Shown here in pieces: positions 1 to 64,000 of a stretch of DNA of 64,000 nucleotides. Origin of the DNA: Camelus dromedarius (taxonomy: Eukaryota); NCBI RefSeq assembly GCF_036321535.1, contig NC_087459.1, forward strand, positions 7,378,001-7,442,000. The letters are read 5' to 3'. The notes beneath the pieces are model-generated. The model had not been told where the DNA came from. It saw only the letters and a list, made by a program, of their open reading frames with translations, and ran no database searches. Both the position numbers and the translations under genes were made by a program. The number at the start of each line of letters is the position of its first letter. Within the stretch, counting starts at the first letter, position 1.

Positions 1-2550
1 AGTGGCCGGCCAGCCAGGGCATAACGTTCAGCCGTGTCCACAAACCAGCTCATGCTACCAGTGCCAGGCTCCATTTCAAAGACACTGAGGGCACTGGAGG
101 CAAGGCCTGCAAAGGGCTCAGCTGGATCCAGCTTGCGCTTGAAAAAGATTGGGTGGCGCCGATCCCCGGTGTAGGGTTTGCGCCCCGATTCAGTTGCCAC
201 TAGGCTCTCCTTGGCTGCAAAGGCCAGATCCCCAAAGAGACCGTAGCAGAGACCCTCAGGGTTGGCGCGCTCAACGGGCTGACTGGCATCACGGAACAGG
301 TGCTGGCACAGGGTGCTGTCCTTGGAGCCGGAGAGCAGGAAGGAGGGGTCATGTGGGTGGCGCCAGGCGATGCCTGTTGTGACGTCGCGGTGTTCCTCAA
401 ACATGGCGGCTGGCACAAAGGGTCGGCGCACATCCCACACGTAGATGTTGTGGTCCACCATCATGGAGCACGTGGCTAGGTGGTGGCGGCACTCAGGTCG
501 CCACTTGACTCTGGCCACAGATGCAATGGTTTGCACACAATGCACCTCCTTAGCTCGGTGTGTAGTCATGTCCCAGACCTTGACCATCTTGTCACGCCCA
601 CCTGTGGCCAGCCAGCCCCTGCAGAAAGCCCAGGAAGCTCTCAGTGTCCTCTTTTGGGATGGGAGGGCTCCCCACTCTCTGTCTCACATGCCTTGAGGCA
701 GTGAGATAGCCCTTCCATAAGCCCCACCTGCCTTGCCCCGTCGCCCCAGCCCCCACCCCACCCCACACCTGTCCTCTGGGTGCCAGTCGCAGCAGAAGAC
801 AGGCCCATTGTGGGCTGTGAACATTCTCTCACAGCGGTCCGGCCGCCGAATGTCCCAGAGCTGCACGTTGCCGTTCTCAAAGGTGGAGGCGAAGGTGAAG
901 TAGTCCCGGATGCTGAACTGGACGTCACGCACACTCTCAGACTGGCCTGTGGGCAGGACATCAGTGGAGCGAGAAGGTCAGGGGGCCAGCCTCCAGGGAG
1001 CTCCAGGAGGGACAGCAATCAAGAGCGGAGCCCTCAGAATGGATGTGGACTGATGTCACGTCTGCCTGTGACCCAGGTCAGGAGGCCTGCCCAGGGCAGA
1101 CGGGGGTACAGAGAGGGCTCACAGAGCAGACAAGAATAGCCTGGGCTGGCAAGCAGGACAGGCATTGGGTGTTTTTTTGACACAAACTCCTGGACCTTGA
1201 TTTTTCCTGGATTCTGTGTCTTGACATCAGTCCTTGTGCAAAGCTGTGGCCAGCTTCAGGACTGGGTATCAGAGCATTGAGTGAACAGGAGCCTCACTGG
1301 GCCATCTGTCCACAATACGTCACAGGCCTCAGGCCCAAGGAGGCATGAATGGGCTGCCCCCACCTCTGCCCAGTCCCTTCACCTTTAGCTGGAGCTGCCA
1401 GGTCAGCTCCAGAGGACTGGAGGCCTTGAGGGTCATGTCCACCCTTGTGGACCACTCCAGCTTTGTCTCAGCACAGGTAGCTCAAGGTCTGTCTTAAGAG
1501 GGCCCCCAGTTCTCTGAGGGCTCTGCCCTATGCTTCACTTGATCTCATCAAGGTGGAAGAGGGAAAGCTGGCTCAAGTTGGGCTGTCAGGGGGCTGGGCC
1601 TCCTGGGAAAATAACTGTAGGAGCAGCACCAGGCTGTGTGCCACACCGCTACTGCTTCCCTGGGCTGAGGACCCTGGAAGTAGAAGACATCATGCAGTAA
1701 GGTGGCCTGGAGCTCTGAGACAAGGGAAGAGGCAGTTAAACAAACCCTTTGCTCAGCTGCCCAGGTTAGTTGTGGATCTGCTCAGGCTTTACCCTCTCCC
1801 TGATCCTACACCCAGCCTCAACTCCTGCTGACCCCACAAGTGCATCAGAGCTACGACCACACTCCAGGTACCCCTCACACTTCCATCAGGCCTACCCCTC
1901 CCCTGCTGACCTCCATCCACTCTTCCAGCTAGGCTGACCCCCTCCTCCAGGAGGCCGTCTGGGAGCACATCTGAAGGCTTTTAATGCACAGAGCACTTCT
2001 CAACATGCCTAGACAGGCTAGCTGCCTGCAGAGATGCACACCTGCCCAACCCACCTCCAAGGGCCTCACCAGAGAAAGTGCTGACAGAGTCCTTCCTGCG
2101 AAGATCAAAGCACTTCATGAAGCCATCCTGGGAGCCACTGAGAAGCACATGGGCCTCGGTGGGATGGAAGCAGACTTTGTTCACTGTGCGCTTGTGCTCA
2201 GTAAACAGCTGGTCCTGCTTGTTGCGGGACGGCCGGCCCAAGTTCCAGGTGACCACCACACCATTGGTGGCAGCTGTGGCCAGCAGGTTCTCATCCATCT
2301 GGTGCCAGACAACATCTGCACAGCTCAGGTTGAGTGAGGGCTTGCGGCCCACACGCAGGTTCAGCTTCTCCACAAACTGCTCCTCCTCGATGGCATAGAT
2401 CTTGAAGATGCTGCGACCGGCCACCACTACCTGGGCTGCATCACGGCACACACTGATGGCATTGGCTGGTGCATCCAGGTGGCAGTGCATGGTGCGGCCC
2501 GTCAGTGCGCTGCCACCCAGGGCTGTAGTCACGCGAGACATCTTCTCCAT
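1..2550 (-). CDS. WDR24: GATOR2 complex subunit WDR24, 5' part. Coding exons 2550-2070, 946-769, 618-<1 (runs off the window).
   Basis: ORF 1981..2550 reads [37 protein letters not shown]..., which I recognise as WDR24. GT-AG junctions give 481-nt and 178-nt exons in consistent phase. Exon 3 reads (R)[24 protein letters not shown]... and is still open at base 1 ([10 protein letters not shown]). Confidence 0.97.
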
Positions 2551-3029
2551 GGCTTCACAGGTGGTGGGGACAGGTCAGTGAAGTGGGCAGGCCTGGTCAG
2601 GCTGGAGGCAGGGTCCTGTCAGTTCGGACCCTTCACCCCTGGTGGTTCCTCCAAAACTGCTTAGGCCTGGACTGGTCAGCCTTGGTGAGCCATTCCAAGG
2701 CAGTCCACCGTTAGTCAGTCTCATAGGCAAGTTCCACCACTCTGGCCAGGCAGTCAGAAGGTACTGCCCTGAGGCTAGTCAGTGCCATGTCTGACTTCTG
2801 GGGAAGACCCTACCTGGTCAGTCCCAGGCCAGGCCACCTCTCGAACCGCACTCCCCCCCAAAACAGCCAGATCAGAACGGTCACTGGACCTTCAGTCAGT
2901 CAGTTAAGTCAGGTTGTTCCACCGTCCGCACAATTGGCCTCTGGGGAGGGGGGTAGAAGGGCTAACGGGGCCCAGAAGACACAGGCTGTAGAGGGGCGGG
3001 GGACACAGAGGAACTTCAAGGATCAAGCT

Positions 3030-3500
3030 GTTTAAGGAGCCTGGGGGTGTCTGGCGGGACCGGAAGCAGAAGAGGCTGGCGGCGCGGAGGCTGCGGGAAC
3101 AGAGCCAGAAGAACCGTATAAATCGCTCCTTCCGAGAACACCCAAACCATTTCCTAAAATTACCCAGCCGAGCCGGAACCGCCGCGCCGGAAGCAGCCCG
3201 TCTCTTTCCCGCCCCCACGCCGGACGTGGTCCTTTACTTGCCAGTCCCTGGCTGGAAGCGGACGCCCACATCACCAAAGTTCCGGATTAGGGAGCTGCGC
3301 TGGTAGAGGCCGAGGTGTGTGGTTCAGGACTTGGGTACAGAGGCTCCCCGGTTGCGTATCGGGGGTTGTTCTTTTTGTCGCAGTATATTAATACCAGTGT
3401 TCATCTCTCCCCCAAGGTCCGTCGGCAAGTCTAGGCTTCCTTAAACGAGTCCCGAATCCCTCCGTCGTCTCCGCCTCCTTCCTCATTCTCCGCCAGACCC
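3030..3500 (-). promoter_or_regulatory. CpG-rich WDR24 promoter with ETS/GABP-type motifs
   Basis: CCGGAAG at 3060-3066 and 3187-3193 in a CpG-rich stretch upstream of the WDR24 ATG. The exact TSS is not determinable. Confidence 0.6.
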
Positions 3501-3739
3501 CGTGAGCAGCTTCCTGACAGCTTTCCCTGGGTCACTCGTTCCCCCTGATCTGAACCCCGCACAGCAGCCAGATACCACTCTTTGGCCTAAGGTCCCTCTT
3601 AAGTTTCCACCGGACTGTGAATAAATCGCAAACTCCCGGCGTCTTCCTCTCCCCGCGCACCTCTAGGCCCCGCAGCTTCCAGCCCGCCGAGTTCTTTCCT
3701 GCCTCACCGCCATCACACGTTGTCGCTCTCTCTCCATAA

Positions 3740-4150
3740 CGCGTCTTCTTATCCTTCAGGGTTCAGCTTAAGTGTCACATTCTCAGAAGCATTCCCGGAC
3801 CACTGCATCTAACACTGCCTCTCCGGTCACTGTCACCTCCACCTCCACAGCACTTGTCACAACCTTTTCCTTTGTATACTGATTATCGTCTGTCACATAT
3901 GTGTGTGAACTCTACCAGGCAAGGATCACATCTTTCTGTGTCTCCAAGAGCTCCAACGTCTGACATGACCTGTTCACAACCCGCTCAGTGACCATCTCTG
4001 AGCCTCCCTTTCTCTCTTGGGTATGATCCCTGGTCTGTCCTTGCCGTGTGATCTTTAAGGACACCCTTGACCCTCTCTTAACCTCAGTTACCCTGTGCAG
4101 GAAACAGGGCTCATTTTTGCCCTTCTGAAAGGATAGGTTAGATCCTAGAT
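3740..4150. mobile_element. Degenerate L2/MIR-like fragments
   Basis: Resembles L2 (cacagcacttgtcacaac) and MIR (aacctcagttaccctgtgcaggaaacaggg) consensus by eye only. Confidence 0.4.
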
Positions 4151-4385
4151 ATTTTGGACGGAATCTTATGTGTAATGATTTTAGTGTCTCTCCCTACTTA
4201 AGCAGTGAGAGGTTAGGGACCTTCTGTGTTGGTCACTGCTGGGTTTCCAGTCTGGCACAGTGTTACCAGCCTCTACATGTTTGTTGAAAGAACCAATAAG
4301 TCTGATGAGAGGTGCACAAAAATTCAGATGTATGCCACTCAAGACAGATACACCCTCCCCCACCATGGTCTGATGACCTAAAAAC

Positions 4386-4894
4386 NNNNNNNNNNNNNNN
4401 NNNNNNNNNNNNNNNNNNNNNNNNNNNNNNNNNNNNNNNNNNNNNNNNNNNNNNNNNNNNNNNNNNNNNNNNNNNNNNNNNNNNNNNNNNNNNNNNNNNN
4501 NNNNNNNNNNNNNNNNNNNNNNNNNNNNNNNNNNNNNNNNNNNNNNNNNNNNNNNNNNNNNNNNNNNNNNNNNNNNNNNNNCCTACAGTCATTGGAAATA
4601 TCACAGCTTCAGTTGCATTAATACTTTGGACAAATGGACAGCTGCCCCTCCCCACTAGGGAGCTGTGGGGAGAAGAAGCTGAAGAAACTGGCTCCTGACC
4701 ACCTCAACCCTGGAGCCTCTGGCCAGTGCTCCAGGGGCAGGGAAATCTTTGGGCTGTTGNNNNNNNNNNNNNNNNNNNNNNNNNNNNNNNNNNNNNNNNN
4801 NNNNNNNNNNNNNNNNNNNNNNNNNNNNNNNNNNNNNNNNNNNNNNNNNNNNNNNNNNNNNNNNNNNNNNNNNNNNNNNNNNNNNNNNNNNNNN
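4386..4894. other. Assembly gaps 4386-4581 and 4760-4894, probably within or near the FBXL16 3'UTR end. Further gaps at 45979-46132, 53390-53552 and 53808-54019.
   Basis: Runs of N. Confidence 0.99.
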
Positions 4895-6134
4895 TCCCAA
4901 AATTGGATGTGGGTGCTGTACATCCTGGGGCTCAAGGTTGGGATGGAAAGGGGTCCCAGCCCCCTCCTCAGCAATTGCCAAGATGTGCCAGCACCCCCAG
5001 GACATCCCAGCGTCTTGGGATTGGACAGAACATGGTGAGCCCATGTGGGCAGACAGAGATTTGGGAAGATGGGTTGAGGGGTGCAGCTAGAAAGGAGCCC
5101 TCCCTCCTCTGGGTGTTAAGGGTGCGCTGGCCACTGGAAGATCAGAGTTGCTGGCTGGCACTGGCCGTAAGCCTCAGCTGGGGCCCCCCTTTTCAGCTTC
5201 CACCTAATGGAGACCTGCCCAGGGTGAAGTGTGGCGCTGAGGGTCCTGAACCCAGCTGGCTACAGGGGCTGTGGGGTGGGGTCCACCCAGGACTGCTCCC
5301 AAGGCCCCAAGGCCTGCAGGCCATGAGGTTCACTCCAGCTTAAGGTCTCACAAGGCAGCTGTACCACCACCGCTGGGTTGAGGCAGACTGGAGCCAACTG
5401 GGCTAATGTTGATTATGCCAAGGTCATTGTCAGCCTAGCGGCCCCTCTCCTAATCCAATTCTGCCCTAGCCTGGCGAGGGCCCAAGGACCTTAGGCCTTG
5501 GAGTCGGGGTGGGGCGAGTAGGGACTGTTTCACACGGCGGCAAGGAAGAGGAGAGGTCGATGGGGTCAGGCTGGCATGAGGAGGGGGGAGGGTGGGTGGG
5601 ACTTGGGCTCCTGGGTGGGCCATGGCTTTGGCGGCGGCCTGTTTCCCCTCGCACCCCTCGGAGGGCTCCAGGCGCGGTGCAGTGGAAGATGCGGGAAGCC
5701 CTAGGGCTCTTCCGGGCCCCTAAGTCCTGGGAGACCCAGTTCCCCTCAATCCCCCTGGGCCCTGCCCGGGGTGGGGGGACGGCGGGGAGACAGAACAGGG
5801 TGTGGCGAGGAAGGCGGTAAGGGTGGCCGCCTGGCGAGCTCAAAGCGCTCCCAGGACCAAGCCCCAGCCCCCCACCGCCGGCGGGCGGGCGGGCTGGCGA
5901 AGGATGGAGGCGGCTGTGGCGTGGTGGAGGGCGGGCGTGCAGTGCGGGCACGAGGGGCATGCACAAAGTCCCCGAATGTGCGTGCGTGCGCGGGGCTGGT
6001 CAGTCCGCCGCCCTCCCTGCCCGGGGCGGGGCCGGGAGGAGAACAAGGGGCCGAGGAGCCGCGGCTCAGCGGCGCCCCGGCGTCCCCGCCCAGAGCGCGG
6101 CGGGCTCCTGCGACGGGGGCGGGGAGGCCCTGCG

Positions 6135-9098
6135 CTACTCGATGACGAGGCAGCGGGGCAGGTGCTGCGAGAAGTACTTGAAGAGCTCAGGGGTGGCCCC
6201 AGGGCAGTTGGTCAGCTCCAGCTCCTCCAGCTCCTGCAGCTGCACCAGGCCCGACAGCCCTGTGGTGGTCAGCAGCGGGCAGCCTGCGGCGGGCGGGAGG
6301 AGGGTCGGCGGCTGAGTGGGCGGGGCCCGGGGCTCCGAGAGGCCGAGGCGGGGGGAGGGGGGGGGTCCTCTGACTGAGACCTGGGCCACAGCGAGTCAAC
6401 CCCAGGTATGGATCTGCACAGGGGACCCGGCAGGGCTGGCTTAGTAGGACTAGGTGTGGGTAGGTGGTCACCGTCCAGGAGGGCACCAGGGGGTCTCACC
6501 TGCCAGAGACAAGAGACGCAAACTCCTCATGGCCAGGAGGTGCTTCAGCCCAAAGTCCTGCACCTGCGCGGGAGGGCGAGGCGAGTTTATTTACGTTGGC
6601 TCCCTGAGGGAGCCTCATTCCTGGGGTCAGGCCATAGGGGGCGGGGGATGGGTTCAAAACGGGGGTTTCTCAGCTCCCCACAGAGTCGGTGAGGGCCCTG
6701 GGGACTCCTTTCTCTCCGCTTATGTCGGCCGCTGGGTGTGGGGGGATCCCAGACTTCCCTACAAGATCTGAGTGGGCCGGGTGCAGGTCAGCTGCTTGTC
6801 TGGGTGGGGGATTTCCCCGTGCCCCCCACCTCCCCTGCCTACTCCCCAATCTCCAGAGGCGTGGAGGGCTGGTACCTGGCAGCACCATCGCAGGTAGAGA
6901 CTGCGGAGGGAGGACATTGTGGACAAATAGCTGAGGCCAGTGTCCGTGATGCGTACACACCTGTGGTCGCAACAGAGGGGGGCTGCCCACCTTCAAATCA
7001 CCTCGCCCGGCCCCTCAGTTTCGACCCCTTCCTTCTTTTTCCGGAGTGCCCCTGGCGTGAACTCCCTGCCCCCCACCATGGCCCTGCCCTTTCCATAGCC
7101 CCATCCCAGCCAGACTACTGGAGGCTCCCTAGTTAGAAGGTCCAGTAAGCCTTACCCAGCCCTGCCCTCCACAGCCCCGGGATGGGGGGATACACATACC
7201 TGTCCAGCACGAGCTCCTCCAGGCGGTGCAGATCGCAGGCCACGTACTCGAGAGCCATGTCGGTGATGCGTGGGCACCACGAGAGGTCGAGGCTGCGTAG
7301 CTTGCGCAGGTTCTCGGCTACAAGCTCCACGCCATCATCGGTGACCTTGGAGCAGCCAGAGAGGCTGAGAGCAGTGAGATTGGGCAGGCTGTGCACCACA
7401 TTGACCACACCGTGGTTGGTGATCTCCCAGCAGGAGAGGAGGCGCAGCGTGTGTGTGCTGTGGCCTTGGCGCGCCGTGAAGTAGGCCAGCGCTGTGTCCG
7501 TCACGTGGTAGGCCTGCAAGCTCAGCTCGGCCAGGTTGGGCAGCAGCTGTGAGATGGCTGCAATGGCGTCATCGGCCACATTGATGCAGTCGCTCACGCT
7601 CAGCGAGGTGATGCGAGCACTCAGGCTGGACCACAGCCCAGCCTCGGTGAAGTCGTTGCAGCCCGACAGCTCAAGGCGCACCACGCCTTGCATCTGCTCC
7701 AGCATCACCTGCAGGCGGGCAGGCATGGGGTCAGGAGGCCTCAACCTCGCCCTCGCCTTGGTACAAGCCTACCACCGATTCCCCAGGTGAGCCCCTCCCT
7801 GCAAGGCGTGGTGAGGATGGTAGGAGTCAGGGCAGAAGGAGCCCACTGAGGGGCAGGAAGCTGTGTTCTTGAGCACGTAGATGGTGTAAACATGCATCAA
7901 GCTGTATGCTGACAAGTGCACTTACAGTGTGTTCATTACACCTGAACAACATTCAAAAAAGGAGGCAGGCCACAGGAGATCTGGGAGCCCAGGGCCTGGC
8001 TGGAGTAGGTGCTCAGAGCCGTTGGTGTTAATGGTTTGATTATTAGAGTCTAGGTCCTGCACAGCTGCTCCTCCAACCTCTGCCCCTACTCCTCCTACCT
8101 CCTCCAGCATCCTCCCAAACCAAAGTGGGCTTCAGAGGCATGCAGGGCCCCGAGCTCAGAAGGGCCTCACATTTAATCGGCTACTTTGCTGTCACTGGCT
8201 TGAAATTGTTAGTCATCTTGGAACATGGAACCTGACTTTTCAGTTTGGACTGGGTCCCCCCAAATTATGTAGACAGTTCCCCACCCCAGAGCCATGCTCC
8301 TCCTCAGGGCACCAGCCCCGCCCTTGGCTGCTTTGCTGCTTGGTGCCCAAGCTTCCTCTCGGTACTGCCTCCCACTTCCCCCCAACACATGCTTAGTGGT
8401 TGCTGCCTGCCCCTGCCCCTGATCCCTGCCCCTTCCAGGCCAGTGTCAGGGCGCACCTCCAGGCCAGCGTCAGTGATGGTGGAACGCTTGAGGCTCATGG
8501 CCTTGACACCCTTCTTGGAGAGGGCATAGTTGTCGATGAACTCACAGATGTCCAGGTCGGAGACTCCAACCAGGCAGAAACCCTCAAAGCCGCGTGCTGC
8601 AAAGCCCTGCAGGCTCACAAATTCCTTCTCACCTCCAGGCAGCACTGTGTAGAGCTCCTTGGCGTGCAGCACAGGTGTGAGGCCCGCCCAGAACTTGGGC
8701 TGATAGAGCACACGCCTCCAGGCCTTGCACACCTGAGCCAGCACGCACTTCTCGCAGGCAGAGAAGTACCAGAAGAGGCCATTGAGGATTTTCTCGTCGG
8801 TGGCCAGTGGTGGCCGTTCTGCTGGGGGCCCAGGCACCGGAGCTGAGGCTGGTCCACCAAGGGGGAGCCCCGCCGGGGGGCAAAGGCCCCCGGCCAGGGC
8901 AGCCCGGGGCGGCGGGGCAGCCAGGCTGGGTGGTGGGAGGGAGAGTGGGGGTGGGTGACAGGGTCGGTTCTTGGCAGCTGGTGTGCCCTTGGTGATGCTG
9001 GCTGTGCCCAGGCCGTTGGGCTGGCCTGGCAGCTTCACCAAACCATTGCGAGGCAAGCATGGAGGCTTGGGATCGCCGTTGATGCCCGGGCTCGACAT
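6135..9098 (-). CDS. FBXL16: F-box and leucine-rich repeat protein 16, 482 aa. Coding exons 9098-8457, 7708-7200, 6960-6876, 6563-6500, 6283-6135.
   Basis: [29 protein letters not shown]..., Pro-rich tract, F-box ([28 protein letters not shown]), LRRs, ends ...[10 protein letters not shown]. Exon sum 1449 nt, all GT-AG. The acceptor at 9112 gives 14 nt of UTR before the ATG. Confidence 0.97.
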
Positions 9099-9289
9099 CT
9101 TCCTCACTCGGTCTGCAGACAGGATCCAGGAAGGGGGAGTGAGTTTGCTGCCGGCGTAGAGCTGGGCTCCTTTCCATCCCTGGGCAACCCTTCCCACATC
9201 ATTCCCAGAACCACCCAAAAGAAGGGGTCTGAGTGCAAGTCCCACCCCCCAGCTACAGGAGGGCAGGGCTGGTCATGACCACGACGCTC

Positions 9290-10760
9290 CCTGAGCACCT
9301 TCTATATGCTCTTAGCTCAACTTCCACCCACTCACAGAACATTTTGCCACATAGGTACTACAGCTCCCATTTTACAGATAAGAGAACAGAGGCTGAGGGA
9401 GACAGACACTCACCTGTGACTGCTCCCTTTGCCTTTGCTACCCTGATGCCTACTGTCAGTGCCTGCGAGGCCTGCCTCTACTGGGCAGGGGCTGAAGAAC
9501 TGAGGGTTTGGGACATTCTCTGGTCCCTCCTCTATGGGGTGCCAGGGTACTCTCTGGAGTAGTTCCAGTACCCCCTCTGAAACTCACACACCAACCTCGG
9601 AGAATCTCAGTGGCTACAGGAAGTTCTGTGGTTCAGAATCTACCCAAAGAAAGGGCAAGTGTCTTCCTGGGGTGTTTACCATGATCCAGCACAGTTATCC
9701 CTGGAAACATTATTTCTTCAATCGTTCACTCAACCCATTGAGGATGATGCTATGATGACTGTACCCATTGTATAGGTGAGGAATTCATGGCTGAGGCAGC
9801 CGAACTGCTTGTCTGAGGTCATAGTAAGTGGTGGAGCCAAGACTCAGACACAGAGCTGGCTGTGGAAGGCTATGTGTAGGGAGCTTCCCACAGGGTGGGG
9901 CTAAGACCATCACCCAGCTCCCTTCCTCAGGCCTCTGAGGCTGTGAATGGTTGGCAGAGTTCACTGGGCACAGATGACCCTGGAGACAAGGGGCAGTGGG
10001 ACCCTCACAATGCCATCATCTATTCTTCATTCTAGATCTCCTGCCTGCCCCTACCTCAGACATTCAGCAAGAAAGTAATGTACCCAGTGGCTCACCCCAC
10101 CCTGGCTGTATAGCCTTGGTGAGCCACTTCCCTTCTCCATGCCTCATTTTCCTCACTTCAAAGCCTAGGAGGTGATGATATCGCCTCATGGGACAGTGTG
10201 GGAAAAGGACAAAGTGTAGTGCATGGCTTGTAGTGAGCCTGCTGGCGAGAGGGGAAGAGGACGGGAGTCACCAGGAATGGGGGAAGCCCGTGGTCCCGCC
10301 TGGCTCTTCCCAGCGCCATGCCCTCCACTGGCTTCCAAGCCCTGGACAGGACAATACTTGCCAGGATTTCACGTCTGGGGAGGGGGTGCATCCTGGACTG
10401 GGACCAAGGGTCTTCCTGAAATACGTGGCCCTTGTGGCTGCCAACCCACAACCTTTGGGTCCAAAGGCCTTCCTGCCCTGGTAGCCATGAACCTCCCGGC
10501 TGCAGTCCACCCTGGGTCCTCCTTCCCCAGAGGAGGCTCCCACACCCTGGTTGCCCCTACTGCAGCTCATGACCACTCTTGCTCACACTGGCCGATACGG
10601 GACATCCATAACAACGTTTGCTGAATGCCCACTGGGTTAATTGTATCTTTCAATCTCACAGCAGCCCTGGTGGGGGCACTACTGTTACCACCGTTTTCAG
10701 ATTAGGAGCCTGAGGCGCCCAAGAGTTACAGTTTGCCCACAGTGGCAGGGACAGCCTGAC
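9290..10760. mobile_element. Several MIR fragments (about 9290-9420, 9710-9860, 10110-10170, 10630-10760)
   Basis: MIR core-like strings: cccattttacagataagagaacagaggct; cccattgtataggtgaggaa; ctcattttcctcac; ccgttttcagattaggagcctgagg. Confidence 0.6.
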
Positions 10761-11020
10761 ATGAGGGCTGCTCCAGATCCCTTAATGCCAGTACGTAGGA
10801 GGGGACCATGATGGGACAGCAGTGCCTCATGTTGGGACAGGATGAAGCCTACGACTGTCCTCCTCCACTCCTGGGGCCAAGGGTGAGGCTATCCTGGCAA
10901 CTCCCTCCTGTGAACTGTGCTGGTTACAGAGAGGCAGCCCCAGCTTGAATACCTTCTGTGTCTCCGAAGCAGGGCACGCCGGCTTGCCACAGACCGGGCG
11001 CGGCCGGCCTGACGCCTGCC

Positions 11021-11112
11021 GGCAGCACCATGGACAGCGTCCCTCCAGCCGCCTTCCGGGGGCTCGGAGGCCAGGCCAGGCCCGGCCCGCCCGCTCCACC
11101 ACGGACAGCGGC
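11021..11112 (+). promoter_or_regulatory. Two RE1/NRSE (REST) sites in FBXL16 intron 1
   Basis: GGCAGCACCATGGACAGCGTC (11021-11041, 17/21 to TTCAGCACCACGGACAGCGCC) and CGCTCCACCACGGACAGCGGC (11092-11112, 16/21). Confidence 0.75.
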
Positions 11113-12699
11113 AGGACCTCGGGATGGCCTGGCAAACCCAGCTCAGCAGGGAGGGGCCCTGGAGGCTGGAGGGAGCGGGGAGGGGACGCCCGCTCGGCTA
11201 AGATTCCGAGGAGGCGGCGGAGGCGGCACCAGGGGAGAAATAACTCAAGAGCAGTACCGATTTAGGTTGAAAATGCTCTGAGCCATGGGTGTGCACGTGG
11301 AGTGCCTGAGTTGACGGGATCACGTGTATGCCCCGGGCATCTGCGGGGCTCCCTCCGCATCCCCCGCGGGAACTCACATTTGCAAACACCCACAGTCTCA
11401 TCCCCACCCTCCAGGCCTCTGGGTCGAGGTGGCCCATGGAAGAGAGCTCAAGGGAGGGAAGGGCCAAGCCAAAGATGGCCCTCAGCAGCCTGTGGGGAGT
11501 GTCTGAGGCCCCTTGTCCCACACCCCCATCCCAGGCCAGAAGGCACTGGCCTGCCTGTAGGTAAATTCTCCTTCCTCAACCCCTCCCCCCACCCTAGATT
11601 GGAGCTGCCTCCCCAGAGGCAGCCTTGCTGCTCTACAATCTTGTCCATAGTCTTGCTGTGCTCCAGCTGCTCCCTATACTCCAGGCTCATTGACCTAGCC
11701 TCAGTCCTGAGCTCATGTCACAGATGGCTCTTCCTGCCAGTTAGGCAAGAGGTCCCTGGGGGGCTGAGATGAGGGCTCCTCTCCTGGCCTGGCCCCACCC
11801 ACCCAGCCAGACAGGTTGCAGAGCCCCCTATCTTCTTGGTACCTGTGACTGCCCCCACTGTACCCTGTGGGGTTAGGAAGACCTGCTTGGATTTTCTTGC
11901 CAGGATGGGGCAGGGGCAGCTGTCAGTCCACTGGGGACTATCTCCCCACTTTGGGACAAGCACCAGGAGCTAAAACCAGGAAAAGGGGCTTTAAAAACAA
12001 AGATGGCCAAGTTTGCACTCTTCTTAGCCTCAGCCCCTGATGTGTTGTGTCTGTGCAGAGTGGAATTCTGAGGGAGGTCCCCTCCTGGGATGGGCTGCGG
12101 GGATTAGAGGTTCCTGGGTTCATTCCAGGGGAAGACAGGAGATGCTGGTCACTACTTTAGTTGTTTTGTCCATACCAGCCTGAGCCAGAGCTGGATCAGG
12201 GTGCCACTTGGGAGAGCTGACCATGGTCTCTGTTTCCCCAGCTGACTCATGTCAAGCATGGGGGCCAGAGTGGACCTAGGGAGCATGATGGGGTCCTGGG
12301 GACTCCTGGGAGGACTTCAGAACTTGGTGACTTCCTGGCTGACAGTCTGCAGATCACCATGTGGGACTTCCTAAGGAGCTGCCTCTTCTGCAGGTCAAGT
12401 CACTGGGCCCTGAGACCCAGCAAATCCACCTTACAGCCTCACTTCCAGTTCCTTTCCATCCCTGACCCTAAAGTCCAGCCAGACCCCGGTACCGCATTCC
12501 TCCTTCCCTCCCCGTCTCTGCCTGGGCACAAGCTGGTTCCCCTGCTTGCTCAGTAGACCTCCCTACTCCTTAACCCTGCAAGCTTGTTCTCTTGCATCTT
12601 CAGTGTGAGTACTGCCCCTGCCTCTCCCTGTGGGACCCCCACATCTCCAGAGTCTCTGTCATCACTATCTACCTGCCTACTTCTCCCCTTGGCTGGTGA

Positions 12700-12760
12700 C
12701 TCCTTGAGGACAGACAGCACAATGGCTGAGTGGCCTCTGGCAGTTTGCTGAATGAATGAA
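12700..12760 (+). mobile_element. L2 3' end fragment
   Basis: Ends in ttgctgaatgaatgaa, the typical L2 tail. Confidence 0.5.
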
Positions 12761-15329
12761 GAATGGCAGTTCATTTATCAGGGTCATGCAGAAAGGGGTG
12801 CAGCTGCCAGAGGCCCAGGAAGCAGGATGGAGGGCAGTCAATGCAAGAGCTGTAGTTCAACTCGTCAGTCTTGGTTGTGACAGAGGCCAGTGTCCACATG
12901 GGAGGGGGGCCACTGGGGTTGGGGCTGGGCTGGTGTCAGAGTCTCTGGGAAGTCTCACAAGACCCTGGGGCTTGAGGTGGGCCTTGCCATTATTCAGACC
13001 CTTGGGAAGAGGATGGCTCAGGTCTCCTTTTTGGCTGAGTACCCCATTGAGTGCTGCAGGGTTAGGAAGCTGGCTGCCTGTCCCGCATAATCTGGCCAGA
13101 CCTAAGGGGAAAGGGACAGGAAGCACCAGAAAGGAGGGAAGCCTGGTCCTGTCCTGCTCTCCCAGCACCACGTCCACCTCCCCATTGCTGTCTGAGCCCT
13201 TCGTATGCCTCCAGACCACAAGTGGGGAGCCAGAAAAACTTACATCAGGTCCATCTGCAGTGGCAGCCCCAGGGTCTGGGGTGACACCTGAGGTATCTTG
13301 GGATTGGGGACACACTGCGGGCTGACACACTCCATGACAAGCCCCGTGACTCAGGCACATTCACATCCCTGCCACTTTGCACATGTCCTCGCAGCAGCGC
13401 AACCCTCCCGCCCCCAGCTTGGAGATGCTTCTGAGGTGCAGGCTGCCCCACCCATGCACCAGGGGCTCTGGGAATGGAGCATGTGGGCCTTGAGGGAGAC
13501 CTGAGCTGGTGCTCCAGCAGACTGAGTCCTGTGGCCAAAGTCAGGGCAGCTCAGCCATATGGGACTGTGGGCACCTTGGGGAGTGGATCCTGGGCTCCAG
13601 GCCTCATCTTGGCCCCTCTGCTCTGAAGGACCTGAGCCCCCATCCAGTCCCTGCTGCTTTGGGCGGCTGCCCCAAACCCTCCCAAACGAAGGAATGTGGC
13701 CTGAGCCCACTCTCTGCAGCTGGTCTGCCTAGGGTTCATCCTGGGCCATTGGTAGGGAAGGTTCTGGGCCACCCACTTACCCCACAGAGCTTCCTTTGCC
13801 ACCACCTCCACTTTCCCCCCACGCCAGACCTCCGAGACACAGCAGCAAGCTCCTACGTGTGACAAGACAGGGGCGGCCAACAGCTAAGCTGTGCTAGCCA
13901 AGGAACCCCTTCCCCGACCTCTGGGTGAGATGTCTCCCTGGCTCTCAGCCATGCAGTCCTTCCTGAGGCCAGACCCAGCTGTCCTGAGTGTCCTAGGTCC
14001 CCTGACCTCAGAGGCCACTTGTTTCCTTCTGACCAGTGGGAGATAGGACTCGCTCAAGTGGCCTGGAAGTGGATGTAAGCTGGAGGATGGGATCTGTCCA
14101 GTGAACCTCCATAGCATTAAAGGTGCTTGTAGGCCTGGCCCAAGGGGTAGTAGAGGTGGGGGCACTAGGCAGTGGAGGTGGCAGGCACTGGGCCAGATGA
14201 GTCCTGGGGTCCCCTGGGGCCCAAACAGCCCTCTTTGCACTGCCCATGTTTATGACTGGTGCTTGAATTTCCCTCCTCCCCAGACAGCTCTTGGTCCAGC
14301 CCTGTGGCCACCTCCTGCTGGGCCAGTAGGTCTCCATCAGTCCTCTCCCCTGGTCTGTGGGACCCCAAACCTCTCAGGGTCCCAACCCAACCCAGGCCTT
14401 CTCCAAGGCTGCTCTCTAGTAGTCCTCAAAGGAGTCTGCTGGGAGAAGAGGCCCTATGCCCCGCTTGGCACAGGGAGGCCTGAGCTGAGCCTGGTCAGTG
14501 GGTCCTGGGAAGTGGCAGGTGAAGCAGCATCCGCCATCTGCTCCTTCCATGGAGGGAAAGCTTCCTGTGCAGATGCTGGGAGGGGCTGGAGGAGTGGCCA
14601 CTGGCCCATGGCTTCCCTGAGGCTCCAACAGCCAGGCCTCCTCTCCTTCTGGGGTCATAAGTGGGGGACTCTCCCCATCCACTCAAACTTCCAGAAAGAC
14701 AGGACTCCCCCCAGCAAGTCTCAGAGTGCCCAGTCCTCCTTCTGGGGCCCTCCAGCCTTGGTCAGCTCCCAGCCCTCCTCCAGAACCAGGCACATGGCCA
14801 GCTCCCTCCCTTCCCCTTGTTCTCCCACTGTGGCAGCTCCACACAGGGTTGGGTCCAGGAGGTGTCCAGGGGCAGATCAGCTCCAGGCCAAGCGTCCACA
14901 AGCTCCTCCGGTAGTGTAATTATACCTAACACCTGTCTCATAGGCCCAGGGCTCATGGTGCTGGGGTGGGGAACCCAGAGTGCAGTCGGGTCCAGGACCT
15001 CACCTAAGCAGCCCAGCTGGGGGTCTGCAATTCAGCTTCCACAGGGCCACAGTCAGGTGGCACCAACCTACAGCCCAGGTACAGTTGCCATGGGGATCGA
15101 GTCTCGACGAGGCGGGCCACTGGGGTGAAGGGCTGTGGGAAGGTCTGGCAGGGCCAGAGGCCCAGCTGCAGCAGCCAGGGAAGGGGCTGCGGTTACGTAA
15201 GCCCTCTGGGGGTGGCAGCGGCGGCGCTGTCCCAAGCCCCCTCCCCACCCCCTCCTCATTGTAGTATCCACGGTGTTGTGGCCTGGCCTCCTCCCTGCCC
15301 TGTAGCCTGGCCCGGCACACACACCTTAC

Positions 15330-16100
15330 CTCGGCCCGGGCTCCTGGCTCATGCCACGCTGTCCACCGGGCGTCCTCCCGTCATGGGGAGCCCGGCATGC
15401 GCACCGGCGAAGCGGGGAGGCGGCCGAGGTGCTGGCCTGGCCGGCAGGGCCCGGCCGCGCCCCGCGCCCCGAGCCCCGGCCTGGCCGGCCCCCTCGGCCG
15501 CGCTCCGAGAGGAACTCCCCGGTGGGAGAGGATCGGCCGCCCCAAGCCTCCCACCGGGGAGGCTGAGGCTGTGCCCAGATAAATAAGGCCGCTTTGCAGG
15601 GAGCCAGGAGAGCACCTCCTCCCTCCCTTCGTCCTCCTCCCCGCGCTCCTCCTCCGCCCTCCTCCCAGCGCTCCTCCGCGGCCGCCGGCGGCGCCGCGCG
15701 CGCCCCCCACCCAGCCTTACGCGCCGCGCCTTTGCGCGCTCCCGGCTCCAGGAGCCAATCCGGTTTGGCGAGCCCGGGCGGGGGCGCCGAGGATGCCAAG
15801 CCCGGCCTCGCCAGCCCCGCCCCGCCCCGCCCTGCCGCGCGCACAGCGCGCTCCCGCCGCGGTGCCCACGGGCACGCGCCAGCGCGGCTTGCACCCCTGC
15901 CCTCCCTCGCCACGGGCGCTCGCACAATAACAAACCTGGGCGCATGGCCGGGAGGGGAGGGCCGAGTAAGTCAGGGCGCGCGGCCGGAGAGCGGGCCCGG
16001 AGCAAGCTCTGCCTGTGTGAAGCGGTGGGGAACCCCAAATCCTGAGGGGCGAAAAGGACTCGAGCCCTTGGGCGCCAGCGGTTGGCCCAGGGGTGAGCGA
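15330..16100 (-). promoter_or_regulatory. FBXL16 CpG-island promoter and non-coding exon 1 (about 15550-15330)
   Basis: Dense CpG island. Strong minus-strand donor CCGAG|GTAAGG at 15330/15329. TATA-like TTATTTAT at 15586-15579. TSS inferred. Confidence 0.65.
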
Positions 16101-17475
16101 ACGGTCCGACCCTCTTCCTCCTGGCTCCTCCTGCGGAGCAGAAGGTGAGGCTCCCTTCAGGGCCCTCATCTGCGCACCTGCTAGGTGCCAGGCGCAGGAA
16201 CCTCCCTCAGTGGGGAACACAGTTGCACACCTGCAAAGCCAGAAACAAGTGACCAGGAGATCATTTCAGAAAGTGATGAGTGTGATGAAAGTAAGAGAGC
16301 CACGGAATGGTGACCCCAGGAGGGTGATGGTGATAGTGGAGTTCCTGAGGACATGACACCAGAGCTGAGACCCCCCCAAGGGTGAGAGGGCAGAGAAAGT
16401 TGTCCAGGGAGGGGTGTGCAAAGGTCCTGAGGCCTTAAGGAGCCTGGCGAGTACCCTCTGGAATGGACTGGAGGTTTCAGTGGTGGCAGCTTAGTCTGGA
16501 CAGACTGGGAAAGAGGGTGGGGTGGGGTGTGGTGGGAGGGTGTGGAGGGCTCTGTCTGGGCCACTGGGGACACCAGGCCTCCAAGCCGGCCCAGGACAGA
16601 GGACAGAAGCTAATGCTGTCCATTCTGGGGTCTCCTGGGAGCAGAGATGGCAGAGGGAACAGGTGTGGGGAGAGCAAAGTGGGGTCTTCGCATCAGAGAA
16701 AGGCCTCAGAGCTGAGAGACAGCCCCCTTGAGAGAGCCTTAATAGAAATGAAACCAGTGGTGTCTGCAACATTTTGACAGGAAGTGGGGCCCAATGAGGC
16801 TGGTGTAACGGGAGGGCAGTGGGAGGGGGAACCAGGCTGGTCTGACCCTGGCTGGTTTGAGGGGCATTGTGCCACTCTTGCTGTATGTGGGACACTGGAT
16901 GGGGTGAAGGCAGCTCTCCCATGTGGCTGACTGCAGAGTCACAGTCTCGCTGACGCTGACCGGAGGAGGCTTGGCCTGGGCAGGAAGGGTGGGTTGCCCG
17001 AAGACTTCGAGGTGACTGGGAGAGTGTTTGTTGTCCAACCCATCCCATTCCCTCCAGTGTGTGGGTCTGGCAGTTTGGCCTTCCAGCTCAGCCTCCACCC
17101 CATGTGTGCAGGCACGGGTCAGCATGGACCCTGGTGTAGATGGTGTCCTGACTGGTGGGCAGGGTTTCACTTGGTGCTTTGAGGGGGTGAGGAGGTCACT
17201 TGCCTTGGGAGAATCTGAGCACTTGCTTAGAGGGACATGAAACACTACTGTGGGGCTCCTCTTCCCCCTGCCCCCACCTGTTCTAGTTGTAGAGGGGTCA
17301 CTTTACAGGCATGTTTGGTCCCCATGCTCCCAGGGCTCCCTCTGCTCTTTGCTGCAGCCTGCAAAGCCCCGAGTCTCTGTCACTGCTGGCCTGAAGCCTT
17401 GCCCTGTACTTGGCCCCTTGCTCTTAGAGCTTCAGCTACACTGGCTTCCCTCCAGGTCCAAGGGGGCACCATGTT

Positions 17476-17542
17476 CCTCACCTGGAGCATCACCTCATCT
17501 GGAGAACCCCTCACCTGGAGCACCTCTCACATGGAGCACCCC
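17476..17542. repeat. Short degenerate tandem repeat, about 16-17 bp x4 (cctcacctggagca-like)
   Basis: cctcacctggagcat / cacctcatctggagaa / cccctcacctggagca / cctctcacatggagca read directly. Confidence 0.6.
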
Positions 17543-18303
17543 TTATCTTGATGCCTAGACACCGAAGAGTCTCTTCAGTCCAGGTGGCTGGGGGTTTCCA
17601 GCTCTGGAGTCATGAAGGGGTGAGGACCAAAGGCTGTTGGCATGTCCCATCCTGAGACCTTGGAGGGCTCTGAGAGAGGGAGCCACTGTCACATCAGGGA
17701 ATCGGCTGCTTACCACAGAGTTCCCCACTGGTGGCTCTTGAGGTCTGGGGCAGTGGCTCTGAAACTCCTTGAGGCTCCTTGCAGGAGGTCCTCAGGCCTT
17801 TCCTTGGGGGGCTCTGGAGTGGAACGTGTGCCCTGGAACCACAGGCATGGGTCCCAAATCCTCCCTCCCTGGATGAGGCCTCAGACAGGTAGTTCTCCTC
17901 CTGGAAAATGAGTCGGGGGTCCAAGAGGATGCTCTGAAGATCCTAGTGCAGCACAGGTGGTGAGAACCCCATGCTCCAGAGTGATCAGGCTGGCTCTGAA
18001 GCTTCCTGCTCTGGAGCCATGGGCCAGATGGACACTGCTCCTCACTGCCTCTGCTCCCCACACAGAGACAGGGGCGCCAAGAGTGCCTGGGGAGGGAAAC
18101 ATATAGGGTGGGCAGGTGTGTTTGTCTGTCCTGGCCACTCTGCAGCCAGAATGGGCACCTACGACAGTGAGGACCTCACAGCCTGGGGCGACTGTGGCAG
18201 CAATGGGTGGCGGGCAGCAGGCAGTCGGCCTCTCTGCTGTTTCCAGCTTCTGTTTCCCTGCCTTCCCTCCTCCTAGGACCCAGGCCTGGCTCACCAGGGG
18301 CAG

Positions 18304-18475
18304 GGGGGCGGGGCGGCCAGAGCTGAGGATGACTCAGGGCCCAGCTGTCACCATGGCAACCCTGTTGCCTAGCAATGGCGGTCTCCCAGTAACGGCTGTC
18401 TCCTAGCAATGGGATATTTTCCCGGGCCCTGGCTGGAGCCTGGCAGTTATTTTTAGTTCGGCTGCAAATCAATCT
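18304..18475. promoter_or_regulatory. Candidate enhancer: GC box, AP-1, four RFX X-boxes, MEF2
   Basis: TGACTCA 18330-18336; GTCACCATGGCAAC 18347-18360; GTTGCCTAGCAAT 18364-18376; GTCTCCCAGTAAC 18381-18393; GTCTCCTAGCAAT 18398-18410; TTATTTTTAG 18447-18456. Confidence 0.75.
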
Positions 18476-19981
18476 GCAGCTGCATTTTTGGCTCCTGGAG
18501 AAGATGCAAGGTGTATGTAGGGGGGTGGATTTCTCATCAAAGGGAGGAAATTTGCCACGTGTCCCAAGGTACAGGCTCATGGGTAGGCGAGGTCAGATTC
18601 CACCTGGGGGTGGAGGGCGGGGGTTGTGCAGGTGAAAGGGAACCAAAGGTTGCAGAGTTGGCAGATATGACTCCCTGATGGGGTCTCTAGGAGGACTGGT
18701 CTCTCCAGCACCCTGGAGTTCCCTAGGTCAGGTTGGTCAGGAGCAATCCAGGCCAGTCTTCATGGTGGACACCATTGGATTGTGTCACTGGGTGGTCCAG
18801 ATTCTAGCTGCTTTCTGGCACCCCTTGGCTCTCAGTTATGGGAACTGCCCTCATCGTCTCCTGCCCCCAGCTTCTCCCAGGGGTGCAGCACCCTGCCCTG
18901 GGCAGCTGAAGCAGCATATTCAGGAGATCCTAGCTGCAGAGGTCTCAGTGGCCACAGGCTCTGCTGGGGACACATCTCTCCTTCTACCCTGCTTTTCCTG
19001 AAATGGGAGCCCAAGTGGGCAGTCTTGGGTAATTAAGAGAACCTGACCTCTCTCTGGGCTTTCTCACCATTTCCCTAAGGGCTGTGTTTGCTGTCCCTTT
19101 GAAGCCAAGTTCAAACTCCTCGGTGGCTGCTGGGCCTGGGGCTGTCCCTGCCCACCTCCCACTGGCCACCTTTCCAGTCCCTGTTTTGCCCTAAGCTCCA
19201 TCCAGGCCTTGGGCACTCTTCCTCCCAACCTGCCCGCCACTGACTCTGCTTGGCTTTTGTGTTATTCCCACAGGCCCTGGACCAGCCCAGCCCCTATCTT
19301 GGTCATGAGTGCTCCTGCCTGTGCCCTTCACCCTGTGGGGTTGCCTCCCCTGTCCCAGGCACTGTTCAGGGAAGGGCTCACCTTGGACGGCTCCTTGTCC
19401 CAGCATCTCCTCCAGCCCCCTGCCAGGCCAGGACCTAGATTTTGAGTGAGGCCCATTTGGAGGGTCAGGGCACTGAAGGATCTGGAGCTGGGGGACTTTG
19501 AAGGAGCCTCTAAACTGAGCACAGACATCAGGAGGGGATACCTGAGGTTTTGGATGTCAGTTGTCTATCCAAGCACTCACACTCCAGGTGTTTACTGAGC
19601 ACCTGCAGTATGTCTGCTCTTGCACCCACAGCAATTGAAGCCAGGTATGGTCTTCTGGGCTCCCTGTCCTTTGGGCAACAGACCTCTGATGGCTAACAAC
19701 ACTTGGTGCTTCCCTGGTGGGGCCAGGAGCTGTGAGAGACAGCCCTTGTCTGTGAGTGATAGCCTCACCAGTCCCCTTGAAGAAGCATCTGGGGCAGGAG
19801 GCAGGGGAAACCTGGTGTCAAAGGGCCAGCTCAGGGCCAGGCATGTGCCCATTCTGGACCAGGTTACCCTCAAGGAGCCGCTCCCTGGCACCAACATACA
19901 CAGGCCCATTCTCTGCCCAGAGTGGGGAGGTGGAGGGTGAGGGTGGGTGAGCCAGGGGCCCAGGGCTGACTCCTCATACTG

Positions 19982-19995
19982 CCACCAGAGGGCGC
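19982..19995 (+). promoter_or_regulatory. CTCF core motif
   Basis: CCACCAGAGGGCGC matches the CTCF core CCASYAGRKGGCRS exactly. Confidence 0.7.
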
Positions 19996-20169
19996 CAGGA
20001 GCCCACTGTCAGCCTCAGAGACTGGGGCATGGGCAGTAACATCCTAGTGACTCCAGAAGTGGAACCCCCTACCCCGTCTCTGCTGGGACAGCTGACTGGG
20101 GTTCCCCCTCCCTTCCTTCTACTGAGCCTCTTCTGCCTTCTCTGTGCCCAGCGCCAGGGCCTGTGTACC

Positions 20170-20480
20170 CCTTTTTATTTTTAATTGGGGAATATATACA
20201 TAAGACTTACCATCTTAACCATTTTTAAGTACACAGGAGCGTTGACTCCATTCACATTCCCCTGCCCCTGGCACCCTCCATTCTACTTTTTCCCTATGAA
20301 TTTGGCTATTTTAGGTCCTTTTGTGACTGGCTTATTTCACTGAAACCAATGTCTTCTAGGTTCTTCCATATGGTAACATGTCAGAATTTCCCTTTTAAGG
20401 CTGAATTATATTCTACTGTATGGATGGACCCCATTTTGTTTACCATCATCCATCAATGGACACTTGGGTTGTGTCCTCCT
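20170..20480 (-). mobile_element. Old L1 (L1M-type) 3' fragment
   Basis: T-rich start, accatcttaaccatttttaagtaca, gtgactggcttatttcactg, ccatcatccatcaatggacacttgggtt: antisense L1 3'UTR hallmarks. Confidence 0.7.
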
Positions 20481-21389
20481 TTAGGGGTTCTCACCCCATG
20501 TTGCCCAGGGCCAGGAGCCAGCTGAGCCCTGCAGGTGCCTTGCCCCTCTTTGACCTGGAAGGGCCCTGGGGCCAGGGGAGGGGGATGTGGTACACTCAGT
20601 TTGGCAGTGCCTCCGATGCCCTACTTCCCCTTAGTGCCATTTGCCCTCATCTGTCTGCATGCACTTCTGGTCCTTGGTAGCAGGAAGGCTGGGGTTGGGG
20701 AGATAGTGGGGTAAAAGACTTCACACCCACAGACAGCAGAGAGTCTTATGCTGGTCCCTGCAGATGCCAGCCAAAGCTCTCACTGACTCCCAAGGGTTCC
20801 AGTACCCGGTTGGAGTCTTGGGTTTGTGCCTAAGGCCTCTATAATCTGACCCCAGGGTGTCACAGGCTGTTGGGAGCCCATCTACTGGGTTCACACCTTT
20901 GCCACGGCTGTCTATCTGCTCCTCCCCTCTGCCTGGAATTCCCTCCAGTCTCCACCTGGCTAGCCACTCCCCACCTCCCTGGCCTCCACAATGACCCTAG
21001 GTGTGGGGGGAATCCTTTATGAGAGTAGGCCCCATTTCAGCTTGTCTCGATCTATTGGGGGCCTAATTCTGGGGCTCAGGGCTGTCCTTGCTCCTGCTTT
21101 TCCACAGTGCCTGCAGCCCCAGCGCCCTGGCCCCTCATCCCTGGTTTCAGTCACCCCCACCCCCTGCCCGCCGCATGTGGCGAGTCACCAGGATTAGACT
21201 GGGGCGAGATGGGGGATGGAAGCCCAGGTCCTACTCTTGGGAAAAGACACCGGAGATGAATCCCCCTCCTCTAGAGGTTCCGTGGGCACCACCCCCACCC
21301 CGGCCAAGGGCTTGAAGGACGGTGGCCCAACCAGGACCCAAGATGGCATACAAGTCGAGGCTGGAGGTGAGGGGACTTCGAGGAGGCAA

Positions 21390-21655
21390 CACGGAGCATG
21401 TCCAGCCGCGGAGCCCCCTCCCGGGTGCTTCCTGGACTGCAGGCTGGTCCTCCCGCTCCTGAGAGCGCCGCTGTGATTGGCGGAAAGTTCGGGGGCCGCT
21501 GCGCGATTGGCCGCCTGGCCCGTCCCCCGCTCCCTGGAAGCTCCCAGGCGCCTCGCGGGGTGCGCGGCCGGCCGGCGCAGGCGGTGGGGCCTGTGCGGGG
21601 CCGGGCCCCGCGCCCCAGCTGCTCCCCACCGCGCCCCCGCGCGTCCTCGCGCGCC
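21390..21655 (+). promoter_or_regulatory. METRN CpG-island promoter with two inverted CCAAT boxes
   Basis: ATTGG at 21476-21480 and 21506-21510, with GC-rich sequence up to the ATG. Confidence 0.6.
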
Positions 21656-23839
21656 ATGCCTCCCCCTGCGCTGCTCTGCGCGCTTTGCTGCGGCCTCTTG
21701 GCCGTGGCCGCCCGCGCCGGCTACTCGGAGGACCGCTGCAGCTGGAGGGGCAGGTACGAGCCTCACTGGAAGCCCTCGCGGACTAACCCTCTGGGGCTGT
21801 GCGCACCCATTAGGAAGGAGCCGTGTCATCCGCTGTTTTGGATGGAACATTCCGACCCAGCACCGCACCGAATCCTTGCTCTCTCCCTCTGAGTCCCGGA
21901 ACGCTGGGCCTCAGTTTCCTCTTCCACAAAGTGGACGCAGCTGTTGGTAGCTGCAGTGAGAGGGTGCACGGGGAGCAGGCTGGCCGGGTGGGGACGCCAA
22001 CCGCCCTCCTCACCACCGCCCGTCCTGTCCGCAGCGGCCTCACCCAGGAGCCCGGCAGCGTGGGACAGCTGGCCCTGGCCTGTGCGGAGGGCGGGATCGA
22101 GTGGCTGTACCCCGCCGGGGCGCTGCGCCTCACCCTAGGCGGCTCCGACCCCGGCGGGCGGCCGAGCATCGCCTGCCTGCGGCCGGCGCGGCCCTTCGCA
22201 GGAGCCCAAGTCTTCGCGGAGAGGGAGGGAGGCACTCTGGAGCTGCTCCTGGCCGAGGGCCGAGGCCCGGCCAGGGGCCGATGCGTGCGCTGGGGTCCTC
22301 GCGAGCACCGGGCCCTCTTCCTGCAGGCCACTCCACATCCCGATATCAGCCGCCGCGTGGCTTCCTTCCGCTTCGAACTGCGGGAAGACGGGCGTCCAGA
22401 ACTGCCTCCGCAGGCCCAGGGACTTGGTGCAGATGGTGAGTGCCAGTCCGAGTTGGAGACCGGTGGGAGTCTTGGAGTCGCACCATGGCCGGGTGGGGTG
22501 AGAACGTGTCCGTCTTCCCCATTGCACAGAGGGAGAAACTGAGACCCCAGAGTGAAGCAGCCTATCAAAGGCACTCAGCTAGTGAGAAGCAGTGCCAGGA
22601 CAGGTGGGAGGGAGGAAATGAGGAAGGGGTGATCCCTCAGCCTGCCGCTTAGGGAGAGAGCTGGTAGGGGGCAGAATCCTGGAAGGGGAAGCCAGGCAGG
22701 GCTACCCAGGCCCCTGGTCCCTGAGGAGTTCAGGGGAGGGGATGATGGGGGACAGAATCAAAGCCTCCGGCCAAAGATGTCCCGGGCTCCCTGGCCCAGC
22801 GGTGACCTCCCTCCCCTCCCCCAGCCCAAAACAACAGAAGTCCAGTGTGAGCCCAGTCACCATGGAGATGAAGCCCCACCTCCTGGCAGGGCACCAGGTC
22901 CAGCTCTTTGCTCTCCTGGAGCTTGCAGCCTGACCTCACAGGGGATGGGGGTCTCTCTCTCACAAAGACCCCCTGACCTCAGAGCCCACCATAACCTCCT
23001 GCCACATGGGCTGGGCTGGTGTCCTTGGGCCCCAGGAGGCAGCCCTGGGAGACTAAGGGGTTATCGCCTGCTGGTGCCTATATGTGAGATGCTTGCACCC
23101 AGACACTTGAGCTCCAGGTCAGGGGGTCTTTGTGCTGGCATGCTGGGCACAGCACCCAGGCCCATGTCTGTGTGTGCATGTTTCAGGCAGGCACAGGCCT
23201 GTGGTGTCACCTTGGGTACTGGGTGTCTTCAGGGTGTGCACACATGCTCTCTGGGATCTCCAGTTGCCATCAGGCCCTGAGAGGGGTCTGGTAGCTTGCC
23301 CTCTCCCTCCTGTGTCCAGCTGGGGGAGGCCTTTGGTGGTCCAGGAGAAGGCAGGGCCTCCACTCAAGACCTCCCCTGCATGCCAGGTGCCTGCAGACCC
23401 TGCAGTGATGCTGAGTTCCTTCTGGCTGCATGCACCAGTGACTTTGGTGAGTGCCCCTGCTGTGGGGAGACCCTGGGGCCTACCTTCCCCTGCATGCCAC
23501 TGGCCAACATGTGTCCCCACAGTGATCCTCGGAACCATCCATGGGGTAACCCACGACACAGAGCTGCAGGAGTCCATTATCACCGTGGCGGCTGTCCGTG
23601 TCCTCCGCCAGACGCTGCCGCTGTTCCGGATAGGGGGCCCTGGGGCCCAGGTGCAGGCCTCCATTCGCACCCCACTGCGCTGTGGTGTCCGCCCCGGCCC
23701 TGGCATCTTCCTCTTCATGGGCTGGAGCCACTTTGGTGAGGCCTGGCTGGGCTGCGCCCCCCGCTTCCGGGAATTCAGCCGTGTCTATGCAGCTGCCCAC
23801 ACCAACCACCTCCACCCCTGTGAGGTGGTGCTGGACTGA
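21656..23839 (+). CDS. METRN: Meteorin (secreted glial cell differentiation regulator), 291 aa. Exons 21656-21753, 22035-22435, 23387-23446, 23523-23839.
   Basis: Signal peptide MPPPALLCALCCGLLAVAARA, then GYSEDRCSWRGSGLTQEPGSVGQLALACAEG..., CRPCSDAEFLLAACTSDF, ends HPCEVVLD*. Exon sum 876 nt, GT-AG, phases consistent. Confidence 0.96.
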
Positions 23840-26749
23840 GGGGCCTGGGAACAGGATGCTGGGAAGGGGCTGGGAGGAGGGTGGGGGGATGCCTCCAGAT
23901 GGCATCACGGTACCCACTGCCTCTGCTGTAACAGCAATAACCAATAAGAACACTGACTACATTCACCAATGGATATTGAGTGCTGGTGCCTGAGCCCAGC
24001 CCCGGGCCTGCCTCACTGCATTTTATTCTCCCATAGCCCTGGGGACTGCGCGATTCCTGCTCCACAGAGCCAGAGACTGAGGCTTGAGGGCAGTGGTGCT
24101 GTGTCTGAGGCCACCTATTCCCCAACCCGGCGAGGGGCTTCTGCTGGGTGGGAGGTGTGACTCATGTGAACCTCGGCTCTGCTGCTCCTGCCCCCAATGC
24201 CAGTGCTTCCGTGGCTCAGAGCAGGAGTGGAGAAGTGGCCATAATTCCCCAGGTCTGAGGCAGCTGGGGTCCCTTGTAGGGGCAGGCAGGCGACACCACT
24301 CTCAACCTGCAAGGGAAGGGGTTGCAAACTGACGGGCAGCCGACTTCCCTGCATAATCCTCTGCAAGCCTGGCAGAGTCATCCTGGCCCCATCCTGCCCT
24401 CAAGGAAGAATGGACCCCTCTGTCCTGAGGCCCTTGATACATGCCGAGCATCCCGACGGCGGTAGGGTCTCCCCTGCGGGGCCCTGTTTGTTGCCCATTT
24501 CCGGCGGGTGGGGCACACAATGGGTTCTCTAAGGACCGTTTCCCGCCACTGGTCCCATTGTTGCTACCTCCGCCTTTCTCCTCAGCCTCAGCCACATAAA
24601 GGGCCAGCCTGTTCTGGACAAAGCCAACAGCTCTGAGGCTGAAAGGCCCCAGGATGTGGGCGCACGTGGGACTACTGAACCCGAAATGAGTGGACTCTGC
24701 TGTCCCAGTCCCACAGCTCCTGGGAAGGAGGGCCACAGCTCAAGTCTTGGGGGGCACCTGTGAAGTGCCCCAGAAACCACTTTCCATCTCTACCTGGTGG
24801 CCTTCACTGGGGAAGTGTCTGTCATCTTTCAGGCAGGAACTGAGGCTGGGAGAGGAACATGGCTGTGCACAGCCCCCAGGCAGGGCTGCTTCTGCCAGAT
24901 TTGGCTGATGTAGGTACTTCGTGTTGCCACACCCTGTGAGGACACTCAGTGTTACTCCAGTGGCTGTCTGGAGTTTCCGTGGGGCTGGCTATCTGAAGCT
25001 GCATTCATGGGGCATGGCCTTTCACTTGGACTAGCTGCTTGCTGTGAGGACTGGTGAGAATTGTGGGTGGGAGCATAGCCACCCTGGACAGCAGGCTGCC
25101 CTGGTTTCCTCCCACCTCCCACCACTCCTGAGGCTTCTTGCTGTGCCCTCTCACCTCCCCAAACTCCCATCCATGGCTTTCTCAGGGCTCAAGCACTAGA
25201 CCTTTCTGTTGACATTCCCACATTCCCTCCTTGGAGAGCTGTACCAGCCTCCTGGCTGTAAATACCATCAATATGCTGATGACCCCACATGTGGATCTCC
25301 AGCCTGGACCTCTCTCCTGGACAGCAGACCTTTGTATCCCTGTTCTTCCCTCTCCCCCCACCAGGGAGTATCTCAGTAAAGGCCAGAGGGGGAGGAGGTG
25401 GGTGTACTCTCCCATCCCCCTCCTCCTCTCTGTCTTGGGAGGCTTTTGCACCTCACCCTTGACTCTTGCCCTGATTGTCTGGCCAGCTTCCCACAGCCTC
25501 TGGTTTGGACAGAGGCCTATGGCCACACTTGGTGGTTGCTGTGGCTTGCCTGTGGGACCATCTGTCCACAAAAACGTGGAGTAGCTGCTCTGGGGTGGGC
25601 CCTAGGCTGGACACTGGCCTCTACCCACCTGCCCCAGGAAGTGCCTCCTACTCACACACCTTCCTCCAGAGAAAAGTACTGGCTTTTCTCGTAAGGAGCA
25701 GGAAGCCGAAGTGGGTGCTGCCAGCAGGGCCAAGGGAGCCCAAGGGAGCCCAAGGGTGTTCCTAGGAGGAACCTGGAAGGCTTGGGTGAGGGCTTCATGC
25801 CAGCGCTGGGGAGTGGCCAAGGTGAAAATGTGGGCATGCAGGCCGAGACTATGGGAACAGGTGCCTGTGGGGCACCTGCATGGCTTCTCTTGGTGTGTGC
25901 ACTCACACAGGTGCACTTGAGTGCCCAGTGCCCAAAGGCGAGGAGCGGACATGCAGGTGAGGTACCTGTGGGTATACACACTGGGAAGTCTGGCTAGGTG
26001 TCTTCATCCAGTCAATCAGCTTTTATTGACTGTCTGCCAGGTGCCACGGGTTTGTATAGACACCAGGAATAATGCAAGGAAGAAAAGAGACAAGGGTGAG
26101 ATGGCTGTGTAAGCACTCCACCAGCCTAGAGCCCACTGCATGTCCTTCCTTTCTAGGGAGGGCCCAGTGATAGCCAGGAAGGAGACAGGATGTTCTGATC
26201 TCTGTGCGGTGGGTCAGCCGCCCTCCTCTCCAGTGCTCGGATCTTGGGAGCAGGGCACCTGGGTTTCCTGCAACAGGGGCACCTGTCCTTCAGGGCTGGT
26301 GGTAGCTGGGGCCAAGGGCAGGTAGGCGAGTGAGGCGGCCTGTACTTGAAGCGTGGGGGCAGCGGGCTCTGGCGTGCCCACATTGTCTGAAGCACCTCTG
26401 TCAACGTTGGGGCTCCTGACCAGTGTGGGGAATGGCGGAGAAGTCCGGCCAGGGCCTGTGTGCAGGCAAGCCTCTGTCACTCTTGGATGTTTGTCTTCAG
26501 AGTCTGGTGAGGAGGAGGTCCTGGCTCTGTCCCCGCACTTGCCTCTCCCTTTCCCAGGCTCTGCCAGGTCACCTCCAGGAACTCAAGTCTTTTCTGTGAG
26601 TGACCTTTTCTGGAGAAGGAAGGTGGTCTCTTCCTCCCAGCCGCCGGGCTGGGTCAGCTACCAGAGGGCCCCGCCCCTCACATCCGGCTCCCCTCCCACT
26701 ATGCTCGCAGAGAGCCAACATCTGTCCGCTCGGTTGTGCTAAATTTCTC

Positions 26750-27497
26750 CTTGTAAGCCCCCTCGGCCCTGCCCCTCAGCCGAGCTCCAACTTCCACCGC
26801 CCCCGCGGACCCCAGCGCATCCTGTTTCCTGCGCACTCGGGCTAGTTGCCTTCAGCTGTGGGAAGGGCCCCGATGTCCTCCCCGCGACTGCTCCTGTGCT
26901 TGGCGGGTTATCTGGATGTGTAGGTCGGCGGAGACGCCACTCTAAGCCGGTGAGCCGTTCCCCACTGGCTGACCGCTGCCCCAGGGCTCCAGCCACACTG
27001 CACTGGCCTTCACGGCCAGTCAGCAGGCGCCACAGCATCGCTTCTCTTAATCGTATCCCCGCGCTGGGATGTGCGGCCTCAGGGGTCCGCAGCGCCCGGG
27101 ACAGGCCCATAGCAGCCGTTTGAGGAGTGGGCCAACGCTGCTGACTGCCGAGGGCTTCGGCCAGGAAGCAGTACGGCCAGAACCCGCAAGGGTCGCCCTG
27201 GACCCCAAGGCTCCAAGGCCGGGAACCCGCTGGAGGGTCCCTGGACCCGCGCGGAGAGTAAGGTGAACGGACCTGCAGCGCAGCCTCTACCAGCCGCTTC
27301 CGGCGTCTCGCCACGGCCTCTGCCCCGCCTCTTCCGGCGACGGCGCAGGGGGCCCAGTAGGCGCAGGGCGGGGAGGAAAGGCTTCGGGCTATGAAAAGGG
27401 CTTTCCCCTCCAGCTCCCGGCCGGGGCGTGAGGGTCTCGGACCTGAGGTGGGGAGGGGCCTTGGGGCGTGACGACCCTGAGCCGCTGTCCCGCAGCC
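26750..27497 (+). promoter_or_regulatory. ANTKMT CpG-island promoter
   Basis: CpG-rich; CTTCCGG (ETS) at 27297-27303 and 27331-27337. Confidence 0.55.
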
Positions 27498-28815
27498 ATG
27501 GAGCAGGATGACCCGGCTGAAGAGCTGACGGAGCTACGCGAGCGGCCGCTGGGCGCGTTGGCCCTGCTGCAGGTGGCGGCGGGCTCAGGCCTGGCCGCCT
27601 ACGCCGTGTGGGCGCTGCTGCTGCAGCCGGGCTTCCGCCGCGTGCCGCTACGGCTGCAGGTGCGGTGCTGAGCCCGGGCCGGTGTGTTGGGGACATAGGG
27701 GCGTGACGGACCGGGGATGGGGGTGGTCTGGATTGAGATACTGAGCCTGGGTGTGAGAGGAGGGTGCTGCTGCCCAAGGGCCAGCCGGGCTGTGGGTTGG
27801 GCCGGACAGCGCGCTCTAAGAAAGGAAGCCTAGGAGGCGGCGCCTCACTTCTCCCTCTGTCTTGCTCGCCTCCTTGCCCAGGTGCCCTATGTCGGTGCGA
27901 GTGCCCGGCAGGTGGAGCACGTGTTGTCGCTGCTGCGAGGCCGTCCTGGAAAGATGGTGGACCTGGGTTCTGGTGATGGCAGAATTGTAAGGACTTTGTG
28001 TGTTAGGTGGCGGTCCTTGCTGCCCCCTCCCATGGGTATACCTCCCCATCTCTTGGCCTGACGCTATCTGTGCCCTCAGGTGCTGGCTGCCCACAAGTGT
28101 GGTCTCCGCCCAGCTGTGGGCTACGAGCTGAACCCGTGGCTGGTGGGGCTGGCATGGCTGCATGCCTGGAGGGCAGGCTGTGCAGGCAGTGTCTGCTACC
28201 GCCGTGAAAATCTCTGGAAGGTAACCCGGGGAGTCCTAGATCCCCTCAGACCCCAGCCCTGATCTCCATTCTTTCAGTTCTGGCTTGGCTGCCCTGCTGA
28301 CAGCCCCAGGTGCTTCTGCCTGAGCAGGCTGGAGCTGGGACTTGGAAGTTGCAGTGACCCCATACCCACCAGTTCTCTTCCCCTGGTGGGGCCCCATTCC
28401 CTGCTGGGGTGACCTCCTCTTCCTACAGGTGAGCCTGAGAGACTGCCACAACGTGTCTGTGTTCCTGGCTCCTAGCGTGGTAGGTCTGGGGTGTGCCAGC
28501 CCCATGGAGACATAGGCCATCCCCAGTGTAGGTGCCGGCTAGGGGCAGCTGTGTTCCACCTGGCCCACCCCGCCCTCCTGCTCTCTCCCACAGCTCCCAC
28601 TGCTGGAGGACAAGCTGCAGGCGGAGCTGCCTGCAGGAGCCCGTGTGGTGTCAGGGCGCTTCCCCCTCCCCACCTGGCAGCCGGTGGCTGTGGTGGGTGA
28701 AGGCCTGGACCGTGTCTGGGCCTATGATGTCCATAGGGGTGGGCCAGCTGGGCAAGTTGCCCCAGCACCCACTTCTGCTTCAGTACCTGGGTCCCCCAGT
28801 TCTCAGTCTGGCTGA
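27498..28815 (+). CDS. ANTKMT: Adenine nucleotide translocase lysine N-methyltransferase (FAM173A), 226 aa. Exons 27498-27659, 27882-27986, 28080-28220, 28429-28479, 28594-28815.
   Basis: [19 protein letters not shown]..., preMT/motif I (VPYVGAS..., DLGSGDGRI), post-I ([10 protein letters not shown]), [10 protein letters not shown]. Exon sum 681 nt. AATAAA at 28824-28829. Confidence 0.95.
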
Positions 28816-28939
28816 CTGGACACAATAAAGACTCGGTTCCACTCTGATTCTTTTTGGGTGGAGTGATCTCCCAGGGCGGGGCTGTGGGGACGGCTTCATG
28901 CTGGCCATGGAGAATTCTCGAAGTTTATCTGATGAACAG

Positions 28940-32655
<3,716 letters not shown>

Positions 32656-32699
32656 AGGCAAAAGGGACAACCACCAGTCCCAAGCCTACTGCCACTTCG

Positions 32700-33950
32700 C
32701 CTACTGGCGTGTTGCTGCAACACGGTGGCTTGTGTTGCCAAGGCCTCTGTTGTTCCCAGGAGACTACCGGGGCCCCGCCCACCAGGGCAGGCAGGACAGT
32801 TCAGTGGTTGAAGAGGTGGATGCAAACTGTCAGCTTCTTCCATATTTGGCCACCCTTTCTTTCTGGCTTCCTTTTCCTCAACGAGGAAACGCAGACCGGC
32901 ACCCCTGTCTTCATCCGGGGAGCACACAGAGCCAAGAGCGCATAGCATCGCCCAGCATGGGGAGTTGTGGAACAGCGCACACTGGAATGGAGCTGTCGCT
33001 GCTGTTAATGTTCTCAAGCAGGGCGCCTTGCCCTACCATGTAGGTTCGTACACTAACTAGGCCCCTTCCGGTGCTGGCTGAGCGCTGGGACAGGCAGGCG
33101 AGCAAAGTGGACATACCCCTGCACCCCTAGCCTGACGGAAATAGGCGCAGACGTCCCAACCTGGGGCCTGGTGATTCGATAGAACGGGTTCAGTCGGTTG
33201 CCAGAAGGGCTTCGCGGAGGAGGCGCCATAGCGCCGGACGTGCGCGCAGTCCCTTTGGGCACGCGTGCACTCCCTCTCGCGCACGCGCGTTCCCTGAACC
33301 GCGCTCGGGTTCCCGACGCGCGCGGGCTCCAGGCCGGCCCCGCAGGAGGGCGCCTCGGGGGCGCAGGCCGTTGGGGGAGGCCGGGCAGAGCCGCGCGCTC
33401 CGTCCAGGTCCCGTGACCGGCGTCCAAGGCCCGCCTATGTCAGGCTGTCCTTCAGACAGTCCGCGCGACCGGCTGGCGTAGCCGGTGGGGGTGAGTGGGC
33501 GGCCAGGGAAGGAGGCGGGCCGGGACCGGGGTCGCACTGCCGCGGGAGGGGCCCTGGGAGAGATGGGGCCTGAAGGGATCGGGGCATTGGGGGCGGAGCG
33601 AGAGAGGAGCTGGTCCAGGGTCGCGCTGCGGCGGGAGGACGCCTTGGGAGGGGGCGGGGCCTGGGAAGCAGGCGGGTCCTACTGGGGCAGCGGCCTGGCT
33701 GGGGACAGGCGCGGGGAGAGGGCGTGGCTCGGGCCCTGAAGTGGGCGGGACCTTGAGGAGGGATTGGGAGCGGCAGGTCAATTTAAGGCTGGAGCATGGA
33801 CTTCCACACCACTCTTCCCGGAAGTCCGAGAGTAGGGAACAGGGCTACGTTTTTTAGCCCCCAGCGTGTATGTGGAGCTGACTCTTCCCGGGCACAGCCC
33901 TCCCTAGGGTCTGGAGAGCGTAGCCCCATTCTGAGGAAGAGGCTCAGGAG
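32700..33950. promoter_or_regulatory. Divergent CCDC78/HAGHL CpG-island promoter; probable HAGHL non-coding exon 1 ending at 33490
   Basis: CpG island about 33170-33750 between divergent ATGs (32655 and 33977). Plus-strand donor GGG|GTGAGT at 33490/33491. Confidence 0.6.
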
Positions 33951-33976
33951 GCGCGAGGTAGCTGAGCTCTGCGACC

Positions 33977-36272
33977 ATGAAGGTCAAAGTCATCCCTGTG
34001 CTTGAGGACAACTACATGTACCTGGTCATTGAGGAGCACACGCGGGAGGCTGTGGCCGTGGACGTGTCCGTGCCCAAAAGGGTGAGGGCAGGCTTCGGGC
34101 GGCAGGAGCACCACTCTGAGCCTAGGAATCGTAGGTCGTAACCGCCAGTCTGTGCTTGAAGCAGCTCCCCCGACCACACTGCTGGGAGCTGACTCTTCCC
34201 CTGTTCTTTGATCTCAGGTTATTTGGTGTTTAGGATTTTTCTGATTATCCTGGGTCTCCTGTGAGGTTAGAGCCTTCTCTGGCCTCCTCTTTTCCCTTCG
34301 TTTGGTGCCTGTGCCATATACACCGGGTGCTCAGTAATTAACTGCTGAATCGCCCCTACCCACAACCCCATCCTGGCCTGCTTGGGGCACTGTGCAGCCA
34401 ATCCTGGCTCCCAAACACAGGCAGCCACCTGGACCATCCGCATCTCCTTAACTCCTGTCCCTTTCAGCTGCTGGAGATCGTAGGCCGGGAGGGGGTATCA
34501 CTGACCACCGTGCTGACCACCCACCACCACTGGTGAGCACCGTCTGGGCGGGCTGAGGCACGAGGGTGTCACCCCAATCCTACCCCAACCACATGTGATT
34601 ATACTTCTACCCATCTGCAGGGACCACGCTCGTGGCAACGCGGAGCTGGTGAGACTGCAGCCTGGGCTGGTGGTGCTGGGCGCGGATGAGCGCATCTGCG
34701 CACTGACCCGCAGGCTGGTGCATGGCGAGGAGCTGCAGGTAAGTGGGCACCTGGGAGGCGCGGGAACACCCTGGGCTCAACTGCCTCACAGGCCTGCCTG
34801 CCTCTCTGCTGTAGTTTGGAGCCATCCACGTGCGCTGCCTCCTAACCCCAGGCCACACCTCTGGCCACATGAGCTACTTCCTTTGGGAAGACGAGTGTCT
34901 GGACCCACCTGCCGTTTTCTCAGGTTCGCGCTGCCCTGCGCCCCTCTGCCCCCCCTCCTTGTCCCCTTCCACCTTCTCTGACCTGGCCAGCTCTCCAGGG
35001 GATGCACTGTCTGTGGCCGGCTGTGGCTCACGCCTGGAAAGCACAGCTCACCAGATGTACCAGAGCTTGGTGGAGACCCTGGGCACCCTGCCGCCTGAGA
35101 CAGTGAGCAGCCTGTCCCTTACCCTCACGGGGCCCAGCCTCTCACATAACTCGGGTACTCTGCACCTGCCTTGTGCTGGGGTTCGGAATGACTGCTGGCC
35201 AGTTGAAGGAGTGGGCGGGCCACGTGTGTGGGGAGGGGTACAGGGGTGTGTGGAGGGGCCAGACAGAGGGGTGAGTGCCTCTGCTCACCTCTGCCTGCGG
35301 TGGCGCTGTGCACCTCAAGTGCCTCCTTTCTCCAGAAGGTGTTCTGTGGTCATGAGCACACGCTGGGCAATCTCGAGTTTGCACAGAAAGTGGAGCCCTG
35401 CAACGATCATGTGAGGGCCAAGCTGTCCTGGGCCAAGGTGTGGGGACTCCTCCCCTCTTGATGGCAAGGCTGGAGGGTTGGGCAGGAGCGGGTGGGTCCA
35501 GGAAGGGCATTGCTGGGGGAGTCAGCCATGGGCATGCTGCCAGCCAAAGCTCCCACTGGTGAAGGGAGGGGTTGGTGGCCTTGGGTAGGGAACTGGGCAG
35601 CCTCTAGGACTGGCCCACGAGTGCCTGCCCTCAGGGTCTAGCCTCCAGCCCCGAGGCTGGGGGTGAGCTGGGTCAAGCTGCCTGGAGCTGCCAGATAAGG
35701 CTGTGACAAGGGCCTGTGGTCATTCCAGAAGAGGGATGATGACGACGTGCCCACGGTGCCGTCGACCCTGGGCGAGGAACTTCTATATAACCCCTTCCTG
35801 AGGGTGGCGTGAGTACTGGCCAGCATCCTGGGCCTTCCTGTGGGGCAAGCTGGGGAGCACGTGGCAAGGCCTATGCCTGCGTGTCTCGGGAGGACCTCTG
35901 CCCTCTCCAGGGGCCGTGCTGCAGAACAGGCTGGCACAGGGCCGGACTGTTGTCCTCTGGGCCTCCCTGGCAGTCAGTGGGACACTGAGGGAGGTGCTGG
36001 GGGATCGGTTATTCGGCTGTCTGGCACCAGGGAGAGGCTGCTCTTTAAGTGCCCTCTGCCTAGCAGTTCCCCGGAAGCCCCCATGGTGCCCCTCTCCCTG
36101 CAGAGAGGAGCCTGTGCGCAAGTTCACAGGGAAGGTGGCCCCAGCCGAGGTCCTGGAAGTGCTCTGCAGGGAGCGCGCGAGCTTTGAGAGGGCAGCTGAG
36201 CCGCTGCAGCCACAGGCCCGGGCACTCCTCGCACTGCAGTGGGGGCTTCTGAGCACGCCCCAACAGAAGTGA
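33977..36272 (+). CDS. HAGHL: Hydroxyacylglutathione hydrolase-like (glyoxalase II-like MBL fold), 283 aa. Exons 33977-34081, 34468-34532, 34621-34738, 34815-34923, 34999-35102, 35336-35437, 35729-35808, 36104-36272.
   Basis: [20 protein letters not shown]...; metal-binding motifs THHHWDH, GHTSGH, FSGDAL and CGHEH are intact. Exon sum 852 nt. AATAAA at 36462-36467. Confidence 0.95.
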
Positions 36273-37308
36273 GCCCTGCACAGGCCAGGCCACACGTCCC
36301 TCCTCTCTCAACCTGTCTCAACCCTGCCCAGCCTCAGAGGGTGGGCATTCTGGCACTTCCTGGCGGTGGACACCCAGACCGCTCTCTGGGCTACAGTGAG
36401 TTCCAAGACCTGGATATTTGGGAGGCAGCCTACTGGGGTGCACTGGGCTCCTGAACTTATGAATAAAGCTTTGAAAGGCCTCTTCTTGATGGTGGCAGAC
36501 ACTCTTGGAGAGAAGCAGTTTTCAGATAGAGTTCCCTTTACTAGAGATGAGCTCCTTGGGGGCAAGCTTGGCTGGCTGAACCCAATTGGCCCACCCCCTG
36601 TCCTGTACGTGGGGATCCAGCTGTGGACATAGGACTCAGCCTGAAAGACCACTAAGGCCTGACACTAACAGAGCCTGCCTCCCACAAGGACTCAGCCCCC
36701 AAAATGCAGGTTCTCAGGCCCCAGAGGCCACAGCTTGTAGAACACCTGGTTCTAGATGGGGGTCAGGGGGACCCATGCCCAGGTAGGGTGTCATGGACCA
36801 GGTGCCTGTCTCCAGCCAGTGTTCTCTGCTGCCCAGTGTGGCAGAGTTCCCCCACTCTGCTGTGAGCTCAACCAGCTGGGCAGGTTCAGCCTGTTACCAC
36901 CCTCCATATCCCAACTTGGAGTGACTCTGGAAGTGAGGGATGAGGAACCCCCCTCTTGCTCTGCCTTAAGCTCCCTATGGGACTAGCTGAAACCCTCACA
37001 GCTCAGGCCACCACAGCCAGGAGCCAGAGCACTGATCTGGGCTCCAGGCCCATAGAGAGGTTCCAGAAGTTGGTGAAACCTCCAGGCCCCTGCAGTGCAG
37101 AGTCCAGGTGAGCGCAGGCTGGAGGTCAACTTTACTGACTGTGGGTCCTGAATCCCATTTCTATGTGGGTTCCAATGTCCCCGCAGCTCACCCAGCATTT
37201 TCAGGGCAAGCCTGGGGTCTTGGAGTGACTTCCCTGCTGGAGACTCCACACGCCTTACTGGGAATCCTGGTACTGGCTGCGGTGGGCCCGGCAGACACTG
37301 GAGGGCTC

Positions 37309-40300
37309 CTACCACCTGATGCTAAGGCCAGAGCCAGCCTTCTCCACTGCGTGGTAGCTTGTGTGCAGCAGGCGGCTGGCCCTCTCTGAGCCCTCACCCT
37401 GCAGCCAGTGCCCATACAGCTCCTGGATCCCGGGCGCTTCCTCTGGCACCTCTGTCCTGACCATGCTGTACAGCCTCTCAACCTGCTGCAGGAGCTCCTT
37501 GCCAGGCCTGTCGGGAGCCTTGAGCTGGCCTCCGCCATTCAAGCAGCCTGTGGCAGAGAAGGACAGGCAAGAGTATGGTCATGGGAAGGGCATCGTCACC
37601 TGGGGGTCCCAGAGGGCCCCACCCTGTCTGCGCACCTGCGGGGCAGGCCATGACCTCCACGTAGTGGTATGGGCAGCGCCCCCGCTTGAGTTTCTGCACC
37701 AGGTTCTGGATGTTGCGGAAGCCATAGGCCACAGCAAAGTGCAGCAGGACCTGACCCTCCCTCTCCAGAGTCACCTCCTGCAGGTCCTTGTTCCTGGGGG
37801 AGCACAGACCCGGTTGTCCACACAGTGTGCCCAGTCCCTCCTGGGTCGGGACAGTGACAGGGGAGGGTAGAAAACTCACTTCCACGAGCTGGGCGGGTGA
37901 CCTTACACCCAGCCTTGGTTTCCTGGTCTGACATGGAGGCCCCAGCCCTCCCACCGAGGACATGGGGACACACCCTGTGCCAGGAACACCATCCTGCCAC
38001 CACGGGCTGCTCAGGGCCCTGGGCCACCATGCTGTGGGCAAGGACATCGACTCCTACGATGAGGAGACTGAGGATTAGAGACTTTGGCCCTTTCATGTGA
38101 GCTTCCTGGTGCCCCAAGGTCCACGCCAAGCCCACCCTGATATCCTCCTCCATGCCTACTGCAGTGAGGGGACCTGGAGCTCCAGCTGCTCCGTTCCCCA
38201 AGCTCCAGCTTTTGCCACTGACCTCAGGGGTCTGTAGGTGACCTCAGTCACGTGGATTCCAAAGAGCTCCTGGGCCGCATGCCGGAACACGTGCTCCAGG
38301 TAGCCCCCTGAGCCCCCACCCCGATGGCTGGTGGGCTCCTGGGGGGACACGCTGCTGTACCTGGGGAGGAGGGCATGGCCTCAGGTGGTAGTGGGGCTGC
38401 TGTCTGCTGAGGCTTCTGGGTAACCTCTGTCTCTCACGTTTGAGAGCATTTGCTTTCTAAGTGGAAAATGAGTCATGGACCACAGGGGCTTTGTGGCCCT
38501 GTCAGGAGGCAGCTCATGGGGAAAGGGCTGTCCCCTCCGTCATGTCCCCTGTTCTGGGGAGCTGAGACCTGTATGAAGTTGGGGTCAGCTCTGATGACTA
38601 TCAGCCAATTGTCCACAGGCCTGTCTCATGAACTCAACTGTCTCTGTGGACACCGAGACATACCACGAGGCAGAAGCAAAACCAATCAGAAAGGAGACAT
38701 AGCAGAGAAGGCAGGAAGGGACAGTGCCTAGCCCCACATTGTCACATCTGCCCACCAGGACAACCATGACCCTAATGTCTTGAGCACCCTGATGCTGGAA
38801 ATACTTCCTGCCCCTCCACTGTGGCAGGTGGTAACTCACAGACTGTCCAGGGGAGCTGGCTCCAGGTCTGACAGTGAGACTCCTTCCTCTTCCAGCAGCT
38901 TCAAAACTTCTCCTGTGATGAAACCACAGAACACGCTCTTCAGCTGAATCTCAAGGAAAACAAGAGTCAGTTCAAGAACACCCACGTCACCTGCATCCAC
39001 AGCAATCTGTGACCTGGACACAGAGGCCACGTGTCCACCCCTGGCTCGTGGGTAGAGGCTGAACCCAGCCACAGAGGCAGGGTGGATGCACCGTCCCCAG
39101 GGCGCCTCACAGTGTGCCTGGAGATGGGCAGGGCACTGTGTCCCTGGAGGGCAACCATCCCTCAAGCTATCTGGCTGCTGGAAGGGTGTTCATTTCTCTG
39201 CCTTTTAAGCACTTGAGAGCCTGTGAGGCTGCTCAACTCAGAGATGGGGTGACCGACGTGAGCCAGAGGGGCTGTGCCAGGGCCTGCACTGGGGACACAG
39301 CACCAGCTGGGCTCAGGGATCTGCACCTGTTGTGATGACACAATCCACATCGCGCGACTGGTGTTCCTGGCTGAAAAAGTCGGGTCTGGAAGCTTCCAGC
39401 TTTTTGTCATAGCAGGGCATCACCGTCACGTGGTAGATCTTGTCAGGGGTCAAACGCTGCATGGAGAAACGCGACTGTGGAGCAGCTGCCCGACCCGGGC
39501 AGCAAAGAGGCCAGGCTGAGGCAGGGGTGACAGCACAGGCACAGCAGGGAACACAGTTTGGCGTGTGGGTCCATGAACTCACTTTTAAGGAAACAACACA
39601 GACTCTCAACAGCAGCAGGGTTCCCATTACCTGTTGCTGGGCGAAGAAGTCCTTGACCAGGGAGCCCATGACCTGCTGCGGGGACCGGGCAGTGCTAATG
39701 TAAGGGAGGAGGAAGCTCCCATGGGTCTTCTCGGCGTAGCAGATCCAGCCTGAGGCCGACATGGGGAGCACATGGGGCTGTGACGTGAAGGTTCTGGGGG
39801 TAGACACACTTGCACAAGGAGTCAGGGTCCCCGAGGAATGGCCCCACTCTGCTGTCCCTGTCACGTCTCTAGCATCCCTGCAATCACTCCTCAGGGAACT
39901 GAAGTGACTGCAGGTGACTCTTGGGCTCCTCCCACCCCCCAGCACTCCCGTCGCCCACATCCAGGTGTCAACATCCTGTCCCCAGTGTGCACACACCTGG
40001 GCAGGCGGAAGTCAGCACAGGCAAGGCCTGCCTGGAGTCCGCCTGTTCTCGGAATCGCTGCACAAACTCTCGCTGGCTCTCAAGGAGACTGAAGTTCCGT
40101 GAGAAGGCGGTATCAAACACATAGTGTGCCCCTGGAAGGAGAGCACCACCTCACCCCTAAGAAGGACACCCGGAGTGTGAGGTGCTGCCAACCATGCCCC
40201 CCAGGAGTGTCACAGGACCCGCTGGCATTGTGGCCAGCCTGGATTCCTTGGGGCTCACCTCCTCTGAGCTCAGTGGCCACCAGGACCAGGCCATACCCTA

Positions 40301-43300
40301 CACGGTGTCCAGGACAGGAGCCTATGCCACAGCCTCCCCACACTCTCCCAGCCAGCTCCCGGCATAAAGAGGTCAACCAACCTTTATTTTTTTCTGAGCC
40401 AGAACCCAGCTCAGACCTGGGAAATGCTCCTTGATGGTGATAATTTTTAAAAAACACAAGGAGGGAGTGAATTCCAGACTCGCAGAAGTGCAACATCAGA
40501 ATTCAGACGGTTTTCTCTTAAAAGGCACTGCTCTCAATCATCAAAACTTTAAGCTAAAGTCAACTTCAAATAGGGTTTCTGATACGTTTAGGTCCAAAGA
40601 CCAGAGGTGTGAAGACCGCCTCCTCAGCCTTGTGTCCAAGCTGGAGTGCTCACCCAAGGTTCAGCACCCACCTATTTTTTTAAAGAATGCAGTTAATTTC
40701 CTGGCAGTGTCTGTAGGATTTAGCTGAAATCTCGCAGCCAGTGATGCTCTGGACTGGGGTGAGACCGAGATGACAACCAGCCTCTGCTGACCAGGTGCCG
40801 CTATCTGCAAAGCAAGGGACATGCCACTCACTCTGTGTGTTTTACAGGCTCCCAGTGGGCCAGGGCTGACAAGACCAGACCCTAACTCAATCAAGGCATG
40901 TCATTTTTGTGTACACAGAGAACCTAACATTTAGGGCTAGCACCTCAACAATGGAATACTGACCAGTAATTCACTGAGATCCCACTGATGAGACTTAAAG
41001 ATGCCAAGAGTCACCAGATGAGCTGCTCGGACAACACGAGCAAGCGAGGCTGGGGCTGATGTCGGGTTATAGCAGAGTCCTGAGGACCACCCACTGCTTA
41101 CCTCATTAGCACCTAGAACCTTCTGCAGCTCCTCGTGGCTCTGCTGAGTGATGAGCACGGTCTCTGCCGAGGTGACACAGCCACTACACGCCAGGCAGTC
41201 ATCCAACGAGATCTTGGCCTTCTCTAGCCTCCTAGTCCCTCCGTCCTGGAAGCAAGAGAACTCGGTACACCAAGAGCCCTGCTGCATGAAGACATGGCGC
41301 GGTGGAGCTCAGGGTAATGGAACCCACAGGAAACATTCATTCTCTGGCTCACAACACTGACAACCAATGGGGTAGCTGAATGGCTTTATGTGCCCACTAA
41401 AATTTTAGAAATTAAATATTTACTACAGAAATATTTATACACATTCTAGATTTTCATAGTGGCACCAAATTCTAACTTTGGTACAAACTTGGCTGGCATG
41501 TCAGAATCACACTAAGGAGGCCTCAAGCATTAAATCTACAGAGAAGCAGCTGGCTGGTCACAGAGGTCTTGGAGGGTCGTTGGTCCCCAGGCTGTACTCA
41601 TGGGGCTGTGGAGACAGGAAAATGCCAAAGGCCAGGCTCTAAGAGGAGGAGGAGAAAGGCCAGGGTGTAGATGAAGGAAGAAAGGACACAAGGACGAGGA
41701 GGGGGCAGAGACAGGAGATGGTGGGAGCTTGTGCCCTGCTGGGCTGTGCCCGCCAAATGTTGGCACTTGGAGGAGTGTGGAGTGCAAGAGGGACATGAGG
41801 GGCACTCACATCAGACTCAGCCAGACAGTTCCAGAACTTGGTGTTCAAGGCCTCCAGGCTGACACGCAGCAACTCTTCTTAGATGCAAGTGATCCCAGCA
41901 AAACCCCTTTACTCCCGCTTCACACGCAGGAAAGATCTGAGCCAGGGCCAGGTGAGCTTCAGGGGCCCAGAATGTGACCTAAGGGCTGAAGGAGACTAGA
42001 ACTCCCTTCCAGCCCAGCTCACTAGGCCTCACTATGCACCTAAGCCATAACTTGAGTTCAATGCCTTTTCCCAAGTTGGATGGGCCTGAAGGCCCAGACT
42101 GTGACGCTGTGCTGAGCAGGAGGCTGGTGTGCTTCTGACTTCTCTCCAGATCAACCACTGCTGCCCTGAAGCAGGGCTCACTGGCACTCTCACCTACCCT
42201 GGGTCCCCGTGCTGTGCCAGGATTGGGTGGGACCCATGGTGTGCTGCTGGGTCACCCTCCTGGACTAAGTAGACAGTGGCTCTTTCCCCATGACCTTGGG
42301 ATCCCACTTGTCTGGCCCCACCATGAGCCATCCTGTAGCTCTTCCCCTGCTTGGGAGGGGTCCCTGGGCCGGTGAGCCTGGTGCCTGTGGTCCATGGGAT
42401 GGCAATGGATGTTCTTGAGAATTCAGATGGCAAAGAGTTGGGGTAAATTTTAGCACTGATAGAATAGGATCTTGTCATTGTTAAATCACACAGGAAGTAG
42501 GTATTCATTAAGAACAAGTGACCTGGACTAGAAAATCTCACACAATTAGAATTCAGACAGAGAGGGAGAGAAACATGGGAACTGCCATCTCTGCTCCATG
42601 TTCAGCCTCTGTTCTCCTTCCCCACCATCCCCGAGGGTTCCCATCTCTCCCAGCCTCCCTGGCAGTCAATGAATTTGACTAGTGAGAAAAGACTGGTGGG
42701 AGGTGGAGGGTCCCACGGTCACTGCACTTGTCATCGGATGGAGCAACGAAATGTGTTTCAATCACCTGAGCTGGAACTCACCTGACTGACTTGGAAGTAA
42801 CTCCCATCATCCTCGATGTGGATCTTGGCCATGCCGCTTCCTGGCCTCTTATCCACTTTCATGGGCTTGATGCAGTCCTACACCAGTAAGAGATTGCAAA
42901 CGGGGACCTGAGTGTGCAAAGGTTCCACAGGAAGAGGGGCAGCCTGATGGCCACACCACTGCTGCGGGGGACAAAGGCTCTGCCCCGATTCCTGTCTTCC
43001 TGCCACAGAAGTAGTCTTGGCAGTGTGGCTACTTACGTTCACACCCCACCTACACTAAGGGTCACTCTGCAGGTCACAATCAGATGGAGGCAGCGCTAAG
43101 TGGGTCTGTACGCCAACCTGTCTGCAGACAGCCAACCCCGACCCTTCACCCTTCCTCAGTGTCAATGGGTGGCATGGCACTGCACAGAGGACCAGTGGCC
43201 AGTGTTTCACTGGCTACTGAGAGGAAGCCAAGGGGACAGAAGGAAAGTTTTGCTTGGAGGTCACCTCCCAGCCCAGTTCCTGGAAGAAAGTTCCTTTCTC

Positions 43301-43957
43301 TCCCTACCTCCTTAAGTTCCCGCTGTCTCTCTCAGCACTTTGAGAACCTCCCTGGCCATCGCATTCCCAAAAACGACCAGCCCCAGGAAGCCTTGGCGGG
43401 AGGCCTGTCTTCTCCCTGCTGCGGTGCTCTGGTGCGGTGCTCCAGCTCCGCCCCCTCCTTCTGGGACTCCTTAACTATGGCCCTCAGAGCCCTGGTTCTG
43501 GATGGCTGGTAGCAATCGATAAGCAGGTACACCAGATAAAGGCGGCCACCTTTCAAGTGCAGCTATCCCGTTCCCTTTAGGGGCAAGCTCTGCCTTACTC
43601 CTCGAAGGCGACACCGACGACCACCTCCCCTGCCCTCGCAGCTGGGTGGGGCCGTCCCACCCCGCTCACACGCAAGAATCCGGCCAGAGAAGCCTGGTAG
43701 GGTCTCCCCGGCCCCACTCCTGAGTTCGCCACCCCAGCTAGGTGACTCCTGTTGCCATGCCCGCCATGAAAGCGGACGCGGTCGCCCCGGGGCTGCGCGG
43801 CCCAACAGCCCGGCTTCCGAGCCCCTCTCTCAGGGGTGACACTGCGGTGGGGGGGGCCTCCCCGCGCACGACCGCCGCCCGGCCCGCCCACCTGAGATGG
43901 CGCGATGAAGTCGTCGAGGTCCGTCAGCTGCAGCGCCCCGCTAAAAGGCGACGCCAT
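37309..43957 (-). CDS. CIAO3: Cytosolic iron-sulfur assembly component 3 (NARFL/IOP1), 476 aa. Exons 43957-43892, 42877-42782, 41245-41102, 40804-40672, 40131-39997, 39749-39631, 39456-39327, 38912-38840, 38360-38223, 37793-37636, 37547-37309.
   Basis: [27 protein letters not shown]..., Fe-S ligands [35 protein letters not shown], and C-terminal W (...LSIRW*). Exon sum 1431 nt. Confidence 0.97.
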
Positions 43958-43959
43958 GG

Positions 43960-44300
43960 CGCCACACTGCCGCCGGCTTCCGCACACAGGGGTCGCCAAA
44001 CGTCGCGAAACGGTGAGGTGGTTCCGCCACGCTGCCGGAAAGCGCCAGTGCGGCGCATGCGCATCAGGCCCCGGGACTGGGCCCCTGTGCGGCGCGCGTC
44101 TCCTGCTGGCGGGCCCGGGAGCCTCTCACCTTCCCCGCCATAAGGGTGGAGGGGCGGCGGGGCGGCGGGAGATGGAGGCGCCTCCTGGGCGGTCCCGGGC
44201 TCACCTGACGATCAGGTGTGCGGCCCCGGCATCTCCGCTTCGGGAGCTTGCAGAAGTAGTCCCGGGCGCAGCCCAAGAACCCAGAAGGGCCCCAGGCATA
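43960..44300 (-). promoter_or_regulatory. CIAO3 CpG-island promoter with NRF1 site
   Basis: GCGCATGCGCA at 44053-44063 in CpG-rich sequence. Confidence 0.65.
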
Positions 44301-45232
44301 CAGGGGCGCCCAGTTCTGTTGAAGAGGGAAGAAAATGAGAGTGACAGGAATGAGGAAAAGTTCCTCCCAAGGCTGCAACCTAGTGCAGAGCCCAGAATTC
44401 TGGGGGAGGTGGGGAGAGTCTGGTTATTTCGGGGACCAGCCTGAGAAAACTTCATTTCCTGTATGATTTCATAACCTGAGACAGGACTTCTGCCTGCTGG
44501 ACTCAATTCTCGAGTCATCATATACATTTAATGACTTCTTATTGCGGCATTGCAGAAAACTCCAGTGGTGGAGTCTGGCACATCTCCAGGCCCCACCTCG
44601 GCCTAACCCTGAAGGTGCCCTGGTAGGCTCAGCCCCAGAATACTGGCTAGGCACAATCTCACATTCTAGGGGGCCCATCCCAGCCTATGCTCTTCTTGTG
44701 GTTCTTGTCCTCTCCTTGACTCTACCTGGTAACTCTCCACCTGCCTAGGGGTTAACTGTGGGGTTAACTGAGGCCCACCAGCTGGCACCTGCAGCTGTTC
44801 CTCCTGGCTTCCAGGACAGAAACTTCCTTCTCAGCAGCGAGAGGGGCTTTCCCCAGAGGCTGTGTCTGGTGGGCTTCCAAGCCCCAGCACGCCCTATCCT
44901 GGCAATATTTGACCAAGGTCTGGGATACAATGCCTGGAATCTCAACGATCTCACTCATTATTAGAACCAGACAAGTACAAAAAGAACTTAGTTTCACTGA
45001 AATGCCCTGGGGGAGGTTACAAAATACGTGTGAGAATAGCAAGTGCTGTTGGGATTTGGGGGCAGGATGAGGGTTGGTTAGGCTGGGGTAGTGGAGAGGG
45101 TTTACAGCAGAAGGGGCTCTGGTTGAGGTTGGAGGTTCTTCCAATGCTGGAGGGGGAGAGCCTGATGTGTAGAGTGGTTTCAGTCTTCGTTTCCCCAGAA
45201 CCAGTGGAGCAAAGGTAGGGGCTAGACAAAAG

Positions 45233-45805
45233 GTGGAAACAGCCCATGTCCATCAGTAGATGTGGATAAAGGAATGTGGTCTATACACACGACGGACTAT
45301 TATTCAGCTATAGAAGGACGAAGAATGGACACGCTATAATGTAGATGCACCCTGAAGACACGATGTTCAGCGAGAGAAGCCAGGCACAAAACACCACTAG
45401 TATGTGATTCCACTCCTGTGAAACATGCAGAACAGACAAATCCATAGAGACAGAAAGTAGATTAGAGGCCACCAGGGCCTTGGGAGGGGGGTTTCAGTTT
45501 TGGAAATAGTTGGTGGTGATGTTTGCACAACGTTGTGAATGTAACTAATGCCACTAAAGTGTACACTTAGAAATGGTTACAGTGGCAAATTTTGTTACAT
45601 ATTTTTTAATGGAGGTACTGGGGATTGAACCCAGGACCCCTGCATGCTAAAAATGCATCTACCACTGAGCTATTACTTTCCCTCACCTTGTTACATAATT
45701 TGAAAATTAGTAATGTAATATATTAAAAACCATTGAGTTGCACACTTTAAGTGGGCAAATTGAATGGTATGTGAATTTATACCTCAATGAAACTATTTAA
45801 AAACG
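45233..45805 (+). mobile_element. Old L1 (L1M-type) 3' end, interrupted by a SINE
   Basis: gtggaaacagcccatgtccatcagtagatgtggataaaggaatgtggtctatacacac..., tgtatgtgattcc, gtatgtgaatttatacctcaat. Confidence 0.75.
45602..45687 (-). mobile_element. tRNA-derived SINE (camelid Vic-1-like) with 10-bp target-site duplication
   Basis: Antisense A-box/B-box (gctcagtggtag...ggttcaatcccc). TTGTTACATA at 45592-45601 and 45688-45697. Confidence 0.8.
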
Positions 45806-46652
45806 ACAGGGCTAGAGGCTGCCACTCAAGCTGGCCACTCCAAGGTGTTCCTGAGAGGCCCAGGCAGTAAGTACACCCTGGTCTGTCCAGTTTCAAGCCA
45901 TTGGCCGAACTGTCCCTGAAGGAGTGCCTGGGTGACTACCAGAGTCAGTTTCTGGTTAAAAAAAAACAGAGCTCTCACNNNNNNNNNNNNNNNNNNNNNN
46001 NNNNNNNNNNNNNNNNNNNNNNNNNNNNNNNNNNNNNNNNNNNNNNNNNNNNNNNNNNNNNNNNNNNNNNNNNNNNNNNNNNNNNNNNNNNNNNNNNNNN
46101 NNNNNNNNNNNNNNNNNNNNNNNNNNNNNNNNCTGCCTGCTCTGGGTGGAGCCAGGATTGGGGACTTTTCAGCCCCTTGAGGGTCTTTTATTAACTCACA
46201 GCCATGTCTGTCCCTAGAGACCCTCAGCTCTTATGCCAGCATTACACCTTGCCTCTGGTGTGCCCGCTCTCACGTTTTGCAAATTGTTTCATCATCATCA
46301 TTATCAAGTTTTCACCATGCACTTCCCATGTGCAATACCAGAGTTTACACACGTAGGGGAACGCAAGGGCCAGATGAGGACACAGGGAGGGGCCGGAGCT
46401 CCTAAGCCCAGGCTGGTGGGCCTGTGCAGCTGTCCTGACGCTGTGGCTGTGTGTGGGTATCCCTTTCCGTGAACTGGAGCAGGTGCAGAGCTCAGCCTCT
46501 GCTTGCTCTGGACATGCCCACAAGATCCACTCTGGCCAAAGCCGACCATCTGATCGCTGGATGGGAGCAGCAGGGTTTCCCCCAAGGTATGTGGAGCTGC
46601 TGACCCCTCCTGCCAGTTGGCCTCAGAATTTCACCCTGCGAGGGACTGGACC

Positions 46653-47065
46653 TGTGTTAGTGTCCTGCGGCTGCTGGAATGAAGGACCACAACTGGGGGG
46701 CTTAAAACAACGGAAATGTATTCTCTCAGTTCTGGAAGCAAGAAGTCTGAAATCAAGGTGTCGGCAGGCCCATGCCTGCTCCAAAGGCTTCAGGGGGCCG
46801 CTTCCTGCCTCATCCAGCTTCTGGGGTCTCCAGGCCTTCCTAGGTTTGGGCTGCATCCCTCCAGTCTGCCTCCATTGTCACACGATGCCTGTGTGTCTTC
46901 TCTCCTTTTTTATCTTATAAGGACTTGTCGTTGGATTTAGGGCCACCCTAATCCAAGATGATCTCCTCTTGAGATCCTTGACTTAATTGCATCTTTTTCC
47001 AAATAAGGTCCGATTCATGGGTTCTGCTGGAAAAACATCTGGGGGTTCACCATTCAGCCTGCCAC
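46653..47065 (+). mobile_element. MLT1-type (MaLR) solo LTR
   Basis: TG...CA termini; ggcttaaaacaacggaaatgtattctctcagttctggaagcaagaagtctgaaatcaaggtgtcggcagg, taatccaagatgatctc: MLT1 hallmarks. Confidence 0.8.
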
Positions 47066-48191
47066 AGGCCACAGGTCCAAGTGTTTGTGGGACTTCCAGG
47101 GGTCAGAGGACAGCTGCCTAACAGAAGTGTCTCACCTGGCCATAGACCACCTCCTACTTGGGCTAGGTTGGCCCTCAGGGGACAGGTGGGAGGGAGGGAC
47201 CATCCTCGAGGGCTTTGCCACAGAGCCGGGGCTGGGCCAGTGGCCATCTTTTCAAGGCAGACAGCCTGTGTGCAGTGGGAATAAAATGACCCAGGGTGGG
47301 CACAATTAGAAGGGATTTTGTCTTTTCCAAAATAAATTAAAAATGTTCCTAAACATATAATTTCAAAACATTTACTGCATCCTCCAATGTTACTGTGTTG
47401 TGGGTCAAGGCCCCCCAAGAAATTATAAAGAAGTGGGGCTCCGAGTGGCTGGGATGTAGGAGCAGGCATGTGCAGCCCATGGAATCAAGGTGCCCGTGAT
47501 CCGCAGGACCTACCAAGACGCCCCCTATCAGGGACGTCCTGCTGTCCCCAGCACTGTGGGGTCACCTGCTAAGAGGTGCCTAGCATTAAGTTTAGGGGCC
47601 CAGGAGTGGCAGGTGGGAGGAGTGGGGAGACTGCTGGGTTGGCCAGCCCCTGCCTGCGTGGCCATGGTCGTATGGAACAGGGGACTCGTTTCCCAGGGGC
47701 CTGCCTCAGAAAACTGTCCAAGTACTAGGTTGGCCTCATACCCAGACCTTCTCAGGCCACCTCCATACCTTTTATAGGCTAGGGGAAATGTTGTTTGTTA
47801 GTTTGGATGGTCAACTAGGGTTCTCCTTTTGAGGTGAAGGTCTTCACACTCAGGGGTTCTCGGTAGATCCCCCAGATCTCTTCTGGTCCTGCGTGCTCCC
47901 CCCACCCCATCTCAGTGGATGTGGAAACAAAAAGCCTCCAGGTCTGTCCCTGCAGACCCTTCCACAGCCCTGTAAGTCTTCTCCAGGCTCTGAGCTCTGG
48001 GGTGGGGGGACCCCACATAGGGTGGGTCTGATGTGAGAGTGGGCCCCTGTGCCTCTTACTGTAGAATCTGAGAGAGAAAGTAGCCTTTTGTAGGCAAATA
48101 CGCGGGCCTGTTCCCCGGCTGCGTGAGGGGTCCCCACCAAGCACCCCATGCTCTCTGTGAAGCCAGATCGCACCCCTGGATTAAGCCATGC

Positions 48192-50338
48192 TTTATTTGT
48201 TGAAGGGAATTACTGTGGGCAATGAGCACATCATTAGCAGCATAATCAACACCGGTGCCTTCCCTCTGGGGCCACCACATCTTGTCAACAGGTGTGATCC
48301 CAGCAATAGCCCTGGGAGGCCTGATGCACATGGCAATTAGCCACTAATGAGAGGCCTGCTTGACCTGCTCGGCAGGCAGGGCCAGGCTGGGAGAGAAGAG
48401 GGCCCAGGGAGAGTCTGGCAGCCCTCCGGGGTTCCCCCTCTGCTCCTGTCTGGTGGAGCTGCAAGAGGCAGCAGAAAGAGATGGTCACAGAGAGGCCCTG
48501 GCCCTGCAGTGGTGACACTCCGACCTCGGGAGGACAGGTGCACACACATCTGTCCACAGGCATGGAAGGTTGGCCCTACCCTGGCCCCAAGAGGACCAAG
48601 CAGGTGACCCAGAGGCTTCATCTCTGTGGGGACAGTGGGCCAAGCAGTACCAGCGGGCAAGCTGAGAGGAGAAGCCCCTCTATTGCCTGACCAGGCTCTG
48701 GGCCCAGCAGCTCCATCCTCTGCCACGGGTCCCAGGGAGGACGGCCAGGCCACTGGTCTGTGCTCTCGGGGGGCAAGCACCGGGCACAAAACTAGCTTGG
48801 ATGGGGCAACTCCAAGCCATTTGTTAAACCACTGGCCTGTCCTGATGGCAGGTTTGCAAGTGGTTTGCAAGTGGTTTACGGTGCTGTTAGCCATGGCCCC
48901 ATTAGAACATCAAGGTCAGGCTTGCTGGCAGTCCCGAGTTGCCTCTGCACCCGAACTTTGTACCCAGCTCCCAAGTCATCAAGGAGCCATCTGGAGTATC
49001 TGTGGCAGAGGCGTGGGGCTGCCAGGTAGAGTAGGGAACCTCTGCAGGAGCCCCAGTCCCAGGACCTCCCCCAGGCCTACCCGCCCTATGGTGCTCCACA
49101 CCCTTCAGATCTGCAGGCTCACCCTGCAGGTCTTGGTAACCTGGCTTCTGGAGAGGCAGCCCCTCTGCGTGTTGTGGGACCTGTGGGCCCCTAAGTAGTC
49201 GTAGGCCCCAACCCTGCACTCACAGCAGGTCTGGGGCTGGTGTACCCCAGGCAGGGGTTGAGGGGGGCATCCAGAGCTGCTCCACGAGCCTGGCCTGAGA
49301 AGATGACAGACCTAGAGATGCCTGACTGCCCACTCGGACCTCCCTGGGGTCAGTTTTTACAAACATGTCCATCTCTGGCACGCTGGCGACCAACACCCCC
49401 ACTACGGGGGAACAGGCAACATCACTACTCCTCCACTGCTACGTCTGACCCCCTCCTTACTCCCCCATCTGTAGATCCCCCACCAACCCTGTGTGTGACC
49501 CCCGACGCTGTCCTTCCAGTCACCCCTCACCCAGCCCCTACTGCCTGGGACAGGCCCTTCCCTGCTCAGCCCTCGGCCCCGCCACCTTCTGGAGCACTCC
49601 TTGGACCTCCCCAGTGAGGGGAGCTCAGGCAGCCCCCACCCCAGGGGACAGCTCAGGGGCTGACCTGCACCGTAACTGGAACCCACTTGGCCATTGGAAG
49701 CTCAGCTAGTTTTCTCTGTGATGTTTTTACTGGTTTGTGAAGGTCAGGTCTGACCACTGACTGTGGGAGAGTCACCCTGGAAAGTGTGCTTTTGGGACCC
49801 AGCAGCCAAACCTGGGGAGCACCCAGCTTGTGAGATCATGGGCTCCCCTCAGGAGACCCCACCCCAGGCTCCCTGTCCTTCTCCCCTGACAATCTCTGCT
49901 CACCCAGCAGGGCTGCCACAGCTGGGAGTCCCCTGTACCCGCTGGAAGAGGAGGTCTTTCTTGTGCTGGGGGCACCTCCACTCTCAAGGAGGGAGCAGGC
50001 GGCCTTGGGGTGTGTGGGGGACAGGGAGCCACTCTGCAGAGCAGACCCCGACAGGGCCCCCCCTCACGTGTGCCCGGGGTGCTGTCCTCCCACTGTTCTG
50101 GCCCAGGAGAGCTGCAGCCCCGAATTATCTGAGGTTCTGGCCCATGTCTCCACATCTGCCTTGGTTTCCCTTCTGTGGGGGGTGTGGAAGAGGTGACCTA
50201 GGACCCCTCCAGGGTCAGCCCTGCCCTCCAAACCTGCCCTCCCTAAGCACCCTGGGCTCCTCCTCCTCCTCCACACGCCAATCTGGGCCCTTCTCTATTA
50301 GGTCACCCTCCCCACAGGCAGCCAAGGCAGCGGGCAGT

Positions 50339-50369
<31 letters not shown>

Positions 50370-51729
50370 CTGTATAGCCTGTATTCTCTCAGAACTGGGG
50401 ACATTCTGGGAGCCTGAGGACAGTGGGGAAGCAAAGTCACCTCAATGGTCTTGAGGGGTGGCCCCCCCCCCACAGCCCGGCCACTCACCATCTGAAGCTG
50501 TCCTGGAACATGGTGGGGGCCTCGCAGGCGGCAAGGGGCTGAAGAAGGACCTGCCATGTGGGGTTGGCAATGCCAGGCAGGGCACAGGAGTAGCCCGAGG
50601 GCAGGATGGGAGGGGCCGAGAGCACCACCCCAGCTGCCCAGGATGCCTGCCATGCCTCGAGGCTCACCTGGTGAGCTCCAGGAAGAGCTGGTCCAGGGCC
50701 TGGTCCACATCCAGCTTCCAGGTGATGGCACCTGAGGTCATAGGGAAGGTGGCCAGCTGCGCCAGCACAAGTCTACCCAGGACCTGGGCCTGGGGTGTGC
50801 ACTGCCTGTCAGCCTGGCCGTCCTCTGGTGTCTGTCCTCCCACTTGTCTGCCCGAGGCACCCCACCCTCGCGTGCCCGCTCCCTGTGCTCCCCACCGCTG
50901 ACCCTTGGGTTCGAGCCCAGCAGGTGCTTAGTTGGACACGATGCTGTTTCCCAGGTGCATATCTAGCCACAGCTGGGAGTTTGCACCCTAGGGCCACTCA
51001 GATGTGTCGAGGGGAAGGGGTGCCCAGGGGCCCCTTCTCAGCCCATGCTGGGGTTCAGATATCTGCAAAGGAGGCAGCCCTCAAGCCTAGGACCTGGGAT
51101 GGGGCCTTCAGGGTCCAAGCCTGACCTCTGACTCTAGCCAGGGCTGTCCCCAGTGACTGCCCCAGGGCCTGGGGCTGTGGTGGGGTGGGGGGCCAGGGGA
51201 TTAAGGTGGCTCTGCCCACCCACCCTCACCCCCAGACACCTGCAGGTCAGGACATTTCTGCAGATGCTGTGGGTGCCGGTTCTGGGAGCAGCTGGAAGAC
51301 AGTGAGGGGGCCCTTCCTTCTAGGGTCAGGGCATGTGTGGGTGGGGTCACCACCCAGGCCTCCTCAGACCCAGTGTCAGGGCTTCCCATGCCTGCCTGCT
51401 CCTACATCTGCTGGAAAACGTTGTGGGAGGTGTCCACCAGGATCTGGGCCAGGACAGTGCTGTCCATTACCAGCACAAAAGGCCACAGGGGAGCCTGGTG
51501 ACAGAGTGCCACGTCCTGGCTGCACGGCTCTGGGATGCTGGGCCCCAGGCAGCAGGAGAGGTCCAGCAGGGGGTGACTGGGCAGTGCTGGGCAGCCAGGC
51601 ATGAGGAACAGGAGGCAGCTGGGCAAATGGCAGCCCCACGGCCTTCTGCACCCCCAGCCCCATCATTGGCCAGCACACTCAAGTACACAGCCAGCAGAAC
51701 CAGCTGAGTTAGGGTTCGGAAGTGGTGAC
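48192..51729 (-). pseudogene. Unidentified multi-exon gene relic. Exons 51729-51240, 51062-50668, 50550-50489, 50172-49904, 49294-49224, 48999-48876 (stop); AATAAA at 48197-48192.
   Basis: Five consecutive GT-AG junctions are phase-compatible (0,2,1,0,2). GC3-rich codons in part. In-frame stops at 51404, 50990 and 50930, and a probable frameshift near 51640-51660. I do not recognise the protein. Confidence 0.6.
50341..50369. repeat. (TG)n microsatellite, 29 bp
   Basis: Read directly. Confidence 0.95.
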
Positions 51730-53669
51730 CTGGAGCAGAGGCCCACTGTATGTCTGCCCCAGGCTCCAAGCCAGCGGACTCTGGTCCCCTTTTCTATTTT
51801 GCCCAGACTGGGGGACAGGTTTTTTTTTTTTGAGAAATCGGAGCAGGAGCCAACCTACTGAGCTTTGGGCACGGCTCCTGTCCCCTGGGAATGTGGGTCC
51901 TGCCAGGAGACCTGGCTGGCTGCCCTTGGCTTCATGGGGATTACTGGATCAGAGCTACATGGGTCTACACTGGCAATGGAAACAGCCAAGCCAGAAGAGA
52001 TTATTTATCCCACTTCTTAGGTGTGGCTGGAGGTGCCCTGATGGGAGCAGGCTCAGCCAGGTGGAAAAAAAAACGCAAAAAGCTTTTCTTTTTTTTTTAA
52101 TTGCAGAATAAACAGCCCCTAAATTGTTTTTTTCACTCAAAAATGGTGAACAAGCCAAGGGTAGCTGGAGGGCAACTCCTGACAGGACAGGCAGGGGGTG
52201 TGCGTGATGGGTAGGCGAGCAGGAGGTGGGCTGTGCACCAGGACTGCACCATGAGGAAAGGCTAGAGGGGCCCCCCCAGTGGGCTGCAGGGACTGGGCAC
52301 GAGGTGGGAACCAGGGCAACTGTCATCTTTCCACATTTTCTTACATTTCTTTAAAGAGCATCACATACTTTTGCATACTAGGAAAAAAAATCTATTGCTG
52401 GGTTTGTCTCAGCATATGGTCACCAACACCTGCTGTGATCCACCTTTTGAATTTTGTAAATCTCCTGGTTTGAGTTCGAATTTCTAGGGTTCCTGCAAAG
52501 GTTGAAGCTGGCTTCACAAGCCACTAGCTCCTCAGTCTCCTGAGAATTCCTGCTTGCCTCCTGGGCCCCCTTCCTATCGGTTTCTGGCTTTTCTTGTTGA
52601 TGTGCGGTTCTTCACGTGTCCTCCCAGTTTCTGAACCACACATGGCATTGTCAGCTGTTAGACATCTCTTCTCTCCTTCTGACAGCTGCCTGTTAGCTGC
52701 CGATTTGTTTATTGCATAGGAATCCTTAACTCCAGTGACGTCACGTTCACCCACCGGCTCAGGGCAGGTTCTGTTGTGGAGGGTCTCCACATCTCCCTGC
52801 GTTCCTCAGGCCCTCCTTTTTCTGTCCATCTAATCCCCTCGGTGGTACACAGGTCTTTAATGCACCCGGTATCCAACTTGTCTCATGTAAACAAGGGCTC
52901 TTGCTTTACTTTTCTTCACTCAGGGCGTCCCATTTTCCAACACCATCGGTCCTGTGGATCTGTCCCTCCCCCGACACTGCTCTGCAGAGCCACCTTTTCC
53001 ATGAGTGAAGCTCCATGTGCACAGGGTGTATTTTCCTTGAAATCTGTAGACTGTGCCTTTGTTTCTATCTTAATCACTGTGGTGATGTCTTAATATCTGG
53101 CAGCTTGCCTCTTCGCCTCTTCTGTTTAGTTCATGGATATTTATTCCCTTTATGTTCAATGAATCTGTTGAGTTCTTGAAAAACAATTCTCCTAGGGTTG
53201 AATTGACTGTTAGGGTTGAACTGACTTTATAGGATAATGTCAGGGGAACTGACACTTAATCATGCTGGGTTGTTCCAGAAAAAATTCTGTGTTATCAGAT
53301 AGGCTGATTTCTATGAATCTACTTTGTGGATTTCATTGTTATTAGAAATTATACATTTTCCTATTAAATTTGTTCTGATTGCTGACAGANNNNNNNNNNN
53401 NNNNNNNNNNNNNNNNNNNNNNNNNNNNNNNNNNNNNNNNNNNNNNNNNNNNNNNNNNNNNNNNNNNNNNNNNNNNNNNNNNNNNNNNNNNNNNNNNNNN
53501 NNNNNNNNNNNNNNNNNNNNNNNNNNNNNNNNNNNNNNNNNNNNNNNNNNNNGCACCCAATAAACAATAATTCCCACTTCCCTTGCCTCCCTGGTAACCT
53601 CTGTTATACTTTCTGTCTCTATGGGTTTCCCTAATGTGGACATTTCATATAAATGGAATCACACCATAA

Positions 53670-53789
53670 TTTTGTTGGGGGGGGGCAGATATTAGGTTTT
53701 ATTTATTTATTTAATGAGGTACTGAGGATTGAACCAAGGACCTTGTGCATGCTGAGCACACGCTCTACCACTGAGCTGTACCCTCCCCC
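53670..53789 (-). mobile_element. tRNA-derived SINE (camelid Vic-1-like)
   Basis: Reverse complement reads ggggagggtacagctcagtggtagagcgtgtgctcagcatgcacaaggtccttggttcaatcctcagtacctc, followed by an A/T-rich tail. Confidence 0.8.
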
Positions 53790-54275
53790 GACCATTCTTG
53801 TGTATCTNNNNNNNNNNNNNNNNNNNNNNNNNNNNNNNNNNNNNNNNNNNNNNNNNNNNNNNNNNNNNNNNNNNNNNNNNNNNNNNNNNNNNNNNNNNNN
53901 NNNNNNNNNNNNNNNNNNNNNNNNNNNNNNNNNNNNNNNNNNNNNNNNNNNNNNNNNNNNNNNNNNNNNNNNNNNNNNNNNNNNNNNNNNNNNNNNNNNN
54001 NNNNNNNNNNNNNNNNNNNTTTCAGTCCCTGTTTCCAAATCTTTGGGGTGTATCTTAAATTGCTGGGTTATGTGGTTATTCTGTGCTTAAGTTTTTGATG
54101 AACTACCAGACTGTTTTCTACAGCCCCTGCACCATTTTACATTCCTACCAGCAGTGCACAATGTAACAATTTCTCCACATCCTTGCCAACACTTGTTATG
54201 CTATTGATTTTCAAATCAATGTTTTCTGGTATAATTTATGCACAATGAAGGCATCCATTTAAAGTGTACAGTCCA

Positions 54276-54406
54276 GGGGGGAGGGTATAGCTCAGCAGTA
54301 GAGCATGTACTTAGCAAGCTCAAGGTCCTGGGTTCAATCCCCAGTGCCTCTATTTAAAATAAATAAATAAACCTAATTACCACCCCCTACAAATAACATT
54401 TTTAAA
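54276..54406 (+). mobile_element. tRNA-derived SINE (camelid Vic-1-like) with 15-bp target-site duplication
   Basis: ggggagggtatagctcagcagtagagc...ggttcaatccccagtgcctc plus (AAAT)n tail. AAAGTGTACAGTCCA at 54261-54275 and AAAGTGCACAGTCCA at 54407-54421. Confidence 0.85.
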
Positions 54407-57228
54407 AAAGTGCACAGTCCAAAGAGCTTGGGTGGTTACACACCCCATGAAATCTCCCCCCAGTAAAGACACAGAACATTTCCATCACCCCCAAAAGTTT
54501 CCTCCCTGCTTACTCCTATGAACAGGAATCTTTAATTTTGATGAAGCTGCCTGGCCCCTGGCCACCACTGATGTGCTTTTTGTCATAATAGATTAGTTTG
54601 CTGTTTAACATTTTTATAGAAACAGAATCATACATCACGTCCTCTTTGATGTTGGCCTCTTTCAGTCAGCATGATGATTTTGAAATTCATCCTCCCCGCA
54701 TCAGTAGTTTGTTCTTTCTTACTGCTGACTAGGACGGCATCATGTGAATATATCATGTTTTGTTTATCTGTTGATGGGAAGTTGTTTTTCCCCATTTTGG
54801 TATTGTGAGTAGAGTTGCTAGGAATATTCACGTACAAGTCTTTCTGTGCACTTATTTGTTTCTCTGGACCAGTTACTTAGGAGGAGAATGGCTAAGTTGC
54901 ATGGTTAATTGTATGTTTAGCTTAGTAAGAAAATGCCAAACAGAAGTGCCCATATTACCTTGTGCTCCCGCCAGCAGGGTTCGAGACTCCCAACTGTCCC
55001 ACATCCATGACACACTTGGCCTTGTCAGTGCCTTTAAATGCTGTCATTCTGGTGGGTGTGTGTCTCCTTGTGGATTTGATTTGCATCTCCCCAGGGAGTG
55101 GTGGAGTTGGGCATCTTCTCATGAGCTGATTGACCATTAACCGTTAACTTCTTTTGTAAAGTGTCTATTCAAGTCTTTGGCTTGTCTTTCAAAAACAGCT
55201 TCCCTGAGATAGAATTTCCACACCATGTAACTTACCCATTTGACGTGTAGAATTCAATGTTAGGATATACACAGAGAAGAGCTTCCTTTAATCTGAGTCA
55301 TCGAACGCCGGATGCCTTTGGAATTTACCTTTTGCTTCTGACTTGATAATGTCTCTTAACAAAGTCAACCTAACATTACAAGGGAGAACAGAACTTACAG
55401 GCAAAACATATAATGCTTTACCGTCATCTTAACAACAACAAAAATAATGTGTTTCATATACTTCTTATGCAATCAGAGTTAAAACCAGACATGACCCCTC
55501 CTTTCCCAGGCAGACCACAGTCGCTGTATCTTTTGAGCTCAGACTGCAGTTCCTCCTTGCAAGCACAGAGGAAACTGCCACATCTCACAATCCATTTAAC
55601 TGTGCAATTGGGTAGCTCCCACCTAACCCTCAATTGGAAGTGATGGATCCGGTTAAGTCCATCCAGGGAATTTTTAAATTTCAGATTTTTCATTTTTAAT
55701 ATTTCCTGTTTGGTTCTTTAGAAAATACTGTCATTTTTTCCTACCTCGGCATTCACAAGAGCTAATTTTCCATTCCCTCGATGTCTAATAATGCTAATAA
55801 CTATCTTAACTTGGCATGGATTCTCTTCCCTGGAGAATGGGTCACAATCTCCCAGCTCTCCCTATGCCAAGTCACAAATGTTGTGACTATTTTATTGTGT
55901 GGACACTGCATTCTGTTATATTCCTACAAAGACTGTTGATGCCTCTGTTTTGGTGGACAATGAGCTCAGTCAGACTTGAGCTGTAACCTCTGCCACCCCG
56001 AGGAGGGCAGAGGTCAGTCTTGGTCAGTTTGTAATCTGAGCTGTTTCCCGTCTGCCCTGCACACGTGGCTCGGGGGTCAGCAGGAGGTCTAGGTGGCATC
56101 CATGCACAGAATTTGGGGTTCCCTCCTCTGGCTCTCTCTTTTTCAGGGTTCTCCATTCACTCTCTACTGTCTGGGGATTCTGGGCTCCTTCCTCTCTTCA
56201 GCCAGAAACGTGGTGTGATTTCTGCTGGAGTCTAAGTGCTCCACCCAATAAAGCCCCTCACACAAAGGGAAACACACCCCATGCTGGTATCAATTCCCAC
56301 CTGAAATCTGTCTTGTTTCCTTCACACCCCAGAGCCCTTAGGGAATTGGTTTTTTACATCTTGTCCAGAAGTTTTCAGCTGTTCTCTGCGAACGGAACTT
56401 TTTTCCAGGGCACTTACTCTATGCATAAGTTGGTTCTTATACCTGGCAGCCTTCCTGAATTCTGTATCAATTAGCATTTGGCTCCACTGCACGTAATAGA
56501 AAACCCAGCTCATGGAAAAAGGTCAGAGACGGGGCAGCTGTACATACTTGGATCAGCCAACAGAAACCTTTGCAGATGTGAAATGCAGAGACAGACTTCA
56601 CACAGGGGATTCTTGTTCACCAAAATGTTGGAGCACACAGGGTTGGGGTGGGCAGTGAGGGAGCCACAGGGACTCCATCTGCCGGGGTGCACACCAAAGC
56701 CATGGAGCAAAGTCAGATCGGCATGCGGATGCTGGCATCCGGCCAGCACAAAGACACACACACTGTCTAACCTTGTAGCCACAGCAGCAGGAAGGTGGCT
56801 TCCACCTCCCACCTGGGAGACAGCCGGTACCTCAGTAGGTGGGCTCCTTCAGCCCCACATCTGACCACCCCCATGGTGATGTGCAGGCCAAACGGCCCTG
56901 ATCCCGGAACTCACTCCCGGGAGTCACATTCTGGCCAAGTAGCCACCACCCCGAACCTGCTGACCTTGGGCTTGGAGGGGTGGCCGACGGAGACTCTCAT
57001 GGCACCAGCTGGGAGAACACACCTTGCCTTGCTGTGTGATTGTGACCTCCCTGCAGCAGCGAGCCTCAGTTTCCCCACCTGAGAAATGGGAGAGTAAGAC
57101 CCTAAGAGGCAAGGGCGTGGCTCTACACACACCTGGTATGTGGGTCAATCTGCCCGAGGCTCCCACACCCGCCCACAGTGGGAGAGGCAGAGGCAGCTCT
57201 CCACCCCACAACCCTCCCCAGGACTCCA

Positions 57229-57246
57229 TCCTCCCACACATTCCTG
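57229..57246 (+). promoter_or_regulatory. CanScript-like MSLN enhancer (Sp1-like half plus MCAT/TEAD)
   Basis: TCCTCCCACACATTCCTG with MCAT CATTCCT at 57239-57245. It is 16/18 to the human CanScript as I recall it (CCCACCCACACATTCCTG), and lies 2.4 kb upstream of the MSLN ATG exon. Confidence 0.55.
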
Positions 57247-59665
57247 TGGCCTGAGTACTGCCACTCCCAGCTGCCGGCCAGTGCCTCATTTGTTTGCCTC
57301 GACAGACCTCAGAGGCTGCCAGCCTCTTGCTTCCCAGTTGATGAAACTGAATCAGAGGAGGCTCAGAGTTGGCTGATCACCCTGGAACATCAGAGTCACC
57401 ACAAGCAGGGTCCCCCAGATCCTGTGGAGGTGACTGGGAGCTCCCAGCCCAGGGTCCAGGCTCATGACCATGGCCTCATCCGTGTGGAGTGGGGTCACGT
57501 GGGAGGGCAGGCCTGCGAAGGGGAATGGGGGACACCTCTGTCAGCACCTTTAGCCAAGCAGCTCTGGGTAGGAGCAGGGATTAAGTGGAGGCTGGTACTG
57601 GGACCCACCCTGCAGGGGACCCTGGCCAGCCCCACACAAGCAGGCTGGGGTGGTGGGGAAACCCCACCCCTGCCCCCTCTGTATGCTCCCTCCCTAGTTC
57701 CCACTGCACTTGGGGAGCAGTGAGGATCACCTCCCCTGTTCTCAGAGGGCAGTGCCCTCAGGGTCAACTCTACTCTAGCCCTAGCTGCTTCTGACATGCT
57801 GTGTGACCCCGGGCTGGCCACACAACATCTCTGTGCTTAGGGCAGATAAAATGACCCTGTATCCAAGACCCTAAATCTGTGATCCATGCCCCTGCCCACC
57901 CTCACCAGAGGAATCTGAAGCTGGCAGGGAATGTGGTCTAAATTCATTTTCCATCATTTGAAGGCCAGACTTTGGGGACTGTGGTTGAGCTGGGGTGGGA
58001 GGTTCTGGAGGTGGGTAGGACAAGTGGGGCGGGAGAGAGCTTCAGCCAGTGTCCTGCAGCTGCACACCTGCTGGAGGCTATGCACTGATGACCCCTGGGC
58101 TCGGGGGTTGGAGCTGACCATTCCTCTGTCACAGTCACAGCTACCTCTGTCTCACACACCACTCTGCTCAGCTGGTGGTCCACTCGGATGCCAGACCCCA
58201 TAGGCTAGCAGGGCAGGGACAAGAGGGCAGGAGCAGGGCCAGCCCTCTCTGTGGCAGGCCCCACCCCTAGGTCCTGGGTAGGGCTTGAATCACCTACCCC
58301 GGTGTGTATCAGCGTCCGTGTAGGGCCCAGCACACAGTAGGCACTCAGCGAGTATGAGGTGGTTAATGAGTGACAGGGGGCCAGGGGAACACTGGTCTTG
58401 GAGGGCTCAGGGTTGGAGATGGGACCATCCCAGCCCAGAAGGGGAAGCATCAGAGCAGCCTTGCATAGGGAGACAGAGTGCCATAGGGGACTGTTCCCTT
58501 GTCACACAAATATGCCTGCCCTAGACTGGCCGAAACAGATGTGGCTTCTGCAGGTCACACCTGGGCTACTCTGGAAGCTGCAGCTCCAAGACAGCTGAGG
58601 TGCATCTGTGGCCCAATCTGGCCTACCTGGGGGTAGGTTGCAGATTCCAGGGCCTATAGTGGGAGACCCCAGCTAGGGCACTAGGGGGGGTCCCTGGTTA
58701 CATGGGACGGGGGTAGGGGCTGAGAGGAGACAGCAGGGGCTGCACAGCCTTTGCCTGGCCTCACCCACCCCACAGGTAGGGGCCCCAGTGAGCGGCCCAT
58801 TCTCCAGGGCACTCCCCCAGGCTGGGCTCTTTGCCTGGCTGAAAGCGGTTGCTGAGACATAAACGTGCCTCTCCCCCATTTCTGAGCTGGGGTGGGGCCC
58901 GACACAGGCCTTGGCAAAGGTTTGGGGGAGGGTATGGCTCCACTGCCCTTGGCTGTAGGCGGCCTCCCACTCTGGGTCTCTCTGGGAGGGCAAGAGTGGA
59001 AGGTGGTTCGGTTTCCTGCAAGCCCCCCTCTTTAGGGAGCAGCACCCCACCCACCTTCCACTCACACTGGTCCAGGCCTCTGTTTCCGGAAGGACCTCAG
59101 AAGGGAAACCAGGATGGCAGGTGGGCTGTGGCGGCCTCGTCCACCTAGGAGGGCCCTGGGATTACACAAAGCCAGGCACCTGTGGCTGTGGGTGGGCGGG
59201 GAGGACGGCCATGCTGCAGGTTGAGGGGTCAGCGTGACCCCCAGCCTCCAAACTGCTCTGTCCCTCTGCTTGGGGTGGGGACACCAAGGCCAGCCAGGCC
59301 CTGCTTCCTTGCACACGAAACTCTCCCGCCCTGCCCCATGGGGAGAGAGGATGGGCGCCCGCCTGGGCTCTCACAGCTGAGGGCCAGGCTGACTCAGACC
59401 TGACCCCTCTGGCAGAAGGGCAGGTTTCCCGGAGGAGGCGGGCCAGGCAGGCTGGTTGGTCCTGAGAGGAGGGCCAGAGGCCACACACACAGACACTGCC
59501 GCTGCCGGGGAGGCCTGTGAAGGTTTGAGCTGGTAGCCCTCCAGGGCCCTGAGACCCCTGCAGCCCCACAAGGCCCCACACTGGCCTGGGGCAGTATCGT
59601 GGGTGCAGGGAAGCGGTGGGGAGGGGAAGAAGTGGGGACATCAGAGTGGCTGTTCTCCACAGACC

Positions 59666-62600
59666 ATGGCTTTGCAGACTGCTCGAACCCCACTGGAGTC
59701 CTGTGGGACCTCAACTCATGGCAGCCTCCTGCTCCTGCTTCTCGGCCTCGGTGAGTAATGACGATGAGCTGCAGCAAAATACTGGAGTGCCAGAGAGTGT
59801 CCAAGGGTAGCTGTGGGTCCCTAGGGCTCAGGGCCTTAGGAAAGGCGCTACCTGCTCTATGCTTCCTTCCCTGGCTGTGGACAGTGCCCCCCGACCCTGC
59901 CCTAGGCAGGTGCCTCGAATCCTGGGCAGATGCTCTGAATCTAAGTAGGTGCCCTGAGCCCAGACAAGTGTCTTGAATCTCATCAGGTGCCTCAAGTCCC
60001 AGGCAGGCTGTCAGCCATATCTCTGCCCTGAGAGGTGACTATGTCCGGCACCCATGCTGGACTGCGGTGACCTACGGGGTTGGAGGTTGAGGCAGGGTGG
60101 TGATGGGGGCACAGGCCAAACTGAGGGTGCCCATGAGACAGGTGTCTGACTGCCCTGAGCAGCAGGGGCCCAGGAGGAGGCCTGTGCTCCCTGGTGTGGT
60201 GTTGCAGGACGTGATATCGTGGGGTGCAGGGGCCTAACCCTCTGCTTCTACACCCATGGGGTGTGCATGGGGCTGGGAGGGGCCAGCTTTGTCTCCTTCC
60301 TCGCCAGGGTGGGGGACTGCAGCAGTCATTGCTGGAAGTCCCTGGCCATCCCCTTGAGCCTGGTGTGCCCTCCCCTGCAGGGTGGATGTTACCTTCCAGG
60401 GCCCAGGCTGCAGACACGGGATTGGTAAGGCCCCTCTGGGGAATCAAAGAGGGTTTTCTGGCCCTGGGTGGGGGTCCTTGAGCGCCAGGCTTCTCTGCTC
60501 AGTCCCAGCGCTGCTTTGTTCTCAGGGCCTCACGACTTCATGGCTGCAGCACACCTCCAGGGACCAGTCCTGGCCACAGCCTGAGCTGACCGTCATCATC
60601 CCAAGGGCCCGGCGGGGCACAGAGAGTGAGCACAGTGCCCAGCCCCATTAGGCGTCAGAAGATGTAGGGTGGGGGCTGGCATGTGATGTCTCACCTGCCT
60701 GCGCCTGCGGCCCTTCTTGTCAATCATGATGACCCAAGAGAGTGAACAGAAACACCCCATTTTGCTGATGGATAAACTGAGACCCAGAGAGGTCATGTGT
60801 TGCCCAGGGTCTCAGCGTGGGTGTGGGAGGAAGAGGTTGATGGGAGAAGCCCAGTCCCGAACCCCCTGCCTACCCCTGCAGAGAAGGCCTGCCCCCCGGG
60901 GTGGAAAGCCCAAGTGGTGGATGAAAAACTCATCTTCTACGAGGAGTGGGAGCTGGAGGCCTGTGTGGATGGGGCCCTGCTGGCTGCTCAGATGGACCGG
61001 GTGAACTTGATACCTTTCACCTACCAGCAGCTCCACATTTTTAAGCGCAAATTGGACGAGGTAGTTCAGGACTCGGGTTCCCACCTGCCTGCCATAGCTC
61101 GGCTTTCCCAGCTGCCCGGGGAGTGGCTGTGGCCCTCATGGTCACTTTCCGGGGAAGTTCTACCCACAGGGATACCCAGAGTCCCTGATCCAGCACCTGA
61201 GGTACTTCTTCCTTTCGGTCACCCCCGAGGACATCCACAAGTGGAATGTGACATCCCTGGAGACCGTGAAATCTCTGCTCGAAGTTACCAAAGGACACAA
61301 GATGGATGCTCAGGTGACCAGCTACCAGGGTGGGGAGGGGCAGACACAACATGTGAGGTTGTGCAGGTCCAAGGGGATACATCTCTCGCTGCCCCAAGCC
61401 ACCTAGTGGCCTCTTCCCACAGGTGGCTGCCCTGATTGCCCGCTATGTAGTGAGAGGGGGCCAGCTGGACAAGGCCACCCTGGAGACCCTGGCCACCCTC
61501 CACCCTACCTACCTGTGCCTTCTCAGCCCTGAGCAGCTGGGCTCCATGAGCCTCAATGTTGTCTGGTGAGTCCAGGGCTCTGTCAGGTATTGTGGGCGTG
61601 CCACGCTCCCAGCTCACTGCCTGGCCCTGTGCTACCTCCCCAGGGTGACCAGGCCACAGGACCTGGATGCGTGCAGCCCACAGCAGATAGCCGTCCTCTA
61701 TCCCAAGGCCCGCATTGTCTTCAAGAACATGACAGGGTCTGAATACTTTGAGAATATCAAGCCCTACCTGGGTGAGCCAGGGAGGACATGGCTGGGGAGG
61801 GGAGGGTGATGCCTGAAGCTCCCACATCCATGCTGCCAGATTCCCCCCTCACTGGGCAGCCTGTTGGCCGTGTGACCAAAGTGTACCCTGTGTCCCTCCA
61901 AGTGTGTATAGGCTGAGATCCTGTGAGTTTTGGGCACCTCCAGCCTTTCTTCCAACCCAGAGGGTCAGGTGGTCACCAGGCAAAGGAATTCTTTGGGAAA
62001 ACTCTCAGGAAAGGAAGTGGCTTCTGGTAGCCTGTGGTCAGAGGGTGAGACTAGGGGCTGTTGCAAGCTCTCACACTTAGGGGGCCCTCTCCCGTGGGCA
62101 GGTGGGGCCCCCATGGAGGACCTGCGGGCTCTCAGTCAGCAGAACATAAACATGGACCTAGCCACGTTCAAGAAGCTGCAGACAGAGGCTGTGCTGGTAC
62201 AACCACAGAGAAGGGGGGCATCTAGGGGTGGGGCTTTTGAGGGGTAGCCAAGGCCCTCTCCAAAGTCTGGAGGGGCCAAGGCAGGGTCTGGATGGGGAGG
62301 CATAGGGTGGGTGGTTTGGACACAGTAGAGGAAAGCAACCTTCTGGGGAAAGGCAAGTGGACCCTGACTGCCGTCTGGGGGCCCTGGCAGCCGCTGACCA
62401 TTGCTGAGGTACAGAAACTTCTGGGCCCAAACCTGGTGGGCCTGAAGGCTGAGAAGGGGAACAGCCTCATGCGGGACTGGATCTCCCGGCAGTCGCAGGA
62501 TGACCTGGACAGCCTGGGGCTGGGGCTCCGCGGCGGCATCCCCAATGGCTACCTGGTTCTGAACTTCAGTGTCCGAGGTGGGCTGGGGTGGCCGGGCGGG

Positions 62601-62742
62601 TGGGGTCGGGGCAGAGTGAGGGGGAGGGTGTGAGTCTTCCCCTCTCCGCACAGAGGCCCTCTCGGGGGGCCCCCACCTCCTCGGACCAGGACCTGTGCTC
62701 ACTGTGACCTCAAATCTGCTCCTGGCCTTCATCCTGAGCTGA
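59666..62742 (+). CDS. MSLN: Mesothelin, short form lacking the MPF core, 401 aa. Exons 59666-59750, 60381-60424, 60526-60625, 60882-61060, 61158-61313, 61423-61565, 61644-61771, 62102-62196, 62391-62577, 62654-62742.
   Basis: Signal peptide MALQTARTPLESCGTSTHGSLLLLLLGLGW; furin site PRARR; KACPPG..., WELEACVDGALLAAQMDRVN, KWNVTSLET, GGIPNGYLVL; GPI-type C-terminal hydrophobic tail. Exon sum 1206 nt. AATAAA at 62834-62839. Confidence 0.9.
60755..60810 (+). mobile_element. MIR fragment
   Basis: cccattttgctgatggataaactgagacccagagaggtcatgtgttgcccaggg. Confidence 0.6.
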
Positions 62743-63291
62743 GCCCATTGCTCTGGAGGCCCTGCTGTGGAGGCTCTGCCTGGCTGGGAGCAGGCCTGGG
62801 TGGTCCCTGTCTGACCTGAGGGCACCGAAGCACAATAAAAGAAGACCCATACCCCCCTCGCAGTGGTGCCCCCTGGTGTTTTGAGGACTGGGTGGGAGGG
62901 CCCCCGACGGCTGTGACCCCATAAGGCATGGTTCCCTGGGTTGCAGCCCCCTCCTGTTTGCACCTGGAAAGAGGAGGGACTCCAGGCAGGAGGGCTCTTG
63001 GGACTTTCCTGCTGCTGTTTCCCCTGAGGCCAGGCCAACACTCAGTGTGGCTTCTAGTGACACTGTCACCCCAGGGGACTCTCTGGGAGTCCTGACCCCA
63101 GCTAAGAGGGTCTCTGTGCCCTCCTTAGGCCCAGAGCAAGGGAACACAGGCAGGAAGATCCCCTCGTCCTTTATTCAAATCCATCAGCAAAATCAGCCCC
63201 TTTGCCAACCCCTGTTCTTCATCTGGAAGAGGCCAGAGGGCAGGGCAGCGTCTCCCTCACTGGCTGGGGAAGTGACCCTGGGCTCAGGTCC

Positions 63292-63602
63292 TCAGTCTGG
63301 CTCCAGGTCCTGGGAGCTGGGTGTGGGCAGGGACCGGCCCTGTAGGCCCCAGGACATGGGGCGTGGCCAGGTCCCCTGGGCCTGGTGCCTGTATCTTGGC
63401 CTGAGTAGTTGTCCAGCTCCACTTAATAGCCCCAGTTTTCCTGCATGTGGTGCTGGGGCAGTGCTGCCTTCAGAAGCTATGGTGCAGGTGCCCCATGAGT
63501 GGTCCCAGCTAGGCTCCAGGGTGCCCCAATACAGCAGCCACAGGAGGCCTGAGGGCAGGGCTATGGCAAGTAGCAGGTACCCAAGGTGGGCTGGAGGGCT
63601 GC
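63292..63602 (-). CDS. MSLNL: Probable terminal coding exon of mesothelin-like protein (the rest of the gene lies beyond the window)
   Basis: Strong acceptor ctccctccttgttccatctacag|GC. Open frame (G)SPPAHLGYLLLAIALPSGLLWLLYWGT...LEPD* resembles the MSLNL C-terminus as I recall it. Syntenic position; minus-strand AATAAA at 63175-63170. Confidence 0.6.
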
Positions 63603-64000
63603 CTGTAGATGGAACAAGGAGGGAGCACCCTTCAGTCTTGCTGGGTGCCCCCCGTTCCCACTCAAGGCTGTCCCACAGCCTCCGAGGCCTGGGCAGCCCC
63701 TGCCCTAAGCTGGAGGCTCACACCGTCCCTGTGGGCGGGAAGAGCAATGAAGACCCCCATGCACAGCCACTCTTTTGGGCCCAGACAGGGACCTCATAGC
63801 TTCCCTACCCTCCACCTTCTGCAGCTCAGTGGATTTGGGGGAGACAATTGTGTCCTTCACTAACTCGGCAGGTGATGCAGGGGAAAGCCAGTGTCACCCA
63901 GATGTCATCCGAGGAGGCAGATGGAAAGAGTTGGCCAGCAGAGAATGAGATTGGGTGAAGACGAGAAGCTAGTAGCAGTCAGGGGTCTGCAGAGGGCCCA

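What the first reader, a model, noticed from the sequence alone, without database searches (positions are those of the whole stretch)
18304..18475. Four RFX X-boxes in 64 bp with AP-1 and MEF2: a compact candidate neuronal or ciliary enhancer
Seen: a perfect 14-bp X-box GTCACCATGGCAAC, then GTTGCCTAGCAAT, GTCTCCCAGTAAC and GTCTCCTAGCAAT, all within 18347-18410. These are flanked by TGACTCA (AP-1), a GC box, TTATTTTTAG (MEF2 consensus YTAWWWWTAR) and AAATCAAT (ONECUT/CUX-like). Knowledge: RFX, AP-1 and MEF2 co-occur at neuronal activity-regulated enhancers, and RFX factors drive ciliary genes. Inference: an enhancer for neuron-enriched FBXL16 (promoter about 2.8 kb away), or a long-range element for the multiciliogenesis gene CCDC78 (14 kb away).
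Basis: partly seen in the sequence, partly recalled or inferred. Interest (0 to 1): 0.7.

Follow-up and report, generated by a model that had tools for sequence, protein, structure and literature searches.

The report
Conserved phased RFX-site enhancer candidate
Between the camel FBXL16 and METRN genes lies a roughly 195-base non-coding block, kept almost unchanged across placental mammals, that carries four evenly spaced binding words for RFX transcription factors plus AP-1, MEF2 and E-box words; it is very probably a working gene switch, though its binding proteins, tissue and target gene are untested.

Summary
Four X-box-like sites start at 18347, 18364, 18381 and 18398, on one strand and exactly 17 bp apart.

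I fetched the orthologous FBXL16-METRN intergenic DNA from eight other placental mammals: narwhal, muntjac, rhino, horseshoe bat, clouded leopard, macaque, deer mouse and dugong. Window 18322-18516 is the single most conserved block of the 6.7-kb interval, more so than either flanking promoter region. Of 197 alignment columns, 128 are invariant in all nine species.

Substitutions fall in inter-site spacers and degenerate X-box positions (Fisher p=0.002). AP-1, MEF2 and one E-box are invariant. The GC box is camel-only, and the ONECUT core and an NFI half-site are broken in several lineages.

There is no support for a coding exon, a structured RNA or an Rfam family.

Best reading: a placental-conserved enhancer built on a phased homotypic RFX array, serving METRN and/or FBXL16. 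The CCDC78 idea has no support.

The scan noted RFX-site arrays elsewhere in this genome (MBOAT7 and PRRG2 introns). This is a new member of a known kind.

The parts
18322..18516 (.). Core conserved non-coding element (about 195 bp)
   Evidence: 197 alignment columns, 128 invariant in 9 placentals. Identity to camel is 0.83-0.96. It is the highest block in the conservation profile of 15000-21700, and the only strong deer-mouse match between the two promoter regions.
18330..18336 (.). AP-1 word TGACTCA
   Evidence: Invariant, 7 of 7 columns in 9 species.
18347..18360 (+). X-box 1, 14 bp, perfect match to the RFX consensus
   Evidence: The central two bases vary freely in Laurasiatheria. The site is eroded in deer mouse and has lost its first G in macaque.
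18364..18376 (+). X-box 2, 13 bp, one mismatch (ends in T)
   Evidence: 10 of 13 columns invariant. The T/C change falls at the degenerate third position.
18381..18393 (+). X-box 3, 13 bp, one mismatch
   Evidence: Macaque and deer mouse carry AGTAAC changed to GGCAAC. Both changes fall at the R and Y positions of the consensus.
18398..18410 (+). X-box 4, 13 bp, two mismatches, the best conserved of the four
   Evidence: 12 of 13 columns invariant.
18411..18423 (.). Conserved GGGATATTTTCC word (GGAAAAT on the - strand, NFAT-like). Assignment is by eye only
   Evidence: 10 of 14 columns invariant. No factor was tested.
18447..18456 (.). MEF2-type word YTAWWWWTAR
   Evidence: 9 of 10 columns invariant. 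The only change (T/C) falls at the degenerate Y position.
18464..18473 (.). CAAATCA(A/G)T word.
   Evidence: ATCAAT becomes ATCAGT in narwhal, bat and macaque. CAAATCA is otherwise conserved.
18476..18483 (.). E-box GCAGCTGC
   Evidence: CAGCTG is invariant in 9 species.
18517..18555 (.). Less conserved tail: a variable G/GT-rich run, then GGTGGATTTCTC
18306..18319 (.). GC box, camel-specific and outside the conserved core
   Evidence: It is not kept even in narwhal or muntjac.

Best explanation
A distal cis-regulatory element (enhancer) about 195 bp long has been kept under purifying selection since at least the common ancestor of placental mammals. It lies in the intergenic DNA between the divergently transcribed FBXL16 (- strand) and METRN (+ strand).

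Its core is a head-to-tail array of four X-boxes spaced 17 bp apart, start to start. I infer that this array is occupied by several RFX dimers side by side. AP-1, MEF2, E-box (bHLH) and possibly NFAT-like factors would bind the invariant flanking words and set the cell type or stimulus response. The most likely targets are the two nearest promoters, METRN and/or FBXL16.

Shown here: the motifs, their phasing, the conservation, and the motif-shaped substitution pattern.
Inferred: RFX binding, enhancer activity, the target gene, and the neural or activity-regulated context.
For: - Motifs and exact 17-bp phasing.
- Gene layout: FBXL16 F-box and LRR exons at 7.1-9.2 kb on the - strand. METRN ATG at 21656 on the + strand, 100% identical to Camelus ferus meteorin over exon 2.
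- Orthologous loci from 8 other placentals. The block aligns in all of them. In deer mouse it is the strongest match of the interval, 83.8% over 222 bp.
- Conservation profile: 0.84-0.92 at 18300-18500, against 0.72-0.76 at the two promoter regions and 0.3-0.65 elsewhere.
- 128 of 197 columns are invariant.
- Variable columns: 5 of 32 fully specified X-box positions against 12 of 20 free positions, Fisher p=0.0019. Changes at R, Y and N positions stay within the consensus.
- Spacing between X2 and X3 is 17 bp in all nine species. Between X3 and X4 it is 17 bp in seven of nine.
- AP-1, the MEF2 word and E-box 2 are invariant.
- Context from papers: multiple X-boxes in one control region act non-additively in C. 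elegans (PMC3245922). RFX and MEF2 motifs are enriched at intronic and intergenic CREB1/CRTC1-bound regions in neurons (PMC12236590). RFX3 promotes activity-dependent responses in human neurons (PMC11888390, abstract).
Against: - There are no occupancy, chromatin or reporter data of any kind.
- X4, the best conserved site, is the poorest match to the RFX consensus, and X2 and X4 end in T rather than C. Another factor might read these words.
- X1 is eroded in deer mouse and weakened in macaque.
- The element was not found within 10 kb upstream of METRN in Tasmanian devil or platypus. Their intergenic regions extend beyond what was fetched, so this leaves its age open.
- Nine species related by a tree are not independent observations, so the Fisher test is only indicative.
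- No paper links RFX to FBXL16 or METRN.
Confidence: 0.62

Rival explanations
1. A conserved regulatory element whose repeated CCTAGCAAT-type words are read by a factor other than RFX, or which acts mainly through AP-1, MEF2 and bHLH with the X-box resemblance being incidental. It could also be a silencer rather than an enhancer: RFX1 and RFX3 are reported repressors at some neuronal promoters (from my own knowledge).
For: - X4 is the most conserved site yet has two mismatches to GTNRCC(N0-3)RGYAAC.
- The GG following X2, X3 and X4 is conserved although it lies outside the X-box consensus.
- In C. elegans a distal X-box acts repressively (PMC3245922).
Against: - X1 is a perfect 14-bp X-box.
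- The A-to-G and T-to-C changes in X3 and the T/C change in X2 fall exactly at degenerate RFX positions.
- By eye, a ZNF143-type reading of X3 is broken in macaque and mouse (CCCAG becomes CCCGG), whereas the RFX reading is kept.
Confidence: 0.2
2. An unannotated promoter or first exon (an alternative FBXL16 or METRN start, or a lncRNA), or a structured RNA, rather than a distal enhancer.
For: - RNA-labelled libraries hold 0.59-0.72 of the sampled words of the intergenic kilobase right beside the element.
- The T-rich MEF2 word could also serve as a TATA-like box.
Against: - The same libraries hold the same share (0.58-0.71) of the whole 6-kb stretch, exons, introns and intergenic DNA alike. 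That is what carried-over genomic DNA gives.
- Rfam shows nothing near a gathering score.
- RNAalifold's covariation term is only -1.38 kcal/mol, and just 2 of 63 pairs show compensatory change, both in the poorly conserved tail.
- The 134-aa ORF on the - strand (18176-18580) is crossed by 1-bp and 4-bp indels among species, so it is not coding.
Confidence: 0.1
3. A long-range element for the multiciliogenesis gene CCDC78, or another ciliary gene.
For: RFX factors drive ciliary genes (general knowledge; PMC5838959 abstract).
Against: - METRN and ANTKMT lie between the element and CCDC78 in every species fetched.
- Ciliary X-boxes are typically promoter-proximal (search windows of 1-1.5 kb in PMC3245922).
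- AP-1, MEF2 and E-box partners are not the usual ciliary grammar (my own knowledge).
Confidence: 0.04
4. A neutral relic of a 17-bp tandem duplication, or a slowly evolving patch without function.
For: Units 2-4 resemble one another beyond the consensus positions, so the array probably arose by tandem duplication.
Against: - It is kept in Laurasiatheria, Euarchontoglires and Afrotheria, while only 25-64% of the surrounding intergenic DNA aligns at all in mouse, macaque and dugong.
- Change is confined to spacers.
- A true minisatellite 800 bp away (17476-17543) varies greatly in copy number among the same species, whereas this array keeps four units.
Confidence: 0.04

Closest known systems
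Homotypic clusters of X-box (RFX) sites in control regions, e.g. the two X-boxes of C. elegans F25B4.2 (PMC3245922)
   Same: Several X-boxes sit close together in one control region. That paper reports cooperation and fine tuning rather than simple addition.
   Different: This element has four sites, not two. They are head to tail at a fixed 17-bp step, 2.3-3.3 kb from the nearest promoters instead of within 200 bp of a start codon. It lies next to non-ciliary genes and is conserved across placental mammals.
Neuronal distal enhancers carrying RFX, MEF2 and bZIP motifs (PMC12236590; PMC11888390)
   Same: Intergenic position and co-occurrence of RFX, MEF2 and AP-1 words. Those papers find RFX and MEF2 motifs enriched at non-promoter CREB1/CRTC1-bound regions.
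   Different: No CRE (TGACGTCA) is present in the core. PMC12236590 says all three motif types rarely share one region. No activity or chromatin data exist for this element, and neither paper mentions FBXL16 or METRN.
Other RFX-site arrays noted by this scan in the same genome (MBOAT7 intron, s1-207555; PRRG2 intron 4, s1-170756)
   Same: Repeated X-box words. The MBOAT7 array is reported as kept in placental mammals.
   Different: Those arrays are long (0.7-1.5 kb, about 27 copies, or inverted pairs) and intronic. This one has four units embedded in a composite element with other invariant motifs. I did not examine the other arrays myself.
MHC class II S-X-X2-Y promoter module (RFX5 complex)
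   Same: It contains the CCTAGCAA-type X-box half word and a nearby bZIP site.
   Different: There is no S box and no Y box (CCAAT) at the fixed distance. There are four X-boxes instead of one, and the element is not at a promoter. The comparison is by eye against knowledge of the module, and the defining layout is not met.

Membership tests
RFX X-box cis-element | Match to the consensus GTNRCC(N0-3)RGYAAC, 13-15 bp, an imperfect palindrome | tested here: met
   X1 is perfect. X2 and X3 have one mismatch each and X4 has two. Sizes of 13-14 bp fit the range given in PMC3245922. The consensus string itself is from my knowledge of Emery et al. 1996, which is cited.
RFX X-box cis-element | Purifying selection shaped like the motif: specified positions kept, degenerate positions and spacers free | tested here: met
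   5 of 32 specified columns are variable against 12 of 20 free columns, p=0.0019. Changes at R, Y and N positions stay within the consensus.
RFX X-box cis-element | Occupancy by an RFX protein | not testable with these tools
   No ChIP, EMSA or chromatin data were reachable, and no paper covers this locus.
Transcriptional enhancer | Non-coding and not a structured RNA | tested here: met
   Frame-breaking indels occur among species. There is no Rfam hit and no covariation.
Transcriptional enhancer | Open or acetylated chromatin, and the ability to drive a reporter or alter target expression | not testable with these tools
Word shares in RNA-labelled runs are uninformative.
Neuronal activity-regulated enhancer | AP-1 site plus stimulus-induced acetylation or eRNA in neurons | tested here: inconclusive
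   The AP-1 word is present and invariant, as is MEF2. Inducibility and tissue could not be tested.
Ciliary-gene X-box promoter | X-box within a few hundred bp of the start of a ciliary gene | tested here: not met
   The element is 3.3 kb from the METRN ATG and about 2.3-2.8 kb from the conserved CpG-rich FBXL16 5' block. By my knowledge neither gene is ciliary. CCDC78 lies two genes away.
MHC class II SXY module | S, X, X2 and Y boxes in fixed order and spacing at a promoter | tested here: not met
   There is no CCAAT or ATTGG Y box at the required distance, and the X-boxes are fourfold (by eye).
Minisatellite / VNTR | Copy number varies among species | tested here: not met
   Four units are present in 7 of 9 species, and three intact plus one eroded in macaque and deer mouse. 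Tandem Repeats Finder does not report the array.

The most novel reading that the evidence does not exclude
Tightly phased X-box arrays form a distinct, recurrent class of placental-conserved elements: this one, plus the MBOAT7 and PRRG2 intronic arrays noted by the scan. On such arrays RFX dimers would tile the DNA at near-maximal density, one dimer per 17 bp, and act as a cooperative platform that is perhaps sensitive to methylation. The T/C difference in X2 falls at a CpG, GTCGCC versus GTTGCC. From memory of the MDBP/RFX1 literature, RFX1 reads 5-methyl-C as T. The function would go beyond that of an ordinary enhancer.
Probability: 0.15. Interest if true: 0.65.

Novelty: new member of a known kind. 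Interest (0 to 1): 0.4.

Why it matters
If RFX proteins do occupy it, this is a compact, sharply bounded element of about 195 bp in which motif number, order and spacing have been held for roughly 100 million years.

- It is small enough for a single oligonucleotide, so it suits tests of whether the spacing of homotypic RFX sites matters.
- It may also link RFX factors, whose loss causes neurodevelopmental disorders, to METRN (a glial differentiation factor) or to brain-enriched FBXL16.

It is not a new kind of element. The human and mouse orthologues are almost certainly already marked as conserved elements in public browser tracks, although I found no paper describing it.

Tried and rejected
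- **Read laying.** The second sequencing-run query was placed beside them (18441-19440). Later paper and findings searches used gene and factor names only.
- Local scripts on the window and the stored alignment A2 and fold_alignment on A2 did include those columns. These are computations on data already held, not searches.
- **RNA evidence.** It is uninformative. RNA-labelled runs hold the same share of words in intergenic DNA as across the gene, which is most simply genomic DNA carry-over.
- **Deeper conservation.**
  - Opossum and sugar glider look-ups returned no DNA.
  - Tasmanian devil and platypus loci show no element within 10 kb upstream of METRN. No neighbouring gene was called in either locus, so absence cannot be claimed.
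- **Rfam.** Only three sub-threshold matches.
- **RNA structure.** No covariation.
- **Coding.** Rejected because of indels.
- **Literature.** Nothing links RFX to FBXL16 or METRN, and nothing describes tandem X-box arrays in mammals.
- **Motif readings considered by eye and rejected.** CTCF, ZNF143 and the SXY module.

Full report
**What is in the sequence**

- Four X-box-like sites start at 18347, 18364, 18381 and 18398.
- TGACTCA is at 18330-18336, and a GC box at about 18306-18319.
- TTATTTTTAG is at 18447-18456, and AAATCAAT at 18466-18473.

Match to GTNRCC(N0-3)RGYAAC varies by site. Only X1 is perfect. X2 and X3 have one mismatch each, and X4 has two.

On chance:
- The strict 14-bp consensus is expected 0.08 times per window.
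- The loose pattern occurs five times in 64 kb, about the simulated mean of four, yet four of the five fall within 64 bp. That is far beyond chance.
- The AP-1, MEF2 and ATCRAT words are individually common in the window.

**Where it lies**

The genome is a camel (earlier notes). METRN exon 2 is 100% identical to Camelus ferus meteorin.
- FBXL16 runs on the - strand. Its LRR exon is at 7133-7744 and its F-box exon at 8304-9245.
- A conserved, CpG-rich block at about 15.0-16.1 kb is presumably the FBXL16 5' end.
- METRN runs on the + strand, with its ATG at 21656.
- The element therefore sits in the intergenic DNA between two divergent genes, about 2.3-2.8 kb from the FBXL16 5' block and 3.3 kb from the METRN ATG.
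- ANTKMT and CCDC78 follow METRN in every species fetched.

**Conservation**

I searched with METRN exon 2 for orthologous proteins. I then fetched each gene with 10 kb of flank from narwhal, muntjac, black rhino, horseshoe bat, clouded leopard, deer mouse, dugong and macaque.
- In Laurasiatheria the whole intergenic region aligns at 70-81%.
- In deer mouse, macaque and dugong only 25-64% aligns at all.
- The stretch 18322-18541 is the strongest deer-mouse match of the interval, at 83.8% over 222 bp.
- A per-base profile over 15000-21700 peaks at 18300-18500. There, 0.84-0.92 of bases are identical across the eight other species. The figure is 0.72-0.76 at the FBXL16 and METRN promoter regions.
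- In the nine-species alignment (A2) the core 18322-18516 has 128 invariant columns of 197. Identity to camel is 0.83-0.96.
- The element was not found within 10 kb upstream of METRN in Tasmanian devil or platypus. Those loci show no neighbouring gene, so the interval is longer than what I could fetch. Its age is at least that of placental mammals, with the older limit unknown.

**Shape of the constraint**

One search lists each motif in each species.
- AP-1 is invariant, as is the second E-box (CAGCTG, within GCAGCTGC).
- The MEF2 word changes only at its degenerate first position (T/C).
- Within the array, the three inter-site spacers are the most variable columns, and two of them have no invariant column. 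They also absorb the only indels: minus 4 bp in narwhal, minus 1 in muntjac, and plus 1 between X1 and X2 in macaque, deer mouse and dugong.
- X1 varies in its two central bases. X2 varies at the N position.
- X3 changes AGTAAC to GGCAAC in macaque and deer mouse, and both changes fall at R/Y positions.
- Counted by column, 5 of 32 fully specified positions vary, each in a single species. Among free positions 12 of 20 vary (Fisher p=0.0019). The species are related, so this is indicative only.
- X2-X3 spacing is 17 bp in all nine species. X3-X4 spacing is 17 bp in seven.

Three of the listed or candidate words do not hold up.
- The ONECUT core is broken in three lineages.
- The TTGGC half-site that I considered for NFI is broken in macaque and deer mouse.

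**Rivals**

- *Coding.* The - strand ORF at 18176-18580 is crossed by 1-bp and 4-bp indels.
- *RNA.* Rfam gives only sub-threshold noise. RNAalifold finds a covariation term of -1.38 kcal/mol, with compensatory change in 2 of 63 pairs, both in the poorly conserved tail.
Libraries labelled RNA hold 0.59-0.72 of the words of the adjacent intergenic kilobase, and the same share of the whole 6-kb stretch. This looks like genomic DNA carry-over and says nothing about the element.
- *Neutral minisatellite.* A true minisatellite 800 bp away (17476-17543) varies greatly in copy number among these species. This array keeps four units.

**Mechanism proposed**

Shown: a composite element whose motif content, order and spacing are under purifying selection.

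Inferred:
- RFX dimers occupy the four X-boxes.
- A 17-bp step is close to the tightest packing possible. This rests on my knowledge of the RFX1 DNA-binding domain crystal structure on a 16-bp duplex (recalled from memory, not tested here).
- Neighbouring dimers would then touch or cooperate. The nearest precedent is the non-additive behaviour of paired X-boxes in C. elegans (PMC3245922).
- AP-1, MEF2, a bHLH factor and perhaps NFAT would supply context.
- AP-1, MEF2 and NFAT all respond to calcium signalling. RFX3 has been tied to activity-dependent transcription in human neurons (PMC11888390). RFX and MEF2 motifs mark distal CREB1/CRTC1-bound regions (PMC12236590).
- For the target I rate METRN and FBXL16 about equally, and CCDC78 as very unlikely. 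METRN gains some weight from a second conserved X-box-like palindrome in its intron 2 (window 22856-22869), which is kept even in Tasmanian devil.

**Comparison and novelty**

The element works like a homotypic-cluster enhancer. It meets the sequence-level criteria of X-box sites. It does not meet the defining layout of a ciliary X-box promoter or of the MHC class II SXY module.

No paper links RFX with FBXL16 or METRN, or describes mammalian tandem X-box arrays. The scan itself noted other RFX-site arrays in this genome, in MBOAT7 and PRRG2 introns. I did not examine those.

Verdict: a real, strongly conserved candidate enhancer and a new member of a known kind. Its moderately unusual feature is the phased four-site RFX array. 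Interest 0.4.

Noticed in passing
window 22830-22870 (METRN intron 2); L010 about 15690-15760: A second conserved X-box-like palindrome: GTCACCATGGAGAT in camel, GTCNCCATGGAGAC in other placentals. An invariant AACAAAAGTCCAGTGTG word precedes it. Both are also present in Tasmanian devil with a small insertion between them. METRN may therefore carry RFX-type sites on both sides of its promoter.
   Followed up: partly
window 17476-17543; L009 about 2450-3650; L003 about 5160-5400: A 16/32-bp minisatellite (unit CCTCACCTGGAGAACC) lies 800 bp from the element. It has about 4 copies in camel but is expanded to over a kilobase in macaque and to several hundred bases in rhino. It makes a useful contrast with the copy-stable X-box array.
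   Followed up: partly
window 21398-21655: The reading frame stays open for 86 codons upstream of the METRN ATG. This probably explains the over-long predicted meteorins in databases (377 aa in Camelus ferus, 336 aa in narwhal, 334 aa in macaque isoform X1, against about 291 aa). It is likely an annotation artefact rather than a real N-terminal extension.
   Followed up: no
window 17900-23890 and 18441-19440: Libraries filed as RNA-Seq of a 'reproductive system metagenome' (studies P1, P2) hold 0.6-0.7 of the sampled words of exons, introns and intergenic DNA alike. This suggests substantial camel genomic DNA in those libraries.
   Followed up: no
window 18364-18369 and orthologues: The third base of X-box 2 is T in camel, narwhal, muntjac and rhino. 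In bat, leopard, macaque, deer mouse and dugong it is C within a CpG (GTCGCC), so the T form looks like a deaminated CpG. RFX1 (MDBP) is said to read 5-methyl-C as T (from memory), so the CpG form could be a methylation-dependent site.
   Followed up: no
window 18900-19000 and 19900-20200: Secondary, weaker conservation bumps in the same intergenic region (0.64-0.70 in the profile). They were not examined.
   Followed up: no

Follow-up and report, generated by a model that had tools for sequence, protein, structure and literature searches.

The window, the whole 64-kb stretch of dromedary (Camelus dromedarius) DNA that was analysed, contains the mesothelin gene MSLN on its plus strand. Neighbouring genes were located by Pfam scans of open frames, which returned WDR24-like WD40 exons (3-2574), FBXL16-like F-box/LRR exons (7136-9272), and an exon of the Fe-hydrogenase-domain gene CIAO3/NARFL (39316-40011), all on the minus strand. 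The Camelus ferus annotation carries CIAO3/NARFL on to about 56875. Fifteen of the 20 long open frames scanned elsewhere in the window had no Pfam match, as is expected for GC-rich non-coding open frames. Directly past the window end lies a second gene with the PF06060 (Mesothelin) domain, an MSLNL-type gene on the minus strand that is tail-to-tail with MSLN. A downstream minus-strand PF06060 gene was likewise present in C. ferus and in 8 of 8 other species' loci for which a downstream gene was listed. The window gene is the MSLN orthologue and has the neighbours expected of it, CIAO3/NARFL upstream and MSLNL downstream. Runs of N (4386-4581, 4760-4894, 45979-46132, 53390-53552, and 53808-54019) are all far from it.

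Ten coding exons of MSLN span 59666-62742 (+) and were joined into a reading frame of 1206 nt (401 codons plus stop, with zero internal stops) using GT-AG borders throughout. The first coding exon (59666-59750, 85 nt) holds the start codon and signal-peptide region, corresponds to PF06060 positions 1-28, and is followed by a GT donor at 59751. The second (60381-60424) is the final exon upstream of what is described below as an ancestral deletion; its 44-nt size is equal in whale, pig, donkey, bat, panda, pangolin, and lemur, and is 38 nt in beaver. It is followed by an N-free intron of only 101 nt (60425-60525) with a GTAAGG donor and a pyrimidine-rich acceptor (...gttctcag). The subsequent 100-nt exon (60526-60625; PF06060 positions 268-300) carries the C-terminal remnant of the pro-region together with the furin site, encoding 33 residues that end RARR-GTE, and its translation aligns with residues 265-303 of full-length MSLN proteins. 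The furin-type motif R-A-R-R itself was read from the sequence at 60604-60615 (residues 70-73).

The mature part is encoded by seven further exons on the same strand. The first of these (60882-61060, 179 nt) matched PF06060 positions 302-360 (E=9e-31) and is homologous to the MUC16/CA125-binding region. It is followed by exons of 156 nt (61158-61313; PF06060 positions 362-412), 143 nt (61423-61565), 128 nt (61644-61771), 95 nt (62102-62196), and 187 nt (62391-62577; PF06060 positions 536-596). The 143- and 128-nt exons were placed using the gene model, PF06060, and cross-species exon sizes, and the 95-nt exon using the gene model, tblastn, and cross-species exon sizes; the 156-nt size is identical in pig, donkey, bat, panda, lemur, and beaver. 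The last coding exon (62654-62742, 89 nt including the stop) encodes a hydrophobic C-terminal tail, presumed to be the GPI-anchor signal, and its translation aligns with the last ~28 residues of full-length MSLN. An AATAAA polyadenylation signal was read from the sequence at 62834-62839 (+), 92 nt beyond the stop codon. The series of mature-part exons (179/156/143/128/95/187/89 nt) is repeated in pig, panda, and beaver (last exon 86 nt in beaver), and lemur shares the first five sizes (179/156/143/128/95 nt), with an annotated last exon of 321 nt.

Translations of seven exons were scored against the PF06060 profile (624 positions). Six were above the 25.8-bit cut-off (29.3 to 107 bits), and exon 1 alone, at 25.7 bits, was slightly under it. 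Two hydrophobic segments, an L-rich one at residues ~20-30 and one forming the C-terminal tail, align with other MSLNs, and dromedary mesothelin is predicted to have an N-terminal signal peptide and a C-terminal GPI signal. The first mature exon also matched chain C of PDB 4F3F and other human mesothelin chains (E~1e-24), and in the alignment to 4F3F chain C the Y, W, and E of the IFY..WELE motif are conserved; the MUC16/CA125-binding residues of human mesothelin are Y318, W321, and E324 (PMC11417096).

The hand-built 401-aa model equals RefSeq XP_010989431.3 (mesothelin [Camelus dromedarius]) at every residue, beginning with the exon 1 translation, and the MPF-less dromedary product is therefore already annotated in RefSeq, where the camelid MSLN models are predictions. 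When the 187-nt exon was searched against 1.84 billion representative proteins, the top match, mesothelin isoform X2 [Camelus bactrianus], was 405 aa long and had the junction seen here; its cluster includes XP_010989431.3. The camelid isoforms in RefSeq range from 377 to 409 aa, and the differences are confined to later exons, where alternative acceptors are used or exons are partly skipped (for example, an acceptor 12 nt downstream in the 156-nt exon, and in isoforms X1/X2 an acceptor for the 143-nt exon 24 nt upstream). The structural reading in the original prediction was thus verified in the sequence for the exons and their phases, the gap-free 101-nt intron with its GTAAGG donor and its acceptor, the peptide of 60526-60625 (the same 33 residues were read), and the ten stop-free exons of a roughly 401-aa precursor.

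In human and mouse, the MSLN precursor comprises megakaryocyte potentiating factor (MPF, ~31-kDa) and mesothelin in ~622-626 aa. Dromedary MSLN agrees with these proteins in its PF06060 domain, downstream exon sizes, position of the furin motif, MUC16-binding Y/W/E residues, and hydrophobic C-terminal tail, but the six exons for the human/mouse MPF core, worth about 224 residues, are missing from it. Correspondingly, PF06060 positions ~44-267 (the MPF core, about 224 positions) have no counterpart among the dromedary exons. The original prediction had reported MPF exons to be missing from 59751-60881; this absence extends to the whole 64-kb window, in which no MPF-core match was found by tblastn (E<=10) with ten full-length mesothelins from primates, rodents, and colugo as queries. 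One marginal match to the MPF region (50455-50631, minus strand, E 0.09-0.6) was dismissed as it contains a stop and is compositional.

Mesothelin-family genes occur in tandem (MSLN is next to MSLNL), which would accommodate a truncated paralogue at this position and a full-length, MPF-encoding MSLN elsewhere in the genome. The gene nevertheless lies at the orthologous position, with CIAO3/NARFL on one side and the tail-to-tail MSLNL-type gene on the other, and the full-length tblastn queries revealed no second MSLN copy in the 64-kb window. In addition, a word-seeded search with the lemur MPF core returned 74 proteins, of which every named one is from a primate, colugo, rodent, hare, or opossum; no Laurasiatherian was among these MPF-only matches, with the best 8000 candidates scored. 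A truncated paralogue is accordingly considered very unlikely, and the gene is treated here as the orthologue.

A collapsed assembly, in which MPF exons exist in the camel genome and were dropped between 60424 and 60526, would be conceivable for a feature first read from a single assembly, and GC-rich subtelomere-like regions are often misassembled. However, the intron and its surroundings are N-free, and an independent, older assembly of C. ferus (GCA_000311805.2) is colinear across the junction, matching window 55667-64000 in one 8354-nt HSP at 99.17% identity with no N. The same short intron and breakpoint were moreover found in six other species from five orders. Window 59500-60900 stays colinear across the short intron in the MSLN loci of five of them (blue whale, pig, donkey, greater horseshoe bat, and giant panda), and the alignment to Malayan pangolin is colinear in two pieces. 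When annotated proteins were spliced onto these six Laurasiatherian loci, the exon series 85/44/100/179/156/143/128/95/187/89 was recovered with small variations, and the junction intron measured 86-106 nt.

Transcript data point the same way. A 1752-nt pig contig (L003; Logan, run DRR831831) falls into ten blocks on pig genomic DNA that equal the exons, with the 44-nt exon spliced straight to the furin-site exon and an uninterrupted 403-aa frame. The contig ends with AATAAA and a poly(A) tail at the position equivalent to dromedary 62834-62839; it is fully spliced and polyadenylated and thus represents a mature mRNA. Pig makes an MPF-less MSLN mRNA. The C. ferus assembly, the cross-species loci, and the pig mRNA together exclude, for practical purposes, the assembly collapse that the original prediction had named as a possible refutation, to which we assign a negligible likelihood.

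Mesothelins of ~400 aa with an identical junction were found in about 35 Laurasiatherian species, including camelids, hippo, whales, ruminants, pig, equid, rhino, carnivores, many bats, and pangolin. This sampling covers Cetartiodactyla, Perissodactyla, Carnivora, Chiroptera, and Pholidota. Based on these genomic and protein comparisons, the MSLN deletion is common to all sampled Laurasiatherian mammals.

Lemur and beaver both have six extra exons (50/121/86/130/194/91 nt) between the 44-nt (38-nt in beaver) and 100-nt (106-nt in beaver) exons, and since these total 672 nt (224 codons), their loss is in frame. The six human exons of about 666 nt given in the original prediction were therefore right in kind. 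The alternative polarity, a short ancestral form with six exons gained in Euarchontoglires, has nothing in its favour beyond the comparison of just two eutherian superorders. Opossum, however, keeps the same six exons at nearly the same sizes (50/121/89/130/194/91 nt, total 675 nt), and its MPF region is 49% identical to that of lemur over the full length, from which it follows that the long form is ancestral and the short form derived. The structure of the Laurasiatherian intron, a chimera of two separate introns, also argues against a gain, and with opossum as marsupial outgroup we regard this direction of change as refuted.

The chimera was resolved by aligning 60425-60525 to the flanking introns of lemur and beaver, a check like the one that the original prediction proposed with human introns 3 and 9, and a breakpoint was recovered. 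The first ~50 nt of the dromedary intron correspond to the opening ~49-50 nt of the lemur/beaver intron after the 44-nt exon (intron A), and the final ~45-50 nt correspond to positions ~27-79 of intron B, which precedes the furin-site exon and is 73-79 nt long. Homology to lemur intron A stops at intron position ~50, and homology to intron B starts at positions ~49-57 in the better-preserved introns of whale, pig, and donkey, which together place the approximate deletion breakpoint at about window 60474-60480 (+). These ranges derive from one alignment plus pairwise local alignments. A MAFFT alignment that included whole short introns was set aside, as the lemur and beaver intron-B sequences were misplaced in it. 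In lemur coordinates the deletion spans about 1.9 kb, and in those of beaver about 2.3 kb. The chimeric structure was present in 7 of 7 Laurasiatherians examined, which points to a single event on their common stem, and we read the MSLN deletion as one such event. On the question of lineage left by the original prediction, the derived nature of the deletion was upheld, but its scope was not confined to camelids or cetartiodactyls, given that the same breakpoint occurs across five orders.

Taken together, dromedary MSLN is best explained (probability roughly 95%) as an orthologous gene that carries an ancient, Laurasiatherian-stem deletion of the six MPF-core exons and encodes a precursor of ~401 aa. 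Under this explanation, a genomic deletion in a stem Laurasiatherian took out six coding exons in a row (672 nt, 224 codons), those for the MPF core. It fused two introns: the 5′ ~50 nt came from the one behind the 44-nt exon, and the 3′ ~50 nt from the short one ahead of the furin-site exon. The fused intron of ~100 nt stayed functional with the reading frame intact. The repair mechanism was probably intron-to-intron end joining, as the literature proposes.

The resulting precursor would consist of a signal peptide, a vestigial ~37-residue pro-peptide that stems from both ends of the pro-region and ends in RARR, complete mature mesothelin, and a C-terminal GPI signal. Human mesothelin has its signal peptide removed, is furin-cleaved, and is GPI-anchored. 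The same three steps are predicted for dromedary mesothelin, with furin cutting after RARR; this cut would free only a short ~37-residue peptide in place of MPF. In-frame loss of MPF with retention of the mature part, the central claim of the original prediction, is in this way borne out by cross-species genomic, mRNA, and annotation evidence.

Selective constraint was estimated by a rough Nei-Gojobori calculation of dN/dS. For the mature part, values were about 0.40 both in Laurasiatheria and in the lemur vs beaver comparison; for the remnant pro-region, they were about 0.67 in Laurasiatheria and 0.58 for lemur vs beaver, from pooled, non-independent pairs and a remnant of just 37 codons. Constraint appears to show no clear change and the gene no sign of pseudogenisation, with the remnant too short for confidence. 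Mesothelin is fast-evolving, and this, along with the remnant value of about 0.67, is what could be expected of a decaying pseudogene that still looks intact. Against decay are the open frame and splice sites retained in about 35 species from five orders, the mature-part dN/dS equal to that of lemur vs beaver, and expression in pig (the mRNA contig) and in dog (PMC11417096). A pseudogene is thus hardly credible, and a functional orthologue with the stem deletion is retained as the preferred reading.

The original prediction had left room for novelty, which did not survive comparison with earlier work. Kim & Hahn 2011 (Int J Mol Med 27:289-293), as cited in PMC11417096, described a Laurasiatherian MSLN exon deletion in which the MPF portion is missing in cow, pig, horse, panda, hedgehog, and dog. 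According to the same summary, Euarchontoglires keep MPF, and the loss hypothetically occurred by non-homologous end joining of introns. As far as this summary goes, the dromedary gene shows the same MPF loss in the same gene and nothing essential differs. The Laurasiatherian deletion has been known since 2011, as that summary presents it, and the dromedary carries a known allele. Camelids are unnamed in the PMC11417096 summary, and the dromedary is at most one more carrier. The carriers found here beyond those named there are camelids, cetaceans, hippo, bats, rhino, and pangolin, and the present analysis independently reproduces the 2011 conclusion. The value of the follow-up lies in the accuracy of an inference drawn from sequence alone and in the exclusion of an artefact.

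Canine mesothelin provides an experimental parallel. Its cDNA was amplified experimentally, and the deduced precursor is without MPF and retains the signal peptide, furin site, disulfide, glycosylation sites, and GPI site (PMC11417096). Dog (order Carnivora) therefore resembles dromedary in being without MPF, but its furin motif is RDRR as opposed to RARR, and its annotated isoforms have a longer N-terminus. The deletion amounts to a natural domain knockout, in which a mammalian superorder has been without MPF for tens of millions of years and has kept mature mesothelin. This is consistent with the mild phenotype of Msln-knockout mice (PMC11417096). For veterinary and comparative oncology, it means that MPF assays and antibodies to the N-terminal precursor are unusable in dogs, pigs, cattle, horses, and camels.

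The furin motif was then compared across species. Dromedary RARR aligns with the RFRR/RLRR of primates, rodents, hare, and colugo, and an R-X-[K/R]-R motif precedes the mature N-terminus in dromedary, where cleavage is predicted. Camels, ruminants, hippo, rhino, and most carnivores keep the motif intact as RARR/RDRR. A weaker R-X-X-R is left in alpaca, whales, donkey, and some bats, and pig (RPQG), pangolin (RACQ), and most bats (RALQ/RALL) have lost it. We tentatively suggest, at less than even odds, that the furin site and the ~37-residue pro-peptide may have taken lineage-specific paths after MPF was lost. This lineage-specific fate of the motif is possibly an unreported detail. If it is both true and unreported, mesothelin would no longer be furin-processed in several orders, and the cleavage site would have been kept mainly for the release of MPF.

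The furin motif of the camel gene (window 60604-60615, in the 100-nt exon at 60526-60625) was set against mesothelin proteins P0086-P0166. In this comparison, camels, ruminants, hippo and rhino shared RARR at the position, and most carnivores had RDRR. Alpaca carried RAWR, and whales and donkey RTQR or RAQR; the pig sequence was RPQG, that of pangolin RACQ, and most bats had RALQ or RALL. Given that the motif was varied across species without megakaryocyte potentiating factor (MPF), whereas R-[FL]-R-R was retained in all six of the MPF-bearing, full-length species examined, these sequences suggest that constraint on the furin site was relaxed after MPF loss.

Camelid RefSeq isoforms used alternative acceptors at window 61158/61170 and 61399/61423. 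The acceptor at 61170, 12 nt downstream of 61158, removes the residues F-Y-P-Q, and the acceptor at 61399, 24 nt upstream of 61423, adds eight residues. The "FYPQ" acceptor (…ggggaag|) is weaker than the one downstream of it (…cccacag|). Additionally, 24 codons of the 156-nt exon (61158-61313) were left out in some of these isoforms. In an older Camelus ferus annotation (P0059, locus L009), exon 1 (59666-59750) was joined straight to the 179-nt exon (60882-61060), omitting both the 44-nt exon (60381-60424) and the 100-nt exon. Because this join links phase 1 to phase 1 and keeps the reading frame, a transcript lacking the pro-region remnant and furin site is formally possible.

The mesothelin-annotated gene of Monodelphis domestica (opossum locus L011, 2001-39223) encodes 1103 aa spread across 37 kb; it has 14 coding exons located 5' of those for MPF, and Stereocilin (PF21058) gives a faint signal in it. 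This length reflects either a marsupial MSLN with a much longer N-terminus or two genes that were fused by annotation.

Upstream of the camel gene, WDR24-like (3-2574), FBXL16-like (7136-9272) and CIAO3/NARFL (39316-40011, continuing to about 56875) were all found on the minus strand, and their order within window 1-56900 matches that of human 16p13.3. The CIAO3 5' end and the MSLN start codon lie head to head, separated by only about 2.8 kb. Inside or adjoining the CIAO3/NARFL region, window 52001-56000 is AT-rich (GC of 0.37-0.41 vs about 0.6 elsewhere) and is interrupted by two N runs, one at 53390-53552 and the other at 53808-54019; this stretch is probably an interspersed-repeat insertion.
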